Part shown: piece after piece, positions 1 to 64,000 of the stretch
Position numbering within the stretch: the stretch's first letter is position 1
How the letters are laid out: each line of letters starts with the position of its first letter
Program-made: the position numbers and the translations under genes
Virus record (IMG/VR): IMGVR_UViG_3300021091_000012
DNA: 64,000 nt
From: a virus
Reading direction: 5' to 3' (one strand)
The notes under the pieces: model-generated
Told to the model about the DNA's origin: nothing
The model's database searches: none
Seen by the model: only the letters and a program-made list of their open reading frames with translations

Positions 1-444
1 CGTATACTTTTTGTGTAAGTCTCCAATGGTAAGTCCCATAAGATTCTCTAAATGTCCTGGTTCAAAGCTAGGCCATCTCCAGCCTGCTGTCCAACCTTCT
101 GCTTCAAATACTTTAACTACTCTCATCCACTTTTCGTGCAAAGACTCAACTGGATAGCAGTCTTCCCATGATAGTAGTTTTTTACCATCAAGCAAGCAGA
201 AGTCTAAAGCTAGTCCATAGTTGTGTGGACTGTATCCTGGTCTACGATGGGTTACAATAGGTCCTGGCAAGGATCTGCCAAAACGATACAACAGTTCTTG
301 CTCTTGCATCGTTCTACTACCCCACGTAATATAGATTGGTATTCTTTGAGAAATACATTTTTGAAAAGCGTTTGTTGCAGATGCAACATGTATAGAATTG
401 AGAGTAGCTATTCTACTCATAGAAACATCTACAAACTCTATCAT
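1..444 (-). CDS. M15-family (L-Ala-D-Glu type) peptidoglycan peptidase/endolysin, 3'-truncated by window edge
   Basis: Not in ORF track. Manual translation from ATG at 444 (ATGA overlap with upstream stop): MIEFVDVSMSRIATL...GSRTMQEQELLYRFGRSLPGPIVTHRRPGYSPHNYGLALDF...WPSFEPGHLE. Matches the R..Q..LY..GR..PG.IVT, SxHxxGxAxD and distal His pattern of M15 peptidases. Confidence 0.85.
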   Translation of the reverse strand, partial: MIEFVDVSMSRIATLNSIHVASATNAFQKCISQRIPIYITWGSRTMQEQELLYRFGRSLPGPIVTHRRPGYSPHNYGLALDFCLLDGKKLLSWEDCYPVESLHEKWMRVVKVFEAEGWTAGWRWPSFEPGHLENLMGLTIGDLHKKYT

Positions 445-1328
445 CCTTTAAGTCTGTCTTTTTTGTTACACTTATCGGTTCCGTTAAATGGACAATACCT
501 GCATGCACTAGTCTCAATAGCAGGATAAGTAGCTTCTATGTTATATTGACCATCCTCTGTAAAGCATGTATCTAAAAAATCTTGAAACATTCTTCCTATT
601 TTGTTTCTAGTCACCTTACCACTAGCAGGAGCAAACAGCTGTATGCGTTTCGGAATAAACTCTGCGTTTTCATTTATCCTACGTCTCACTATTAAATACT
701 CAACATCGATCATCTCTGGATCCCAATTAAACTGCTTTGCATAAAACTCCTTGTAGAGTATCAACTGGGCTGTTTTACTTTGATCTGTTTTTTGATATTT
801 ATTCCATCCACTAGTGGACGTTTTGATATCCCACACCTTGATACGATTAGTACGCTCATCAAGTATAACAATATCAATAAATCCAACAAAGCGAATGTTA
901 TTTTTGAGGTCAATGCTCAATGGAATCTCGACACCCATTAGTTTGTGTTGCTTGCTAGGAAAATAAACCCTCCTATGTCTTTTAAGATATTTTAATATCT
1001 CGATTCCATCGTGCAAAAACTCAGCTAGCTCTTTAGGAGTGCTGAAATGTTGTCCATCCCTTTTATTAACAGCTTTTTTATATTCAGCATACATCTGCTC
1101 TTGTAGATACAAATGTAGATCGATTAAATCTGCTTTCTTAGCGGACTCGGAATATAGTACTTGTAGGTAATGCTGAACTGTGTTATGAAACGCTGTTCCA
1201 AATAAAGTATTAATATTATCTTCGTATGTACGTAAGTTATCAATATAGTCAAGCTTCCATCTTAATGGACACTTGGCATATAGTGAAAACTGAGAATACG
1301 AAACTGTTTTTTGCTTTATCTCACTCAT
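441..1328 (-). CDS. PD-(D/E)XK nuclease, Cas4/AddB-like with Fe-S staple cysteines
   Basis: N-terminal SYSQ...KCP, FGTAFH, G-F-I-D...D-I-K-T nuclease motif, QLxxY, C-terminal CRYC-x7-C. Confidence 0.8.
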   Translation of the reverse strand: MSEIKQKTVSYSQFSLYAKCPLRWKLDYIDNLRTYEDNINTLFGTAFHNTVQHYLQVLYSESAKKADLIDLHLYLQEQMYAEYKKAVNKRDGQHFSTPKELAEFLHDGIEILKYLKRHRRVYFPSKQHKLMGVEIPLSIDLKNNIRFVGFIDIVILDERTNRIKVWDIKTSTSGWNKYQKTDQSKTAQLILYKEFYAKQFNWDPEMIDVEYLIVRRRINENAEFIPKRIQLFAPASGKVTRNKIGRMFQDFLDTCFTEDGQYNIEATYPAIETSACRYCPFNGTDKCNKKDRLKG

Positions 1329-1332
1329 AACC

Positions 1333-1363
1333 TAAAGGTACTCAACTTTAATCAAATATGCAA
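1333..1363 (-). promoter_or_regulatory. Bacteroidota-type sigma promoter TTG-N20-TACCTTTA
   Basis: Same geometry as seven other sites; ATG follows 4 nt after the -7 box, implying a near-leaderless mRNA. Confidence 0.7.
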
Positions 1364-1368
1364 CTTGA

Positions 1369-1587
1369 TTACTGATTTTCTGGTAAAAAATCTGCATTAA
1401 TATGTCCGCATTTTGCACACGCAAATGCTTGGATTGGTGTGAGCATTTCATTGCCGGTAGGCGATACTAATGCAGAAAATTTTTTAATTTGGTAATTTAC
1501 TACGAAGCGATCGTGTCCACACTCTTCGCAAGTATAGTTAGTTGCCATAGAAAAGTCAACTTCTTGTTGTATTGGTTTTTGATTCAT
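1369..1587 (-). CDS. small zinc-ribbon protein (probable start 1587, MNQKPIQQ...)
   Basis: CEEC...CAKC pairs; the longer ORF-track start runs through the groEL terminator. Confidence 0.65.
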   Translation of the reverse strand: MNQKPIQQEVDFSMATNYTCEECGHDRFVVNYQIKKFSALVSPTGNEMLTPIQAFACAKCGHINADFLPENQ

Positions 1588-1599
1588 ATCTAAAGGATT

Positions 1600-1626
1600 A
1601 AAAAAAAAGGGGAGCGAACTCCCCTT
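1600..1626 (-). terminator. intrinsic terminator after groEL
   Basis: AAGGGGAG-TTCG-CTCCCCTT hairpin followed by a T run on the minus strand. Confidence 0.85.
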
Positions 1627-1633
1627 AACGTAA

Positions 1634-3277
1634 CTAGTAGTAGCTTGGAACTGAGGATTCTTTTTCTTCTTTTTCTTCAGGATCAAAACTGATAACGCAC
1701 TCTGTGGTAAGCAGTGTTCCAGCTACTGAGTTTGCTAGCTCTAATGCTGTACGTGTGACTTTGGTTGGATCCACAATTCCAGCCTCAAACATATTACATA
1801 CAGTGTTTTGTCTAGCGTCGTAACCGACAAATGCTGTATCCTCTTTCTTATCCTTAATAGTATGCTCAATCAAGTGAGCAACTGTATTAGGACTTTGTCC
1901 AGCATTTTCTACGATAGCACCAAATGGCGCTGCGCAGGCCTTTTTGATAATCTTTACTCCTAATGCTTGGTCGTCATTTTCTGTCTCAACTTCCAAGTTT
2001 TCACTAGCATGTAGTAGTGCCATCCCACCTCCTGCAACAATACCCTCTTCAACAGCAGCGCGGGTTGCATGTAGAGCATCATCAACTCTATCTTTTTTTT
2101 CTTTTAATTCGATCTCAGTAGCCGCACCAATATTCAGTACTGCAACTCCACCGATAAGTTTGCTTAAGCGCTCTTTTAGGAATTGCTTCTCGTAGTCGCT
2201 ATCAGCTGCTTCGTATTGATCTTTGATATATTGGATGCGCTCTTTGATTGCCTCAGAGTCTCCAGCTCCATCAACTATTACAGTCTCATCCTTATTTACT
2301 GTAACCATTCTTGCTGTTCCTAACTGGTTAGCTGCAAGTTTCTCTAACTTCATTCCTTTTTGAGTTGCTATCACTTCGCCTCCGGTTAGAATAGCCATAT
2401 CCTCTAGCATGTGAATTTTACGATCACCAAATCCTGGTGACTTAATTGCACAGATGTTCAAGATGCCTCGAGCTTTGTTTACAACCATAGTTGCAAGCGC
2501 TTCCCCATCAACATCATCTGCTACAATTAAAAGTGGCTTACCTTGCTTGCTACAACTCTCTAATAAAGCTAGTACTTCCTTAATGCTACTGATTTTTTTA
2601 TCGTAGAATAGGATTAGCGGATTCTCCAAAGTTGTACTCATTGTACTTTGATTTGATACAAAGTATGGTGAAATAAATCCACGATCAACTTGCATACCTT
2701 CAACGATCTCTAAAGTTGTCTCAGAGGTCTTACTTTCATCAACTTGGATTACACCATCCTTACCAACGCTATCCATGGCCTCAGCGATTATGTTTCCTAC
2801 GCTTGTATCATTGTTTGCAGAAATAGTTGCTACTTGACGAATTTCGTCAATAGACTTTACATCACGGCTAATTTCACGCAAAGACTCGATAACATGAGTA
2901 GTAGCTTTGTCCATTCCACGCTTTAACTCTACTGGATTAACTCCTGCATTAATAGCTTTCAATCCCTCGTTATACATGACGGAGGCTAATACTGTTGCCG
3001 TAGTTGTACCATCTCCAGCCATCTTAGCTGCCTTCATAGAAACTTCTTTGATAGCTTGTGCTCCCATATTCTCAATTGGGTCTGTAAGATAAATCTCCTT
3101 TGCAACAGTTACACCATCTTTTGTAGATATTGGTGCGCCATTCTCTTTTTCGATTAATACATTGCGACCCTTAGGGCCTAATGTGGACTTAACTGCAGAA
3201 GATAGTTTGTTTATTCCGTTGCGCACTCTATCTCGTGCTTCCACATCATAACTGATAATTCTTGACTTATTGCTCAT
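1634..3277 (-). CDS. groEL: chaperonin GroEL
   Basis: [42 protein letters not shown]; lacks the GGM tail. Confidence 0.97.
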
Positions 3278-3278
3278 G

Positions 3279-3578
3279 TTACTTGTTAATTTTTGTTATT
3301 ACATCTCGTTCCTGTACCGAGTGATACTCTACACCCTCGTATTCAAATGTTTGTGCGGCAAAGCGTTGATAAAGAATTATATCTCCAGGCTTAACTGTTG
3401 TTTCAATAAACAATCCAGGTGCTGCCCAAAAACCCTTCCCTACATACTGTACTTTTGCTTTAAGTAGTTTTTGTTCACTAATTTCAGGAAGTATAATACC
3501 TCCTTCACTCATTTCGTCTTGCTCTACCGGAAGACAAATCAGCTTATCGCTGATTGGACTAAATAAATTGTTGCTCAT
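3279..3578 (-). CDS. groES: co-chaperonin GroES
   Basis: PISDK, SEGGIILP mobile loop, VGKG, VKPGD; adjacent to groEL. Confidence 0.92.
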   Translation of the reverse strand: MSNNLFSPISDKLICLPVEQDEMSEGGIILPEISEQKLLKAKVQYVGKGFWAAPGLFIETTVKPGDIILYQRFAAQTFEYEGVEYHSVQERDVITKINK

Positions 3579-3636
3579 AATTTTATAACTGTTTTATTTA
3601 ATATAAGAAAAAAAGACCCAAGAACAACCGCTAAAG

Positions 3637-4047
3637 CTATTTAATTTGTAACTTTTTTGGTTTTGCTTCTTCAGCAAACGGCACCGTAATGATTAACAAA
3701 CCGTTTTCCATTGTAGCACTGCAGTTTGCTAAATTATACTTAGATGCAATCTTATAAGCAAGATCAAATGAGCGTCGAGCTACTCCGCGACATTGGTATG
3801 TGCGAGCTTCTTCGTCTCCTTCGTTTGATTTAGGTTTATCGTATGAGATACGAATCACATCCATTTCAATATCAATATCAACTTCATCCTTAGTTAGACC
3901 GGTGCATGCGATCTCAAGGACTAGGCCGTCTGAATGTTCATAGATGTCTACTGGGTGGGGTATTTTGACTTCTCGTAGAATATTGAAGTCGGAATGGCTG
4001 TCGAATACATTTCGGAACAGCACATCAAAGTGTGATAGTTTGTTCAT
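3637..4047 (-). CDS. small heat-shock protein, Hsp20/alpha-crystallin family
   Basis: PVDIYE, RGVARRSF, ATMENGLLIITVP, KPKKLQIK C-terminal IxI-like motif. Confidence 0.92.
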   Translation of the reverse strand: MNKLSHFDVLFRNVFDSHSDFNILREVKIPHPVDIYEHSDGLVLEIACTGLTKDEVDIDIEMDVIRISYDKPKSNEGDEEARTYQCRGVARRSFDLAYKIASKYNLANCSATMENGLLIITVPFAEEAKPKKLQIK

Positions 4048-4137
4048 AATTTACCTCCTTAGATGGTTAATAATTAATAAAAAATATAACTAGGTTGCCC
4101 TAGGGTCTGTATATAAATATATCTGTTTTTGATTAAA

Positions 4138-4818
4138 CTACGCTTGCTTAAGCAACTTTAATAAAGCACCGCGATTAATCCATCTAGATTTTGCGGTTCT
4201 GTTGGCTTCTGTGATTATATTTGACTGTGCTTGAAGAGCTTGTATTGTAGTGTCTGGCAGTCCTTGTTCCTTTATTACGCCACTAGATGGAGCAAACTGA
4301 GTAGACGTATGCTCATCATCAAAGAATGGAATTTGAAACTTGCGTCCTTTTACTTTAGTATAATAGTCGTCAGCATTATTCATATTAATAAAAACGTCTC
4401 TTTGCGCTAAAACCTGCCCATATCGATTGTCTGTGTATATTAAACTGAAAGTCATACCATCATATGTTTTGCCACCTTTAGTATCTGTAAGCTTTTCACC
4501 AAAGATTATAGACTCTTGACTAAATTGTTTTCCTAATTCTAGAGCTTCTTTTTTGGTTATATTTGGAATAAAAAAAGAATTTTCTGGACCACCATAGTGT
4601 CCTTTTACCTTCTTAAAGCCCAAATTCATTACACGTAATCGCTTTTCTAGCTCATTGTTTGCTTGTTTATTTGTAGCTGTGTCTGCGGCTTGTCCGTTTG
4701 GGTTTTCTGCTGTGAGGAAAGCTAGTGTTTGTACAGTAGGAACTAGTCCGCGCATAATATTAACTACACGAGCATATCCTGCTTCATTAAGTATCTGTTT
4801 AAGTTTTAAATTATTCAT
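4138..4818 (-). CDS. DUF3293-like protein with putative head-targeting N-terminus
   Basis: FLTAENPNG...N..L...G.Y..ENSF...QESI pattern; begins MNNLKLKQILNE. Confidence 0.5.
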   Translation of the reverse strand: MNNLKLKQILNEAGYARVVNIMRGLVPTVQTLAFLTAENPNGQAADTATNKQANNELEKRLRVMNLGFKKVKGHYGGPENSFFIPNITKKEALELGKQFSQESIIFGEKLTDTKGGKTYDGMTFSLIYTDNRYGQVLAQRDVFINMNNADDYYTKVKGRKFQIPFFDDEHTSTQFAPSSGVIKEQGLPDTTIQALQAQSNIITEANRTAKSRWINRGALLKLLKQA

Positions 4819-4829
4819 GTTAATTATAA

Positions 4830-7070
4830 TTATTGATGTCCTTCTCCAAAATTATCCGCAATGTTTGGCTCTGCTACTAGTCCAGTTGCTATTTGTACAG
4901 TATTCTCCATACATTCTTTTGTGATAGCACAAGCTCTCTGTGCATGTTCTGCTTTGGCGTTAATCACAAACTCGTCGTGAATCTGCAACATGATACATGC
5001 ATCTAGTCCTTCTTCCTTAAAGCGCTTGTGAATTTGTATTGCTGATCTATTCATAATGGATGCTGCTAGAGATTGTATTTGAAAGTTCTTACAGTTGTTA
5101 AGACCATTCTTGTACTCCATACGAAGCTTCATTAGCTGTTGAGTTTGTTCGGGTGTCTTGGCCATTCGCTTCATTTGAGAAAACGGACCTGGTTCAATAA
5201 GACTGTTCTCAAACTTCTCGTAGATTCTCTTTACTCGATCTAAGTGACGAATACGTCCAGTTTGGTTTTTAACATATCCAAACGTCTGAGCTTTAAGATG
5301 ACTATCGCTCATCCACTTTGCCAATTCAGGGAAACCTTCTAAGTATCCATCGATCATCTTCTGTGCTTCTCTAATCTCGATATTGAGCGATTGACCAATT
5401 TGCCACGCACCTGCTCCATAAGGAATAGCAAGTGCAATACTTTTTGCTCTTTGTCTAAGCTCTGGTCGCAAGTTCTTAACATAGTTGTCATCACTTTTTT
5501 TTGCCGACATGCCTCTAAGCTTAAACGCTTGAATAGCCACTCTACAATATAAATCCTCATTGTTGATAAATACGTTAATCAAATTTGGGTCATTACTTAC
5601 TGATGCGAACACTCGAGGCTCCAAAGACGACTGATCACAGATAATAAACTTTCTACCATCCTCAGCTTTCAAAAAGCTACGAATAATGTTGTTGTATCTA
5701 AGTACTAACTCACTTTGCTCTCCTTCTTCCAACACACGAGGTAGCTGTTGGCAGTCGGAGCTAAAACGACCTGAGGTAGTTCCATGTTGTTTGAAGTACC
5801 AGTAATATCTTCCGTCTTCATTTCCGTCTAGGAAACGATCGACGTATGCAGATTGTATCTTGTTGAGTTTGTTGTAGTCTCTTAGTTTAGCAGCCCAAGC
5901 ATGGTCTTTATGTATATGTTCGATGAAGTCATCGTCAAACTGATCTGTTCCTTTCTTTGTTTGGCTAATAGGCTTTATGCCCATATATTTAAAACACATC
6001 TCAGAAAGCTGTTGCTTACTACTAATATTGATGAATGCACCTTCTTTTTGCTTAAGGAGCTCAAGACTAATAGCAATCTTATCTTGATCATTAAGGTCCT
6101 TATCATCTCCTGTCTGCAAAAACTTCTGTCCAGCAGCTGGATCAATAAGCTGTGGTAGCTTCTCTTCAATTAGCTTTCCGTAATGTCCTCTTTTCTTTGG
6201 AGGATGGTTTGTTAATGCCTTAGCTACAACCCACTGTTGCACTTGACCATTCTTCATTAAGTCCGAAATGATTTCTTGCTCAAGTCTTAGAATATTTGCG
6301 TTGATGTCTTTCTTTGTTTTCTCGATTAGTGGAATATCTAACTCTGTACCGGTCTCTTCCATTTGTATAGTTACCGTCTTGTAGAGTGGCATCACCTCAT
6401 CGTTGAAAAAGAAATCCCACAATCCCTGCTCTTTAAGTACTGGCAGGTAGTATGTCATAACTCGAAGTGTCAAATCGGTATCTGCTGCTGCGTACTCTCC
6501 TAACAAGCTCATATTTGCTTTAAAAATTTCAAAGTTGGTCTTTGTAATACTACCACCATTCCTTTGAATAGACTCTTTTAGTTTTACTTGCTCTTCGTTA
6601 GCTTCTTTCTCAGCATCTAGTCCTAATTCATTTTGAATCTCAATAGCAATGTCTTTCAAACCAAAAGGACCATCCTCTTGTAGAGTATGGCGTAGTAACA
6701 TCGTATCACAATACAGATCATCTCGCAAATCAACACCATAAAAGTTTTTAGTGTACCGGACGTCAAACGAGGCGTTATGCATTACTAGCTTTTTGCCTTT
6801 TAGCATGTTGATAAGTTGGCGTGCAATGTCGTCGCACTTCTTGCCACCAATATAAGAATCTATAAGCGATTGACTATCAACATCCCAATATCTAGTTGGA
6901 AAGTAATAACCTTCTCCAATATCTGCAGAAACAGAAAAACCAATGATCATTCCATTTCTTGGATTAACACTAGTCGTCTCAGTATCGTATGCGATAATGT
7001 TTCCGTTCTTAATATAGTTGGCCAGCTCTACGACACCAGCTTCGTCGGTTATGATTTTATATTTTTTCAT
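4830..7070 (-). CDS. polA: family A DNA polymerase with 3'-5' exonuclease (replicative)
   Basis: ExoI DTETT, ExoII HNASFD, ExoIII YAAAD; TTSGRFSS; motif A CDQSSLEPR, motif B RQRAKSIALAIPYG, motif C QIHDE. Confidence 0.95.
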   Translation of the reverse strand: MKKYKIITDEAGVVELANYIKNGNIIAYDTETTSVNPRNGMIIGFSVSADIGEGYYFPTRYWDVDSQSLIDSYIGGKKCDDIARQLINMLKGKKLVMHNASFDVRYTKNFYGVDLRDDLYCDTMLLRHTLQEDGPFGLKDIAIEIQNELGLDAEKEANEEQVKLKESIQRNGGSITKTNFEIFKANMSLLGEYAAADTDLTLRVMTYYLPVLKEQGLWDFFFNDEVMPLYKTVTIQMEETGTELDIPLIEKTKKDINANILRLEQEIISDLMKNGQVQQWVVAKALTNHPPKKRGHYGKLIEEKLPQLIDPAAGQKFLQTGDDKDLNDQDKIAISLELLKQKEGAFINISSKQQLSEMCFKYMGIKPISQTKKGTDQFDDDFIEHIHKDHAWAAKLRDYNKLNKIQSAYVDRFLDGNEDGRYYWYFKQHGTTSGRFSSDCQQLPRVLEEGEQSELVLRYNNIIRSFLKAEDGRKFIICDQSSLEPRVFASVSNDPNLINVFINNEDLYCRVAIQAFKLRGMSAKKSDDNYVKNLRPELRQRAKSIALAIPYGAGAWQIGQSLNIEIREAQKMIDGYLEGFPELAKWMSDSHLKAQTFGYVKNQTGRIRHLDRVKRIYEKFENSLIEPGPFSQMKRMAKTPEQTQQLMKLRMEYKNGLNNCKNFQIQSLAASIMNRSAIQIHKRFKEEGLDACIMLQIHDEFVINAKAEHAQRACAITKECMENTVQIATGLVAEPNIADNFGEGHQ

Positions 7071-7081
7071 TAACTAATATC

Positions 7082-7112
7082 TAAATATAAGAAGAATCTC
7101 TCACGCTACCAA
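7082..7112 (-). promoter_or_regulatory. TTG-N20-TATATTTA promoter upstream of polA
   Basis: Exact 20-nt spacer as in the other copies. Confidence 0.65.
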
Positions 7113-7133
7113 ATGCTTTTGCTTTATTTGTTA

Positions 7134-7439
7134 CTAAATTAATTCTTGTTCTAGTTGTTGTTTTACTTCTTCGCGTAGTAACTCTATTAATATATCCATT
7201 GCATCGCGACTGAATCTCCATCCGTTCGGACCTTCCGCACTTCGCAAGCAAACATCGTAGCATGTCCTCATAGCTAACAGCTCCTCTTCATTCTCGCAGA
7301 AGGAGGCTTTCTTCATTACGTCAGCCTTCATAGTAGCTCCGTGCATTATTCCACCGGTTTCCTTAACCCACTGCTTATACTCATCTTGATAGTTTTCGTG
7401 CAGCATTAATGCAGCTGCTTGTATTTGATCTTTATTCAT
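7134..7439 (-). CDS. hypothetical early protein
   Basis: ORF in an operon of small genes; A-rich start context. Confidence 0.6.
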   Translation of the reverse strand: MNKDQIQAAALMLHENYQDEYKQWVKETGGIMHGATMKADVMKKASFCENEEELLAMRTCYDVCLRSAEGPNGWRFSRDAMDILIELLREEVKQQLEQELI

Positions 7440-7534
7440 TTTTTATTAATTTTATATGATAAATAAGTAAACATTACAATACCAACCAAAACGACTGGTA
7501 CTACCAAAGCAGTTAAAATTTCTGTGTTATTCAT
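7436..7534 (-). CDS. 32-aa single-pass membrane microprotein
   Basis: Manual translation MNNTEILTALVVPVVLVGIVMFTYLSYKINKK; fills the gap between neighbours; its TGA overlaps the next ATG (ATGA). Confidence 0.6.
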   Translation of the reverse strand: MNNTEILTALVVPVVLVGIVMFTYLSYKINKK

Positions 7535-7551
7535 TGTTTTCAAGTTTCAAA

Positions 7552-7800
7552 CTAATTAGGACTCATCATTAAGAATTGTTTATATTGCTCATGCTCTGTA
7601 AGCATGATCATTTCTTGTTCATAGGTGAACTCTGTAGATAGAGTTGTTGTGTCCGATACTAACTCTACATAATACTCAGCCCACACTCTTCGAGCTTCCT
7701 CATAGAACTCTTGTGTAGTTTCTGACTCTACAAGCTCCATGTCGTAGGTCTTGATGATTTTTCCGTGATCATCTTTCACGTTGATTGTTACTTTATTCAT
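7552..7800 (-). CDS. hypothetical early protein
   Basis: ORF tightly packed in operon. Confidence 0.6.
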   Translation of the reverse strand: MNKVTINVKDDHGKIIKTYDMELVESETTQEFYEEARRVWAEYYVELVSDTTTLSTEFTYEQEMIMLTEHEQYKQFLMMSPN

Positions 7801-7803
7801 ATC

Positions 7804-8130
7804 TTATTGCATTTCAATAAACTGTAGTGGAACATTCCATCCTTGGTCAAATCGACTGGTAGCACCTTGTACTTGAACAACTCCACGAGTCTTGTTAATC
7901 TTGGTTAGTACTAGGTTCTTTCTGAAAGATAGTTGAGGGTGATTAACAAACACTGGAGATCCTTCTCTCAGTTCTTGTTTAGCTTGAGCAAGTTTTGAAG
8001 CTTTCCTAGTTTTTAGGATTCCAACAACGTAACTGTTGATAGCTCTTAATTCCTCTGTCGTCATAGCTCCTAGAGCCATCCTTGTTTCGTAATCGTTAAT
8101 GTCGATTGCTTTGTTGATTGTATTATTCAT
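7804..8130 (-). CDS. hypothetical early protein (C-terminal SH3/KOW-like beta region)
   Basis: Own promoter at 8151-8181; LREGSPVFV...LTKINKTRGVV...WNVP pattern. Confidence 0.6.
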   Translation of the reverse strand: MNNTINKAIDINDYETRMALGAMTTEELRAINSYVVGILKTRKASKLAQAKQELREGSPVFVNHPQLSFRKNLVLTKINKTRGVVQVQGATSRFDQGWNVPLQFIEMQ

Positions 8131-8150
8131 ATCTCTCTTAATTTTATATC

Positions 8151-8181
8151 TAAAGGTACGTACTTAATTCCATTTATGCAA
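8151..8181 (-). promoter_or_regulatory. TTG-N20-TACCTTTA early promoter
   Basis: GTTGCA...ACCTTTAG shared with 1333 and 8503. Confidence 0.75.
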
Positions 8182-8197
8182 CAGTTGTGCAAAACTT

Positions 8198-8479
8198 TTA
8201 GATGAAATATATATATCTGTAACCACAGTCATCATCGTAGTCCGCATATTCTTCAAGATCCAACTCAACCATGTCGTCAAACGATATTGGTAAGGATCTC
8301 CAGTATCTATATCGAATATATCGACGTGTGTGACCATAACCACCTGAAAACTCCAGGTCTTCGCGATCAACTCCCAATTCTACTAAAGCATTCTCAATCG
8401 ACTGTTCAGTCATGTCTTGTGGTAATTCACTTTCATGTCTCATCTTAACGTACTCTCCATTAATAATTTGGTAACTCAT
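8198..8479 (-). CDS. hypothetical acidic early protein
   Basis: Own promoter at 8503-8533. Confidence 0.6.
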   Translation of the reverse strand: MSYQIINGEYVKMRHESELPQDMTEQSIENALVELGVDREDLEFSGGYGHTRRYIRYRYWRSLPISFDDMVELDLEEYADYDDDCGYRYIYFI

Positions 8480-8502
8480 ATCTCTCTTTTTTTATTTATA
8501 CC

Positions 8503-8533
8503 TAAAGGTCGTGACTATATTTCGTATTTGCAA
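8503..8533 (-). promoter_or_regulatory. TTG-N20-GACCTTTA early promoter
   Basis: Conserved spacing and flanks. Confidence 0.7.
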
Positions 8534-8542
8534 CAGTTTAGT

Positions 8543-8573
8543 AAAAAAAAAAGCCAACTTTTTTTAGTTGGCT
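8543..8573 (-). terminator. intrinsic terminator closing the deazaguanine operon
   Basis: AGCCAACT...AGTTGGCT hairpin plus long T run on the minus strand. Confidence 0.8.
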
Positions 8574-8594
8574 CTTATTGTCTGGGAGGCGTGT

Positions 8595-9419
8595 TTATAT
8601 AATTGTTATTGGTCGATGGCATTGTGAGCTGAGAAAGGCAACATTGCTCTTTACAAGATCCATATCAATATTGCTCATGTCGTAAGTCTCCAAAAAGCTA
8701 TGTGGAGTTGGGATACGAGTAGTATGGTCTACACTAAAGTCCTGTCCATGTGCAGCTGCTAGTACTGGGAACACTGAGTCAGTGCTTCGTATCATTGGAT
8801 GATCGTAGTATGCAAATTCAGTTGGATCTCCTTGACCTAGGCAGTGGATTGGCTTCTTGAGCATGTCTCTTTCCTTCAAATAATCATATGCTGCATGACG
8901 AGCTTCTTTAATGTATTGATCATCTTGATAAGTTCTAAGGTTGCTGAAGTGATCATCTGACATCCATGCACTCGGAATTGCAATCTTAGAGAATCCGATT
9001 ACATCAATCCAATCTTGATTAATACCCCACTCATAGGCTTCCAACCAATCCTCCTTAGTTTTACCTTGAGGACAGAAAAAGAGGTCTATGTGAAAAAGAT
9101 CAGACAACCCTTCTGCTCGCAGTCTTTCTCTAAAAGAGATGGCGTTAGCAATTGTAGCGTCCTTATCAAATAAAACATCTGGTGCAATTACTTCATCAGG
9201 TAACAACTCCTTGCAGATATCTATTAAAACGTCCTCAGTAACCAAAGCTCTTTCTGCTGCTGAGTTATCTAATGTGATCCAATAACCCTCTTCTTTGCGA
9301 GCTTTAATGAACTCTCGGTACTCAGGAAACTGCACCCATAAGTGAGCCAATGCAAAGATTCGATCTCCCAGCTTCATTGGCTCTAAGTTGCTAACTGGTG
9401 ATATAACGTAAAAATCCAT
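8595..9419 (-). CDS. dpdA: DpdA-like / TGT-fold DNA guanine transglycosylase
   Basis: TGT-like motifs LDNS, PD, PQG, IHCLG, RSTDS; located in a que-gene cluster. Subfamily not assignable by eye. Confidence 0.65.
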   Translation of the reverse strand: MDFYVISPVSNLEPMKLGDRIFALAHLWVQFPEYREFIKARKEEGYWITLDNSAAERALVTEDVLIDICKELLPDEVIAPDVLFDKDATIANAISFRERLRAEGLSDLFHIDLFFCPQGKTKEDWLEAYEWGINQDWIDVIGFSKIAIPSAWMSDDHFSNLRTYQDDQYIKEARHAAYDYLKERDMLKKPIHCLGQGDPTEFAYYDHPMIRSTDSVFPVLAAAHGQDFSVDHTTRIPTPHSFLETYDMSNIDMDLVKSNVAFLSSQCHRPITII

Positions 9420-9437
9420 TACTTATTGTGTATTTTT

Positions 9438-10439
9438 TTAACAAACTAAACTTCTATAAACTTCTACAGGAACATCAGATGTTAAGCCACCCTCAACTCC
9501 CTTCACAATAACCGATATAGCATCGTGTGAGTGTAGCGATTCCAAATGTGAACATATCACTTTAAAGTCTAAAACCCTTGAGTGTTCATCTAATCTCTGA
9601 TGTAACAGTCTAGCAGCATCCTCAACAAACTTCAGATTTGCACCATTTAGTTCAGCAAAAGCCTGCTCATCCTCACGTTTAACCATTACTTGTGTTTCTG
9701 TCTGTAAAGCTTCAATACATAGGTCTCTCACATCCTCAATCCAAATCATATCGTCAAACTCTATTGTAATTCGTGTTTTTGATCGTTGAGAGTGTGATAC
9801 AACTGCCTTATTGCGCTCCTCCATCGCTTGCATAGCCAGCTCAAAGCTGCAAGGACATGCTGATGAATATACAAAATCGAAGTGTAGGTATTTCTTGAGA
9901 TCACCGTTTTGTTTGTGATGAGCTTCTAACGATACGTTATAGTATTGGTAACCAGATAGACCACTTCTCAGTGAGTTTTGGATTATTGGAAATGAGAAGT
10001 TTAATATAATGTGTGCATCATATGATCCTAATTTCTCTTTGTACGATTTTAATACAGTCTCTAGTAAATCAATCGAGAACGTATTATCTTTGTATTCATA
10101 GAATGTTCTCATAATTCTTGACATGTTAATGCCCTTCTTCTCAGCCTCTAATGATACAGTTCCCGTTACAGAAGTCTCTAACTCGATCTCTCCGCCTTCC
10201 TTTAATTTATACTTAATAGGAAGTCTGAAATTATGAATACCTACTTGTTGTATTTTTACATGCGAACCTTGTATGTTAGAGGATGGTCCATTTTGTAAAT
10301 CGTGCAATGTACACACATACTCTTCATTGGATTTGAAATCCTTATCATACGATCTGTCTAGTTTGTTAGAAAGTGAATTAGGATTGTCTTTGTATGGGAT
10401 ACCGCAATCGTCTCCCAACCACTCGTAGTTTCCTGCCAT
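9438..10439 (-). CDS. folE2: GTP cyclohydrolase I type IB
   Basis: IQQVGI, KGINMSRI, SSACPCS, HSQRS, VKREDEQ, FVEDAAR, ESLHSHDA. Confidence 0.93.
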   Translation of the reverse strand: MAGNYEWLGDDCGIPYKDNPNSLSNKLDRSYDKDFKSNEEYVCTLHDLQNGPSSNIQGSHVKIQQVGIHNFRLPIKYKLKEGGEIELETSVTGTVSLEAEKKGINMSRIMRTFYEYKDNTFSIDLLETVLKSYKEKLGSYDAHIILNFSFPIIQNSLRSGLSGYQYYNVSLEAHHKQNGDLKKYLHFDFVYSSACPCSFELAMQAMEERNKAVVSHSQRSKTRITIEFDDMIWIEDVRDLCIEALQTETQVMVKREDEQAFAELNGANLKFVEDAARLLHQRLDEHSRVLDFKVICSHLESLHSHDAISVIVKGVEGGLTSDVPVEVYRSLVC

Positions 10440-10457
10440 AGTTGTTTTTTTGCTTTA

Positions 10458-10937
10458 TTAATAGTTGTGTATAATTTGTAACCTTTCTTCGAATATATTA
10501 AAAATCTTTTGACATTCCAACTCGATTGGCATATTGTCTGCTAAATCGAAAGGCTCAACGTCTTTTTCTGCATTGCGTGTTTCGTATCGTCGTTTACGTG
10601 TTTCGGTAGGAACTTCTATCCATATTAGTTCGCTTTTTGGATAATACTCCAGCACTTTTTCAACAATACTAGCTTGTCGGATCCCGTCAACAATAATTGT
10701 TTTTCTTTCAATGAGATTTTTTTCTATTGCTGTTGTTAATGCATCTAAGCAGCTAATAATCTCTTCAGCAATTCGCTCATCCAAATGCATTGTTTGTTGT
10801 AGTTTGTTGCGATCTTTGCTTTGTATTAAATCGCGAACAATATTAGATACCACTATACGATAGCTAGTAGTGTCATTAAAGGACGACTTTCCGCTACATA
10901 TTCGTCCAAACAAAAAAAGTATATCTGATTTTTTCAT
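10458..10937 (-). CDS. P-loop nucleoside/nucleotide-monophosphate kinase-like protein (probable start 10937)
   Basis: LFGRICSGKS Walker A, IIVDGIR Walker B-like, RxxR lid (ETRKRR); ATGA overlap with the upstream gene. Confidence 0.7.
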   Translation of the reverse strand: MKKSDILFLFGRICSGKSSFNDTTSYRIVVSNIVRDLIQSKDRNKLQQTMHLDERIAEEIISCLDALTTAIEKNLIERKTIIVDGIRQASIVEKVLEYYPKSELIWIEVPTETRKRRYETRNAEKDVEPFDLADNMPIELECQKIFNIFEERLQIIHNY

Positions 10938-11275
10938 AACTCTACTATACCAAAAAATTCTCCATCTTCCGACACTGAGCATCGACAAAGTCCAAAGTAA
11001 TTTAATAAATCTTCTGCTATCATTTCACAAGACATAGCTCCAAAGTTGCAGCAACCGTAGGCTGGATCGTACCAAGTGCTTGCAATATATTTCTTGATCT
11101 TGTGCTTGAAGTCAATGAACTCAATATCACGATCACCATGACTTACCTCTGCTCTACAAACAATCTGAAAGGTGTGTCTATGTAGATGTGCTAAATAATC
11201 TACGTGTGGCAAGTTGCAATCTGGCCAGTGATGCAATCCTTCTACATCTATTCTTATTTCTACAAACTTCTTCAT
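10934..11275 (-). CDS. dpdL: QueD-paralogous T-fold protein, DpdL-like (predicted CDG decarboxylase)
   Basis: HHWPDC, LAHLHRHTF (LxxxHRHxF), DRDIEF, SCEMIAE, VSEDGE; a separate canonical QueD is also present. Confidence 0.65.
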   Translation of the reverse strand: MKKFVEIRIDVEGLHHWPDCNLPHVDYLAHLHRHTFQIVCRAEVSHGDRDIEFIDFKHKIKKYIASTWYDPAYGCCNFGAMSCEMIAEDLLNYFGLCRCSVSEDGEFFGIVEL

Positions 11276-11757
11276 TACTTCTTATCTTTATCTTTTTGCC
11301 ATTGACCATCGTACAAATCCGCTGGAGTATTCTCTAGCATGATTATCTGAGCTACTCGTGCTCCTTTCTCAATGTGCATTTTATTGTTAACAAACATAAC
11401 TCCACCCATCTCATCTACTTCAAATCCTGGATCATAAACTCCAGATGTGATGATTGCTCCACAGCGTAGAATGGATGATCTGTGTCGAATAAATGCCGTC
11501 CTATTCTCAGGAAGCTTGCAGCCTTGATCGAACGTCAACGAATATACTCCCGGCTCGAGTGTAAAGATATATTTACCGGTTGGTGATAGGGTTGGTTGAA
11601 CTAGCTCGTAATCTTCTACGACGGTTTTGTCTTTGAGGACCATGCCTCCATAAACCCTATTGACTGCTTTTAGTGTGAGGTCGTAACCTACTTGAGCTTT
11701 TGCTCCTTTGTTATTTGTCTGTAGCAACTCGGCTACTTGATCTGCGTTTAATAACAT
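11275..11757 (-). CDS. trimeric dUTPase / dCTP-deaminase-fold protein
   Basis: GYDL, RSS, SGVYDPGF, GARVAQ, C-terminal YDGQWQ; the deaminase-type Glu after the DPG motif is not obvious. Confidence 0.8.
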   Translation of the reverse strand: MLLNADQVAELLQTNNKGAKAQVGYDLTLKAVNRVYGGMVLKDKTVVEDYELVQPTLSPTGKYIFTLEPGVYSLTFDQGCKLPENRTAFIRHRSSILRCGAIITSGVYDPGFEVDEMGGVMFVNNKMHIEKGARVAQIIMLENTPADLYDGQWQKDKDKK

Positions 11758-11777
11758 AACTTCTGATTGATTTTAAA

Positions 11778-11808
11778 TTAATATATGATAAGCTTTCGTA
11801 ATTTGCAA
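11778..11808 (-). promoter_or_regulatory. TTG-N20-TATATTAA promoter driving dut-dpdL-kinase-folE2-dpdA
   Basis: Exact 20-nt spacer. Confidence 0.6.
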
Positions 11809-11882
11809 CTACTAAATCTAGTAAGTCTAGGTGGCCTACATTGTCTGGGCATAGGCCTATAATATGTAACAGTTCGTGCATG

Positions 11883-12659
11883 CTAAACTCCTCTCTTTGT
11901 ATCGTAAGCAATAATATGATCTCGTCCAGTCATGTTGTAACCCTTTTCAGCACACATCTCAAAAACAATAGGATACATCTTGATAAGCTCTTCTCTTGTA
12001 TCGCCAGCTGGCATAATATACGTCTTTTCTTTTGGAATCAAAAGCTCTAGTCTAAAATTTTCTATTTCTTTAAGATTGGATTCTGTACCATCCCATACCG
12101 GCTTGTAGTGATAATCTGAATGGTAGGTCAATGTTTCTTTTATTGCTGATATGTTTAACCTAAACTTGTTATGCTGCGCAACCATCCTTTCATCCGTAAT
12201 CGTGCCTTGCGGCGTAGGAGTACCCACAACGGGAACGCTATTGCTAAACTTAGGACTAAGACTGATAAGCCCAATAGGATAATCGGTAGCAATAAAATGC
12301 GAGCCCTCAGTTTCAATTGTGATAAGAATGTCTTTTTCATGTGCAAAATGGGTTAGCTCGTTTACTAATGCTGGATGCATTGTAGGTGATCCACCAGTAA
12401 GCATCATCTCCTTAACGTGTGGATTCTCGTCATATATCCTTATGATATCATTAAACGTGAAGGTCCCCTTCTCTGGATGAATACTAGTGTACCAGCTGTC
12501 GCACCATCCTCCTTCTCCAAAGAAGCATCTGTGAGTGCATCCGGTTGTTCGTACTGCGATTGTTGGTCGGCCAAATCTTGACCCTTCTGATTGTACACAT
12601 CGATAGAGTTCAACTATCGGTAGTATTTTATTGTAATCTGTAACTCTTCCTGGTTTCAT
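11883..12659 (-). CDS. queE: 7-carboxy-7-deazaguanine synthase (radical SAM)
   Basis: ELYRCVQSEG, VRTTGC, CTHRC-x7-CDS, LTGGSP, IETEG, SLSPK. Confidence 0.92.
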   Translation of the reverse strand: MKPGRVTDYNKILPIVELYRCVQSEGSRFGRPTIAVRTTGCTHRCFFGEGGWCDSWYTSIHPEKGTFTFNDIIRIYDENPHVKEMMLTGGSPTMHPALVNELTHFAHEKDILITIETEGSHFIATDYPIGLISLSPKFSNSVPVVGTPTPQGTITDERMVAQHNKFRLNISAIKETLTYHSDYHYKPVWDGTESNLKEIENFRLELLIPKEKTYIMPAGDTREELIKMYPIVFEMCAEKGYNMTGRDHIIAYDTKRGV

Positions 12660-12660
12660 A

Positions 12661-12894
12661 TTAAAAAGGTAAATCGTCGTCTAAGATTTCTTGAACTGTT
12701 TGATTTGGTTTTTTAAAGTACTCATCCAAAAAAGTTGCTGGATACTTTAAAACTAAACCTGAGTAATTTGGATTCTCAACTTCGTGTGATGTTGCCCTTA
12801 TTCCCTTAGCTTTTGCAGCGGCATAAACTTCTTTTCCTAGTTTGGAACCAGCAGGTTTGCCAAGGTACTCGTACAGTGATAAATAGTTTTCCAT
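12661..12894 (-). CDS. hypothetical protein
   Basis: LSLYEYLGKPAG; ends DDLPF. Confidence 0.6.
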   Translation of the reverse strand: MENYLSLYEYLGKPAGSKLGKEVYAAAKAKGIRATSHEVENPNYSGLVLKYPATFLDEYFKKPNQTVQEILDDDLPF

Positions 12895-12961
12895 GTAACC
12901 TTATTTTGTGATTGTGTAAATTATTTTAACATCTCCTACTGTGCTTGTAGTAGTCCAGTAA

Positions 12962-13438
12962 TTATTCTTCATAGATACTTGAGTTTTTATCGTTTTCAAA
13001 ACATTCAACTTTAATGCACTTGCAACGTCCTGCATCTGTTTTAGACAACACGTCGTTGAATTTATCGTACACTAGCTTTGCACAAGACTCTGCTCCCATC
13101 TTCTCCATGAAGTGAACTTTAGCAAGTCCCATCTGGCCTAGCTGTTCAAATATATCTGCATACGGATCATCCTTTTGAATTAGTAAAGTGTGATCCCACA
13201 TATGATCCATCCACGACTTTAAGCCGTTGCCTACTGGAGCATCTTTGAAACCTCCATAGTCCACAATCCAATTCATATCATCTAGTTGATTTTCTTCTAG
13301 TGGTTCGTTGGATGCAAACCAAACTTTAAACTTTAGAGCATATCCGTGTAGCAATTCACAATGTGAGTGTGATGCTTTCCATTGACGGATTGCAACTGAG
13401 TAATTGTCAAATAACTTTGTTGAAATGTATCTACCCAT
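12962..13438 (-). CDS. queD: 6-carboxytetrahydropterin synthase
   Basis: CELLHGY (CxxxHGH-like), DYG, WDHTLL, AES, FEN T-fold motifs. Confidence 0.88.
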   Translation of the reverse strand: MGRYISTKLFDNYSVAIRQWKASHSHCELLHGYALKFKVWFASNEPLEENQLDDMNWIVDYGGFKDAPVGNGLKSWMDHMWDHTLLIQKDDPYADIFEQLGQMGLAKVHFMEKMGAESCAKLVYDKFNDVLSKTDAGRCKCIKVECFENDKNSSIYEE

Positions 13439-13613
13439 TTTTCTTTGATTTTTTAGATGTTTTAATCTCTGTATCTATTTTAGTAGGAAGTTGTATTGTA
13501 ACATATTCCGGAAAGAACATATTTAAACCTACTCCCGTACAGACTGTAATTGTACTTTTTTTTGCCATAACTTTTTGATGTAATTCCCAATCTATAATAC
13601 AACTGTCTTTCAT
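13431..13613 (-). CDS. small hypothetical protein
   Basis: Overlapping start/stop coupling with neighbours. Confidence 0.45.
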   Translation of the reverse strand: MKDSCIIDWELHQKVMAKKSTITVCTGVGLNMFFPEYVTIQLPTKIDTEIKTSKKSKKNG

Positions 13614-14062
13614 GTGCTTTGTAATTGTTTTTCACTTACTGTACTATACAAAAAATAAAACTCTCTAGCACCAGGAATGTCCTTTTTTATTGCCTCTTGA
13701 AAAGTCTCTTCCCAAACGTCAATACCAAACTCTCGAATTAAACAGAATCTTAATTCCATTAGACGTGAAGCTTCCTCATTATAGTAATCCTCCATCAGCC
13801 TATTGTAGCGCTTACGGTACTTACGTTCAATCTCTAGATATCGCTCATCGTTTTGTGGATCACTTCCTTTGTAGTTTTTAGTGAACTGCTGTAGCTCTTT
13901 CTCGCAACGATTTAATTCTTCCTCAGCTTGTCTTTTGTAGTCTGAGTGATCGAAGTCTCCGTGATCTATTTGTTGAAGTAAAAAGGGAATGCCTTTCTTA
14001 GCATTCTTACGTTGTAACCTAGCTTTGGGACGATAACGTCTCCACCAATTGAATTTACTCAT
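13610..14062 (-). CDS. hypothetical protein
   Basis: ORF in operon. Confidence 0.6.
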   Translation of the reverse strand: MSKFNWWRRYRPKARLQRKNAKKGIPFLLQQIDHGDFDHSDYKRQAEEELNRCEKELQQFTKNYKGSDPQNDERYLEIERKYRKRYNRLMEDYYNEEASRLMELRFCLIREFGIDVWEETFQEAIKKDIPGAREFYFLYSTVSEKQLQST

Positions 14063-14063
14063 A

Positions 14064-14252
14064 TTATTCTATAACTTGTGCGTCTTCTATTATTCGACAA
14101 AGATACAAAAGCCCATCTTTTCTTAATACCGTATCACACATATAGTATTCCTTTGCTTCCTCAGTTGGAAAGTTTGGGTGATCTCTAAATGTTCGATATA
14201 CTATGAATAGGTTGCCTCGAAATGTAACTATTTGTTTCTCTCTAAATGACAT
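14064..14252 (-). CDS. small hypothetical protein
   Basis: Directly follows the promoter at 14257-14287. Confidence 0.6.
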   Translation of the reverse strand: MSFREKQIVTFRGNLFIVYRTFRDHPNFPTEEAKEYYMCDTVLRKDGLLYLCRIIEDAQVIE

Positions 14253-14256
14253 AAAT

Positions 14257-14295
14257 TAAATATACTAAAAAAGGCTTACATTTGCAAGCCTTTTA
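14257..14295 (-). promoter_or_regulatory. TTG-N20-TATATTTA promoter embedded in a terminator hairpin
   Basis: AAAAGGCTTGCA-AA-TGTAAGCCTTTTTT hairpin contains the TTG; -7 box lies just past the T run. Confidence 0.65.
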
Positions 14296-14300
14296 GAAAT

Positions 14301-15665
14301 TTAATACTCCTCTTCTTCCGAGACTAACCCAGACATTCTGCCTAATTTAAGAGCAAAAGCTACACCCTGAATACCTGCCTTTTCGCGATAAGATGGAATT
14401 GTTAATCCTATGTTTGTAAAAATATGTGGCATAAGTCCTTCTGAAGTTGCTGGAAAGACTAGTGCGCTAAAGTCACCCTTACTGGGTGCTTCGTCGGCTA
14501 CTGAAGCATCTGTGACGATAAACATTTTACCTGCATCTGCTTCCATACTCATATAGTAATCTAAATACTTACCAGCAAACTCTGCTAAGAAGTTCTTTCG
14601 ATTTAATGTTCCGTCTTTTTTTAGATGGTTAGCAATCCACATCCAATTACTCGGTGACTTCCAATTTGACAGCGCACTACCAAAACCCACTGCCATAGCT
14701 CCTATCAACTCCTCCTGTGTTACCGGTTCGGAGTCTTCTTTTGTCTTCTCGATTAGTTGCCTATTCATCTCCTCCAACGCCGACATCCAACCTTTATTCC
14801 AGTCAGATCCATAACGTGCATCGTCCTCAATCACATTAAAAACACCCACTTCATCACCTCCCAGAGGCTTGGCGCCACCAGATAATGATACTCCCTTCAC
14901 GATGAGCCCCTTACTCTTAGCCAATTCCTCGTAGCCACGTTTAAATCCTGCCTGAGCTTCTCCAGAGCTTCCTAACCCTTTTTGGGAGCGAAGACGTTTG
15001 TTGAACCCACCCACCTCAAACGGCTGACCACCTACAACCAAGTCTCCGGACTTTGTAGGTCGTTGACCCCCTTTTAGGAGGACTGCTAATAACACCTCGA
15101 TTGTACCTAGTTGTGGTGTTGCACTCCAACGATACAATGCCAAGTCTCCTAGGGTGCTTGCAGATAATCCGGTATCTTTAAACGCATCCGATAACTTAAC
15201 AGGACTTCCTTGAAATACTGCAACATCTACCGTTGGATCTAAGAGATAGGTATGTAGCTTCATTTGATCAGTATCTTCAGCAAGTAGGATGTCCACAACC
15301 TCATCTGTGTGACTTTTGTCGTTACCAAGATGTTCCGCCACCGCCTGCTCGATAGGTACTTCAAAGTTTGCATTTCGACGAATGAGTTTCTGAATTTTTG
15401 TAATAGTTTTTGGAGACATTACAACTTTAGGATCTGACAGAGCAGCTATTAGTTGCTCTTTTGTCATTTGTACAACTTGTGACACCTCCTCAGGTTCTAC
15501 TTTCTTCTTCGCTTCGAGATTAAGTGGTTCATCAAATCCATACTCAGCCATAACCTCTTGAAGAACTTTTAGCTCTTTCTTGTTAGTGAACTTACCATCC
15601 TTCATTGTAGGATAGCCTTTTGGTAGTCTGTACGACCACTCTACTACTATTTCATCCCAATTCAT
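14301..15665 (-). CDS. hypothetical protein, possible degenerate restriction-endonuclease-fold domain
   Basis: EWSYRLPKGYP N-domain, LNLE linker, G..E..L...GDL...FEVG (Lys missing). Confidence 0.5.
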   Translation of the reverse strand: MNWDEIVVEWSYRLPKGYPTMKDGKFTNKKELKVLQEVMAEYGFDEPLNLEAKKKVEPEEVSQVVQMTKEQLIAALSDPKVVMSPKTITKIQKLIRRNANFEVPIEQAVAEHLGNDKSHTDEVVDILLAEDTDQMKLHTYLLDPTVDVAVFQGSPVKLSDAFKDTGLSASTLGDLALYRWSATPQLGTIEVLLAVLLKGGQRPTKSGDLVVGGQPFEVGGFNKRLRSQKGLGSSGEAQAGFKRGYEELAKSKGLIVKGVSLSGGAKPLGGDEVGVFNVIEDDARYGSDWNKGWMSALEEMNRQLIEKTKEDSEPVTQEELIGAMAVGFGSALSNWKSPSNWMWIANHLKKDGTLNRKNFLAEFAGKYLDYYMSMEADAGKMFIVTDASVADEAPSKGDFSALVFPATSEGLMPHIFTNIGLTIPSYREKAGIQGVAFALKLGRMSGLVSEEEEY

Positions 15666-15958
15666 TACTTACCTGATTTTGGACGCTCAAATGGTGTACC
15701 GTCTTGTACTTTACCATCGCCATCACCATCCCTTGCGTCTTCTTTAAACGTGATCTTAGGTTGCTCTGTTGATTCTATACAACCTAGCTCGTCCCACATT
15801 GCCTGATCGACGTATCCTGTGTTAGGAAGTCCTCGGCTCATTTGCCACGATAATACTGCATGATATGTTTGCTGATCAAACCATCCGTCCGGATGCAATC
15901 CCAATGCCAACTGTACTGCTTTGATCTGTTTGCTTTTTTGTCCAAATTCTAATTTCAT
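15665..15958 (-). CDS. peptidoglycan-binding-domain protein
   Basis: VQLALGL.PDG.F...T..AV..WQ...GL..TG.VD..W PGBD; C-terminal DARDGDGDGKVQDGTP motif. Confidence 0.8.
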   Translation of the reverse strand: MKLEFGQKSKQIKAVQLALGLHPDGWFDQQTYHAVLSWQMSRGLPNTGYVDQAMWDELGCIESTEQPKITFKEDARDGDGDGKVQDGTPFERPKSGK

Positions 15959-15972
15959 GTTGTATGTTTTTA

Positions 15973-16581
15973 TTAAAATTCATTAATTAAACAATAAGTC
16001 ACGTGGGTTTGTGTCTTATCCTTTGCTGCTTTGCGGTACCATTTCATTTGCTCCATATACTTTGCTCTGTCATTTACTACCTGACATCCAGCACTCCACG
16101 CATCAATAGTTGCCTTTTTCATTTTCAAACTTGCATCCGAAAAGTCATAAGTGTTGGTGTGATAGTTGATACCATACCAACCTGCGATTGGCTTTCCTAA
16201 TTCTTCACTCTTACCGTCATTATCTCCGTCTCGATATACGTCTATTGTTGCACCAGTTTGTAATAGTGCTGGCATTTTTCCTCTATGAGAACCAAACTGC
16301 CAAACATTATAATACCACTTATCGGCTGCAACAACTGCAGCGCCTACTGAGTTGAAAGACTTGTAACCTCCTTTAAGTATTGTAAGTCCTGGATGGGTTG
16401 TTGCTGAAACGACTGTAAGAAATTTCTCACTCTCAAACTGATAAATCTTGTCGTCGAATAGATTTGGTTGATCTTCTTTTGATCTTACTCCAATGTGCCA
16501 TCTGCCTTTTGGAATTTCTTTGAAACTAGGCAAGCTCTTTACCTTGTCTAATAACTCTTTGTCTGTGTAATTTCGTACCAT
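15973..16581 (-). CDS. putative cell-wall hydrolase (His/Cys, L,D-transpeptidase-like)
   Basis: GINYH...WSAGCQV; coupled to the PGBD gene. Confidence 0.55.
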   Translation of the reverse strand: MVRNYTDKELLDKVKSLPSFKEIPKGRWHIGVRSKEDQPNLFDDKIYQFESEKFLTVVSATTHPGLTILKGGYKSFNSVGAAVVAADKWYYNVWQFGSHRGKMPALLQTGATIDVYRDGDNDGKSEELGKPIAGWYGINYHTNTYDFSDASLKMKKATIDAWSAGCQVVNDRAKYMEQMKWYRKAAKDKTQTHVTYCLINEF

Positions 16582-16590
16582 ACTTTAAAT

Positions 16591-16803
16591 TTAATCAATA
16601 CTATTAGCTCCCTTTGTGTGCTTTGGTTCGTAAGGACAATGCCTACAACCATTTCCGCAACACTGACCTCTACGTTTATGGTAAGATTCAGTGAAAACTA
16701 ACTTACCATCTTCGTAGTAAAAGTCAGTAGGAAGAAGCTTAGGTTTACTAACCTCCTTCACATACTGTTGAAATATCCAATCCTGTGATGGGTTTCTGAT
16801 CAT
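16591..16803 (-). CDS. small Cys-rich protein (DUF5522-like)
   Basis: DFYYE.G..VFTE.YH..RGQCCGNGCRHCPY. Confidence 0.7.
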   Translation of the reverse strand: MIRNPSQDWIFQQYVKEVSKPKLLPTDFYYEDGKLVFTESYHKRRGQCCGNGCRHCPYEPKHTKGANSID

Positions 16804-16805
16804 AG

Positions 16806-18662
16806 TTATACTATTTCACATGCACCACCTGCACAAGCTGCTTCTCCTTTAAGGTTGGTAGTGTCATCAAGTTCAACAACTTTACTCAAATCTACGTCCT
16901 TCAAAGAGTCCATCATTCTATTATAAGTATCTTCGTCAATGTCTTCAAATGGTGCTTGAATGTAGGTTCCTCCGTTATATGGTAGTACAGACAAACCGTT
17001 GTAGTGTTCGCGGTTATTCCACATCCACTCACCAGCTAGATCCCACTCATCCTCTTTCAGAGATACTGTAGCTGATACGTTGTGTGAGTTGTTACCCGAC
17101 CTATGTCCTGGTTTAACCCACTCCAAGTGTACTCTCTTGATTCGCTCTAATAAAGCAAAAGGAGATTCTGTACGTAAGATCGCGCCTTCGGGTGCTTTCT
17201 GTGGAATAGAGATTACTGCAGTATCGTGTGGACGGAAGTACTCATCCTCAACAAGCTCAGGGTGATTAATTGATAGGTATGTGTAGATTGCTTCATTCTT
17301 TCCTACTCGGATTCTACGAATGTAGAAATCGTTATGCCAAGCGTGGATACCTGACGAAGTGCCCAATGTAAGTGATGTTGTTCCTGCCGGCTTAACAGTC
17401 GTAGCTCTTGCAGACTTGTTGATACCAATAAGCTCAGCCACTCTAGCATTTTCATCCTTAACAACCTTCGCGGCTGCTTTCATATCATATCCCAACACTG
17501 TACCTGATCCGATACCAGTCATTGAAACTCCAATCAAAGCATCTTTTTCAGTTGTTCTTTTCCACACATCTCTCAAGTAATGGAAATCTGTATAACCTGC
17601 TTGAAGTGTTCCAATGAACGCAGCAGCACGTACTCTACTTTCGAAGTCTTGTTGATCTACAATGTCCGACACATTAACCTCGCAGAGGTTACAGAACTGG
17701 AAAGGTCGTAGTGCAATCTCACAGCATGGATTAGTTCCCCAATCTTTATCGTTTGTTAGGTAGATTCCTGGTTCACCTGCTCCTGATAATTCAACACGCT
17801 TCCAAAGATCCATGAAGAACTCCTTGGTAAGTTTGTGTCTCATTAACACAGCTGAGTTATTTGCTCTACCTCTTTGTGCGTTTTGCTCCCACCAGTTACC
17901 TGACTTACAAGAAATCATCTCCTCATCGTCAGCACTAAACAAGCTAATAAGAGCTGCTCTGCGAATACCACCGGCCAATACTGCATCCGCAATATGACAT
18001 ACCATGTCGTGTACTTCAATTGATGATAGTTTATCTCCATCTTCTTTTGAGTCTAAAATTCCTTGTAATTTTATTAAACATTCTTTTAGTGGCTGAGGAC
18101 CTGGTGCTTTCCCTCCTGACGTCACTAGACGTGCACCTTTTGGTCGAATGTCACTAAAATCAAACTCTAATCGAGATCCTCCAGTGAAGTAAGACTTAAT
18201 ACAATACTTAACTGCATCTGCCCATCCTTCAATAGAGTCCGCTATCAAGTAGCGTCTTTTTCTTTTTGAGACCGGTTTACGGATCTCAGGTAATCTTTCT
18301 ACGTGATGTGTTTGCACTGAGTAACCAACTCCTGTTCCTCCTAACAATAAAAACATAGCTTCGCCAAAAGCACGAACATCGTCGATTGGTAGGTAAGCAC
18401 AGTTGTAAATTCTATTAGGTGAGATCTCGACTGGCTTTCCAGCAAACTGCATACTGCGCATTGAAGGTAAAACCTTCTTACCATACACAAACTGGTAGAC
18501 GTCTTCGATTTCTTTTGCCAATTGTGGATACTTTCGAATGTGCATTTCTTTGTTTCTTATAACTAATTCCTGCCAAGTTTCTCTTCTTTGCAGTTTGGGT
18601 AAGTACTTTGCGTACTTCATAAAGACAGTGATCTCGCTTAGGATTTCATTCGAAAGTGTCAT
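16806..18662 (-). CDS. nrdJ: class II (B12-dependent, monomeric type) ribonucleotide reductase
   Basis: YNC, GTGVG, GGIRRAA, TNPCCEI, FCNL, TVKPAGTTS, C-terminal CAGGAC; no NrdB nearby. Confidence 0.9.
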   Translation of the reverse strand: MTLSNEILSEITVFMKYAKYLPKLQRRETWQELVIRNKEMHIRKYPQLAKEIEDVYQFVYGKKVLPSMRSMQFAGKPVEISPNRIYNCAYLPIDDVRAFGEAMFLLLGGTGVGYSVQTHHVERLPEIRKPVSKRKRRYLIADSIEGWADAVKYCIKSYFTGGSRLEFDFSDIRPKGARLVTSGGKAPGPQPLKECLIKLQGILDSKEDGDKLSSIEVHDMVCHIADAVLAGGIRRAALISLFSADDEEMISCKSGNWWEQNAQRGRANNSAVLMRHKLTKEFFMDLWKRVELSGAGEPGIYLTNDKDWGTNPCCEIALRPFQFCNLCEVNVSDIVDQQDFESRVRAAAFIGTLQAGYTDFHYLRDVWKRTTEKDALIGVSMTGIGSGTVLGYDMKAAAKVVKDENARVAELIGINKSARATTVKPAGTTSLTLGTSSGIHAWHNDFYIRRIRVGKNEAIYTYLSINHPELVEDEYFRPHDTAVISIPQKAPEGAILRTESPFALLERIKRVHLEWVKPGHRSGNNSHNVSATVSLKEDEWDLAGEWMWNNREHYNGLSVLPYNGGTYIQAPFEDIDEDTYNRMMDSLKDVDLSKVVELDDTTNLKGEAACAGGACEIV

Positions 18663-18732
18663 GTAGCTAAATTTTTAATAAGTTTGTAAATTGTTTTGAG
18701 GCTGTAACTATAAATAGTTTATAAGCTCACGA

Positions 18733-20103
18733 TTATTTTGTTAAATTTTGTAATTCTGAAAATTTATTTGCAAGTGCTTTTCTTACAACCTCAGAATCAC
18801 TTTGCATCATTGCTTTTGCTTCTTTACCCATTACAGTGCTTTCAGCAAAAATTTCTATCTTTGAAGCCGACATATTCATTCGGCTCGGAAAGGTCAGTCC
18901 ATCCGGACCAAATCGATTCTTAATAACGTGCCATCTACCAGTACCTGCTAACTTATCTGTTACCTTTCTTGATAGTGATACGACAAAATCAGCTACCATC
19001 ACCTTTGAGTATGATTCTGCAATCTTGTCTGCTTCAATGATATCTTCCTCAAGAGCTGATCTATTTGCTTGCGATGCGGTGTAGATTGGTATTTGATATG
19101 TACCAGCCATTCCTCGCAAATCTTCGTAGATGTTTCCTAACATGATATCATTTCGAACAGCACCTTTTGAACTAGTATCTCTTAGCAAGTCTGCGTAGTC
19201 TACTAGTATTAGATCTGGTTGAAATCCTTGCATGATGCATTTATCAAGATGTGCTGACAGCATTGTTACTGTAGCAGCTTTGGTTGGATAGTATTTTATA
19301 ATTAACTTTCCTTTAAGCTTTTTGAGTTTATCCACAACTTCGTCTTGATGAAACTTCAAGTCTTGTGAAGGAATACCTGTATAATGTGAATCGAACCGAG
19401 CACCTACGTAGGTCTCCGAAAGTTCAAGAGTATAGTAAACTACGTTAAGTCCACTTTTAACTGCAGCTGCTGCTATATTAACTAAAGCCATTGACTTACC
19501 AATACCAGCTGGTGCTACAAATACTCCCATCTCACCGCTACCTAAACCACCATCCATGATTTCGTTGATCACATCCCATGGCGTTGGAATTGTATTCCTC
19601 TTATTTTCAACAAATCTTGCACCTATATCATCTACGTATTCGTGACCTATGTTTCGATCGGTCCCAGCCTTCATAGCTTCATCAATAGCAGTCTTAATGT
19701 CATCATACTTTCCTGACTGCAATAACTGAACTGATCGTAAGATAGCTTCTTTGATCTTTTGATTTTTACAGAACTCTAGGGTACGATCTTTAATGAAATC
19801 TAAATCAGTTGATTCAGTATATCTAACTACCTCCTTTAAAGTTTCTATAATAGCCGTTCTTAATACTGGTTCCTTTTCTTCGTCTATGTGTATTTTCAAT
19901 ACCTCCAGTGTTGGTGGAGTTTTGTACTTATCAAAGTACTCTAAAAGAGTTTGAGCTATCCACTGCGATGAGTCTGAGGAGAAGTATTTAGGATCTATGA
20001 TATCATGTATCTGTTGTAAAAAGATTCTATCCTTAATAAGGATTGTAAGCACCTTATTCTGAAACGCTGTTCCGTAAAACTGTAATGTGTCTTGTTCTTG
20101 CAT
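18733..20103 (-). CDS. replicative SF4 helicase (T4 gp41/DnaB-like)
   Basis: APAGIGKS, YTLE, LVDYADLL, TASQANR, KNRFG. Confidence 0.92.
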   Translation of the reverse strand: MQEQDTLQFYGTAFQNKVLTILIKDRIFLQQIHDIIDPKYFSSDSSQWIAQTLLEYFDKYKTPPTLEVLKIHIDEEKEPVLRTAIIETLKEVVRYTESTDLDFIKDRTLEFCKNQKIKEAILRSVQLLQSGKYDDIKTAIDEAMKAGTDRNIGHEYVDDIGARFVENKRNTIPTPWDVINEIMDGGLGSGEMGVFVAPAGIGKSMALVNIAAAAVKSGLNVVYYTLELSETYVGARFDSHYTGIPSQDLKFHQDEVVDKLKKLKGKLIIKYYPTKAATVTMLSAHLDKCIMQGFQPDLILVDYADLLRDTSSKGAVRNDIMLGNIYEDLRGMAGTYQIPIYTASQANRSALEEDIIEADKIAESYSKVMVADFVVSLSRKVTDKLAGTGRWHVIKNRFGPDGLTFPSRMNMSASKIEIFAESTVMGKEAKAMMQSDSEVVRKALANKFSELQNLTK

Positions 20104-20109
20104 ATTGAT

Positions 20110-20140
20110 TAACTATACTTAATTCATTTTAATCTAGCAA
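20110..20140 (-). promoter_or_regulatory. TTG-N20-TATAGTTA promoter upstream of helicase
   Basis: Exact 20-nt spacer. Confidence 0.6.
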
Positions 20141-21184
20141 GGTATATTGATCTAATTTCTGAGTGACTTCTCTTATCCACACTTCCACGTTCCTGATGGC
20201 GTTTGTCATTCCATCTTCAAAAATCATTTGATGAAACTTTATCTTACTCAGCTTTACGACAGGAGTTTCAAGTGTGGTTATAATTTTAAGTCTTGTGCTT
20301 GTTGGTATTCCGCTTTCAGAAAGTTGCATGATTTGATGAAACAAGCGAATGTTAGATTCTGCTTGAACTACTTTTTCGTATAACTTAACTTTAGGATGCT
20401 CAGCAGCTAGTTCTTTTGCATATTCTATAAAACCATCAACACTCATATACTCTGACCGTGTCAGCTTTGGAAACCTACTTGCTATTGTCTTTACTCCTAA
20501 CCCTGACACTCCTGGAATGTTATCACTATCATCACCTAGCAATGCTCTATAAAGAGCAAAGTTATATGGCATAATACCATACGTCTCATACACATCGGTT
20601 GTATAAAATAACTGCTTTTTGATTGGACTCCAAATATGAATACGGTCATTAACAAGTTGCATAAAATCCTTATCGGAAGACATGATAAACACCTGAGAGT
20701 CTCGCTCTTTGAGGTAGTCTTCTGAGACGTACGCTATCACGTCGTCGGCTTCAACTCCATCAGAAACAACAGTAGTGAAAGGCATTACCTCGATGTACTC
20801 GACAAGCCTCATTAACTGCTCTCGTTGATTATCCTCTTTATCCACAGTTTCAGCTCGATTCAGTCTTATCTTAAATGTACGATTAGCTTTATACTCAGGA
20901 AAGAGTTTTTTGCGCTTTGCCGATCCATCCTTACCATCAAACACAATAATAACCCTTGTAGGGTTGATTGCCTTGATTGCATGCCCAACGCTTAATAGAA
21001 ATCCAGAAATACCGCCTACATGCTCTCCATTAGTATTTGTAGTAGGACTTGCTGCATAAGCTCTAATAAAGGTGTTGAGGCCGTCAACAATTAACACTCG
21101 AGAATTCTTCGTGTCTTGTTGACTAGCCCCTTCGCCCCTGAGTTTTACCTCATTAAAGTATGCTAGATACTTTTTGTTGATCAT
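20129..21184 (-). CDS. 5'-3' exonuclease / flap endonuclease (T4 RNase H-like)
   Basis: LIVDGLN, VFDG, YKANR, EADDVI, SSDKDF, GDDSDNIPGV. Confidence 0.93.
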   Translation of the reverse strand: MINKKYLAYFNEVKLRGEGASQQDTKNSRVLIVDGLNTFIRAYAASPTTNTNGEHVGGISGFLLSVGHAIKAINPTRVIIVFDGKDGSAKRKKLFPEYKANRTFKIRLNRAETVDKEDNQREQLMRLVEYIEVMPFTTVVSDGVEADDVIAYVSEDYLKERDSQVFIMSSDKDFMQLVNDRIHIWSPIKKQLFYTTDVYETYGIMPYNFALYRALLGDDSDNIPGVSGLGVKTIASRFPKLTRSEYMSVDGFIEYAKELAAEHPKVKLYEKVVQAESNIRLFHQIMQLSESGIPTSTRLKIITTLETPVVKLSKIKFHQMIFEDGMTNAIRNVEVWIREVTQKLDQYTLLD

Positions 21185-21188
21185 AACC

Positions 21189-22334
21189 TTAATCTTCTAA
21201 CTCTCCTTCATCTACCAATATTTCATCCGGATCAACTAAGTTTTGATCTCGATATTTCATAACATAGATGTCGCAGATTTTCTTGTAACAATAATTCTTC
21301 AACTCCTCATCTTGCTCGAGCATTCCTCTCCAATCTTTTGACTGGAACTTAATCTCTTCACCAGTCTCCTCGTTCACCATTGCGTACCAAGCTCCTGAGC
21401 CTTTAATCGTTCCGTAGTCTTTCATAAGAGTCAGCCAGCTATTATAGTCATCAATTCCTGAATTGAAATAAATGTCAAAGGTTGCTTTCTTGAATGGAGG
21501 ACCCATCCGGTTCTTGATAATCTGAGCTTCTGTCTGTACTCCGATAATCTGTTCAGTCTTTCCTGATCCGCTTTTCAATTTACCCACTCCCTTCAATCGA
21601 ATTCGGCAGCTTGCATGAAATCCTAGAGCCTTACCTCCGGAAGTAGTGTATTTATCTCCAAACATCACACCCATTTTTTCACGTAACTGAGATGTACAAA
21701 GTAAAAGTACTCGCTGCTTTCCAATAATATTCGTAATCTTACGCATTGCTTTTGACATTAGGATAGCCTTAGAAGTGGCCCATCCATCCTTCTCGTAGTC
21801 TGCGTCTTGTTCAATCTTAGTTGTTGCTGCCGATACTGAATCAAGTGCAATTGTAACTAGTCTATTTTTACTACTCTTACGAACGGTCTCAATAATGTTT
21901 TCAATAGCATCAAACGAATCCTCTATTGTTTCTAGTGGAACGTATAGCATATTACTAACATCAACACCTACTGCTCTCAAGAACTCCTCACTTAATGCAT
22001 TTTCAGTATCAATATAAACTGCAAGTCCACCTTTTTTCTGAGTATTAGCTAGTGTGTGTGCTACAATTAAACTCTTACCAGATGCTTCCATTCCTTGGAG
22101 TTCAACAATTCGACCTACTGGGAATCCTCCGTTCGGTCGATTTGAGATAGCCAAGTCTAACAAAGATGATCCAGTTGATACCCATTCGGTTAAATCTGTT
22201 GGAGTATCCTCTTCACCATTTAAAAAGTGAGCTGCTTTGAAGTCTTTGAATTTCTTATTTAGACTGTCCGCTAACATTGAAGCGAGCTCGTCCCTTCCCG
22301 AAATCTCATCGGGCGTCTTCGTCGACTTTGCCAT
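21189..22334 (-). CDS. recA: RecA/UvsX recombinase
   Basis: STGS..LD, GRIVEL.GMEASGKS, YIDTE, DSV, QLREK.GVMFG, GGKAL.F.AS, KNR. Confidence 0.93.
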   Translation of the reverse strand: MAKSTKTPDEISGRDELASMLADSLNKKFKDFKAAHFLNGEEDTPTDLTEWVSTGSSLLDLAISNRPNGGFPVGRIVELQGMEASGKSLIVAHTLANTQKKGGLAVYIDTENALSEEFLRAVGVDVSNMLYVPLETIEDSFDAIENIIETVRKSSKNRLVTIALDSVSAATTKIEQDADYEKDGWATSKAILMSKAMRKITNIIGKQRVLLLCTSQLREKMGVMFGDKYTTSGGKALGFHASCRIRLKGVGKLKSGSGKTEQIIGVQTEAQIIKNRMGPPFKKATFDIYFNSGIDDYNSWLTLMKDYGTIKGSGAWYAMVNEETGEEIKFQSKDWRGMLEQDEELKNYCYKKICDIYVMKYRDQNLVDPDEILVDEGELED

Positions 22335-22339
22335 AACTA

Positions 22340-23116
22340 TTAAGAATTAAATAGTGAATCAAATGCAGACGAAATGTCATCAGTATTTGTTGCTGTAGTT
22401 GCTCCTGTGATTGGGGTTATTGCAGGCTTTGTACCTTGCTCATCAGTTTCTGTTTCAGGATCTAACCACTTTTGCAATACTTCTGTCATGTCTTCATAAG
22501 TCGGCTCTGTAAACAGCTCAGTGATGTTTTTTTGATTATTTACAATCATCTCAGCAATCTCTTTGTCAGTTGTTGCAGGATTTGTGTTAGGTTTTACTCT
22601 CACTGTAAATGATGGAAATGCACCTTCTTTTTCTGCAGCAATATGCTCTACAGTAATGTCGCGTCCATTCATTAAATCTGTGATGTCACCATAGTCTGGA
22701 TCTGCAATTACACTTAAAAGTTCTGTATAAATTTGCTTACCAAAAGCCCAAAACTTAACCCCTTCGTGTTCTGCACCTCTTACAATAATTGGAGCATAAA
22801 CTCGAAACTTTGGTTCGATTTTCTTTCCTAGTTTCCAATCATCCTTGTCTCCTGACTTTTTAAGCTTTTCAGCAAACTCTACTATTGGATCGGGACGTCC
22901 AAAAGATATCGGAGATATCATTGTACGTTTTCCAATCTCATAGTGGAAGTACATTTCTAAGAATGGATTGTTTTTGTCAAATGCGTAGGGTACAATACGT
23001 ACTTGAGATTTTCCTACTGGTGGTTTCCAGATAAAGTCACTTGACTTGTTACCACCTCCTGTTGATTGTTGCATTGCTTGCAACTTTGCTTTAATCGCGT
23101 CTAAATTAATCGCCAT
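22340..23116 (-). CDS. single-stranded DNA-binding protein (T4 gp32-like)
   Basis: WKP.G...VRIVP, DPI.E, GVKFW.FG, DITD...GRD; acidic C-terminus ending FDSLFNS. Confidence 0.85.
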   Translation of the reverse strand: MAINLDAIKAKLQAMQQSTGGGNKSSDFIWKPPVGKSQVRIVPYAFDKNNPFLEMYFHYEIGKRTMISPISFGRPDPIVEFAEKLKKSGDKDDWKLGKKIEPKFRVYAPIIVRGAEHEGVKFWAFGKQIYTELLSVIADPDYGDITDLMNGRDITVEHIAAEKEGAFPSFTVRVKPNTNPATTDKEIAEMIVNNQKNITELFTEPTYEDMTEVLQKWLDPETETDEQGTKPAITPITGATTATNTDDISSAFDSLFNS

Positions 23117-23186
23117 CTTTGCTCTTTTTTAAGTTAAACATTAAATACTGGCCCTATGTGGATTATATCCTTGACTGGCCTTACTC

Positions 23187-23217
23187 TTACTATACTACTT
23201 TTTTCTTCTGTTGGCAA
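23187..23217 (-). promoter_or_regulatory. TTG-N20-TATAGTAA promoter of the ssb-recA-exo operon
   Basis: Exact 20-nt spacer. Confidence 0.6.
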
Positions 23218-23220
23218 CGC

Positions 23221-23601
23221 TTATCGCGACAGCTCTTGTATTTTTATTAACCTGCAGTTAAATTCTGAATCTGACAATAAAAGCGTATCTTGGTAGTTAC
23301 TCCAATCAACCCTAAAAGTCTTATCCAGAACTCCATTGTTAAGGGATTGTATTAAGCTGTTGAGAGCATTAATACTATAAAACGTATTTGTTTCTTTTTT
23401 TCTATTAATAGAGATTGTATCTTTCATTCTTCTACCATCACCAGATACATTGTAAATGCACACTACATTACTGGGTGTCTCAGTGTATGAATAACACTTC
23501 ATGTTAGATATATTATCTGTTGTGTAGGTTTTATAAACTTCACCTATACATAAGGCTAATTTGTCTAAATAAGTAAATGTGCATAGTAGCTGTGGCTTCA
23601 T
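23221..23601 (-). CDS. hypothetical phage protein
   Basis: QLLCTF...RKKETNTFYSINALN...W..Y. Confidence 0.7.
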   Translation of the reverse strand: MKPQLLCTFTYLDKLALCIGEVYKTYTTDNISNMKCYSYTETPSNVVCIYNVSGDGRRMKDTISINRKKETNTFYSINALNSLIQSLNNGVLDKTFRVDWSNYQDTLLLSDSEFNCRLIKIQELSR

Positions 23602-23602
23602 A

Positions 23603-23836
23603 CTACTTCTTCTCTATTGCGTCAATCTGCTGTTTTAGTTTGGCAATGTCCCCATCCATCTTAGCTGCTTGTTTTTCTTTATCTGCCTTTTGCTGCTTCA
23701 GTGCTGATGCCTTTTGATCATCTTGAGCATTTGCTGTTGATTCAAGCTCTTTTAAAGTTTTTCTACGTTTAAATTTAATTTTATTCTCACGTAAATAAGA
23801 TTCGATCTCTGCTCTAATAAATTGTTTTAGTCCCAT
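23603..23836 (-). CDS. small coiled-coil protein, putative head-packaged
   Basis: MGLKQFIRAEIESYLRE; TATTTAT motif upstream. Confidence 0.55.
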   Translation of the reverse strand: MGLKQFIRAEIESYLRENKIKFKRRKTLKELESTANAQDDQKASALKQQKADKEKQAAKMDGDIAKLKQQIDAIEKK

Positions 23837-23870
23837 TGTACGGATAAGTTTATTATAAATAGTCTACTTA

Positions 23871-25175
23871 TTAACAAAGTTTCATTTCTGAGTAATTTGA
23901 TCCCTTCTTTAACTTTACTGGGAATTTATCCAGGTCTATGTTTTGCGGAATTACCTCTTGCAATAGATAATCTAACTCATTAGACGGTACATCAAATAAT
24001 ATACTATCGTATGTGTATAATATTGGGACAGCTTTTTTTGTTTGTAAACAATCCAAGATAGGTTGTAGCGTAATCACATTAAATTCAGTTTCATACATCT
24101 GCAAAAAATAATTGAAAAGAGTGTATAAACTTATATCTTGATAGTTTGCTATCATAAGTTTTCTACCTGATATGGGGCTTTCAACGTATCCATACTGCGT
24201 AGCATAAGACCATAGCTGCTCTGCTAAATCTTTTGCTGCTTTGAAAAAAGGCACATGCAGATATTGCTTACTAATACCTCCATATATTTGTCTAAACGTA
24301 GATTCTTTTGCTTGTATGATTTGAGTTTTTGTAGGTGCTGGTGTGTTGTGGTAATGCTTTGCTAGATGTTCGTATACATCTTCCTTTCCAAAATCATAAC
24401 CCATTAAAGATGCAATAAGTCTAGGGTGGTAGGAGTTAAAATCTAATTCTACTAAACAACCATCATCAAATCTACTAACAAAGCAATCTCGTGAACCATC
24501 ATCCTTATTGAGAGCTGCAAAGTTGATTCCACCAAACCTATTACTAGGTCGGCCTGTAGTTGTGTAGTAATTATATTGTGTGTAGCTTTTGGTATTATTG
24601 ACCGAAAACGACTGACCAAAAGCTTTAGTAAAATAGTCTATGTTAATTTGCAATCCATTTTTTTCTATGTTGTAGAATAAGGAAAGAAGTTGGTTTTGAT
24701 AAAAATCCAGACCGGGCTGCTTGTCTGCTAGATAAATTCTCTGAAACAGCTCATAGGCAATATGCTCATGCTTAGGTAAACTGACTAACGATCCAAGAAC
24801 ACTACAATCTGATATATATCGAGCATAGTGGTTAAGTATTCCTGGTGTTTCAAAATTACACGGTTGATTAAGTTTCAAATAATACTGCAACTGAGCATCT
24901 ACAAAATTAGATGTATCATAACCTGCATACTTTAGTAATATGGTATCATAGCTGTATACGTTGCATTTATATAAAAAGTTAAAGTTATTAACTTTGAAAA
25001 CACCATCTGGATGTGTCCTGCTTATAGAATAAGTTTTGTGTGTATTAACATCGACCATAACTAACGCTACAACCTCACTCACTACTCGATGTCTACGACT
25101 ATCTTGCAATACTGGATAAACGAATAAAGTTTTTCCAGACAAAGACTCAAGTTGATGTATGTTATCTATAACCAT
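23871..25175 (-). CDS. second, degenerate family A polymerase-like protein (probable start 25175)
   Basis: IEKNGL, TTTGRPSN, motif A ELDFNSYHPR, motif B AKESTFRQIYGG, motif C YTYDSILFD; exonuclease motifs not recognisable. Confidence 0.8.
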   Translation of the reverse strand: MVIDNIHQLESLSGKTLFVYPVLQDSRRHRVVSEVVALVMVDVNTHKTYSISRTHPDGVFKVNNFNFLYKCNVYSYDTILLKYAGYDTSNFVDAQLQYYLKLNQPCNFETPGILNHYARYISDCSVLGSLVSLPKHEHIAYELFQRIYLADKQPGLDFYQNQLLSLFYNIEKNGLQINIDYFTKAFGQSFSVNNTKSYTQYNYYTTTGRPSNRFGGINFAALNKDDGSRDCFVSRFDDGCLVELDFNSYHPRLIASLMGYDFGKEDVYEHLAKHYHNTPAPTKTQIIQAKESTFRQIYGGISKQYLHVPFFKAAKDLAEQLWSYATQYGYVESPISGRKLMIANYQDISLYTLFNYFLQMYETEFNVITLQPILDCLQTKKAVPILYTYDSILFDVPSNELDYLLQEVIPQNIDLDKFPVKLKKGSNYSEMKLC

Positions 25176-25204
25176 ACATCTAATATACAAAATTTATTTA
25201 GATT

Positions 25205-25885
25205 TTAAAGCCCATTAAATCCAGCAAATCGACCAAACTCTGTAAAACTTTTAACTGCAAACAATATGCCAGGAATTTTTGCTTGAGCTTTGAACAACGC
25301 TAGTTCGTTTTGTTGGGCTATGTAGTCGTAAGGTCCAACTAGTTTCCATGTTACTTTTGCATAAGAATATATCAATGGGTCTATTCCTGTAACCTGACCT
25401 ATCAACTCCCACTGACTACCATCTATTTCAATTGGATAGCTTTCGATTGTGTTTCGTTTTTCAACAAAATACCTTTCATCTTCTCCAACATCAAATGCTG
25501 CATCCTTAGGTTTGTAATTATACAATCTTGGTTCTGAGTATTGAAGTTGTTTGATTTCAAACTTTTTAATAAACTCATAATCGTATTGACTTTTGATAGG
25601 ATATACTCTTCGTAGTACTTTGTTTGTATTGTAAAATTTTTCTGAGTAAATTTTTTGTCCTGTTATAATAGTGGGATCTCCAATGGTATTAATGTTATCT
25701 TGTGGCTTGAGTGGTGTTGGACCAGTCCAAGCTAATCCGTCCTTTAAATGGTACTCTCCTATATAATCCTTACCATCTAAAGTAAATTCACCACCTTTTG
25801 TGTACTTATGTGTTTGTGTCCTGCTTCGTGGTGAATAACCACTTATGCTACCTTTACGATTCTTTTTTTTTAACCTCTTACCCAT
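25205..25885 (-). CDS. putative baseplate/tail-associated protein
   Basis: YT.GGEF..DG..Y.G.YH; last gene of the baseplate operon. Confidence 0.5.
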   Translation of the reverse strand: MGKRLKKKNRKGSISGYSPRSRTQTHKYTKGGEFTLDGKDYIGEYHLKDGLAWTGPTPLKPQDNINTIGDPTIITGQKIYSEKFYNTNKVLRRVYPIKSQYDYEFIKKFEIKQLQYSEPRLYNYKPKDAAFDVGEDERYFVEKRNTIESYPIEIDGSQWELIGQVTGIDPLIYSYAKVTWKLVGPYDYIAQQNELALFKAQAKIPGILFAVKSFTEFGRFAGFNGL

Positions 25886-27813
25886 TACTGCGATTTTTTA
25901 TATCGTGCCACTGTATTTACAGATGTTGACCAGTCTTGAGCTGTAACACTATGCTCTACCGCTGTGATTTGAAAATCAAAACTATTTGCAACAGACGATG
26001 GTATTCTGTCCGAGGAAATTATTTGCCCAAACGCAAAGCCACCTATACCATCTACAGTGAAACCGAAATCAAAAGGCAACGGCAATCCTTTACATTTGTC
26101 TTCCTCAACACCATTTACTGCCTCGGTAATAGCTGTGATTGCTGCTGCTGTGGTTGAATTATCCACAACACCATACATTTCTTCAAAGATTTCATCCATA
26201 CTTTTTTCTTCACTTTCCACTGACGATGGTGCTTCCTTACATTTACATGGAGGCGGAGTCTCAGCTTTGGGCCTGCAAGCATCTGTGACAGATGCACCAG
26301 TGCCAAAAGCCCTAAATGGTATTCCCTTACATTTAGTACCCTTTCCTACTCCTTTTGCTCCGTTTGCATATAGAGCTTGGGATTTCATTGCTCCAGTCAG
26401 TTTCATGTCTAGTTTGAGGTCGCGAATTACTGAGTTGTTGGCGAGACTCGGAACCTTAAAGGTCGATCCGGGTTCATACTTTCTAACATCAATTAGCGAT
26501 ATGGTTGGTACACTGTTTGGATTCTCGCAGTCTTCTGTTGTTGATACAATCTCAAGCATTCCGTCCCAATAACCTCCACACGCATTATTTACTTTTTTAA
26601 GTACGTTTCTTAAAAATGTACTTATCTTATTATCACCATCCTCTACAGCCTTAAGCTCTACCATTAAAAATATACAATTCAATAGAATAGAACTTCCGAA
26701 TTCAATCTCAGTCGCATCCCACATTGATCCTGGATCGTTTTGATCCCATACAAAATCACCTTCACTAATAGCTGCTTCTAATCTTGGAGATCCTGGAATA
26801 ATACATATCCGCGGATCACCTGACTCTAGGTCGGGGTGCGATGGTACATACACATCAGTACTCATTACCCTTCCAATTGTATATTTTCCACCATTAGATG
26901 GTATAGAAAGTGTGTTTATTGCTGCTTCCAACGCACTCCACGAAACATAACCTTCATGCGCATCGTAGTTTGGATTCATAGAACTTTGGCTTGACCCACC
27001 ATCCTGGTTTCGGTCTTCTCCTTCATAACTTGCAGCTGAAACAATAATATCTCTTTCGCTTCCTCCTGACACTTGACCTCCTAAATATACGCAATCCTCT
27101 TCAGCTTGTGCTTGTGAATTTATATCAAATAACCAAGTATATAGTAAACTTCTTTTTGCTGTTACTTCTTCACCTTCATTGTCTTCAAACACCCGAGCAC
27201 AGTTGCAATCTCCTGTCACAGCAACCTCACGATCACCTACAGACTCAGTAGCAGCTACAATTTCTATACTACAATCCCAATAACCATCATTAGCAAGTTT
27301 ATATCCAAAATTAGTTACTAACCCTTGTAGCCCATCCATACATGGAAAACTTGCTGCCCGTTTTTGAATCAAACATATAGCCTTACCATCATCCATTGGG
27401 CCAGTTACCGGTGACGGTGCAGTTGCTCCAGTGGCCGATACTGACCAACCAAACTGAACTCGAACAGTCATTCCTGATATAAAGTAGCACTTTTGTAACT
27501 CTACAAGCTGACTATCAGTAAATGCTCTCAGGCTCACTGTGGCTGATCTTGTGGTTCCTAATTCCCCTTGTTTTTTGACTTGAACTTCTGTGATTACAGG
27601 CTTTGTTCGCACAAAACCAGCTTCATATCTTGGGTCCGTGAGCTTACTAGATAGTTGTGAGTATTCTCCACAACTACTAGCAAAAGCACTCAAATGCACC
27701 CATGGGAAGCGTTTTGCTGCCCATTCAGCTCCCTTATTTGTACTTCTCGCTTGAAGTTCTGCTGATACAGTTCCTGGAACGTTTTTAGCTCCGAATGGGT
27801 TCTCGCCAGCCAT
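25885..27813 (-). CDS. putative baseplate hub protein (gp27-like)
   Basis: Position after LysM/gp53-like gene; V.FGWS, G.VTNF, DGIGG..FGQ, FQITAVEHSV...WST. Confidence 0.6.
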   Translation of the reverse strand: MAGENPFGAKNVPGTVSAELQARSTNKGAEWAAKRFPWVHLSAFASSCGEYSQLSSKLTDPRYEAGFVRTKPVITEVQVKKQGELGTTRSATVSLRAFTDSQLVELQKCYFISGMTVRVQFGWSVSATGATAPSPVTGPMDDGKAICLIQKRAASFPCMDGLQGLVTNFGYKLANDGYWDCSIEIVAATESVGDREVAVTGDCNCARVFEDNEGEEVTAKRSLLYTWLFDINSQAQAEEDCVYLGGQVSGGSERDIIVSAASYEGEDRNQDGGSSQSSMNPNYDAHEGYVSWSALEAAINTLSIPSNGGKYTIGRVMSTDVYVPSHPDLESGDPRICIIPGSPRLEAAISEGDFVWDQNDPGSMWDATEIEFGSSILLNCIFLMVELKAVEDGDNKISTFLRNVLKKVNNACGGYWDGMLEIVSTTEDCENPNSVPTISLIDVRKYEPGSTFKVPSLANNSVIRDLKLDMKLTGAMKSQALYANGAKGVGKGTKCKGIPFRAFGTGASVTDACRPKAETPPPCKCKEAPSSVESEEKSMDEIFEEMYGVVDNSTTAAAITAITEAVNGVEEDKCKGLPLPFDFGFTVDGIGGFAFGQIISSDRIPSSVANSFDFQITAVEHSVTAQDWSTSVNTVARYKKSQ

Positions 27814-27816
27814 AAC

Positions 27817-28113
27817 TTATTCATTTAATAGTTGATACTCTGATAAAATGTTAGAATAATCCTGAGGTATTCTAAGTAGTGTTCCTGGAGGGATGGCAAA
27901 GGTACCCTTACCAATTCCATTTGCTTCTGCTATTAGCCACCATAAACTAACATCCCCATAGTATTGATGTGCTATTAGTTCGACGCGGTCTTGCGGAGCA
28001 GTTCTAATGTAAATATCAGATTCTTTTCTTGGAATAGGTGGATAAAGTACTGACCTAATAACTCGTTTTCCGTCTTCTGACTTTTTTTGTGGTATGTTTT
28101 CGTATCTATTCAT
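27817..28113 (-). CDS. LysM / tail-X-like baseplate wedge protein
   Basis: DRVELIAHQYYGD..LWWLIAEAN...PG..LRIP. Confidence 0.8.
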   Translation of the reverse strand: MNRYENIPQKKSEDGKRVIRSVLYPPIPRKESDIYIRTAPQDRVELIAHQYYGDVSLWWLIAEANGIGKGTFAIPPGTLLRIPQDYSNILSEYQLLNE

Positions 28114-28192
28114 ATTTTACTTTATATATAAATACTACATTAGTGTTCCAATCAAACTTTTGTGGTAGCACTGGTTATATTTGCGACCGTTA

Positions 28193-30103
28193 TTATCCGT
28201 AATAAGTATTTGACTTTGCATTGAATAGCTGCCCTTTGTTATCTGTTAGCATTGCAAGGTCTAACGATATATCTGCTATCATTGGGTGTCCTGAGAGATC
28301 CCAGGTATACTCTGCTGGATTAGTATCTATCTTAAGCGATGTACATACGCATGTTACGTTCCTAAACAAGCCACCAACTGTTAGTTTTACTATTGGACCT
28401 TTTACATAATTTCCAGCTGGCTCACCTACTGCGGTTACCTTAATAAGCTTATCAAGTTTTGTCCACATACCTTGTGCTCCTCCACTCCAAGCTACAACCT
28501 TAAATCCCATACTAACACTTCTGGTTACTCCTTTAAAGTTTTTAAACGTATCTTGACGACCTATAAAGTTTTGATCGCTCCAACTTGGACTCCAGCTATC
28601 GCTCAATGATGTGAGTAATGCTGGAAAGGTAACACCACTGATTTTTAGTTCGATAAAATCTCTTCCAATATTATAGTGTGGTGTTGGCGGTTGTCCTGAT
28701 TCTCTAAAGCTACCAGCACGCCTAATTCTACCCGTTGTTGGTGACGGTCTTGTGTTTCCGGAAACCCCAGTACCTTGTCGTCTACCTGCTCTCTGGTATT
28801 GAAAACTCTGAATACTTCTTAGTAACTCTTCTGTAGTTGGAAACCGTGTTGCTGGTGGTTGGTTTTGTTGAAAGTAATTTTCACCTTGCACTGTCTCCAA
28901 CTTCTGACCATCAAAATTTTTATTCTGAAAGTTCTTTATTGGTAAAATTTGACTGCTTTCAGTACCTTCTGGACTAATTCCTTGCAATCCTTGAATAAAC
29001 TGTACAAAGCTATTGTCACCAAAATTAGTGCGCTGAATGTTGATTGTGCCGTGGTTAAATATTATTTGACCAAAGTCTGGTCTCTGTAAAAATACAGTGC
29101 CGTGCTTAACTCTTGGTAGTAATATTGATAATGAACGATCACTAAAATATTGTGCTTTATTTGGTTCTTGAGTTGGCTTTGATACGATTCCTGGTAATGT
29201 TATGGTTGTAATGCTGACAGCGGTACCTGCGTTGTTAATTAATACCCCCTGCATTAGGGTTATTACGTTTGAAGACTTAGCTGCAAATGCCTTTTGTCCA
29301 CCTTGAGCAACTACTTCAACTGCATCTTCTATATTTGTTTGTGATATAAACTCCCCGTTTCTAAAAAACGTTCCTTGTAGTGTGAGTATAATTGACTGTC
29401 CTGTTGCCTCTTGAGTTTGCGTTTGAGATATGAACGCTCCGTTTGTAAAAAATGTTCCTTGTAATGTTAGGACGTTTTGTGTTGGAGTCTTGGGGTCAAT
29501 TAAAGATATAAATTGACCATTTGTTAGTTTTACACCATGAAATATGATTGGATCAAAATTGTAAGGCAGTATATTTTGACCGTCCCGATTTGAATTAGTT
29601 ATAAACTTATTAACTTTTGTTATAGAGGTATGATTAAATATCCCAAATTTGGTTATTGTAATGTAGTCTGTATAAAAGTCGGATAAGAAAAAATGAGGTA
29701 AGTGTCTAGTTGACTTTGCAATATTTGGTTGTGCTAATCTATTTTCAAGATTTATAACTGATGCAAAGTTTTCATTAGGCTTGGGTAATAAAAACGATAC
29801 CAACGGCTTTGTTGCAAACGCACTTGGTTCTATTAGTTTTTGGTTTGATCGAGGCCCTCTAATTATTTTGAGAATTTCTATATTACGTTTTACCTGATCT
29901 TGAAGCTTTTTTAGTTCAACTATCTGAGGCGGTGGGGTTGGTGTTGATAGTTTTAATTCTTCGGCTTGAGCTGCTTTTGGTGGATGCGGCAAATCTGTTC
30001 CACTTGGAGCTCCTGGTACTGCCTTTCCTTTGAGCTCTGATACCTCGTCGTATGTGCTAGCTTTAAGTCTATCAACCAAACTTATAGTTTTGAATGGCTT
30101 CAT
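28193..30103 (-). CDS. baseplate/tube-initiator-like protein with long low-complexity N-terminus
   Basis: C-domain FPA.LT.LSDSWSPSW...GR...GP.V.L.VG; internal repeat LTLQGTFF.NG.FISQT twice. Confidence 0.55.
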   Translation of the reverse strand: MKPFKTISLVDRLKASTYDEVSELKGKAVPGAPSGTDLPHPPKAAQAEELKLSTPTPPPQIVELKKLQDQVKRNIEILKIIRGPRSNQKLIEPSAFATKPLVSFLLPKPNENFASVINLENRLAQPNIAKSTRHLPHFFLSDFYTDYITITKFGIFNHTSITKVNKFITNSNRDGQNILPYNFDPIIFHGVKLTNGQFISLIDPKTPTQNVLTLQGTFFTNGAFISQTQTQEATGQSIILTLQGTFFRNGEFISQTNIEDAVEVVAQGGQKAFAAKSSNVITLMQGVLINNAGTAVSITTITLPGIVSKPTQEPNKAQYFSDRSLSILLPRVKHGTVFLQRPDFGQIIFNHGTINIQRTNFGDNSFVQFIQGLQGISPEGTESSQILPIKNFQNKNFDGQKLETVQGENYFQQNQPPATRFPTTEELLRSIQSFQYQRAGRRQGTGVSGNTRPSPTTGRIRRAGSFRESGQPPTPHYNIGRDFIELKISGVTFPALLTSLSDSWSPSWSDQNFIGRQDTFKNFKGVTRSVSMGFKVVAWSGGAQGMWTKLDKLIKVTAVGEPAGNYVKGPIVKLTVGGLFRNVTCVCTSLKIDTNPAEYTWDLSGHPMIADISLDLAMLTDNKGQLFNAKSNTYYG

Positions 30104-30104
30104 G

Positions 30105-32975
30105 CTATCTCACATTTGATGTATTCATTCCCAGACGAAGCACTTCGCCAACTTTTTTGCCATCCAGCTTAACTTCACCACCCGATGAAGCAACTGCAAT
30201 GAGTGCATCTAACCTTTCTACAACCTTGTCTATCTTTTCGCTTTGTTCTCTCTCTACACTACTACCACCACCTAAATCATAGCTAATAGATTCACCTAGT
30301 GCTATCAATATTGGTGCTACCAACGATAGTGCAATCAATCCTGCTATTGTTGGTAGTGTAAATAAACCTGCTGTAGCAAATGCTATAAGTCCAGCTCCCA
30401 TTGCACTAAAGGCTGCCGCTAGTTCCCAGAACATTGGAGCCATTGATGCTAGTGCAATTAGTACTTCAACGTGAGGAGTTGCCAACATACCAGCTGCTGC
30501 TACCACTGCCAAACCTGCCCCTAGTACAATTAATGCGGCGCCTCCTAATAAGATGCCAGGAGCTGCAATAAGTGATGAGACTCCTAATGAGATCATTCCA
30601 AGCCCAAGTACTACTAAGCTAGCTCCAAGTACTACTAGATCTAGTGCCATTGGCACCAACTCTACTAGGGTTGGTACAAATAATGCAAACCCTTTTGCAA
30701 TTTCTTGAATAGCTAATCCTAATACATATAAAGCTGCAGCCATGATTAGCATAGCAGCTGCTCCTGCCAGAATAGCTAACGCTCCAACTCCACTCATCAT
30801 AATCAGACCAATCAACGCTAAGGCACCCACTAAGGCTAGCATTGCTACAATTGCTTTACCAATAGCTCCCCACGATACAGACATAAACTCTTGCGCTGCT
30901 TTTGCAAATACAAACACGGCTGCTGCCACTAGTACCAATGCCGCCGCTCCGGCAAGTAGTTTTCCTGGATTGATCTTCTCGATTGCTTTTGTCAATCCAC
31001 CCGTACTTTTACCTGCACCTGCTGGAACTTTTGAGGCAGCTCCTGCTGCTCCTGACATAGCCTCTGCTCCTTTGGAAGCTGCTCCTGCTGCTGCTCCAGC
31101 AACACCTCCTCCCATTCCTAATGCTGATTGTGCTTTTTTCCATAGCATGTGAGCTTTTTCAGCAGCCCACTGAGCTTTTTCTTTAATCCACAATCCCATC
31201 TTAGTTTGACCTAGTGTATTTTCTAGAAACAAACGAGCTTGCGTTATTCCAAGTCCAACTAACGCTAATGCATTTTTACCCTGCTCTATTACAAAGTCTT
31301 TAATGTTTGCAAGTAGTTTTGAGTTCATTAAAGTGTTAATAAAGGCTAACACTCCTTTATATGCCATTGCTAATCCATTTTGCAGTTTTTGCAGTATTCC
31401 AAATTGAGACATGAACTGAATCGATGTCATCAACAACATACCATTCTCCTTGAAGAAACCAACAGCAGCACCGCCGTACTGCATCATATAGCCCATTGCA
31501 TTCATTGCTAGGCTGGATCCTTCTCCAAAATACTTGTTTTGTTCTTCTTGAGCATCAATAGATTTAGCCAACTCCTCTACTGTCATTCCAGCGGCTTCGG
31601 CCAATGCTTTCTTTTGAAGAACATTCATCTTATCAAACTCAGCAGAACCTCCTATGTTTTTAAGAACCTCTGCTGTTGATCCCTCAAGATCACCATTCAA
31701 AGCTAACTCACGTGCTTTGTCTAGGTTTATTTCTTTACCCAGTAATACAGATGCTTCCATCTGCTTGTTGATACTATTTTCAAAATCCAATAAACCATCA
31801 GCCATCTTAGCAGCAGTAGCAATCTCGACTCCCATCTTGTGAAGAGCAATTGCTGATTTACCAAAAGCCTCAGCACCGCCTTTACTATATAGTGCCATGG
31901 CTCCTGAGTTCTTGGCCATATCCTTCATTATCTTGCCTGGGGCGATTCCTTGCATTTTTGCCATGGCGCCTACATGCTCCATAGCGTTTGCAGCTGATTC
32001 AGACGTTTCACCTGGTATTTGTGATAATGATGCGTTGAGTTTGGCTGCCTCTTCTCCTGAGATTCCAAAAGAAGTTGCCATCTTTCCTAGCTGACTGACA
32101 GTATCTTTACTTAGTGCATTTACATTACCGTACTCGTCAACTATTCCCTTCACAACACCTTTGGTGTCAGAAAGTCCTAACAAATAATCCAAACTCGTAA
32201 GATCCATTGCCTTGAATGTACCTTCCATTGCCTGCCCTGCAGATAATCCCATTTCATGCATTTCATGGAAGGTGTGATGCATCTTTTCAAGACCTTTCAC
32301 TCCTTCATTGAAAGCAAAGAATGCTAATGTTTTAGGGTCGTTTGCGATTGCTCGAGCTGTGGCGTTTAATTTTTCAAAACTCTTTTTATAGGACTCAGTC
32401 TCTTCTCGTATTTCAACTATCTGCGCTGCTATTTCTTCGTTTAGTGCTAAATTCTCCTCAAGATGCTTTTGCATCTGTGCTTGAGTTTTTAGATCCTTAA
32501 TATGGTTTTGATATTGCTCATTAGTAAGAAGACCCTTATCTACCATTAACTTGTATTCAGCAGCCTGAGATGCGTAAATTCCTGTAAGACCTGTGGCTCG
32601 AGCTACTTCAAATTTATACAGACTACTAACCGCTTGCTCCATGTCACCTGCAATGTCGAGTGCGTTTTGGTTAATGTTTTTTATTCGCTCTGCCGCAGCT
32701 GCAGCTTCCGCTTGAGTTGCGTTTGTTTCTTTCAACTTTGTTTGGATAGACGCTACTAGTGTATTAGAGTTTTTGTAAGTTCTCTCCATCTCCTTAGCTA
32801 GATTTCCAGAGAGTTGCATCTCCTTGGACATCTTATTAAACCCTGCAGTCATAGAGCTTATATCTATGACCATAGCATTAAGAGTAGGTTTATTTTTGGT
32901 TATCTCCGCAAATAACTCCTTTATCGCATCCCTTGCTTCTTGAGAACCTTGCCCTATATTGTCGTTTGCCGCCAT
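30105..32975 (-). CDS. tape measure protein
   Basis: 956 aa, helical and Ala-rich, LLDFE.SI..MEAS.LLG..INL.KARELAL, hydrophobic C-region, terminal LDGKKVG; downstream of tube and chaperone. Confidence 0.85.
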   Translation of the reverse strand: MAANDNIGQGSQEARDAIKELFAEITKNKPTLNAMVIDISSMTAGFNKMSKEMQLSGNLAKEMERTYKNSNTLVASIQTKLKETNATQAEAAAAAERIKNINQNALDIAGDMEQAVSSLYKFEVARATGLTGIYASQAAEYKLMVDKGLLTNEQYQNHIKDLKTQAQMQKHLEENLALNEEIAAQIVEIREETESYKKSFEKLNATARAIANDPKTLAFFAFNEGVKGLEKMHHTFHEMHEMGLSAGQAMEGTFKAMDLTSLDYLLGLSDTKGVVKGIVDEYGNVNALSKDTVSQLGKMATSFGISGEEAAKLNASLSQIPGETSESAANAMEHVGAMAKMQGIAPGKIMKDMAKNSGAMALYSKGGAEAFGKSAIALHKMGVEIATAAKMADGLLDFENSINKQMEASVLLGKEINLDKARELALNGDLEGSTAEVLKNIGGSAEFDKMNVLQKKALAEAAGMTVEELAKSIDAQEEQNKYFGEGSSLAMNAMGYMMQYGGAAVGFFKENGMLLMTSIQFMSQFGILQKLQNGLAMAYKGVLAFINTLMNSKLLANIKDFVIEQGKNALALVGLGITQARLFLENTLGQTKMGLWIKEKAQWAAEKAHMLWKKAQSALGMGGGVAGAAAGAASKGAEAMSGAAGAASKVPAGAGKSTGGLTKAIEKINPGKLLAGAAALVLVAAAVFVFAKAAQEFMSVSWGAIGKAIVAMLALVGALALIGLIMMSGVGALAILAGAAAMLIMAAALYVLGLAIQEIAKGFALFVPTLVELVPMALDLVVLGASLVVLGLGMISLGVSSLIAAPGILLGGAALIVLGAGLAVVAAAGMLATPHVEVLIALASMAPMFWELAAAFSAMGAGLIAFATAGLFTLPTIAGLIALSLVAPILIALGESISYDLGGGSSVEREQSEKIDKVVERLDALIAVASSGGEVKLDGKKVGEVLRLGMNTSNVR

Positions 32976-33469
32976 TAAAATCTACCAGCACCTCGTGCTC
33001 TAAGTTGTCCTGATGCTAATGCTTTGAGAAAGCCAGTGTCTTTCTGCATCAACGAGTAAATTCTGTTTTCAAAATCCTTTCCGCTCAATCCTGCATCCTT
33101 AGCCATACGCTGAAGTTTAGCATCGTTTTTCATTGCGCTTTGTAAGTATCCAGCTCTTTTATCTAGTATTCCGTGCACATAGTTTCTAGCTCCACTTGCT
33201 AACCAGTCAAAGAAGGTTTCTTTCAACACCTCATCTTGCTTGTCAGAGTCGCTATCCATTCTGGATTTGAGATCTTTTGCTAAATCTTTAAATGCGTCGC
33301 TTTGAGTTGCTGCTGCAACTTGATAATCTTTTTTGTCATTTGTGGCTGCGTCAAGAGCTGCTGCGATCTTATCTACGATCCAGTTAGCGTCCGCTTGCTT
33401 GTTTTCTTTTTGAAGTTTTCGAGCATAGTTGCGGATTGCTTCACGAAGTCTTTGGCTGTCAGATTTCAT
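32975..33469 (-). CDS. hypothetical protein, putative head-packaged
   Basis: MKSDSQRLREAIR..., VLKE linker; own TATTTAT motif at about 33483. Confidence 0.55.
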   Translation of the reverse strand: MKSDSQRLREAIRNYARKLQKENKQADANWIVDKIAAALDAATNDKKDYQVAAATQSDAFKDLAKDLKSRMDSDSDKQDEVLKETFFDWLASGARNYVHGILDKRAGYLQSAMKNDAKLQRMAKDAGLSGKDFENRIYSLMQKDTGFLKALASGQLRARGAGRF

Positions 33470-33502
33470 GTGTTTAGTTTAATATAAATATCAATGTAAA
33501 GG

Positions 33503-33525
33503 AAAAGCCAACGCTTAGTTGGCTT
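33503..33525 (-). terminator. intrinsic terminator
   Basis: AAGCCAAC-TAAGC-GTTGGCTTTT. Confidence 0.65.
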
Positions 33526-33740
33526 ATCTTCTTGATTGTGATTTTATCTTATTTACTTGAGCTTGTTCTGCTTCGTTTTCTTTTTTACGAATATTTACTA
33601 ACTTTAGATAATAGTATCTTCGTAGGTGTACGGGTAAGTTGTACAACTCAGTGTAAGTCCATCCCATTTTTCCGTAATACATCAGATCAAAGATCTGATC
33701 CTGCATCATGGGCCTGTAATCAGACCCCAGGCCAAAAAAA
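33524..33740 (-). CDS. tail-assembly-chaperone C-terminal extension (frameshift product or short ORF from 33709)
   Basis: FFGLGSDYRP...QIFDL.YY...W..TE.YNLP...RRYY. Confidence 0.65.
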
Positions 33741-34601
33741 GTTAACATTGATGGGCATAGCCATCTTTTCTTGCTCAAATTGACAGTGTGGACACTCAAA
33801 GCTGAATGTTGTATCGATGTCCGGTGTCACTTCCTTTAGGTAAGCTCTGAGAGCTAAACTATCACGAGATAGCATATTGTCTACATACTTGTTGATAAAC
33901 GCTCGGTCTTCATTATCATCAACTGCAACAATTAGATGCTTTAATCGTGTACTTAATTCTGGATCAACTCCAGAAACTTTACTTAGTTTTTTATATCCTT
34001 TAATAGCTTCTTCAATTTTCTTTTCATCACCATGAGTTAAAAATTTAAGAGAAAGTTTGTTTTTTGCAATTGGAAGATCAAAAGTATGTGTTGTTTGCCC
34101 TGGAGTGAATCGATCCCAGTTGACTTCTTTTGATTCAAACTCACCCAAGTCAATAACATGCTTAGACTTCTCACCACAGTTAGGACAAGTAATTTCAACT
34201 TCGTAATCTTTTCCATAAGCTAAAATACGTGATGCAATAAAGATTGCATTTTTATCTACTGTAAGCAAATCATTATAATTGATCTTAGTTACGATTAAGG
34301 ATTGTAATAGTTTATCAATTACTACACCTTGCTTAATTAAATTCTGAGATGCTAAGATGTCTTCTTCCTTAGCTGTCATATACTTCATCTCAATCTTTCC
34401 ATTAGCCAATGGATGTCCTTCTGGATAAAAGAATCCCTTGGATGGTAGGTCAATTACTTCGGTAGGTACAATAGATGGAGTTGCAGAAACAGTTTCAACT
34501 GTTCCGGTGTTGAATGCTCCCTCTAAAAATTTGGCTTTGATTTCTTCGTCAGTTAGTACCTGCTTTCCTTTTGGGTACTCATCGTTCACAACTTTGCTCA
34601 T
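33720..34601 (-). CDS. baseplate hub assembly / tail assembly chaperone (T4 gp26-like)
   Basis: LPSKG..YP, MTAKEEDIL, two CxxC, ends NFFWPGV; follows the tube gene. Confidence 0.75.
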   Translation of the reverse strand: MSKVVNDEYPKGKQVLTDEEIKAKFLEGAFNTGTVETVSATPSIVPTEVIDLPSKGFFYPEGHPLANGKIEMKYMTAKEEDILASQNLIKQGVVIDKLLQSLIVTKINYNDLLTVDKNAIFIASRILAYGKDYEVEITCPNCGEKSKHVIDLGEFESKEVNWDRFTPGQTTHTFDLPIAKNKLSLKFLTHGDEKKIEEAIKGYKKLSKVSGVDPELSTRLKHLIVAVDDNEDRAFINKYVDNMLSRDSLALRAYLKEVTPDIDTTFSFECPHCQFEQEKMAMPINVNFFWPGV

Positions 34602-34646
34602 AGATAAAATTAATTAGTAACTTTCTTATAAATATGTCGCTAAAAT

Positions 34647-34677
34647 AAAAAAGTCCCACTTTGTTAGTGAGACTCTT
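34647..34677 (-). terminator. intrinsic terminator after tail tube
   Basis: AGTCTCACT...AGTGGGACT hairpin plus T run. Confidence 0.65.
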
Positions 34678-34697
34678 TATTGTTATTATTTTTGATC

Positions 34698-35186
34698 TTA
34701 GTATTCTAATACACAGTAATCAACTCCTAGTGTTAAAGATACTTCAACTGGGGTTTCAGTTGACCAGTCCATGTCACCGAATGTTGCTGTTTTGATGTAA
34801 GATCCTTTAACTTTCCAGTTCTCGATTTTATCACCAACCGGTCCTAGTACAAATATATCAAAATCTCTTTTGTAGAAATCTGCATATCCATCACGGCCTG
34901 TTACTGATTCGTGAGATACACGTACCCATTCCATTACTGCTTGAGCTCCAGAAGGAACAATCGCATCGTACATTGTGATGGTAATATCATTCCACTTACA
35001 TTTTCCTTTCATCTTACGGATAATGTTAATGTGATCTAATACCACCTCACCACACTCAATACCTGGGCGAGACACTTTCTTACACAAGAAAGCTGGGATG
35101 CCTTCTATCGATAGGATGAATCTATTCTGTACCTTGGGTTCGTAGGGTGTGTAGAATATTTCGTTGTTTTCAATTAAATTTGCCAT
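34698..35186 (-). CDS. tail tube protein (gp19-like)
   Basis: EPK..NRF, G...W..IT.T.YD, V.EW, W...G. Confidence 0.9.
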   Translation of the reverse strand: MANLIENNEIFYTPYEPKVQNRFILSIEGIPAFLCKKVSRPGIECGEVVLDHINIIRKMKGKCKWNDITITMYDAIVPSGAQAVMEWVRVSHESVTGRDGYADFYKRDFDIFVLGPVGDKIENWKVKGSYIKTATFGDMDWSTETPVEVSLTLGVDYCVLEY

Positions 35187-35205
35187 GCGTCTTTATTAAT
35201 AAGTA

Positions 35206-37593
35206 TTAAGCGTTTTCAAAACTTGCTCCAGTAGGAAGTATGTTAAAGTCGAGTATAATAAATTCTGCTGCTTTTGCTGGTTGAATAAATATCTGTCCAT
35301 ACATGATGTTTCTATCGATAATGTCTGGAGTGTTATTTGTTTCGTCCATAACAACTCGGAAAGCAAACAATCCTTGACGAGCTTTTACTGTTTCTAAGTA
35401 AGGAGTTACAATGTTTAAGAATCGCTGACGTGTTGTAGTTGTGTTGTTCTCAAACACTAAGTAACGGCTTGAAGAGGCAATAAATTTCTTCAATGTAATT
35501 AACAATCGACGAACATTAATTCTATCTAATGCAGAAGGCTTAGCTTGAAGTGTCTTCTGACCCCAGATACAAATTCCTTGTCCAGGGAAGGTTGCAATTG
35601 CATTAATTTTATTTTCGTAAAGGTCGTTTCTTTGCGCCTGGTTTAATCTTAATTCTACATCAACCGCTTCTGAGATGCCTCCACGATTAAGACCTGCTGG
35701 TGCAAACCATTCATATGCTACTGAATCATTAAATGCTATTACACGTGGTACTACCACTGAAGGTGGAACCCATACTGGTTTGTTTTTGTCTGTATCAATA
35801 ATTTTAACCCAAGGCCAGTAAGTTCCTGCGTAGTTAGTATCAATTCCACTATCAGTTACTGCTGCAACAGCGGCTGCTACTGTACTGCCTTGAGTTACCG
35901 GATCAGCTAGCACAAAACAATCTCCTCTATCCTCAGCAACTTCAATTGCCTTGTTAATGATAGCTGAGTGATCTGCTATTGTTGCTCCTGGTGTTACAAT
36001 TAAGTTGATATCAAACTCATCAGCGTTACTGATTACACTAAGTCCTTTAATATATGCCTGACCTCCTGCTGCTGTTGCAGTGCTACAGTTCATACCGAAC
36101 AAATTAGTTGCTGTAGCAGCTGAACCTACTTTTTTAATAACTGCTGGATCTGTTCCATCGAATCCACCTTGAAGTGGAATGGTAAATTTAAGAACACCAG
36201 CTACATCTAGTCCAACAAATGTTGAACCTGAGATGCTTGAACCTCCTACAAACGTTGAGTTGTCGTTTACTTTAGAAGCATTAGGGTGTATAAAACACTC
36301 ATCAAGGTTAAATCCTGTTCCTTTTTGTGCTGTTCCTTTAGCTAAAGGTCTTAACCAGTTATCATTGTCTAAAGATGTAAAATCCCATCCATAGTATGCT
36401 TTTTTGCTGAAAGCTGAGTTGATTTCTGGAGTTGATGTTTCGAGGACGTAAGATGGGAATTCGTAGCTAGATGATATTGGTTGAACCAGTGGTTCGAATC
36501 CAAACGGTTTTACGTTTGCGCTAATTGCTTTGTTTTTTACATCATCAACACACTCTACTCGGATATATTTAGATACGTTATTGTAATCACCTAAACGATT
36601 CACAACGCCTTCGTCGCTTACAGTGTAGTTGCGATCTCCAATTCTTCTAGCGATGTAGTTAGGTGAATCTGGATCTAGATTAAGGTTTGAATAAGACTCA
36701 AGAACTATTGGTCGCTGGTCTGTATCATCATATTCGCGAACTAGCAAAGTAAACGAACCATAATCTGAACCTGGATCTGCTCCTGGTAAGATGCTATTAA
36801 TAATGCTTATCTTGAAAGTTGTATTTGTATTAGAACCATCAGCCAAAGAATACACTTGGAACAATTGAAGTTTTGAACCTCCAATAATTTGAGAAGTAAT
36901 ATATGGTGTTTGTGCTGGTGCATACTCACCGTAGACTGAACTTGAGTAATCTACTAAAGCAGTTGATGATGAATTGAAAGTTATAGAACCTGACTTACCT
37001 GGATTAGTAGCTAAAAAATCACCAAACCAGCTGTGAAGATATCCTTTTTTAGCACCTTTTACTGATTGGCCAAGCACGTTAGCTAGTGAGTTTGGACTAG
37101 ACGGTAAAAGGGATCCAGTTAGGTTCTGTGCAGTAACTCCTGATCCAGATAATGTAAATCCAAATGAACCAGTTGCACTACCTCCATGGAAACCTGAAGT
37201 GTGGAAGTTTGAATTGTCATAGGTATTACCGGTTGAAAAACCAAGAGCGGTAGTTGGCATGATAACACCAACCAATCTAGTGTCAGATCCAGTAGTGTGC
37301 AAGATGTGTACTGCTGTTGCACTATATCCTCCTGCTTGAAGAACACGCACAACTGTTACTGTTGCTGCGCTGTTTAAATAACTCTTAACCGCATACGGTA
37401 CATAAGTCTCTTCACTCAAGCCACCAAACTTTGCAATAAAATCGTCAAAGTTTTCTACTTGAGTAGGTACAAATGCAGGTCCTTTAAGGGTGGGTCCTAT
37501 AATTGCTGCTCCAATTGCTGCAATTCCTGCAGGTAAGAAAGATAGGTCTTTTTCGTTTGTAAAAACACCTGGTGATACTATTCTTTCGGCCAT
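35206..37593 (-). CDS. contractile tail sheath protein (gp18-like)
   Basis: SPGVF..E.D, GP..KGPAFVP, YWPW, WFAPAGLNRG, WGQKTL, RINVRRL. Confidence 0.95.
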   Translation of the reverse strand: MAERIVSPGVFTNEKDLSFLPAGIAAIGAAIIGPTLKGPAFVPTQVENFDDFIAKFGGLSEETYVPYAVKSYLNSAATVTVVRVLQAGGYSATAVHILHTTGSDTRLVGVIMPTTALGFSTGNTYDNSNFHTSGFHGGSATGSFGFTLSGSGVTAQNLTGSLLPSSPNSLANVLGQSVKGAKKGYLHSWFGDFLATNPGKSGSITFNSSSTALVDYSSSVYGEYAPAQTPYITSQIIGGSKLQLFQVYSLADGSNTNTTFKISIINSILPGADPGSDYGSFTLLVREYDDTDQRPIVLESYSNLNLDPDSPNYIARRIGDRNYTVSDEGVVNRLGDYNNVSKYIRVECVDDVKNKAISANVKPFGFEPLVQPISSSYEFPSYVLETSTPEINSAFSKKAYYGWDFTSLDNDNWLRPLAKGTAQKGTGFNLDECFIHPNASKVNDNSTFVGGSSISGSTFVGLDVAGVLKFTIPLQGGFDGTDPAVIKKVGSAATATNLFGMNCSTATAAGGQAYIKGLSVISNADEFDINLIVTPGATIADHSAIINKAIEVAEDRGDCFVLADPVTQGSTVAAAVAAVTDSGIDTNYAGTYWPWVKIIDTDKNKPVWVPPSVVVPRVIAFNDSVAYEWFAPAGLNRGGISEAVDVELRLNQAQRNDLYENKINAIATFPGQGICIWGQKTLQAKPSALDRINVRRLLITLKKFIASSSRYLVFENNTTTTRQRFLNIVTPYLETVKARQGLFAFRVVMDETNNTPDIIDRNIMYGQIFIQPAKAAEFIILDFNILPTGASFENA

Positions 37594-37656
37594 TGTTATG
37601 TTTTGTTGTTAATTTTTAATATAAATATCACAACGTAACTCGAAACCTTACTTTTG

Positions 37657-37929
37657 TTATGAATTTGGTGTAAATTCACCAGATTCTAGGTCTAAAGACC
37701 CTTCACCATACTTTACATCTAACTCTGCTGCTAGTGCTTTTTCTGCTTTGTTAGCTTCAAAAATTTCTTCTTCTATTAGCGCTTCTTGTGCATCTAATGT
37801 TTCTAAATACTCTCTAGTGTTTTTTTGTGCAAGCTTTAGTTGCACCAATTGAGCACCTAAAGTGTTGTACTTATCTTGTAACTCTTTGATTTGAGTTATT
37901 TCTTCTGTTGAGAAAACTTTTTTTTCCAT
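37657..37929 (-). CDS. small coiled-coil protein
   Basis: Ends KYGEGSLDLESGEF; own late motif. Confidence 0.65.
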   Translation of the reverse strand: MEKKVFSTEEITQIKELQDKYNTLGAQLVQLKLAQKNTREYLETLDAQEALIEEEIFEANKAEKALAAELDVKYGEGSLDLESGEFTPNS

Positions 37930-38026
37930 ATAACTTCTTTTATATAAATATGGTGGTAATTTTCTAAATTAATAAAAAGCATTCCAAGATACTCCATTCA
38001 AAACTATGTTACAAATAAATTAATAT

Positions 38027-38128
38027 TTATTGATTTTCTTTTAGTTTTTGTAATTCTTCATACATTGCTAAAAGTTCTGCTTCTTTTTGAGCAATTAATT
38101 CTTCTTGCGTAAACTTCATTGTACTCAT
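38027..38128 (-). CDS. 33-aa coiled-coil micro-ORF, possibly a truncated remnant
   Basis: Manual translation MSTMKFTQEELIAQKEAELLAMYEELQKLKENQ. Confidence 0.45.
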   Translation of the reverse strand: MSTMKFTQEELIAQKEAELLAMYEELQKLKENQ

Positions 38129-38177
38129 AACGTGTGTTTTTGTATTAATGAATATGCTTGATTTTTTGTAAAGTTGT

Positions 38178-38423
38178 TTATGACATGCCTAGCATGTTAA
38201 CATCATTTGTATTGATAGAGAAGTCACTTACAGAAAGGACATCTCCATCTAAGGTAAAATCTGTTGTGTATGTTAATGGGGTTCCACATGGAACATTTGA
38301 AGTATCTATGGCTAAACCATAGCCGGCTCCATCAACATAAACGTTAATAATTTGGTTGTAATCAAAGTCGATTAATTCAACTGCTTCTAAAGTTTTGTCT
38401 TGTAAGAATTCTTTAAGTGTCAT
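38178..38423 (-). CDS. hypothetical acidic protein in the fibre cassette
   Basis: ORF with AAGGA upstream. Confidence 0.55.
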   Translation of the reverse strand: MTLKEFLQDKTLEAVELIDFDYNQIINVYVDGAGYGLAIDTSNVPCGTPLTYTTDFTLDGDVLSVSDFSINTNDVNMLGMS

Positions 38424-38443
38424 AATTTTTCCTTTATTAAAGT

Positions 38444-39177
38444 TTATATTAGTAATAATGCGTTTACTGTATTATTTGCTCCTTTTCCTGTATTATTTAT
38501 ATAATTTGGAAAAGCTTGATTAAACGTTTCATCTACTGATCCATTAGTGTTTAATCTTACTATACGGTTTGGTATAAATGATCCACTATATGTTGTAAAT
38601 GCATTTCCCCAATATATTGAACCATTACTATCAATTGCTAAACCGTTTGGAGTAGATGAAGCCAAAGATAAGTCGGTAGGAATTACATTAGCATTGAAAG
38701 TATCATCTAAAGTACCACTAGGGTTAATTCTAATTAGATATCTAGCAGTAGATCCACTATATGTTTGACTTGCATTAGCACATATTATTTTTCCATCGGA
38801 TTGAAGGGCTAGTGAAAGTCCTGAGCCGGCTAGTCCAGTGCCTACATTAAACGTAGTATCACGAGTACCATTTTGGTTCATTCGAACTATTCGGTTAACA
38901 GTAGAACCACTATAGTTAGTAAATACACCTACTGTAACATATTTGCCATCGGGTTGTTGTTGTATATCATGTACCGTATTATTAAATCCTGCTCCGGGAT
39001 TAAAAGTTGAGTCTAGAACTAGATTACCATTTCCATCTATTTTAGCAATTCGGTTAAGGGTAGGGGCATTATATTGAGTAAATCCTCCTCCAAGTAGTAT
39101 ATATTGTATCGATGCTGGTATTGGTGTTGGAATAAACACAGGTTGGGTATCAGTTAAAATGCAAAAGGTGTAAACAT
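38444..39177 (-). pseudogene. delta-60-repeat (beta-propeller) surface protein with a 5' frameshift
   Basis: Repeats Q.DGK...G.FT.Y.G....RI.R.N..G..D.TF; ATG at 39177 reads MFTPFAF-stop, and one extra T restores the frame. Confidence 0.6.
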
Positions 39178-39180
39178 AGC

Positions 39181-40413
39181 TTATATTAATCTCCTTACAG
39201 AATTTACATAAACATCGGTAGAATCAAAAGTAACTAAAGATATAATATCTATAGCGTTAGCAACTTGCGAACCTGTGTATGCTGATCCTGATGGTTGTTT
39301 TACTACAGACGGAAAGGATACAACACCGTTTCCACCCGAACCTTGAGTTACTCTAATGTTTGCAGTTTTTCCAGGACGGATGTTTGTAAATGCAATATGT
39401 GTAGTTGTAGCATTTGCTAATGTTAATGTAAAAAAATTGCCAGTGCCTAAGTTAATGGATGCTGTTTGTGATGCTATTGATACTGATGATACATTGCCTC
39501 GCAATGACCCTGATAATACTGTTGATCCGGTAACAATAAATGAGCCTGTGATTATTACATCTTGTATAAGTGGATTAACATATGAGGCTGTTGAAGCAAG
39601 TGAAGCGGTACCATAAAATTGTGCATTTTCCCAATCTAGTGATGTGTTTCCAGCGCTATCAAAAGCTCTTCTGCCTTCCCAATCTATTGATCCATTTCCA
39701 GCACTATCAAGAGCTGCTCTGTTTTCCCAACTTATTGATGTGTTTCCAGCGCTATCAAAAGCTCTTCTGCCTTCCCAATCTATTGATCCATTTCCAGCGC
39801 TATCGAGAGCTGCTCTAGCGTCCCAATTTATTGATGTGTTTCCAGCAGTATCGTAAGCTTCTCTAGCGTCCCAATATATTGCTGTAACTCCACTAATATC
39901 GCCCAATACACCATTTACCCATTGAACTCGAACCGTACCATTTTGATCAAATAAAACTGGTTTACCACCACCAATTGTACCTAATGTGTCGATACCACCT
40001 ATAGACCCAGATGCGAATATGCTTGCTGCAATAGAGACAGTTGAACCATCAAATGTGAATCTAGAACTACCACCTAAAACTCCACTGCTATTATATTGTA
40101 CATTATTGGTTGATCCAGCAGCTCTTAAAGTTGTTACATAAGAAGCTGATGTAGCAATTGAAGCAGTTGTTGCAAATGAAGCGGTACCTAAAAGTGAACC
40201 AGTTAATGAACCAGATGCTCTTAAAGCTAAACTTGAGGTTAAGGATGTAGTAGCAAATGATGCACTTACAGCTTGCAGCACATAAGATGCCGTTTGAGAT
40301 GTAGTAGCAAATGAAGCAGTTCCAAGTAATGAACCTGTAAAACCTGATGTAGCAGTTACAGATGTAAGGGCTGCACTAGAGCCAGATACTATGACTTTTT
40401 TCCAATTTGGCAT
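39181..40413 (-). CDS. tail fibre / virion fibre protein
   Basis: MPNWKKVIVSGS start, GSLLGTASFA repeats, 16-aa W-containing repeats. Confidence 0.7.
   Translation of the reverse strand: MPNWKKVIVSGSSAALTSVTATSGFTGSLLGTASFATTSQTASYVLQAVSASFATTSLTSSLALRASGSLTGSLLGTASFATTASIATSASYVTTLRAAGSTNNVQYNSSGVLGGSSRFTFDGSTVSIAASIFASGSIGGIDTLGTIGGGKPVLFDQNGTVRVQWVNGVLGDISGVTAIYWDAREAYDTAGNTSINWDARAALDSAGNGSIDWEGRRAFDSAGNTSISWENRAALDSAGNGSIDWEGRRAFDSAGNTSLDWENAQFYGTASLASTASYVNPLIQDVIITGSFIVTGSTVLSGSLRGNVSSVSIASQTASINLGTGNFFTLTLANATTTHIAFTNIRPGKTANIRVTQGSGGNGVVSFPSVVKQPSGSAYTGSQVANAIDIISLVTFDSTDVYVNSVRRLI
39625..39880 (-). repeat. 48-nt (16-aa) tandem repeat, about 5 units, with a near-exact 96-nt duplication
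   Basis: 39641-39702 is identical to 39737-39798. Confidence 0.9.
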
Positions 40414-40426
40414 ATCAATGTTTTTG

Positions 40427-40488
40427 TGTTGTGGTTAAATACATACACTTATGCCGTGTATATGCCTACTTCCTTTCGGCCAACAACA
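40427..40488 (-). ncRNA. candidate structured 5'-leader RNA (three-way junction)
   Basis: P1 UGUUGU(U)GG/CCACAACA, CC-GAAA-GG hairpin, AUAUACAC/GUGUAUGU stem. Confidence 0.5.
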
Positions 40489-40513
40489 TTTATTTAGTAT
40501 AAATATGTCGTAA

Positions 40514-40753
40514 TTAGTCTTCCACGGCTTTAGCCGCTCTTCTTGCCTCAGCTTTTACAGCTCTTTCTAGTTCAGCTGCTTTTTGAACTTCTGCTTGTGC
40601 TTGCATTTGTTTAATGTGTGCAAGTTCGTGTTCAAGTTTATGTTGAAGGTTTGCTACTAACTTAGCGTCTTTACCACTTATCGTAATAGCGTCTAGCGAG
40701 TGTCTCAGTAGGGTAATATCACCTACTGTTAGATGAATTGAAAAAATATCCAT
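40514..40753 (-). CDS. small protein between fibre genes (possible assembly chaperone)
   Basis: ITISGKDA motif resembling the neighbour's VSITGEQV. Confidence 0.55.
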   Translation of the reverse strand: MDIFSIHLTVGDITLLRHSLDAITISGKDAKLVANLQHKLEHELAHIKQMQAQAEVQKAAELERAVKAEARRAAKAVED

Positions 40754-40755
40754 AA

Positions 40756-40953
40756 CTACTTATCTTGTTTTGTAATCTGCTCGGTGTATTGATTCTGTAG
40801 TTTGATAATCATGTTGTAAAAAACCTCAACCTGCTCTCCAGTAATGCTTACCGATTTCATGCAATTCAAGATGAACTCCAACTCTTGAGCATTAAGCTCA
40901 TTTGGATTGTGATTAGGAACCTTTGCTCCAACTATTTTATTGACAATACCCAT
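40756..40953 (-). CDS. small protein between fibre genes (possible assembly chaperone)
   Basis: L...ELEFIL......TGEQVE..Y....KLQ.QY. Confidence 0.6.
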   Translation of the reverse strand: MGIVNKIVGAKVPNHNPNELNAQELEFILNCMKSVSITGEQVEVFYNMIIKLQNQYTEQITKQDK

Positions 40954-40982
40954 AACCTATATATACAAAATTTTATTCAGAC

Positions 40983-42074
40983 TTACGCTGTATAGACCCA
41001 GAAATTTCCTGCTGCATCCATGTATTGTGATCCAAGTACTGCAAACTCTCCAGTAACTGGTTTAATAGCACCGTGAGAAGCTTCAGTAAATAAATATGGA
41101 ACAAATGAACCACTAACACCAGATGCTGATGTTGGATCAAATGTATTAGTTGTATCTGTCAGACCTGATTGGAATCCCCAACGATCGGTTATTGAGTCAA
41201 ATCCATATCCAATGTTTCCAGCAGCATCTGAACCTCTATCAATCATGATACCACCATCTCCTGCTGTTGCAGATCCAGATGCTAATACGATAAACTTATC
41301 TTCTACATAAAGGTCTTGAACATTGAGATAGGTTAGAGTACCGTTTACTGTGAAGTCACCTTGTACAATACCGTTACCTGCAATTGTAGTTGTACCAGAA
41401 GCATTACCTATGTTTACTGTAGTACCTGCACCTGCAATGTTAACTGTGGTTGCATTGGTGTTGAATAGTGTAGCAGTACCAGTAGATGTAGTTGTTATGT
41501 CAGCACCGTTTACAGCTAAATCACTAGTTAATGTTAATCCTACAAATGTAGGTGAATCAGATGTTTGTAATCCTAAGTCAACAGCCGAAGCAGCAACTCC
41601 GTTTGTAGTCAGTGTTACTTCGCCTTGTGCGCTTGATGCAATAGATGAACCAGAAACAATATTTGTTCCTGCAAAGTTAATTTTTGATGCTGCTATTGCT
41701 GCGGAATTATCAATATCTGCATCGACAATAACTCCGGAACCAATGGCAGCTACTCCAGCATTACTAATTGTAATATCTCCTGACACACCCGCATAAGCTG
41801 ATGCTGTGACTTGTCCTACTGTTACATACTTGTTTGAACCATCATTGGCAAATAGCTGTGTTGTAGATGTTAACGGTGTTAGTTGGGTTGTAGGAAACAC
41901 AGCCGTTGCTGTTACACCCGTTAAATTTGCTCCGTTTCCAGTAAAAGATCCAGTAAAAGATCCGGTTAAAAATGTAGTAGCTTGTGTTGGCGTTATTTGC
42001 TGATTTGCTTCTACATTCAACTGACTCACTTCAATCGCTGAGCCGGATACGAGTACCTTTTTCCAAGTTGGCAT
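40983..42074 (-). CDS. tail fibre / virion fibre protein
   Basis: MPTWKKVLVSGS start, TGSFTGSFTG, GDFTVNGT...VEDKFI.LASGS. Confidence 0.7.
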   Translation of the reverse strand: MPTWKKVLVSGSAIEVSQLNVEANQQITPTQATTFLTGSFTGSFTGNGANLTGVTATAVFPTTQLTPLTSTTQLFANDGSNKYVTVGQVTASAYAGVSGDITISNAGVAAIGSGVIVDADIDNSAAIAASKINFAGTNIVSGSSIASSAQGEVTLTTNGVAASAVDLGLQTSDSPTFVGLTLTSDLAVNGADITTTSTGTATLFNTNATTVNIAGAGTTVNIGNASGTTTIAGNGIVQGDFTVNGTLTYLNVQDLYVEDKFIVLASGSATAGDGGIMIDRGSDAAGNIGYGFDSITDRWGFQSGLTDTTNTFDPTSASGVSGSFVPYLFTEASHGAIKPVTGEFAVLGSQYMDAAGNFWVYTA

Positions 42075-42135
42075 GTTATATTATTTTTGTGTGTTGTGTA
42101 TAATTAGGCTTTGCATATAAATAGTCTGTGGATAT

Positions 42136-42447
42136 CTAATCCAATCCAATAAACAAGTTGTTTGCTGTAAAAATTACTCCTCCATTTGGAGCTGTGCCCG
42201 TTGGATTTGCGCTCTGCGTCGCTAATACTAGCACTCCACTTTGAGATACAGTCAATATTGGTTGATTGTTAAAATTCTTAATTATGAATATGTCGTTGAT
42301 ATTGCTCTTTATCTCCAAAGAGCCAGTAATTATTGCACTACCTGAGAACGGAAAAGCACCTCCTCCATTGAGCGCAAAAGATGCCGTTAATGCATAACTT
42401 GCTGTTGCAACTGAGCCTGATACTTGATTCCCTCTTATTAATGCCAT
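42136..42447 (-). CDS. small virion fibre-like protein
   Basis: ASYALTASFA, FPFSGSA.ITGSL. Confidence 0.6.
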   Translation of the reverse strand: MALIRGNQVSGSVATASYALTASFALNGGGAFPFSGSAIITGSLEIKSNINDIFIIKNFNNQPILTVSQSGVLVLATQSANPTGTAPNGGVIFTANNLFIGLD

Positions 42448-42448
42448 G

Positions 42449-43636
42449 TTATGCGAATTTACCTACAGCTACTACTTCATCGGCTGCTATTAAGTTAAAT
42501 CCTAATTCACTTATATCTAAAACCAAAGTACACGTTCCATTTCCGTTATCAACAAAGCTAGTAATGGCATTTGGTTCAACGTGTTGCCCATTTACAAAGA
42601 ACATAAAGTTTGAAACACTTGTTGGTAATATTCCAGTTGGTGCTTGTAGGAATGATGCGGTAAACAGTGCAGTATCCGGTACCGATACGGTTGTAGCTAA
42701 TTTAGCTATATTTGTATTTAAGTATGCTGTAAGTGTAGCGCTCACTAGATTTCCTGGATTTGGTGTTTGTGTAATAGTAGGTTGTGAAATTGTTGTAGGT
42801 ATTCCAGTTGTTAGTGTATCAATTGTTGCTCCATCTACATCTACTGTTGCATCAATAGTAATTTGTCTTGAGTCGAATGCTTTGGAAGATTGTTTTTTGC
42901 TTAGGTTTTTAGCTAGTGTGTCTGGAATAATATATCCAAACATTGTAATTGTAAAAGCCGTTCTTACTACCCGATCTTGATCTTGTAGTAAGTCTGTTGT
43001 GTTTGTAAAGCTATCAATCTTAGTCCTAAACTTAAACCTTTCTGGATCACCCCAAAAAGAACCTTCTGTATATATGACCGGTTCCACTAAGTTATTCATT
43101 TGATCCTCAAACTCTGTCCAAATAATAACATCATACGTAACATCTACAAATTCTGGTATTACTGTTGTTACAAAGCTTTTGATTGGTTTTGAGTTTGTTA
43201 ATACACTAAACTGATCGTATTTGTTTTGCTTGCCATACTTAATCTCCTCCGTAAAATAGAGTTGTGGAAAATTTGCATCTACTTTAGAGCCTAAAGTTTT
43301 ATTTTTAGTTACACTAGTCCTTCTAAATGATATTAGTGGTGTTTGTATTTTTCCATTCTTATCTCTAAAGTAACCATCAGCTTGCATGTTTTTCCACTTT
43401 TCTGGAGCGCCGTGCATGACTGGAACTGGAACTTGTTTTCCGAATTCAGTAACTTGTGGTCTAATTACGTTATCAAAATACCATTTAATACAATAATCTA
43501 GATCAAACAAACCAATGCGCAATTCTTTAAGAGTGTCATCATCTCTTCTCACATCATTTGCTCTAGTGAATCGAGTATCTTCAACTCCCTTTGAAAGCTC
43601 GTATTGTGATTTTGGTAAGTTTTTCTTTGTATACAT
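42449..43636 (-). CDS. tail terminator / sheath stabiliser (gp15-like) with C-terminal extension
   Basis: VPV.HG.PEKW, P.IS..R, P..V...Y...IWT; synteny after gp13/gp14-like genes. Confidence 0.65.
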   Translation of the reverse strand: MYTKKNLPKSQYELSKGVEDTRFTRANDVRRDDDTLKELRIGLFDLDYCIKWYFDNVIRPQVTEFGKQVPVPVMHGAPEKWKNMQADGYFRDKNGKIQTPLISFRRTSVTKNKTLGSKVDANFPQLYFTEEIKYGKQNKYDQFSVLTNSKPIKSFVTTVIPEFVDVTYDVIIWTEFEDQMNNLVEPVIYTEGSFWGDPERFKFRTKIDSFTNTTDLLQDQDRVVRTAFTITMFGYIIPDTLAKNLSKKQSSKAFDSRQITIDATVDVDGATIDTLTTGIPTTISQPTITQTPNPGNLVSATLTAYLNTNIAKLATTVSVPDTALFTASFLQAPTGILPTSVSNFMFFVNGQHVEPNAITSFVDNGNGTCTLVLDISELGFNLIAADEVVAVGKFA

Positions 43637-44145
43637 TATCTAAACTTTACTATTTGTAGTCTTGTTACCCGCGTCAAGTGAGTACTACACTCTAATGACA
43701 TATTGCGACCAAACTCAACTCCAACACTCTTTCCGTAATCCCTATCCTTCCCTGCAAAAAACTGTATCTGATTGACATTGTCTACTTCGTAAAAGTTGCC
43801 TCGGTCTTCAATAATATCGCCTATCACTGGCGATAATCCTATTTCTTCCAATTTTGGTCGTAAGAATCTAAAAAGATAAGCAGAAGTAACATCGATGCCA
43901 AACTGGTCATCTTGTTGTGCTTGAAATCCTTGAGTTCTATCTACTAGGCAAGTTACTCTAACTGGTTTGTGATACGCTTTTTGAGATGACCCTTCTCCAT
44001 ATAACTTTGTAGCGGCGTCAGTGCTACTTACGTCTGGAATATATAGCTTATAGTAATCCACTTCCTGCTGAATTACGTTGTCTAGTAATTCATTGTTCAC
44101 CTTTAAGATGAAGCTAATGTCTCTGCTGCTACCAAAAAGTGCCAT
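43636..44145 (-). CDS. head closure / neck protein (gp14-like)
   Basis: LYGE, FG.D, P..GDII...FYEV; synteny. Confidence 0.65.
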   Translation of the reverse strand: MALFGSSRDISFILKVNNELLDNVIQQEVDYYKLYIPDVSSTDAATKLYGEGSSQKAYHKPVRVTCLVDRTQGFQAQQDDQFGIDVTSAYLFRFLRPKLEEIGLSPVIGDIIEDRGNFYEVDNVNQIQFFAGKDRDYGKSVGVEFGRNMSLECSTHLTRVTRLQIVKFR

Positions 44146-45290
44146 TACTTTATGTATATTTGTAGAGGTACTTTGGCTAATTGCTGCTGAATTGAAGTAG
44201 CAATTAGTGCCTCATTCTCTAGTTGTGTTTTTCTACCCATAGTCAACAGTAACGTGTTAAGCTCTGTGATAAGTGTTGCTTTATCCTCTCTTCCCTGAGC
44301 TATTAGATCTGTACCATTGAGGGTAAGTTCAGATCCTGGAATAGGTACTGTACTATACTTTCCGCGAATCAATCCTAGCATCTCTTTTGTGACTGCTAAA
44401 GTGTACTTGTATATCCACTGAACTCCTATATCTTTAATTGTATTATATTGATTTCTGTTGAAAGGAATGCTACTTAAATCTGTAATCAAACTACCGCTTG
44501 CGTTTCCTTTTAGTGGGTTGATTCTATCAGCTTCAACAATATACTCAAACCACAACTTTGTAGTATAAGTTGGGATAGGGAATATTCGTAGTTGATTATT
44601 TCGTAGTTCAAAACTATAATTTGACTTACGAATCTTATCATTCATTTCAATAGCTTGTATTCTAAGTAAGTCAGCATACAGTGGCATTACTAAAAAAGAA
44701 ACAGCTGGTGAGTATGATCCCCAACCAAAGCTGTCTAGTAGCTGCTGTGTACCTGCTCCAGTACCTACGTATGGGTCAAAATACCGTACAATGGCTGGTG
44801 AGAAATCGTGGTAAACTCTTTTTACTTCAATCTTGCTTCCGGATTCATTGACGTCAGCCCATAGTGTATCTAAGTCATATAGGGTTTGGCCTGCTACAAG
44901 ATCAACATATCCCTTTTTCCAGTTTACAGTTCCACCACTTCCTGCTTCAGTACCGTACTCTTTAGCAAGCTGGATTGTTCTATTTAGGCTTGGTGCTATT
45001 ACTTTTCCGTTTAAGTCTGTTATATTAGAAGCTCCAATTAACGTATGCATATAATCTGCTGCGTTATTCATGTTTACTTGAGTAGAAAACTCAGTTACTG
45101 CTTCCTCAAAAGCTGCATAGAAGTTTACATCTTGCAATTCAACTTCTAATATAGGATATCCTAATCGCTTTGCACACCAATCTGCTACACGATCAGCATC
45201 CGACTGAAACCTCAAATCCAAGTCGTAATATCCAAAGGGTGTATTGCCTGGAGCAAAGGAACTGGATCCTGGCCAAATTGCTATGTTCAT
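44145..45290 (-). CDS. neck protein (gp13-like)
   Basis: RLGYPI..VEL, W...YTLA..KE.LG..RGKY...P.P...LNG. Confidence 0.75.
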   Translation of the reverse strand: MNIAIWPGSSSFAPGNTPFGYYDLDLRFQSDADRVADWCAKRLGYPILEVELQDVNFYAAFEEAVTEFSTQVNMNNAADYMHTLIGASNITDLNGKVIAPSLNRTIQLAKEYGTEAGSGGTVNWKKGYVDLVAGQTLYDLDTLWADVNESGSKIEVKRVYHDFSPAIVRYFDPYVGTGAGTQQLLDSFGWGSYSPAVSFLVMPLYADLLRIQAIEMNDKIRKSNYSFELRNNQLRIFPIPTYTTKLWFEYIVEADRINPLKGNASGSLITDLSSIPFNRNQYNTIKDIGVQWIYKYTLAVTKEMLGLIRGKYSTVPIPGSELTLNGTDLIAQGREDKATLITELNTLLLTMGRKTQLENEALIATSIQQQLAKVPLQIYIK

Positions 45291-45324
45291 AGTGATAAGT
45301 TTCTAATAAATATCGTAAAAACGC

Positions 45325-45348
45325 AAAAAGACTCCAATGGAGCCTTTT
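45325..45348 (-). terminator. intrinsic terminator
   Basis: AAAAGGCTCCA/TGGAGTCTTTT inverted repeat. Confidence 0.55.
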
Positions 45349-45369
45349 CAATGCTAGTCAAAATAACTC

Positions 45370-45684
45370 TTAGGTTAAATTAATTAATTTCCAAGTTGAA
45401 GACTTGCCGAAATACAAATCGCCACTAGAAGATAATATTAAAGCACCGTTTACTGTTGTAGGTAGTGGGTGATAGCTTTGGAGAAAGGTAAATGAACCAG
45501 TCGTTACGGAAGAGGTTACTGCAATGGATGCGTACGATGCTGTACCAGTTAAGCTTCCAACAAATCCTTGAGAAGCTGTTAGGGAGCCAGTTACTGCATG
45601 AGATCCAGTAAAGTGTCGGAAATTATTATCTATCTCTGTTGTATCAAGAGGACGAGTTAAATCTGCTCTATAAGTTATTGCCAT
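45370..45684 (-). CDS. small virion protein
   Basis: R....PL...E.D.NF N-terminal anchor; TGS repeats. Confidence 0.6.
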   Translation of the reverse strand: MAITYRADLTRPLDTTEIDNNFRHFTGSHAVTGSLTASQGFVGSLTGTASYASIAVTSSVTTGSFTFLQSYHPLPTTVNGALILSSSGDLYFGKSSTWKLINLT

Positions 45685-45713
45685 TTTGTAGTTTTTAAAT
45701 AAATATCAAGTAA

Positions 45714-46211
45714 TTAAGTTGATGCGACAAAGTATTCTAATTGCACGGCTGCTGTTGTAGCTCTTGCTTTTATTACGTCTGCTTGTTCAAGATATCCATA
45801 ATACATTTCATCCCAAATTCCAGGTAAGACATAATCAGCTGGCTGACTAGCTCCTAGATTGGCATTGTTAAACATTAGTGATTTTCCTGCTTCTAACGTA
45901 AATATTACAAACTCACCCTCTGTTTGATCTTCATTAACAATTGATATGTTTACTGAATTAGTAGTATCAAGGTTGGTTATTCTTACATATTTAACATTAC
46001 TCTTAACAAAAGAGCCAGCCGTTTGTTGCGCTTCACTGTCTGTAAATCGTAAAATTTCAATACCAGATCCACTAGGTGTAGTAGCAATAGTGTCAACTCT
46101 ACGTAGAGTTTGTGTAATACCTGATATGGTCTTGGTATTTTGAAGAGTCTCCTTGTTTCCATTTGGAAGTGTAATTGACTCTTGTATTGTAATAAGTAAA
46201 TCGCTTGCCAC
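45714..46211 (-). CDS. hypothetical virion protein
   Basis: KYVRITNLD; late motif upstream. Confidence 0.6.
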   Translation of the reverse strand: MASDLLITIQESITLPNGNKETLQNTKTISGITQTLRRVDTIATTPSGSGIEILRFTDSEAQQTAGSFVKSNVKYVRITNLDTTNSVNISIVNEDQTEGEFVIFTLEAGKSLMFNNANLGASQPADYVLPGIWDEMYYGYLEQADVIKARATTAAVQLEYFVAST

Positions 46212-46245
46212 TACGTATTTTGTTATAAATAGTAGCGTAGTTTGA

Positions 46246-46941
46246 TTAATCCCTATAGTCAGTATAAACTGATAGAATTTTCTCTACAATTTCGTGTCTG
46301 TGATTAGTTCTAAGCGATATGATTCGCACTCCCGGTACTTGCTCTTCCAGTCTTACAAAGAAACTAATTCCAGAATCTTTCTTTGATTTTAAATCAATCT
46401 GAGCTAAGTCACCACAGAATACCATCTTGCCTCCTTTGCCTAGACGACCTAACATCATCTCAGTCTGAGTATGTGTAATGTTTTGACACTCATCAACTAA
46501 TACCATTGTGTTTGGAAACGTACGACCTCGCATAAATGCAAATGGAACAATCTCAATGTAATTTTCAGATACCATTTTATCAATGGCTTCTTTGTTGTAC
46601 AGCATATAAAGATTAGCGTATATTGGAGCTAACCATGGATCCATTTTTTCCTTCATGTCGCCTGGTAAAAAGCCAATATCCTCTTTTGCTACAGTAGGTC
46701 TTGTTATAACTATTTTTTCAATTTCTCGCTTGAAAAACATATCTAGTGCTATTTGACAAGCTACTAATGTTTTACCGCTTCCAGCCATTCCTTTAAGTAG
46801 AACTATTGAATTATCGTAGATAACAGCTTTGGCTGCTTTTTGCTCTTCGTTTAACTCTATCTTAAATTTGATTTGGCCTTTTGGTTTTCTTTTTTCAAGA
46901 TTACTCAACTTTCGTGCCTGCGGTTGCTTATGATCTTCCAT
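46246..46941 (-). CDS. phoH: PhoH-family ATPase
   Basis: GMAGSGKT, ITRP, GFLPG, FMRGRTF, DECQN, GD..QID, HRH. Confidence 0.93.
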   Translation of the reverse strand: MEDHKQPQARKLSNLEKRKPKGQIKFKIELNEEQKAAKAVIYDNSIVLLKGMAGSGKTLVACQIALDMFFKREIEKIVITRPTVAKEDIGFLPGDMKEKMDPWLAPIYANLYMLYNKEAIDKMVSENYIEIVPFAFMRGRTFPNTMVLVDECQNITHTQTEMMLGRLGKGGKMVFCGDLAQIDLKSKKDSGISFFVRLEEQVPGVRIISLRTNHRHEIVEKILSVYTDYRD

Positions 46942-46983
46942 GAACCAGTAACTTTTGTTTTATATAAATAGCTTTGCAAAACA

Positions 46984-47008
46984 AAAAACCCCTCACTAGG
47001 AGGGGTTC
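46984..47008 (-). terminator. intrinsic terminator after major capsid gene
   Basis: AACCCCTC-CTAGT-GAGGGGTTTTTT. Confidence 0.85.
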
Positions 47009-47028
47009 TCAGTTAGGTTTGTATTTGA

Positions 47029-48636
47029 TTAAACAAGACCCAAATTAGCTACGTATACTTTTCCGTAGAACTCAGGACGAGTAACAACTTTCGCATAGCG
47101 AGTCATTACACCACGTCTTGGAATGAAGTTCTTAGGATCGTACACAAGTGGAGTCAACATTAATGGAATGTATGGAGCATAAACAGCACCAGTTTCCAAG
47201 AATTGGCCACCTCTGAATCCCATCAAGATGGTGTTTTCTTGCATATAAGGGTTTTTGTACACTTCATAACGGCTAGTCAAAGCACCTACTTTTTGTACGC
47301 CCATTGCATACTTGGACTTAGTTCCGTCTCCATCTGCTGCATATCCTGGGATTGATTCGAGGATTGTAGAAACGTCTGGAGAACACACTAGGAAGTTTGC
47401 ACCACCACGAAGAGTTTTAGCGTGGATCTGGTTAGATACTTTTTGTAGTTTAGTACCTAAAGTTGCAAACCAAGTACCTTGGATATAAGCTTGACCAGTA
47501 AATTGAGATGTAGTGAATGAAGAACCTTCATACGCTTCACCTACTTTAGCTGACCAGTACTCAGTTGTAGCTGCTGCAGAGATAAGCATGTCTAGGATCT
47601 CTAAATCGATTTCCATTGATACATATTCTGACAACATAGCTGTCAATTCTCCTTCAGCATCTACTGAGTGGTATGCGTTAAGGTCTTGAGCAAACTCAGG
47701 TGTCCAGCTTGCTTTCAACTTACGAGTCTTAGCAGTTACTGGAATTGAACGCATTTGCAATTCAATTTCTGGAATATTCAAGTCTGTGTCTAATGAACGG
47801 TTGTTAGCATCTACTCCAGTTGATTCGAAGTCATTTCTGTTATTGTTTGTAGGTTGGATAGAGAACGATACTGCAGCTGTGCCGATACTTGGTCCGGCAG
47901 TCAATGCAGATGCGTTTACTACAAATACAAGGTTGTTTCCACTTTTACGTGTAAATGCAGGATAGAAGTCAGTAACTGCTAACGTAGTTGATCCAGATAC
48001 TGGAACAAAGGAACGTACTGCATACTCATCAGCTGTTGTGTTAGATGTAAAGAAGTTTGTATAGCTAAGGGTTCTGTAGCTAGACAATGATGCTGTAAAG
48101 TCACCATCAAAGTTCACGTCAGTGTCACCAACTGATCCAGTTGTTGCTGCGTTTGATGCTACTACAGTATTTACTGAGTAACCAAAACGACCAGCACCAT
48201 AAAGACCGTCTGTAGGATCTCCAGCTGCATTAGTAACACCTTGAAGAGTACCAGTTTGGTTTTGTCCAGTTGGAGCAAATCCAAAAGGCTTCTTATTGTT
48301 ACCATATTTAAAGTCTAAGTAGAATACTAGACCAGAAGGCAAGTTCATTGGCTGTACAGAAACGAATTCTTTAGCAGCGATTTCAGCGAATACTCTTCGT
48401 ACTAACGGAAGAGCTACACCAGTCCACTGCTCGAATCCTGATCCACCTATACCTGCAGTTGTTCCAGATCCTTCTTTTACTAATTGACGAGCTTGGTTTT
48501 CAAGGAGTACAGCCACAGCTGACTTCTCATTTTTACCTTTCAAGCCCTCAAGTAATCCCGTACGAGACCACTTAGAGATAAGAGGTTTTGTTGCTTCACC
48601 TCTGTTCTCGTTATGAATGTTTTCAAACAAGTTCAT
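47029..48636 (-). CDS. major capsid protein (T4 gp23-like)
   Basis: LLENQ, LPLVRR, VQPM..PSGL.F, AKTRKLKA.WT.E.AQDL, YAPYIPL, TRY. Confidence 0.96.
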   Translation of the reverse strand: MNLFENIHNENRGEATKPLISKWSRTGLLEGLKGKNEKSAVAVLLENQARQLVKEGSGTTAGIGGSGFEQWTGVALPLVRRVFAEIAAKEFVSVQPMNLPSGLVFYLDFKYGNNKKPFGFAPTGQNQTGTLQGVTNAAGDPTDGLYGAGRFGYSVNTVVASNAATTGSVGDTDVNFDGDFTASLSSYRTLSYTNFFTSNTTADEYAVRSFVPVSGSTTLAVTDFYPAFTRKSGNNLVFVVNASALTAGPSIGTAAVSFSIQPTNNNRNDFESTGVDANNRSLDTDLNIPEIELQMRSIPVTAKTRKLKASWTPEFAQDLNAYHSVDAEGELTAMLSEYVSMEIDLEILDMLISAAATTEYWSAKVGEAYEGSSFTTSQFTGQAYIQGTWFATLGTKLQKVSNQIHAKTLRGGANFLVCSPDVSTILESIPGYAADGDGTKSKYAMGVQKVGALTSRYEVYKNPYMQENTILMGFRGGQFLETGAVYAPYIPLMLTPLVYDPKNFIPRRGVMTRYAKVVTRPEFYGKVYVANLGLV

Positions 48637-48656
48637 TTTTTTGCTTTTTAGATTAA

Positions 48657-49739
48657 TTATTTATTAAAGTTTACTAACGTTTTGAAACGATCGTAGATTT
48701 TGTTTTCTTGAAGAATTTTAGTAGGCTTTTGAGCTTTAGATGCAAAACCTTCTACCATTTTCTTTTTAGAAACTGGAGTAGATTTCATAGCCTTTTTAGC
48801 TACCGATTCAGCAAGTGTAGTGTATATCAATTTAGCTTCACGTACATTTTTAGCACGATCAAAAGTTTCAATGATTTTCACTTTTTGACCTTCAGTAAGA
48901 CCTTCACGCTTGATTAATTTATTTACATAAAGTAATTTAGCATTTAATAGGTTTACTTCGTTCAATTTACTACGTAAGAATCTGATTACTTTATAAGCTT
49001 CTTCCAATTCTTCCTCAGCTTTTTCAGCTCTTTCTGAATCTTCACTACCTTCTTCATCTTCTTCACGCAATGCACGGATGATTTCTTCTAGGTCAACTTC
49101 CTCGTCTTCGCCTTCCTCATCATCTTCCATCATCTTCATTTTCTTTTTCTTACCTTCAGATTTAGGGGCTTCGTCGTCATCGTCGTCGTCTTCGTCGTCT
49201 TCCTCTTCCATCATCTTCATTTTCTTTTTCTTACCTTCAGATTTAGGGGCTTCTTCATACTCTTCGTCCTCACCTTCTTCAAGTGATTCTTCTTCGTCTG
49301 AACCTTCTTCCTCTTCACCCTCAAGTTCGCGGATCAACTCTTCTAACTCTTCGTCAGAAATGTCACCCTCTTCTTCAGCAGGCGCTTCTTCTTCAGCAGG
49401 TGCTTCTTCTTCAGCAGGTGCTTCTTCTTCGTCACCTTCTTCAGCTAGAGCCTCTGGATCTTCACCAGCATCGTTTGATGCACCTTCACCTTCCTCATCT
49501 CCAAAGATATCATCTTCTTCATAGATTCCAGCGTTTGAGCGCATTCTTGATTCCATAGCTGCTTCATCTTCTGCAGGTGCTTCTTCTTCGTCACCTTCCA
49601 TCTCTTCTTTAATTTTGTGAGATAGCATGGATTGTAGTTTGGGAGCAAATGCTTCTTCAAGTGCAGCTTTTGCGTTTGCTAATGCAGTCTCACGAACAGC
49701 TTTAGCATCTGCGATTGCGTCTTTTAACAATTTGTTCAT
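48657..49739 (-). CDS. prohead core/scaffold protein
   Basis: Very acidic; A..NAK.ALEEAF.P N-terminus, LNEVNLLNAKLLY; immediately upstream of the capsid gene. Confidence 0.8.
   Translation of the reverse strand: MNKLLKDAIADAKAVRETALANAKAALEEAFAPKLQSMLSHKIKEEMEGDEEEAPAEDEAAMESRMRSNAGIYEEDDIFGDEEGEGASNDAGEDPEALAEEGDEEEAPAEEEAPAEEEAPAEEEGDISDEELEELIRELEGEEEEGSDEEESLEEGEDEEYEEAPKSEGKKKKMKMMEEEDDEDDDDDDEAPKSEGKKKKMKMMEDDEEGEDEEVDLEEIIRALREEDEEGSEDSERAEKAEEELEEAYKVIRFLRSKLNEVNLLNAKLLYVNKLIKREGLTEGQKVKIIETFDRAKNVREAKLIYTTLAESVAKKAMKSTPVSKKKMVEGFASKAQKPTKILQENKIYDRFKTLVNFNK
49123..49253 (-). repeat. 50-bp perfect direct repeat (81-nt period) in scaffold gene
   Basis: 49123-49172 equals 49204-49253, encoding EAPKSEGKKKKMKMME twice. 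Confidence 0.9.
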
Positions 49740-49890
49740 TTTGCTTTTTTGTTTGTCCTGAGGCTATTGGAAGCCAGCAATATAGATCATAAGATTAGGA
49801 CACTATAATACGGATAGTGTATTTGCAAATAAGTATTACGTAAAAAAAGAAAAACCCATTTTTAGGTAGATTTTCTCAAAAAAAAGATGT

Positions 49891-50553
49891 TTATACTGCT
49901 TTTATTCCCATCTTTCCGACAAAATCAGCTACCTCTCCTGTTTTAACAGTAGCCATTGCTGCTTCTAATGCTCCAAGAGAAAAGCTTCCACCATGGGCAG
50001 CGCCGGTTATAGCACCTTTAAATGCACTAATTGCTCCGACTCCACTATAAACAGCTAGTGCCGCAATAATTGTATAGTATAATGCCGTTGCTGCTTTGAG
50101 TTGAGCAGCATCGTCTGTTATGTTTGCTTTTTTGAACACCCCAGATACTTTTAAAATCCACTTAATACCCATAACATATGCCTTGTGCCATCTGTGAGTA
50201 AATTCAATAATGTTGTGAGCAAACTCCTCCTCACTACCTTTGGCTTGTCCAGGCTTCACTAAACTCTTCCATACAGACACTATCTTACCAATACCTTTTA
50301 CAAAAACTTGCACGACTTTTGGCGCTGCTAGTATGATACCAAGAATACCAATAATACCTAGTGCTTCATTTACCTCACCTTGCGATTGCTCAACGTCTTG
50401 CTGTATCTCATCTTTATTAGCTTCAAATTCAGCTCCTAGTGTTTTGAATGCGCCACCCATAGCAGCGTCCATCGCTGCTATTTGTTTTTTATTTTCCTCC
50501 TCCCTTAGAATTGATTCTACTAAAAAACTAAGTTTTATTGCATCTGCTCTCAC
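49891..50553 (-). CDS. hypothetical protein with hydrophobic helices, putative head-packaged (probable GTG start 50553)
   Basis: KLSFLVESILRE, VNE then ALGIIGILGIILAA. Confidence 0.55.
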   Translation of the reverse strand: MRADAIKLSFLVESILREEENKKQIAAMDAAMGGAFKTLGAEFEANKDEIQQDVEQSQGEVNEALGIIGILGIILAAPKVVQVFVKGIGKIVSVWKSLVKPGQAKGSEEEFAHNIIEFTHRWHKAYVMGIKWILKVSGVFKKANITDDAAQLKAATALYYTIIAALAVYSGVGAISAFKGAITGAAHGGSFSLGALEAAMATVKTGEVADFVGKMGIKAV

Positions 50554-50947
50554 TTTTTTTAAAAAAAGATTTTGCTTGTTCTGTAATGTCATCAAAACCT
50601 ATAAGAATATCTACATCATCTGGCTTTACAGTTGCTAATATTCCGTTTTTTGTTATCTTCTTAGCTACTGCAGTGTTGTTTCTGAAGTTAGCTGTATTAT
50701 ACTTTTTAGCAGCTGATATATCAAACTTGAAGCTTAATGCATCTTCTGCAGGTGCTGCTTTCTTCTCTTTGTCTTTCTCCTCTTCACCACCAGCGTCAGC
50801 ACCAGCTTTTGGATCAGCCTCAGCTTCCTTATCTCCACCTCCTGCATTGGCGGCTGCAAAAGGATTGCCTTCTTCCTCTGCCTCAAAGATGTACTCGTCT
50901 AGTACTTCGTTGATGAGCTTTAATGTTAATTTATGTGCTCTATTCAT
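50528..50947 (-). CDS. hypothetical head-region protein
   Basis: KLINE...IFEAEEE, acidic linker. Confidence 0.6.
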   Translation of the reverse strand: MNRAHKLTLKLINEVLDEYIFEAEEEGNPFAAANAGGGDKEAEADPKAGADAGGEEEKDKEKKAAPAEDALSFKFDISAAKKYNTANFRNNTAVAKKITKNGILATVKPDDVDILIGFDDITEQAKSFFKKSESRCNKT

Positions 50948-50948
50948 G

Positions 50949-51308
50949 TTAGTGAATTTCGTAGTATCTACCTAAAGTACCTCCCATCTCTTCGTACAAA
51001 GCCTCTAGTCTTTGTTGTAGTTTGGCAATTTCACCCACAGTCTTTTTAAATGCCTCGTTGTTGGAACGAAGAGACTTCATATTTCGTTTCACAGTGACTT
51101 CATCAAACCATTCCTCGGTTTCTTGTAAAGCAATACGCTCAGCGTTCTCAACAATCTTACTAATTTTTTCAGCTGCTTCGCGCATGCCTTCTGTACGGTA
51201 GATAATCTTACCATACTCACTAAACTGAGAAACTTCTTGTAAGAATGCTGCTTTCTCATTTAAGGTAGTTTTTTGGTCGATGCTTTCTTTTATTTTCTTG
51301 AGTTTCAT
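50949..51308 (-). CDS. hypothetical head-region protein
   Basis: WFD..TV.RNMK...QQRLEALYE.MG..L.RYYEI; adjacent to protease. Confidence 0.7.
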   Translation of the reverse strand: MKLKKIKESIDQKTTLNEKAAFLQEVSQFSEYGKIIYRTEGMREAAEKISKIVENAERIALQETEEWFDEVTVKRNMKSLRSNNEAFKKTVGEIAKLQQRLEALYEEMGGTLGRYYEIH

Positions 51309-51309
51309 A

Positions 51310-51927
51310 TTACATTACTGAGATTATATCACTGATTAGTGAGTTAATTTTTGAATACTTGTTTGATTTTTCTTGGTTTGTACCTTCGTTTAATGATGGA
51401 GACATAAATGCTCCTTGAGTTGATGGATTACTTACTAAGTCCCAGCATACGATTTCGAAGTCATCTTGAACTTCCACCTTACCCTCTCCTAGGTTTTTTA
51501 CCGATCCCATTCCTCGAGATGAAATGCCTAAACGAATTCCTGCTCGTAGCAACTCTTTTGCAATGTTTCCTGATGGTGTTGCTAGAATTTCAATTTTACC
51601 CATTAAATCGGTTCCTTGCCACCACAGATCTAATACGTTGTGCGAAACATTGGCAAGATTAACTACTTGTGATTCTGGATGATCTAATTCTCCTAAAGCT
51701 CTTCGCTCTTTAATAAAAACGTTTTTATATTTTTCGCATTCACGCTTTAGTATGGGTAATGGATAGCTTCTACCATTTTGATTGAAGTTCTGCTCGCTGC
51801 CATTACTACCACGCTGCATAACACCTACTACAACGACCTTACCTTCATTTTTGGCCATTGACTCCGTGATTTGTTCCGGAGTTATTTGGATAGATCCAAT
51901 ATAGTCTACTAATACTGCTTTATTCAT
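51310..51927 (-). CDS. prohead protease (T4 gp21-like)
   Basis: NQNGR.YP, ALGELDHP, VSH, TPSG, GISSRGMGS, WDLVSNPS. Confidence 0.95.
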   Translation of the reverse strand: MNKAVLVDYIGSIQITPEQITESMAKNEGKVVVVGVMQRGSNGSEQNFNQNGRSYPLPILKRECEKYKNVFIKERRALGELDHPESQVVNLANVSHNVLDLWWQGTDLMGKIEILATPSGNIAKELLRAGIRLGISSRGMGSVKNLGEGKVEVQDDFEIVCWDLVSNPSTQGAFMSPSLNEGTNQEKSNKYSKINSLISDIISVM

Positions 51928-52667
51928 GGTTTAAATTCTTTGGCTATAGTTTGAATTAACTCTTGTTCTTGATTCATGGTTCCAAGTCTAATCTCCTCAT
52001 CGTAGGCTTGATAGAGCACCTCACCATTGCGATAATCTACAGCGTATGGTTCGCCTTCAATCATAATGTCAAATTCATACCAATCGACTCCAAGCTGATT
52101 ATGATCAATGTCCATTGATTTAATGGGTATTCCAGCTTTAGTAAAAACTTGTGCCAATCTATCTTTGACTACGTTGGCTGCTAGTTCTTTTAGGTTTGCT
52201 AGCTGTCCTACTTTTTTGTTAACTTCAGATAGCTTTGATTTCATTTTAAGAATCGCTTCTGTTGTCTTTTTCCAATACTTTGAATTATCTACAGCTGACT
52301 CTTGTTTTAATTTTATGCTGTGGTCTAGTGCTTGTGAGATTTCTCTTAACATTTTATTCACCTCTAATACTCTTCGATTAATTTTTTGCACTTGAGTATT
52401 AGTGCTGTCTTCTTTGAAGGTTTTGTAGTTTAATTCGTACAATTTAATACTGTGCTTTTTCTCAGAAGATGGTTTGATAGAAAATGAGTATTGATCATCT
52501 TTTACATCGATTGCCTTTGTTCCATCTCCACCCTCTTCTCCAGTCCAAGCTGCTGCAGTCAAAAATCCTGGAATATTGGCTGTTGTACTACCCTCTTTGC
52601 GTAATTTCTTAATATAAGAACGAACCTCGTCTATCTCCTCTCTTGTAAGTTTTTTTTTACTTGACAT
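51924..52667 (-). CDS. hypothetical head-region protein
   Basis: Several xxE linkers (LRKE, LYE, LKE). Confidence 0.6.
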   Translation of the reverse strand: MSSKKKLTREEIDEVRSYIKKLRKEGSTTANIPGFLTAAAWTGEEGGDGTKAIDVKDDQYSFSIKPSSEKKHSIKLYELNYKTFKEDSTNTQVQKINRRVLEVNKMLREISQALDHSIKLKQESAVDNSKYWKKTTEAILKMKSKLSEVNKKVGQLANLKELAANVVKDRLAQVFTKAGIPIKSMDIDHNQLGVDWYEFDIMIEGEPYAVDYRNGEVLYQAYDEEIRLGTMNQEQELIQTIAKEFKP

Positions 52668-53511
52668 TTTTAAGTTCTTTTAGGAGTTCGTGATACAATA
52701 ACAAACATAAAACATTTTCTTCTTTTACTGTTTTAACCTTAGAAAAAGAGGAAAGCATATTGCTAACTTCGTTAAGTTTGATTTTTGTTACTTTGTCTGT
52801 AATAGTTGGGATGTATTTTTTAATACTAGCCTTTAGTAGGTCTGCTTCTTTGATTAAGAAGTTTTTTAAAGACACCGTATTAGACACATTGTTAATGTAT
52901 TCTTTGAGTATTGCTCTTTGTTTTAACGATAAGCCTGCATATTTTTCATTGAACTTGTCAATCATCAACTTATAAGCTAGTAACCTTACTTCCTCATCTT
53001 GCTTAATGTAATCTTCTGCAAAAGAGCTACTCTCGTTAAGTATCTTACTCCTTTTCTTGGTAAGATGTTCTAACAAAGTAAAGCGGCTTCTCACCACATC
53101 TGCAGCTTTTGTGATTATTGCACCCTCAAATATCCGATAAATAGATGCATACAGCTTGTATTCGTTTAAATTGGTTTTGAAGAAATCTGAGAGATTGTAA
53201 TGCTTTTTAATCTCCTTGATTAGTATGTATTTCGATTCGCCTAATGCTTTTGTGTTAAGTTTATTTCTCAGCTTAACTACTGTATTAATTAAATAATTTG
53301 CTTTGTCTTGTGATGAATATTTTTCACTCAACAGTGTTTGATAAAGCATCAACTCTTTTGTGAGTAATGTATTAGGTTTAAAATGTTCTCGAATCAGTGT
53401 AAGAGCGGGAGACTTGTCTACACCCTTTATAGTGTCGGCTGCTACTTGTCTTGTTAGTAGTTCAAACAAAATAGCGGTATTTTTAATCTTAGAGTGTGTT
53501 GACTTTTTCAT
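52657..53511 (-). CDS. hypothetical head-assembly protein
   Basis: HSKIKNT.ILFELL.RQ; lies between portal and protease. Confidence 0.65.
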   Translation of the reverse strand: MKKSTHSKIKNTAILFELLTRQVAADTIKGVDKSPALTLIREHFKPNTLLTKELMLYQTLLSEKYSSQDKANYLINTVVKLRNKLNTKALGESKYILIKEIKKHYNLSDFFKTNLNEYKLYASIYRIFEGAIITKAADVVRSRFTLLEHLTKKRSKILNESSSFAEDYIKQDEEVRLLAYKLMIDKFNEKYAGLSLKQRAILKEYINNVSNTVSLKNFLIKEADLLKASIKKYIPTITDKVTKIKLNEVSNMLSSFSKVKTVKEENVLCLLLYHELLKELKNVK

Positions 53512-53536
53512 CTAGTAATAAATATGCCCTAAAAGT

Positions 53537-55405
53537 TTATTCCTCTTGTAATAGATTGTCTTCGCTTAACAAATCCGGATCTTTTGCAGCATTTTCGTTT
53601 TTAAGATCGTAGGTTTCTTTCAATGCTTGCCCTTTACCTCCCATATACTTTTCCAGAGAGCTGAGCAACGTGCGATTAGATTCTATTCGTTTTTCTTGTT
53701 CATAAACCTTTCGGATACTTTTGTTACCTAGAGGATCCCATCCTAGCGGATGTTTGTGTGTTGCATATGATCCAGGTTCTTCGGGACGTCCAGCACCTGG
53801 CCATCCGCCTTCAGGCATCTTTTCATCGTATCCTTTTGGAACTCCTCCATTACCTTTGTATAACGATGCCAAGTCGTGTGGCGTTCCAAATGACTGACCA
53901 GTTTTAGATGGATCGTTTCCTTCTGTCTTAATTTGTTCTATTCTAAACTGTTCTTTAGTATCTCGCACAATTCTATCTTGTTCTTCCATCCACTGCTGCT
54001 CGCTCAAATTGAATAAATTTTCATACACCCAATACCTACTGAATAGTTTCTTCTCCACCATATCGCCAGCTAAAGTTACTTTAGATGTCCATAGTTCTAT
54101 TTTTTCTTTTTCGTAGATAGATGACGGAGCTGTTAGGTTAAGGGTAAAGTCAACTAGGTCCTCGTCTTGAAAGCCCTGAGCGTATAAATGCACCAAAGCA
54201 ATTTTATATAATTCAGATACTACAATCTTTTGTACTCTTTCGATTGTTCTGGCAAATCTAAAATCTTGAGAAGCTAAAGTAGCTTTTCCGGTCGTATCTT
54301 CCTCATAACCTAAGTATGCTTTGGGAATTTTTAGAGATCCTAACAATCTATTTTTTAGGTAGTCAATATCCGCAATAGAGTCATACTGAATGCCTGCAAG
54401 TGATTCGATTGCAGTACCGCTTTCTGCACCACGAACTGGAAGGTAAAAATCTTCTAGTAAGTTTTGCATATTATACTTTAGGTTGTACTCTCCAGATTCC
54501 GGATCTACATACGGTACTTTTTGCATTTTACTAGTCATTGACTCCATAAATGCGTCAACTTCGGCTGGAGGGATGTTGCCTATATCAATCTTAAATATAC
54601 GCTTATCTGGTGCACGCATAATACGATGGATCAACATTGCATCTTCCATTAAAGTTATCTGCTTCCATACCTTTCTTGATGGTTCAATTATAGATCGACC
54701 ATAAGGTAAAAAATTAGTATCAGTGAGCAGCCTAAAATGTGCAATCTCATAATTATCAAACTCTTCACTGTTTTTAGCTGAAGAGACTGAATATGCTGAA
54801 GAAAGTGCTGTAAAGTCGCGTTTGAACTTTATTTCATTTGGATCTTCTGGATTCATTCCTTCTTCTCGAATCATCTCATATGCTGAAATTGGTTCTACTC
54901 CAATTACACCATACTGCTCAGCTATATTTAGCTTTAAAAAGAAATCACCATATTTTACAGTGTTACGGATCCATGGCCACAAATTAAATTCAATGTTTAG
55001 GATGTCATAGAATAAGTTGTGTAATACTCTTTGTACTTTTTCATTTGAAGATTGTACCGTTAATACATCTCCAAACTCATTTTTAGCTGTACATTCGTCA
55101 GCGTATATATCAAGAGCAGATGCAATGATGCTATCTGTGTCCATTGATTCATAGTCACGGAACAGCTCTAGTCGAGTGTAGAGTTGCAGTTGACCGGCAT
55201 GCATTGACATGCTACCCGGCATTGTTGAATGTAATCTGGAGTATCGGTCAACTCTTCTGTTAGTTTTTAAGTTGCCGTCTGATTGTATTTTATTTGTGTC
55301 GATAACCTTAAGCTGGTTACCTCCTACATTTCGAATAATTACATCAGTACTAAATAGACGTCTTAGTCTGCCAAATATTGACTGTGATTGTTGATTTTCA
55401 GCCAT
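53537..55405 (-). CDS. portal protein (T4 gp20-like)
   Basis: ALDIYADE, KYGDFF, MEDAMLIHRI.RAP.KR.F.ID.GN, EDF.LP.RG, L.IPK. Confidence 0.95.
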   Translation of the reverse strand: MAENQQSQSIFGRLRRLFSTDVIIRNVGGNQLKVIDTNKIQSDGNLKTNRRVDRYSRLHSTMPGSMSMHAGQLQLYTRLELFRDYESMDTDSIIASALDIYADECTAKNEFGDVLTVQSSNEKVQRVLHNLFYDILNIEFNLWPWIRNTVKYGDFFLKLNIAEQYGVIGVEPISAYEMIREEGMNPEDPNEIKFKRDFTALSSAYSVSSAKNSEEFDNYEIAHFRLLTDTNFLPYGRSIIEPSRKVWKQITLMEDAMLIHRIMRAPDKRIFKIDIGNIPPAEVDAFMESMTSKMQKVPYVDPESGEYNLKYNMQNLLEDFYLPVRGAESGTAIESLAGIQYDSIADIDYLKNRLLGSLKIPKAYLGYEEDTTGKATLASQDFRFARTIERVQKIVVSELYKIALVHLYAQGFQDEDLVDFTLNLTAPSSIYEKEKIELWTSKVTLAGDMVEKKLFSRYWVYENLFNLSEQQWMEEQDRIVRDTKEQFRIEQIKTEGNDPSKTGQSFGTPHDLASLYKGNGGVPKGYDEKMPEGGWPGAGRPEEPGSYATHKHPLGWDPLGNKSIRKVYEQEKRIESNRTLLSSLEKYMGGKGQALKETYDLKNENAAKDPDLLSEDNLLQEE

Positions 55406-55429
55406 TCAATGTCTTTTTTAAATAAATAG

Positions 55430-57019
55430 TCATAACAACCAGTTAATGTCCTCATCATTGCCTTGTGCAGTTCTTACTTTGTAGCTACGATTACCAAAAG
55501 TAGGCTTGTATATTGATACTGTAGATTTTATGTTGTTTACTGCCATTCGGTTTAGCTCAATTCCTGCCTGCTTTAATCTTAAAGCCGTGTCTCGAACCCA
55601 CAATCCTTGGCAGAAACTCATAACCAAGTCATCATTGTAGCCGGAGGCAGCTTCTGGTCTACCGGCTTTGTATATAAATACAAATAATTCGTCTAATAAA
55701 CGCTTACTTCTTATTATACAACTATTCTCTCGAATATACAACTCCATCTTAGATATTGTCAAAGGTCTTACTTTATGTGAGTTGGTGAAACCAGCAACCA
55801 TATCTTTTTTGTCTGTTAGATCATATCCCTTTATAAGAAACTTATCTGAATCTAATCCACTATCTTTTGGTGTATAATATAGGTTTTTATATCCACGTTC
55901 TATGATCTGTTGTAGTGTTGCCCAACCTACGTTCGCATTTTCAACTACTAGCAAAGCGTCGTTGTACTCCGTTCCAACAGCAACTAGCATATTACCAAAG
56001 TCTTTGGTCGATATCTGACCTTTGTATTCGGCAACTTGAGTGCATGATTCTATATCAATCACATGGAATGCAGAGTAATCCGATCCATCACCTCTTGCAA
56101 CGTCAGCTGCTACCAAATAGCTTCTAGTGTAGTCAGGAACCTCCCACACCCATAAATTACCATCAAATCCTCTTTTTTCAATAGGCTCTTTTGCAAAGGT
56201 ATTCGTGTAGTGAGTTATTAAGTCTGGAGAAACGACTGTATTTCCAGAAGTACTAAAATCACAGTCACACTCCTGTGCTGCTAATCTTGCTCCTAACTCT
56301 GCCTCTTGCCTATCTCGCCATGCTTGATCTCTTTCCGGATGGACGGTCCATGGTAGTCTTAATGTTTTAAATTTGTTATCTCCAGCCTCAGCTTTTGCCC
56401 ACATTTTGTGAAAAAAGTTACCAGTTCCATTTGGAGTTGATAGTAATACACCTTGACCACCCGTTGATAGCGTTTGCTGTAGTGAAGCCCAGAGCTCCTC
56501 TGCACCATCAACGAAAGCTGCCTCATCTATGATCACAAGCGATAACGCTTCAGATCGACCCGACGTTCCAGTACTAGATACGGCTTTGATTTGTGATCCA
56601 TTTGACAACCTCATTGAGAGTTTGTTACTCTCAACCGCCTTCAACTTTAACCAGCTAGGTAAGTTGTCGAACATTACTCGCACCTTTGTTACGAGGTTTT
56701 TAGATGTATTTTGGTCAATTGCAACTACAAGTACGTTTTTGTCATTTTGAAATAAAATCATCCAAAGTGCATAACCGGCAATCAGTGTTGAAATACCAAG
56801 CTGCCTAGACTTTAATATAATTGTTCTATCATTTTCTTGAAAGTCTTGTAATGCTCCTTCCTGATACGGATATAGGTGGAATAGAATTTTACCTCGAGTG
56901 GGGTGCTGGATCACACAATACTTTTTCATAAAGTAAGATGCAGAGCGAGCACACTTTATGTACTCCTCTTTGATTATCTCCTTTAGCGTTTTTTGTTGAT
57001 CCGACATATTATTTGACAA
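55430..57019 (-). CDS. large terminase subunit (gp17-like)
   Basis: KSRQLGIS, IIDEAAF, STPNG, ADVARG...D.S, DDLVM. Confidence 0.95.
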   Translation of the reverse strand: MSNNMSDQQKTLKEIIKEEYIKCARSASYFMKKYCVIQHPTRGKILFHLYPYQEGALQDFQENDRTIILKSRQLGISTLIAGYALWMILFQNDKNVLVVAIDQNTSKNLVTKVRVMFDNLPSWLKLKAVESNKLSMRLSNGSQIKAVSSTGTSGRSEALSLVIIDEAAFVDGAEELWASLQQTLSTGGQGVLLSTPNGTGNFFHKMWAKAEAGDNKFKTLRLPWTVHPERDQAWRDRQEAELGARLAAQECDCDFSTSGNTVVSPDLITHYTNTFAKEPIEKRGFDGNLWVWEVPDYTRSYLVAADVARGDGSDYSAFHVIDIESCTQVAEYKGQISTKDFGNMLVAVGTEYNDALLVVENANVGWATLQQIIERGYKNLYYTPKDSGLDSDKFLIKGYDLTDKKDMVAGFTNSHKVRPLTISKMELYIRENSCIIRSKRLLDELFVFIYKAGRPEAASGYNDDLVMSFCQGLWVRDTALRLKQAGIELNRMAVNNIKSTVSIYKPTFGNRSYKVRTAQGNDEDINWLL

Positions 57020-57446
57020 GGATTACCGTTATCAGCGTTGTCATTGTTGCAATTAAACCACCTCCTAAGCCTTTAACCCAACCTTGCAAATTTTCATTCT
57101 TCTTTTGCAAAGTGTTTACGTCGTTTTGTAATTCCAAAACTCTAGTAGAAGCTGTTTTATACTTCTCCTCGTGAGTACCAATTTCTTTAAGATAGGTTGT
57201 TATTTTTTCTTCGTTTGAATTTATAATGCTATCCTTTATTGTTAGCTTTGTTTGTGTTCTTTCCAGCACAAATAGAGTTTTATTGTGCTCAGCCACGAGT
57301 GAGTCTAATCGAATTAAATCCTGAGCCACTTTGCGAGCCTTGCTGATGGGCATGCAAACTTGTGGTTCGTTATTTGTAGCGTTTTGAGAAAAAGTCGTCA
57401 AGCTCACTAGCAGAGTAACGACCAGCATTTTTAATTTTCTTGTCAT
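57009..57446 (-). CDS. secreted coiled-coil protein with C-terminal TM (spanin-like)
   Basis: Signal peptide ...LTTFS|Q, long coiled coil, C-terminal hydrophobic helix; overlaps upstream gene. Confidence 0.5.
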   Translation of the reverse strand: MTRKLKMLVVTLLVSLTTFSQNATNNEPQVCMPISKARKVAQDLIRLDSLVAEHNKTLFVLERTQTKLTIKDSIINSNEEKITTYLKEIGTHEEKYKTASTRVLELQNDVNTLQKKNENLQGWVKGLGGGLIATMTTLITVILVK

Positions 57447-57720
57447 AATAGTTTCTGATTTCGATTATTTTATTTTCTGCTGAATCTATTTGCAAATCCA
57501 GTCTTCTAATGTCCAGCTCATAGTTTGCAATCTTTTTATCTAGATCAAGCTGTTTGGTTTTATAATCGATTATCACGCTATTCAGACTGTCAATTTTATG
57601 AATGTAAGCTGAATTGTCTACTACTGTTTTAGAAAAGTTGCGTGTAATTAAAATGTAACCAATCAATATGATCGCTATTGCAGCTAATATTAAATTTGTT
57701 TTTGTAACCTCTATTTTCAT
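57370..57720 (-). CDS. N-anchored coiled-coil protein (i-spanin-like)
   Basis: N-terminal TM LILAAIAIILIGYILI followed by heptads. Confidence 0.5.
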   Translation of the reverse strand: MKIEVTKTNLILAAIAIILIGYILITRNFSKTVVDNSAYIHKIDSLNSVIIDYKTKQLDLDKKIANYELDIRRLDLQIDSAENKIIEIRNYYDKKIKNAGRYSASELDDFFSKRYK

Positions 57721-57724
57721 ATAA

Positions 57725-58168
57725 TTACTTAATGTTTATACTTCGCTTATTCATCTCATTACCGAGGTTGCGTGACATTACTTTTTCAGCAGCTTCGATT
57801 TCATCTTGAGCGTACGCCAGCGCATAGTCGTCTATAAGATCCGACAAATCATCTAACACTTGCGGAAATATTCCAGGTACGTTTTTTCTTATATTCTTAA
57901 ACCAGTCAGCCAACGCTTGTTTAGCTTTTTTTACTTCTGCGCTATCAGCACTGTGTATTGGAAAGTAGGAAGTACCACCATGTCCCATAGAAAGTGCTTC
58001 AGTTTTAGCTGAGTAGTTTTTGTCTACGTAGTTGAAAAACTCTTTCTTTCTAACTGGATCTTTAAGATCTGCAGGAGAAGAAATATCAAATTTTTTCATT
58101 GTTTTTTGGAAAAACTCCTGATATGCAGTGTCTTCCTTTAGTTTTTTTATGATGTGTGAAGTTTTCAT
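57725..58168 (-). CDS. putative head-packaged protein
   Basis: MKTSHIIKKLKE|DTAYQEFF. Confidence 0.55.
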   Translation of the reverse strand: MKTSHIIKKLKEDTAYQEFFQKTMKKFDISSPADLKDPVRKKEFFNYVDKNYSAKTEALSMGHGGTSYFPIHSADSAEVKKAKQALADWFKNIRKNVPGIFPQVLDDLSDLIDDYALAYAQDEIEAAEKVMSRNLGNEMNKRSINIK

Positions 58169-58545
58169 TAGTTGACTGTATTATTTCGGATTCCTTTTAA
58201 TAGATTCAATCTCTCTTCACTTGTAGTAGTAAAACGCTCTACTATTTGTGATATTATATCAACCAAGTCATCTGTACTTGGTGTTCCAGTGGATTGAGTC
58301 AACTTGCGGATAAACATATCTGTTGCCGCTTGAAAGTCCGGATTCAGACCCTCTTCCTCTTCGGGAGCTGGCTCTGGTTGTGCTGGTTTCTGTTTTGGTT
58401 CTTCTTTTGGTGGTTCTGGTGTTGCAGCGGTATTAGGCGTAGCTGCGTCCACAGCATCCTCTTCAGCTTCTTTGATCATCTTTCTTACAAGAATGCGAAC
58501 TGCTTCTCGCAATGCTCTTTCTTTAGTCAACTTAGTTTTCTTCAT
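58168..58545 (-). CDS. putative head-packaged protein
   Basis: LREAVR...MIKE|AEED, Pro/Glu linker. Confidence 0.55.
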   Translation of the reverse strand: MKKTKLTKERALREAVRILVRKMIKEAEEDAVDAATPNTAATPEPPKEEPKQKPAQPEPAPEEEEGLNPDFQAATDMFIRKLTQSTGTPSTDDLVDIISQIVERFTTTSEERLNLLKGIRNNTVN

Positions 58546-58922
58546 TATTTTAAAAATCTTAGTTTATATATTGTTGAGTTAATTAACTCGTTGATTGTAT
58601 CTAATTGATTTTGGATATACGTATCCTTGACAGTAGAGTGTACTTCTTCAACTTTCTTGCCTAACGCCTTCAAATAAGTAACAACTTGATCTCCACTTTT
58701 GTATGTCTGAAGTCCTGGACACTCATAAGATGATATAATGTCGTATTTTCCTTGGTATGCTTCTACTAGTTTATCAATTAAATCTACAATATTATTGTAA
58801 TACACGCTATAAGCTATATGCTCTGCATACGACCTTGTTTGTAGGTGAAATACATGCACTTGAGTTCTTGAGTGCAGTAAATATGATATTAATTTTTCTA
58901 AATTCTTATTCATTGTTGTCAA
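58545..58922 (-). CDS. ferritin/Dps-like four-helix protein (DUF5856-like)
   Basis: H.FHLQT.SYAEH...YY......D.LVEAYQG.Y; QN..D.I..L..ST.YKL. Confidence 0.75.
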   Translation of the reverse strand: MTTMNKNLEKLISYLLHSRTQVHVFHLQTRSYAEHIAYSVYYNNIVDLIDKLVEAYQGKYDIISSYECPGLQTYKSGDQVVTYLKALGKKVEEVHSTVKDTYIQNQLDTINELINSTIYKLRFLK

Positions 58923-59313
58923 TTAGTCCAAGAAATTTAGTAGTTTTAGCATCAAAAGTTTTTTTATCTTTTGGATCAAAGTACACTACTTCAACTGCGC
59001 CATCTTTCATCTTCATTTTGCAAACAGCAGCATCTGTCTTTTCAAGTCCGGTCGAAGTGTAGATCAGGCCAAACACAGCCTCTTTCTCCGTTACTTTGGC
59101 CATGATCTGCGCATCGGTGAATATTAGCTCTAACGCACCAAGATCCTCAAGATCGGCTATGAAAATGTGTTCTTCATTTTTTGTGCCAAGAAACTTAAAT
59201 AGAGGTTTGTAGCCATGCTTTGTTTGAAATTCACGGAAGAATGGTACAGCGATCAATTCAGGATTGCTAGCTTGATCTACTTCCCGTAGGGGTATAAGAT
59301 TAATAAGCTTCAT
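58906..59313 (-). CDS. putative head-packaged protein
   Basis: MKLINLIPLRE; late motif at about 59331. Confidence 0.55.
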   Translation of the reverse strand: MKLINLIPLREVDQASNPELIAVPFFREFQTKHGYKPLFKFLGTKNEEHIFIADLEDLGALELIFTDAQIMAKVTEKEAVFGLIYTSTGLEKTDAAVCKMKMKDGAVEVVYFDPKDKKTFDAKTTKFLGLIDNNE

Positions 59314-59518
59314 TGTTAGAGCGTTTCTTTAATAAATAGTACAATATGAAGAAGAACGCCGAAGCGCAGTAAAAAATTAAATCCGTAATCCAATAAGAAC
59401 CTGTCCAGTCCATTACCATCTTGAAAAGCGCGTCGAATCCAAGTGGGTTGAAAAATGTTGCTAAGATCAGGGTCAGGCTTGGAAGGATCTCCTTCTTCTT
59501 GTTTTTTTTGACTATCAC
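59300..59518 (-). CDS. small two-TM membrane protein
   Basis: ATFFNPLGFDALF plus a second hydrophobic helix. Confidence 0.55.
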   Translation of the reverse strand: MIVKKNKKKEILPSLTLILATFFNPLGFDALFKMVMDWTGSYWITDLIFYCASAFFFILYYLLKKRSNNEAY

Positions 59519-59545
59519 TATCCATGTTAATTACTCTGATTAATA

Positions 59546-59914
59546 CTATTTAATTTTCTTTTTATTTGTCTTTGTCTGCTTAGACTCGTACACAACATTA
59601 ACTCCTAGACTTTTTAATCTTCTCTCTAATTCATTTTGTTCTTCTATATCTCCAAATTTTATATATCTTATAACTTGCTTAAAGGTTTGAAAGCCTAGTT
59701 TTGGAAGTAAGTGAATATTATTAAGTACAGCATGCAATATTTCCTTTACTCCGTATGAAGACATCTTTAATTCATAAACTGTTTCATTAGAGTGGAGTGC
59801 ACCTAAGTACTTTCTCAGCGCCTCTTTGTTTCCGTCTGTACATCCTACTTTCTTTCCTGTATCCTTTTTATACACACAGTACTGATCTCCTTGTTTTTTT
59901 ACTGAATATGGCAT
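59546..59914 (-). CDS. hypothetical modular protein (probable start 59914, MPYSVKK)
   Basis: Basic N-module ending ALHSNE, then VYE linker. Confidence 0.5.
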   Translation of the reverse strand: MPYSVKKQGDQYCVYKKDTGKKVGCTDGNKEALRKYLGALHSNETVYELKMSSYGVKEILHAVLNNIHLLPKLGFQTFKQVIRYIKFGDIEEQNELERRLKSLGVNVVYESKQTKTNKKKIK

Positions 59915-59979
59915 TAGATGCTTCCTTTTTTGATACTCTCTTTTAACCAGTTGTTGAGACGGTTTGTTGATTCTACATA

Positions 59980-60432
59980 TCACCACTTTCTACATGACCA
60001 GTATCTTGCTTTTGTTCTTGGTCCTGGGTTATCGCAATTATGTCGAGCTCTAAATGATCTTCGTCGAGCTGGATCACTCTTTTTAATGCTCATTCCCTTT
60101 TGTCCAAAGTTTACTTTAACTACGTTTCCTGCAGGATTCTTGACGTATACTTTAAACTTCTTCACATCACCTTGCATTGGTTTGCCCAACTTAACAGTGC
60201 GTCCTTGATATTCAGCTTCGTTTAGTTCTATGTTTCCGGCCTTAATATCTTCCATCAAAGCTAATGCACAACCGTCGCAGATAGTCACTTCGTAAACGCC
60301 CTCCTCGGCATTAATCTTCTTGGCTGCTGCTACTGTTTTTTTATAAGCCTCAGAGCCTTTTTTTGCTGGTTTTTCACCTCGAGCTCTCTTGGCTCTTATG
60401 TTTGCCCATAAACCTTCTGACTCTTCTTTCAT
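59980..60432 (-). CDS. basic modular protein typical of T4-like phages
   Basis: GLWANIRAKR module; LNE|AEYQGR...RRSFRARHNC...ARYWSC module. Confidence 0.65.
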   Translation of the reverse strand: MKEESEGLWANIRAKRARGEKPAKKGSEAYKKTVAAAKKINAEEGVYEVTICDGCALALMEDIKAGNIELNEAEYQGRTVKLGKPMQGDVKKFKVYVKNPAGNVVKVNFGQKGMSIKKSDPARRRSFRARHNCDNPGPRTKARYWSCRKW

Positions 60433-60436
60433 ATTG

Positions 60437-61039
60437 TTATGGCGTTGGTACTAATACACCACCAATAGTAGCTGCATTTCTGGACAGCTCTGTTAATTGG
60501 TCTTCGTTTAGTTTAAGTTTCTTTTTTGTAAAGTCAATACCTATTACACCTACCAATTTGTCGTCCATAGTTTTAATTGCAAAAAAGTAGCTAGACTTAC
60601 AATTATACTCATCGGCAATATACTTTAATCCGTAGGTTGCTATAGATTCGTCTTTATAGTCTGATATTAATATTTCATCGTTTTCTAATAGAAAATTAAT
60701 AGGCTTGCTAAAAAGCGTTACTGGAATATTTTGGAAGCTATTCTGCATTGAGGTAGTTCCACTTGATACAGCTTCATATGTCATACTAAACTTAGCGATA
60801 CTTTTACCAGTTGGATAGAAATTACCGCCATTGTGAAATTGAATAAGCCACACTCGATCTGCATGAATTTGTTCTCGAATGTGATCAAGTTTAGCAGTTA
60901 CACGCTCGCTCACATGGAGTGTGTCTAACATCATATCTCCTTTTTTTCTTTTGTCTTGATAATCTTTCAGTATTAAGACTATAACTGGTCCAATAACACC
61001 AGTGATAAATGCTACTAAAATAGGTACTGTCATGCTCAT
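60437..61039 (-). CDS. N-terminal TM plus GAF-like domain, candidate T4 holin-T-like protein
   Basis: TM ILVAFITGVIGPVIVLIL; ADRVWLIQFHNGG...KFS..YE; LVGVIGIDF. Confidence 0.5.
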   Translation of the reverse strand: MSMTVPILVAFITGVIGPVIVLILKDYQDKRKKGDMMLDTLHVSERVTAKLDHIREQIHADRVWLIQFHNGGNFYPTGKSIAKFSMTYEAVSSGTTSMQNSFQNIPVTLFSKPINFLLENDEILISDYKDESIATYGLKYIADEYNCKSSYFFAIKTMDDKLVGVIGIDFTKKKLKLNEDQLTELSRNAATIGGVLVPTP

Positions 61040-61539
61040 CTCTTGCTCTTATAGTCTTCGACTTTAGTTTTTAATTGATTAAGTTCATCGTCTACAACAG
61101 ATTGGATAAAATCTCTACCAGCGTCCTTCCACCGCTCTACCATCCCTTTTTCAGTAACATGCGATTGTGTCACAGATTCGTCAACATACTCTTTTAATGC
61201 TGACTCCACATCTTTTACAAATGCATTTGCGTTTGCTGTAATTTTAGTTGTTTCGTATTCTTTCCACTTTCCTGCCTTTATGATCTCGTGTTCCATGTCG
61301 ATTACACACTGAAAGCAGGTTTTGTGAATTGTCCACATTTTTGCATCTAAGTGATGTTTCATAGCGTTTCCACATCTTGGACAGCATAGTGGTGTTAGCA
61401 TGTCCTTACGTGCTTCGTCCATCTTAGTAAAAGTACGTTTAATGCCATTTTTAATTGTCCAAGTTTTTCCTGACTCTGACCATACATCACCCTCTTTGTA
61501 GGTTTTTTTAAAATTTCCCGTTGTAACAAATAAACTCAT
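61036..61539 (-). CDS. zinc-finger-containing hypothetical protein
   Basis: EGDVW.E.GKTWTIKNGIK; CPRC...CFQC. Confidence 0.65.
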   Translation of the reverse strand: MSLFVTTGNFKKTYKEGDVWSESGKTWTIKNGIKRTFTKMDEARKDMLTPLCCPRCGNAMKHHLDAKMWTIHKTCFQCVIDMEHEIIKAGKWKEYETTKITANANAFVKDVESALKEYVDESVTQSHVTEKGMVERWKDAGRDFIQSVVDDELNQLKTKVEDYKSKR

Positions 61540-61865
61540 CTTGATTGTAACTTATATTTTTGTAAAATTAATTCTACGTGTTTGTCAAATTTACGTATTG
61601 CTCTACGTAATTCTAGTCGTGCTGCTTCTGAAATCTTATCACTCTCGTCACTATCAGCAACACCTCTATAGTATTCCTTTCCTCCAGTAGACGATACACT
61701 GATTTTAAAACTGAACTCAGGACTACCTCCCTCCCCAACTTCTACAAAGTCAGAATCATAGTGTAGTGTCATGTTTGTATGTTCAGAAGTCGCAATGGCT
61801 TCTTTCTTTTCGAGAAGTGCTTGCTTGATTGCAGCCTCTTGTAGTTGTTTGTATAAATCTTTCAT
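61536..61865 (-). CDS. putative head-packaged protein
   Basis: MKDLYKQLQE...LLE. Confidence 0.5.
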   Translation of the reverse strand: MKDLYKQLQEAAIKQALLEKKEAIATSEHTNMTLHYDSDFVEVGEGGSPEFSFKISVSSTGGKEYYRGVADSDESDKISEAARLELRRAIRKFDKHVELILQKYKLQSR

Positions 61866-64000
61866 CGTTGAAATTTTAGATATCCAATGATCTGGTTGAT
61901 TGGAGCGAATGCGCCAGTTAGTTTATATATTTTTTTGTTGTACTTAAACACGACTCCTTCCAAAGGAACAATAGCCTTAAAGCCTCCTAAGTCTTGTAAT
62001 CGTTGTAATTCTCGTTTAAGAAACTTCAAACCCTTATCGTCGTCTTGCATTTCTGGTGATGCCGCTGCTGCATGAATACCCTTTATAGTGTATGCTAATT
62101 CGTCACGCATCTTCTGCACAGTATCATTAGGGTTTATTGATACTAGTTGTTGAATGTTTTGTAGAACGTACACTCCTAGTTTAAGGAACAAGTTTTCTAA
62201 TGGTCGCTTTGCTTCTTTTTGTTGAGCCGCGACACCATTCTTATCGAAGTAATCTACCCATCTTAAAAACTCTGCGTTTTTAATCATTCCGCGAATGTTC
62301 TTGATATTAACCTCTTTGTTTCCAAATCCCCAACGATTAATTAACTGTTGTAGTGTGTTATCATCTATAGCATATCCAAGCTCTTTAGCTTTTTGCTCGA
62401 TATAATTTTTCCACCAAGCTTGGAAGTACATAGATGTCTTATCACCCTCTTTGAGATTGTAAGTCTTACGGATAGTCTCTAATTGCTTAAGCAACTCTTC
62501 TTTTTGTTTTTTGTAATCCTTTGTCTTAGATAGTGTAATAGGATCTGTATGGCGAATTTGAAAAGTTTTTTGATCCGAGGCTTGAACCTTATCAATAGCA
62601 GCCTGAAGCTGTACCGCTCCTTTTGAATCCTCATCCGCTACATTACCATCCTGATCATATTCTTTAAATCCGTGGAGTCTTAGTTGTGTTGCTCCGTAAG
62701 GTACTACGTTTGTAGTTCCAGGAAACAGTACTTCAAAGTTTATGAATCGTTTTCCGTTTTGAAAGAATTGTTCTTTTTGTGTTGGATCCAACTTGTTAAT
62801 TGCTGACTCCATATCTCGCATAGCCTCAACAAACGCAGTTTGAACTGCCCCCTTTCCTACCATCATCTGATCTAACTGATCAGCAGTGATTGAGTTTTCG
62901 GCATAGTTTTTGAGTTGTCCTTTGTTGCGAGCTGCTCTTACTTTGCCATCCTTGTAAGTGACCATTAGATTTTGGCCATCCAACTTCTCTTGAGCAAACT
63001 CCACTTTACCACTCAAAGCCGCGTCAATCATATTACGCGCGTCGACAAATGTAAGATCCAAGTCTTCGTATGGATGAGCCATGTGTCCTGCTGCTCCTCC
63101 TTCTTTAAGGAGCTTTTTGCTTTCGGCTAAGAATGCGGATGGTATCATATGTTTTTTTAAAGCAGGTATGTTTGCTAATAGCATATAAACTACACCTCCT
63201 GGTAAAACTGCTGCTGCTGTATATCCTGTTAATTTTAAAACGTCTTTCATTTGATCTCCGATCTGTTGACGCTCTTGCACGGTTAAGCGTTTACCTGACT
63301 TAACAGAATCAACTAACTTTGCAAACGCTTGTTTAGTTTCTCGATTTTCTTGTTTTAGTTTATCTAAAAAAGCTCCAAATTTGTTTTTTAATTTTTCAAA
63401 CTGATTGCGTAGTACGTTTGGTACCTCTAATTCATCTAATGTAGATCGGGAACGGTTCTCGGCTACTTTTTTTTTTGATAAAATATCAAAAATAGACTTA
63501 ACAGTGTTGTCACTCACTCCTGGATAGTTTGTTTTGAAGTTTTCGTAGTTGTTTGCAGCTAAGTCGGCTCTCAAAACACTAGCGCTTATTCCTTGACCAT
63601 TTAAGTTATCCTTACGACCTTTGTATAATATAGGAGATACATTAATTGGTAGTTCTACAACACCAACTTCAGGTCTGTGATATTTTCCTGTTTCTGGAGC
63701 ATGACCTGCTACAAACATCTTAACCCTATCGTAATCCTTACCTTTTGAGCTAGATCCTAATGTATAAGTTCCAGGCTCTGCTGTTTCAATATACTCGTAA
63801 GCAGCTCGCATTGGATTGTCGTTTGGTGCTTGTTCCACTTTAATGTTTGATACACCTCCAAGTAACAACTTCCAAATCTCCATGGATTGTTGCATTGTTA
63901 TGCCATCGCGTTCCTTTGGTCCAATTAATATACGAACCTCGGATACATTAGGTTGTGATGCATATCGCTTTGCTAGTTCAATGTGACCTATATGTGGTGG
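61862..64000 (-). CDS. multidomain protein: HIGH-family nucleotidyltransferase + helical domain + ATP-dependent ligase-like domain; 5'-truncated by window edge
   Basis: Frame is open from 64000: PPHIGHIELAK...; GISASVLR; later EKLDGQN, NFEVL, EGVVFK, YKLTG. Confidence 0.8.
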   Translation of the reverse strand, partial: PPHIGHIELAKRYASQPNVSEVRILIGPKERDGITMQQSMEIWKLLLGGVSNIKVEQAPNDNPMRAAYEYIETAEPGTYTLGSSSKGKDYDRVKMFVAGHAPETGKYHRPEVGVVELPINVSPILYKGRKDNLNGQGISASVLRADLAANNYENFKTNYPGVSDNTVKSIFDILSKKKVAENRSRSTLDELEVPNVLRNQFEKLKNKFGAFLDKLKQENRETKQAFAKLVDSVKSGKRLTVQERQQIGDQMKDVLKLTGYTAAAVLPGGVVYMLLANIPALKKHMIPSAFLAESKKLLKEGGAAGHMAHPYEDLDLTFVDARNMIDAALSGKVEFAQEKLDGQNLMVTYKDGKVRAARNKGQLKNYAENSITADQLDQMMVGKGAVQTAFVEAMRDMESAINKLDPTQKEQFFQNGKRFINFEVLFPGTTNVVPYGATQLRLHGFKEYDQDGNVADEDSKGAVQLQAAIDKVQASDQKTFQIRHTDPITLSKTKDYKKQKEELLKQLETIRKTYNLKEGDKTSMYFQAWWKNYIEQKAKELGYAIDDNTLQQLINRWGFGNKEVNIKNIRGMIKNAEFLRWVDYFDKNGVAAQQKEAKRPLENLFLKLGVYVLQNIQQLVSINPNDTVQKMRDELAYTIKGIHAAAASPEMQDDDKGLKFLKRELQRLQDLGGFKAIVPLEGVVFKYNKKIYKLTGAFAPINQIIGYLKFQR

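What the first reader, a model, noticed from the sequence alone, without database searches (positions are those of the whole stretch)
61862..64000. Putative virion polyprotein: HIGH nucleotidyltransferase + helical domain + ligase-like domain joined by prohead-protease-type linkers
Seen: the ORF extends in frame past the track start to the window edge, revealing PPHIGH, with ISASVLR downstream (the HxGH and ISxxxxR motifs of the NMNAT/PPAT family). The C-terminal domain has ligase/capping-enzyme motifs KLDG, FE, EGVV and K. Domain borders carry VAE/LDE and LAE/LLKE|GG. Known: T4 gp21 cleaves after Glu in [IL]-x-E. Inference: a packaged precursor is matured into separate enzymes injected with the DNA, possibly an NAD/cofactor-restoring adenylyltransferase plus an RNA-repair or AMPylating enzyme acting as counter-defence.
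Basis: partly seen in the sequence, partly recalled or inferred. Interest (0 to 1): 0.8.

Follow-up and report, generated by a model that had tools for sequence, protein, structure and literature searches.

The report
Phage adenylyltransferase plus RNA-ligase-like fusion
A marine T4-like phage has a late gene, just upstream of its DNA-packaging genes, that joins a PPAT/NMNAT-type nucleotidyltransferase to an unnamed RNA-ligase-shaped enzyme; both enzymes are real and evidently work as a pair, but their loading into the capsid and cutting by the head protease is unproven.

Summary
The minus-strand ORF 61862-64000 is the last 712 residues of a 741-aa protein (P0002).

- **N-terminal domain:** residues 19-211 fold as a HIGH-motif nucleotidyltransferase. 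The best match is PPAT (Z 15.0).
- **C-terminal domain:** residues 330-741 fold as a covalent lysine nucleotidyltransferase. All 13 best structural matches are ligases, 11 of them RNA ligases (Z 9.2-6.9). Motifs I, III, IV and V are near-invariant.
- **Unusual features:** a ~180-aa helical insert lies before motif IV, there is no OB domain, and an LLxEGGxxGH motif opens the domain. No Pfam or PHROG family covers it.
- **Middle segment:** an optional LETM1-like hairpin, present in 0, 1 or 2 copies among relatives.

The family is large and seems phage-restricted. It lies upstream of TerL in 15 of 19 TerL-selected contigs. The two enzymes occur fused in both orders or as neighbouring genes, so they work together.

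Capsid packaging and cleavage is only circumstantial:
- **For:** an S77 prohead protease, a late-promoter-like TATTTATA, and [LIVM]xE sites clustered in flexible segments.
- **Against:** the residue before GG is Cys or Met in 13% of members, and some subfamilies lack the leader.

NAD salvage is disfavoured, because a 98%-complete relative has no NadV. This scan noted the same family earlier on other DNA.

The parts
61862..64000 (-). ORF for residues 30-741 of the 741-aa fusion protein. The stop codon is 61862-61864; the first 29 codons lie beyond the window edge.
63473..64000 (-). HIGH-motif nucleotidyltransferase domain with a PPAT/NMNAT fold (residues 30-205 here; the fold spans 19-211).
   Evidence: PDB profile hit to PPAT, E 3e-5. 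VIA: PPAT Z 15.0, rmsd 2.7 A over 157 aa; NMNAT Z 12.7-13.6.
63983..64000 (-). PPHIGH, the (H/T)xGH ATP-binding signature.
63569..63589 (-). ISASVLR, the second ATP-binding signature (ISxxxxR).
63425..63472 (-). Disordered linker 1 (residues 206-221) carrying VAE and LDE.
   Evidence: pLDDT below 50. A [LIV]xE recurs here in most relatives.
63155..63424 (-). Optional helical insert (residues 222-311), weakly LETM1-like, with a hydrophobic hairpin at 63158-63232.
   Evidence: Present in 0, 1 or 2 copies in close relatives. NCBIfam LETM1_rel_film E 0.004. Atlas Letm1-RBD clusters score 0.80-0.81.
63101..63154 (-). Disordered linker 2 (residues 312-329) carrying LAE and LKE.
   Evidence: pLDDT below 50
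63083..63112 (-). LLKEGGAAGH, the family-wide N-terminal motif of the ligase-like module.
   Evidence: In 254 proteins, -3 is L/I in 98% and -1 is E in 87% (C or M in 13%). GGxxGH is near-invariant.
61865..63100 (-). RNA-ligase-fold covalent nucleotidyltransferase module (residues 330-741) with no OB domain.
   Evidence: Model pLDDT 92.8. All 13 best VIA matches are ligases: NgrRnl Z 9.2, Trl1 8.7, REL1 8.5, T4 Rnl1 8.5. Nearly all Foldseek matches are ligases too, most of them RNA ligases.
62969..62989 (-). Motif I, EKLDGQN; the predicted nucleotidyl-lysine K368 is at 62984-62986.
   Evidence: Near-invariant. An intein is inserted exactly after this Lys in relative P0145.
62723..62746 (-). 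Motif III, FINFEVLF (E452).
   Evidence: Invariant Glu
61973..62515 (-). All-helical insertion of about 180 aa (residues 525-705) between motif IIIa and motif IV.
   Evidence: Secondary structure of both models. Only generic helical matches were found.
61943..61966 (-). Motif IV, PLEGVVFK (E710, G711).
   Evidence: Invariant
61913..61933 (-). Motif V, KIYKLTG (K722).
   Evidence: Invariant Lys
61036..61539 (-). Conserved downstream neighbour: a 167-aa protein with paired Cys motifs (CxxC ... CxxC).
   Evidence: A homologue follows the ligase gene in 69 of 80 related loci, at a median of 351 nt. No Pfam or PHROG family matches.
55430..57019 (-). Large terminase (context).
   Evidence: phrog_2, E 2e-47
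51310..51927 (-). T4 gp21-type prohead protease (context for the cleavage idea).
   Evidence: Peptidase_S77, E 1.7e-26, 93 bits against a cut-off of 27

Best explanation
This is a real, late-expressed gene of a 'Far-T4' type aquatic myovirus. It encodes a two-enzyme protein.

- **First enzyme.** A compact HIGH-motif nucleotidyltransferase with a PPAT/NMNAT fold. It should transfer an NMP from an NTP onto a phosphate-bearing acceptor.
- **Second enzyme.** A new, seemingly phage-restricted clade of the ligase/capping superfamily. It has an RNA-ligase fold and no OB domain. It should form a Lys368-NMP adduct and pass the nucleotide to a 5'-phosphate end so that a break is sealed.
- **Joint.** A dispensable hydrophobic hairpin, LETM1-like, sits between the two enzymes in some members.

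The two enzymes act in one pathway on nucleic-acid ends. Repair or sealing of RNA, probably tRNA, is the leading candidate. That step is inferred, not shown. The protein is made together with the virion proteins. It may be loaded into the head and trimmed by the prohead protease, but this is not required by the evidence.
For: **Folds and motifs.**
- N-domain: PPAT Z 15.0 and PPAT profile E 3e-5.
- C-domain: all 13 best VIA matches are ligases, 11 of them RNA ligases, at Z 9.2-6.9; Foldseek gives mostly RNA ligases, with probability up to 0.99.
- Motifs I, III, IV and V are near-invariant over sequences as low as 30% identical.
- An intein sits exactly in motif I of P0145, which is typical of essential active sites.

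**Coupling of the two enzymes.**
- 11 of 14 long relatives scanned carry CTP_transf_like together with the ligase module.
- The order is reversed (ligase, then nucleotidyltransferase) in L085, L089-L092, P0223 and P0255.
- The two are separate nearby genes in L082 (adjacent) and L087 (two genes between).

**RNA theme.**
- The nearest folds are RNA ligases.
- Relatives add a PolyA_pol/CCA-adding head domain plus an RNA-binding domain (P0180), or a Zeta/AAA_33 P-loop kinase (P0159, P0207).

**Late expression.**
- TATTTATA occurs 13 times on the coding strand and 2 times on the other. Ten of the 13 lie within 60 nt upstream of a start codon, many of them in the tail and structural region.
- TATTTAT lies 12-27 nt upstream of this gene in 16 of 17 relatives.

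**Phage restriction and near-core status.**
- Only 12 loci turned up in 185,579 species genomes. All are metagenome-assembled contigs, and three also carry the TerL-portal head genes.
- The gene lies upstream of TerL in 15 of 19 contigs that were picked by TerL similarity and had at least 7 kb of upstream sequence.
Against: - No substrate is shown for either domain.
- A 98%-complete relative (G001, 165.6 kb; its ortholog is 55% identical) has no recognisable Pnk-type kinase, 2H phosphoesterase, KptA or CCA-adding enzyme. A T4-style heal-and-seal pathway is therefore incomplete there.
- That genome also has no ATP- or NAD-dependent DNA ligase. The module could therefore act on DNA instead of RNA.
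- Structural Z scores of 8-9 show a shared fold, not a shared substrate.
- Pfam RNA_ligase and CTP_transf_like are both below threshold for this protein.
- The role of a HIGH nucleotidyltransferase in RNA repair has no precedent known to me.
Confidence: 0.55

Rival explanations
1. The protein is a head-internal cargo. An N-terminal 10-aa leader targets it to the prohead core. The S77 protease cuts after Glu in [LIVM]xE at the leader and at both linkers. The freed nucleotidyltransferase, hairpin and ligase are then injected with the DNA as a ready-made counter-defence kit.
For: - An S77 protease is present.
- The promoter motif is shared with structural genes, and the position at the head module is conserved.
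- MNTLANYLVE has a hydrophobic residue at positions 4 and 7, Leu at 8 and Glu at 10. In the T4 CTS MKTYQEFIAE these are the targeting positions (4, 7) and the processing positions (8, 10) (PMC8442874, PMC9026906).
- The leader helix lies outside the PPAT fold and has pLDDT 63.
- Six of ten [LIVM]xE sites lie in the 51 flexible residues.
- Pooled over 38 relatives, observed against expected sites are 60/28 in the leader, 156/97 in the inter-domain region and 148/245 in the ligase domain.
- The ligase domain has the lowest observed/expected ratio (0.19) among window proteins with an appreciable expected count. The ORFs in the scaffold position are enriched: orf284 has a ratio of 2.18 and orf360 has 21 sites.
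- The MCP propeptide region has LVKE followed by GSG, resembling LLKE followed by GG.
- Some relatives are very long multidomain proteins, one with an ART domain. This recalls T4 Alt and the polyvalent proteins (PMC5512222).
Against: - There are no proteomic or cleavage data.
- The residue at -1 of GG is Cys or Met in 32 of 254 members, while Leu at -3 and GGxxGH are more conserved. This points to a catalytic or structural motif.
- The motif is also kept at the extreme N-terminus of stand-alone and ligase-first forms.
- Subfamilies in phages with the same protease start directly at beta-strand 1, without a leader, and their ligase domains are not depleted in sites.
- Glu at position 10 is Asp in some close relatives.
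- Leaders of the CTS type are not enriched among the window's 82 ORFs.
- The pooled counts come from related sequences and are not independent.
Confidence: 0.3
2. It is the phage's nick-sealing ligase for DNA or RNA-DNA hybrids, made late to repair concatemers before or during packaging. It would stand in for the missing gp30-type DNA ligase.
For: - A 98%-complete relative has neither an ATP- nor an NAD-dependent DNA ligase.
- The gene lies just upstream of the TerL-portal packaging and head genes, followed by a conserved Cys-motif neighbour.
- The best structural match, NgrRnl, is titled a nick-sealing ligase.
- From my own knowledge: T4 encapsidation needs DNA ligase (Zachary and Black, 1981).
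Against: - There is no OB or DNA-binding domain typical of DNA ligases.
- Several DNA ligases score lower (Z 5.3-5.8 for T4, T7, Chlorella virus and LigD; ASFV ligase 7.1, Pmar-Lig 7.5) than the best RNA ligases (8.4-9.2).
- Many T4-like marine phages do without a ligase (my own knowledge).
- This view gives no role to the HIGH nucleotidyltransferase.
Confidence: 0.12
3. The function is NAD-linked, in one of two ways. Either the N-domain is an NMN adenylyltransferase that restores NAD+ after depletion by host defence. Or the ligase-fold module takes its AMP from NAD+, and the fused NMNAT re-makes NAD+ from the released NMN.
For: - A sister subfamily carries the NadM/NMNAT signature GRFQPFHxGH and an ISGTxxR-type second motif. 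It hits NMNAT models at E 2e-8 (P0258; L082 and L085; Mel-JY01).
- NMNAT structures match the N-domain at Z 12.7-13.6.
- The tight fusion in both orders fits cofactor channelling.
- Glu, Cys or Met at -1 followed by GGxxGH could be a leaving-group site. This is inference only.
Against: - The window protein has GGFKPPHIGH, not the NMNAT signature. All NMNAT and PPAT equivalog scores are far below cut-off (19 bits or less, against cut-offs of 103-240).
- PPAT is the best fold match.
- No NadV/NAPRTase is found in the 98%-complete relative, whereas a survey found NadV in every NadM-bearing phage (PMC9503650).
- The module has no LigA-type domain Ia.
Confidence: 0.1
4. It has a morphogenetic role, like T4 gp63 (RNA ligase 1), which also promotes tail-fibre attachment. 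The enzyme fold would serve as an assembly factor.
For: - Timing appears late, and the position is beside the structural genes.
- T4 Rnl1 is among the best fold matches, at Z 8.5.
- The dual role of gp63 is from my own knowledge.
Against: - The catalytic motifs are near-invariant and an intein sits in motif I. Both argue for selection on catalysis.
- This view does not explain the constant pairing with a HIGH nucleotidyltransferase.
Confidence: 0.04

Closest known systems
ATP-dependent RNA ligases without a C-terminal OB domain: Naegleria NgrRnl (Rnl5), fungal Trl1 ligase domain, T. brucei REL1, T4 Rnl1 and Rnl2, archaeal Rnl3
   Same: The nucleotidyltransferase fold is shared (Z 9.2-6.9 over 187-214 aligned residues). 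So are motif I KxDG, motif III Glu, motif IV EG and motif V Lys. There is no OB domain.
   Different: - Identity is below 20%, and no Pfam, PHROG or PDB sequence match passes threshold.
- A helical domain of about 180 aa is inserted before motif IV rather than appended after motif V.
- There is a unique near-invariant LLx[E/C/M]GGxxGH segment 33 residues before the lysine.
- It is nearly always paired with a HIGH nucleotidyltransferase.
Phosphopantetheine adenylyltransferase (CoaD) and NMN adenylyltransferases (NadM, NadR, NadD)
   Same: The fold is a Rossmann-type HIGH nucleotidyltransferase (PPAT Z 15.0, rmsd 2.7 A over 157 of 161 residues; NMNAT Z 12.7-13.6). The HxGH and ISxxxxR motifs are present.
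   Different: - Equivalog models are far below cut-off.
- It has family-specific blocks (LIGPKxRDGIT, SSKGxDYxRV) and a 17-aa N-terminal helix.
- No NadV partner is found.
- The acceptor substrate is unknown.
T4 head-internal proteins (IPI-III, Alt) with a capsid-targeting sequence removed by gp21
   Same: The phage has a gp21-type protease. The first 10 residues copy the CTS layout. [LIVM]xE sites lie in flexible segments (PMC9026906, PMC8442874).
   Different: - There is no evidence of packaging.
- The leader is absent in some subfamilies.
- The internal 'site' before GG is not always Glu.
- T4 cargo proteins are not ligases or HIGH nucleotidyltransferases.
Polyvalent proteins of phages and conjugative elements (Iyer et al. 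2017, PMC5512222)
   Same: Relatives reach 1985 aa and combine the module with ART, Zeta-type kinase, PolyA_pol, a ROS/MucR zinc finger and an intein. A zincin HExxH gene sits directly upstream in L090 and L091.
   Different: That survey lists no ligase of this kind: its only mention of RNA ligases is that the 2H domains of polyvalent proteins never associate with them. Here the nucleotidyltransferase-ligase pair is a fixed couple rather than a free mix of domains.

Membership tests
HIGH-signature nucleotidyltransferase superfamily (Pfam CTP_transf_like, PF01467) | Rossmann-like fold of PPAT/NMNAT type | tested here: met
   VIA: PPAT Z 15.0, rmsd 2.7 A, 157 aa aligned, model residues 19-211. 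Foldseek TM up to 0.71 on the target.
HIGH-signature nucleotidyltransferase superfamily (Pfam CTP_transf_like, PF01467) | (H/T)xGH motif after strand 1, and an ISxxxxR motif near the C-terminus | tested here: met
   PPHIGH (residues 30-35) and ISASVLR (167-173). Both are conserved in the family alignment, with H or T at the first position.
HIGH-signature nucleotidyltransferase superfamily (Pfam CTP_transf_like, PF01467) | Score above the Pfam gathering threshold | tested here: not met
   12.8 bits against 21 for this protein. Relatives pass: P0253 at 32.6 bits and P0266 at 34.1 bits. The PDB profile hit to PPAT has E 3e-5.
NMN adenylyltransferase (NadM/NadR type) | GRFQPxHxGH signature and an equivalog-level score | tested here: not met
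   The window protein has GGFKPPHIGH. NCBIfam NMNAT models score 16 bits or less against cut-offs of 214-240. A sister subfamily does carry the signature.
NMN adenylyltransferase (NadM/NadR type) | Co-occurrence with NadV in phage NAD salvage (PMC9503650) | tested here: not met
   No PF04095 match in the 98%-complete relative G001. The window's own genome could not be searched.
Phosphopantetheine adenylyltransferase (CoaD) | Equivalog-level sequence score (TIGR01510) | tested here: not met
   19.2 bits against a cut-off of 103.3. Only the fold and the ATP motifs match.
Covalent nucleotidyltransferase superfamily (ATP-dependent ligases and capping enzymes) | Motif I KxDG with the nucleophilic lysine | tested here: met
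   EKLDGQN. K368, D370 and G371 are at least 90% conserved in 50 sequences and invariant in A3. An intein is inserted right after the Lys in P0145.
Covalent nucleotidyltransferase superfamily (ATP-dependent ligases and capping enzymes) | Motifs III (acidic), IV (EG) and V (Lys) in order on the nucleotidyltransferase fold | tested here: met
   E452, E710-G711 and K722 are invariant or near-invariant. The strands lie at the expected places in the model.
Covalent nucleotidyltransferase superfamily (ATP-dependent ligases and capping enzymes) | Structural similarity of the adenylyltransferase domain | tested here: met
   All 13 best of 48,161 chains are ligases (Z 9.2-6.9, 162-214 aa aligned), followed by unrelated helical matches. 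Foldseek probability is 0.8-0.99 for RNA ligases. Z of about 8-9 is moderate by the tool's own note.
Covalent nucleotidyltransferase superfamily (ATP-dependent ligases and capping enzymes) | Lysyl-NMP formation and strand joining | not testable with these tools
   Needs biochemistry.
Pfam RNA_ligase (PF09414) and the named Rnl1-Rnl5 families | Sequence membership above threshold | tested here: not met
   13.5 bits against 27, covering motif I only. No PDB sequence hit for the C-domain. No Pfam family in any of the 42 aligned members apart from the N-domain.
DNA ligases and capping enzymes | OB-fold domain with motif VI after motif V | tested here: not met
   The protein ends 19 residues after motif V, with a single helix.
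T4-type capsid-targeted cargo processed by the prohead protease | gp21-type protease encoded by the same phage | tested here: met
   Peptidase_S77, E 1.7e-26. It is also present in related contigs and in Mel-JY01.
T4-type capsid-targeted cargo processed by the prohead protease | N-terminal leader of about 10 aa ending in [LI]xE | tested here: inconclusive
   MNTLANYLVE fits the layout and lies outside the fold. However, it is absent in some subfamilies, Glu10 is Asp in some relatives, and such leaders are not enriched in the window.
T4-type capsid-targeted cargo processed by the prohead protease | Presence in virions and cleavage after Glu | not testable with these tools
   Needs virion proteomics. 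Motif statistics are suggestive only, and they are contradicted at the GG site.

The most novel reading that the evidence does not exclude
A widespread lineage of aquatic T4-like phages loads a nucleic-acid repair kit into its capsids. The kit is a HIGH nucleotidyltransferase plus a new class of RNA ligase. Loading uses a T4-like 10-residue leader. The S77 prohead protease cuts the kit apart at [LIVM]xE joints. The enzymes are injected with the genome, so that RNA (tRNA) breaks made by host defences are sealed from the first minute of infection.
Probability: 0.25. Interest if true: 0.8.

Novelty: new variant of a known kind. Interest (0 to 1): 0.6.

Why it matters
The ligase-fold module is a large, seemingly phage-only family with 694 cluster representatives at E<=1e-30. 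It has no Pfam or PHROG family and no characterised member, yet it is a near-core gene just upstream of the packaging genes in an abundant aquatic phage lineage.

It would add a new architectural class to the RNA/DNA ligase superfamily: an internal helical insert, a GGxxGH segment, and obligate pairing with a HIGH nucleotidyltransferase. The pairing itself poses a clear biochemical question, namely what a PPAT/NMNAT-type enzyme contributes to an end-joining reaction.

If the capsid-delivery reading holds, it would be the first repair ligase I know of that a phage carries in its head. A cultured carrier, Microcystis phage Mel-JY01, makes these questions testable.

Tried and rejected
**Searches that found nothing or were unavailable.**
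- Megablast of 61000-64000 against phage records found no match.
- PHROGs has no family for the protein.
- Pfam and NCBIfam gave only sub-threshold hits.
- The window's own genome is not held.

**Leads that did not hold up.**
- The Atlas suggested DUF6267. This was not reproduced by a Pfam scan of 42 members, and no paper mentions it.
- No paper on Mel-JY01 was found.
- Neither the polyvalent-protein survey nor the NAD-ADPr survey describes this fusion.
- CTS-type leaders (hydrophobic at position 4, [LIVM] at 8, Glu at 10) are not clearly enriched among the window's ORFs: five with [LIVM]-x-Glu ending at position 10, against about two expected.
- The protein as a whole is not enriched in [LIVM]xE (10 sites against 11.5 +/- 2.8 in shuffles). 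Only the distribution of the sites is unusual.
- No paralogue of the middle insert exists in the window.

**Partner enzymes sought in the 98%-complete relative G001 and in three partial relatives.** None of these was found: ATP- or NAD-dependent DNA ligase, NAPRTase, AAA_33 kinase, PolyA_pol, 2H phosphoesterase or KptA. These are Pfam-level absences in relatives, not in this genome.

**Helical insert.** The insert of the ligase module matched only generic helical bundles. It was not folded on its own.

Full report
**What is there.** The minus strand of 61862-64000 is one open frame that runs off the window edge. An identical 741-aa database protein, P0002, adds the missing 29 residues, starting MNTLANYLVE. 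The internal ATG at 63895 cannot be the start, because the upstream PGGFKPPHxGH block is conserved in all full-length homologues.

**The host phage.** The window belongs to a T4-like myovirus with all its genes on the minus strand.
- TerL lies at 55430-57019, portal at 53537-55405, MCP at 47029-48636 and sheath at 35206-37593.
- UvsX, DnaB, RNR and DNA polymerase are present, as are gp32, a GroEL-like chaperonin and FolE2.
- A T4 gp21-type prohead protease (Peptidase_S77, E 1.7e-26) lies at 51310-51927.
- The nearest cultured capsid relatives are Flavobacterium phage immuto and Microcystis phage Mel-JY01 (53% identity), then Rhodothermus phage RM378 (39%). T4-like coliphages are at 29%.

**N-terminal domain.**
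- A profile of the family hits PPAT structures at E 3e-5.
- The AlphaFold model of the whole protein has mean pLDDT 87.9.
- The model matches PPAT at Z 15.0 (rmsd 2.7 A, 157 of 161 residues, model residues 19-211). NMNAT and NadD match at Z 12.7-13.6.
- HxGH and ISxxxxR are conserved.
- It is therefore a HIGH-signature nucleotidyltransferase. It is not a CoaD or NMNAT equivalog, since those models score 19 bits or less against cut-offs of 103-240.
- Three signature variants occur in the family: GGFKPPHxGH (this protein), GGFKPITGAH (PPAT-like) and GRFQPFHxGH (NadM/NMNAT-like).
- Residues 1-17 form an extra helix outside the fold, with pLDDT about 63.

**C-terminal domain.**
- Modelled alone, it reaches pLDDT 92.8 and pTM 0.89.
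- Foldseek lists almost only ligases, most of them RNA ligases, with probability up to 0.99 and E from 1e-3.
- An exhaustive VIA search puts 13 ligases on top, 11 of them RNA ligases. They include NgrRnl (Z 9.2), Trl1 (8.7), REL1 (8.5), T4 Rnl1 (8.5), Rnl2 (7.6) and Rnl3 (7.7). Unrelated helical matches follow.
- K368, D370 and G371 (motif I), E452 (III), E710 and G711 (IV) and K722 (V) are invariant or near-invariant.
- An intein splits motif I right after the lysine in relative P0145.
- Three features set the module apart. About 180 helical residues (525-705) lie between motif IIIa and motif IV. There is no OB domain. A near-invariant LLx[E/C/M]GGxxGH segment is predicted to be disordered.
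- No Pfam, PHROG or PDB sequence match covers the module.

**Middle segment.** Residues 222-311 are helical with a hydrophobic hairpin. Close relatives carry 0, 1 or 2 copies (625, 741 and 850 aa). Two weak leads point to the LETM1 ribosome-binding region: NCBIfam at E 0.004 and the Atlas at a score of 0.81. I treat it as an optional module of unknown role.

**Distribution and context.**
- The family has 2661 cluster representatives at E<=1e-3 and at least 567 viral contigs.
- Only three records in the phage collection carry the ligase module. Lak megaphages carry the N-domain alone.
- Across 185,579 species genomes only 12 loci appeared. All are metagenome-assembled contigs, and three also carry the TerL-portal head genes. 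That scan used only two peptide patterns, so distant relatives may have been missed.
- In about 70 of 80 related loci, the gene lies 1-4 kb upstream of TerL, portal and the S77 protease, on the same strand.
- Among contigs chosen by TerL similarity alone, 15 of 19 with at least 7 kb of upstream sequence carry it.
- A conserved 167-aa neighbour with paired Cys motifs follows it in 69 loci.

**Coupling of the two enzymes.** The ligase module is found with CTP_transf_like in 11 of 14 long relatives scanned. The order is reversed in L085, L089-L092, P0223 and P0255. The two are separate nearby genes in L082 and L087. Other partners include PolyA_pol with an RNA-binding domain, a Zeta/AAA_33 kinase, an ART domain and a ROS/MucR zinc finger. 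This is the main reason to read the pair as one pathway, and to lean towards work on RNA ends.

**Timing.** TATTTATA occurs 13 times on the coding strand and 2 times on the other. Ten of the 13 lie within 60 nt upstream of a start codon, including the sheath gene and genes just downstream of the MCP gene. TATTTAT lies 12-27 nt upstream of this gene in 16 of 17 relatives, including the 94%-identical L002. That it is a late promoter is inferred from its position and from analogy with T4.

**Packaging and cleavage: points in favour.**
- The protease is present.
- The leader matches the T4 CTS layout. Positions 4 and 7 serve targeting and positions 8 and 10 serve processing (PMC9026906). The T4 sequence is MKTYQEFIAE (PMC8442874).
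- Six of ten [LIVM]xE sites fall in the 51 flexible residues.
- Pooled over 38 relatives, the leader has 60 sites against 28 expected and the inter-domain region has 156 against 97. The ligase domain has 148 against 245.
- The ligase domain has the lowest ratio (0.19, P 0.013 uncorrected) among the window proteins with an appreciable expected count. The ORFs in the scaffold position are enriched.
- The MCP propeptide region carries LVKE followed by GSG.

**Packaging and cleavage: points against.**
- The position before GG is Cys or Met in 32 of 254 proteins. Leu/Ile at -3 is 98% conserved.
- The motif sits at the very N-terminus of stand-alone forms. It is therefore probably part of the enzyme.
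- Some subfamilies lack the leader or show no depletion of sites.
- The sequences counted are related to each other, so the pooled numbers are not independent.
- I put this reading at about 0.3.

**Partner enzymes.** A 98%-complete relative (165.6 kb; its ortholog is 55% identical) shows no DNA ligase, NadV, Pnk-type kinase, 2H phosphoesterase, KptA or CCA-adding enzyme. This weakens the NAD-salvage reading, because a survey found NadV in every NadM-bearing phage (PMC9503650). It also weakens a full T4-style heal-and-seal pathway, and it keeps a DNA nick-sealing role open.

**Verdict.** The polyprotein-cargo model is a reasonable but unproven hypothesis. The thing itself is a new architectural variant of the ligase superfamily, bound to a HIGH nucleotidyltransferase. 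Earlier notes of this scan describe the same family in other genomes and reach similar conclusions.

Noticed in passing
window 61036-61539 (-): A 167-aa protein with paired Cys motifs (CCPRC ... CFQC) follows the ligase gene in 69 of 80 related loci. It usually lies about 0.85 kb upstream of TerL. It has no Pfam or PHROG family. It may be a partner of the ligase or a packaging factor.
   Followed up: partly
window, coding (-) strand: 46970, 46231, 42123, 37950, 37627, 34634, 33490, 28134, 23861, 18716: TATTTATA is strongly strand-biased (13 against 2). Ten copies lie within 60 nt upstream of start codons, many of them in the tail and structural region. It is a candidate late promoter, differing from T4's TATAAATA.
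   Followed up: partly
window 61536-61865 (-): The 109-aa ORF just downstream starts MKDLYKQLQE followed by A. This is the only window ORF that fits the strict 10-residue CTS layout. It could be an internal-protein candidate.
   Followed up: partly
window 52657-53511 and 48657-49739 (-): The ORFs in the scaffold position are rich in [LIVM]xE: orf284 has 14 sites against 6.4 expected, and the very acidic orf360 has 21. This is as expected for core proteins degraded by a gp21-type protease.
   Followed up: partly
window 9438-10439 and 11883-12659 (-): A type I GTP cyclohydrolase FolE2 (E 5e-70) lies next to a weak radical-SAM hit (below the Pfam cut-off). Together they hint at a 7-deazaguanine-type nucleobase modification pathway.
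   Followed up: no
window 1634-3277 (-): A phage-encoded GroEL-like chaperonin (Cpn60_TCP1, E 2e-73).
   Followed up: no
window 58545-58922 (-): A 125-aa protein matches phrog_858 (described as a starvation-inducible transcriptional regulator; E 2e-26), inside the small-gene block between the ligase gene and TerL. A 168-aa ORF rich in EExxH-type motifs sits between the split nucleotidyltransferase and ligase genes of L087; its family was not tested.
   Followed up: no
L090 7225-7977 and L091 7054-7971: A gene with a zincin-type HELIHH motif lies directly upstream of the reversed-order ligase-nucleotidyltransferase fusion in two distant relatives. This recalls the peptidases proposed to process polyvalent proteins.
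   Followed up: no
P0145 residues ~738-878: An intein (Cys ... HisAsn, then Thr) is inserted exactly after the motif I lysine of the ligase module.
   Followed up: yes
window 23871-25190 and 4830-7070 (-): Two separate ORFs both match the DNA polymerase family phrog_17 over overlapping profile positions. This suggests a second polymerase-like gene rather than a split gene.
   Followed up: no
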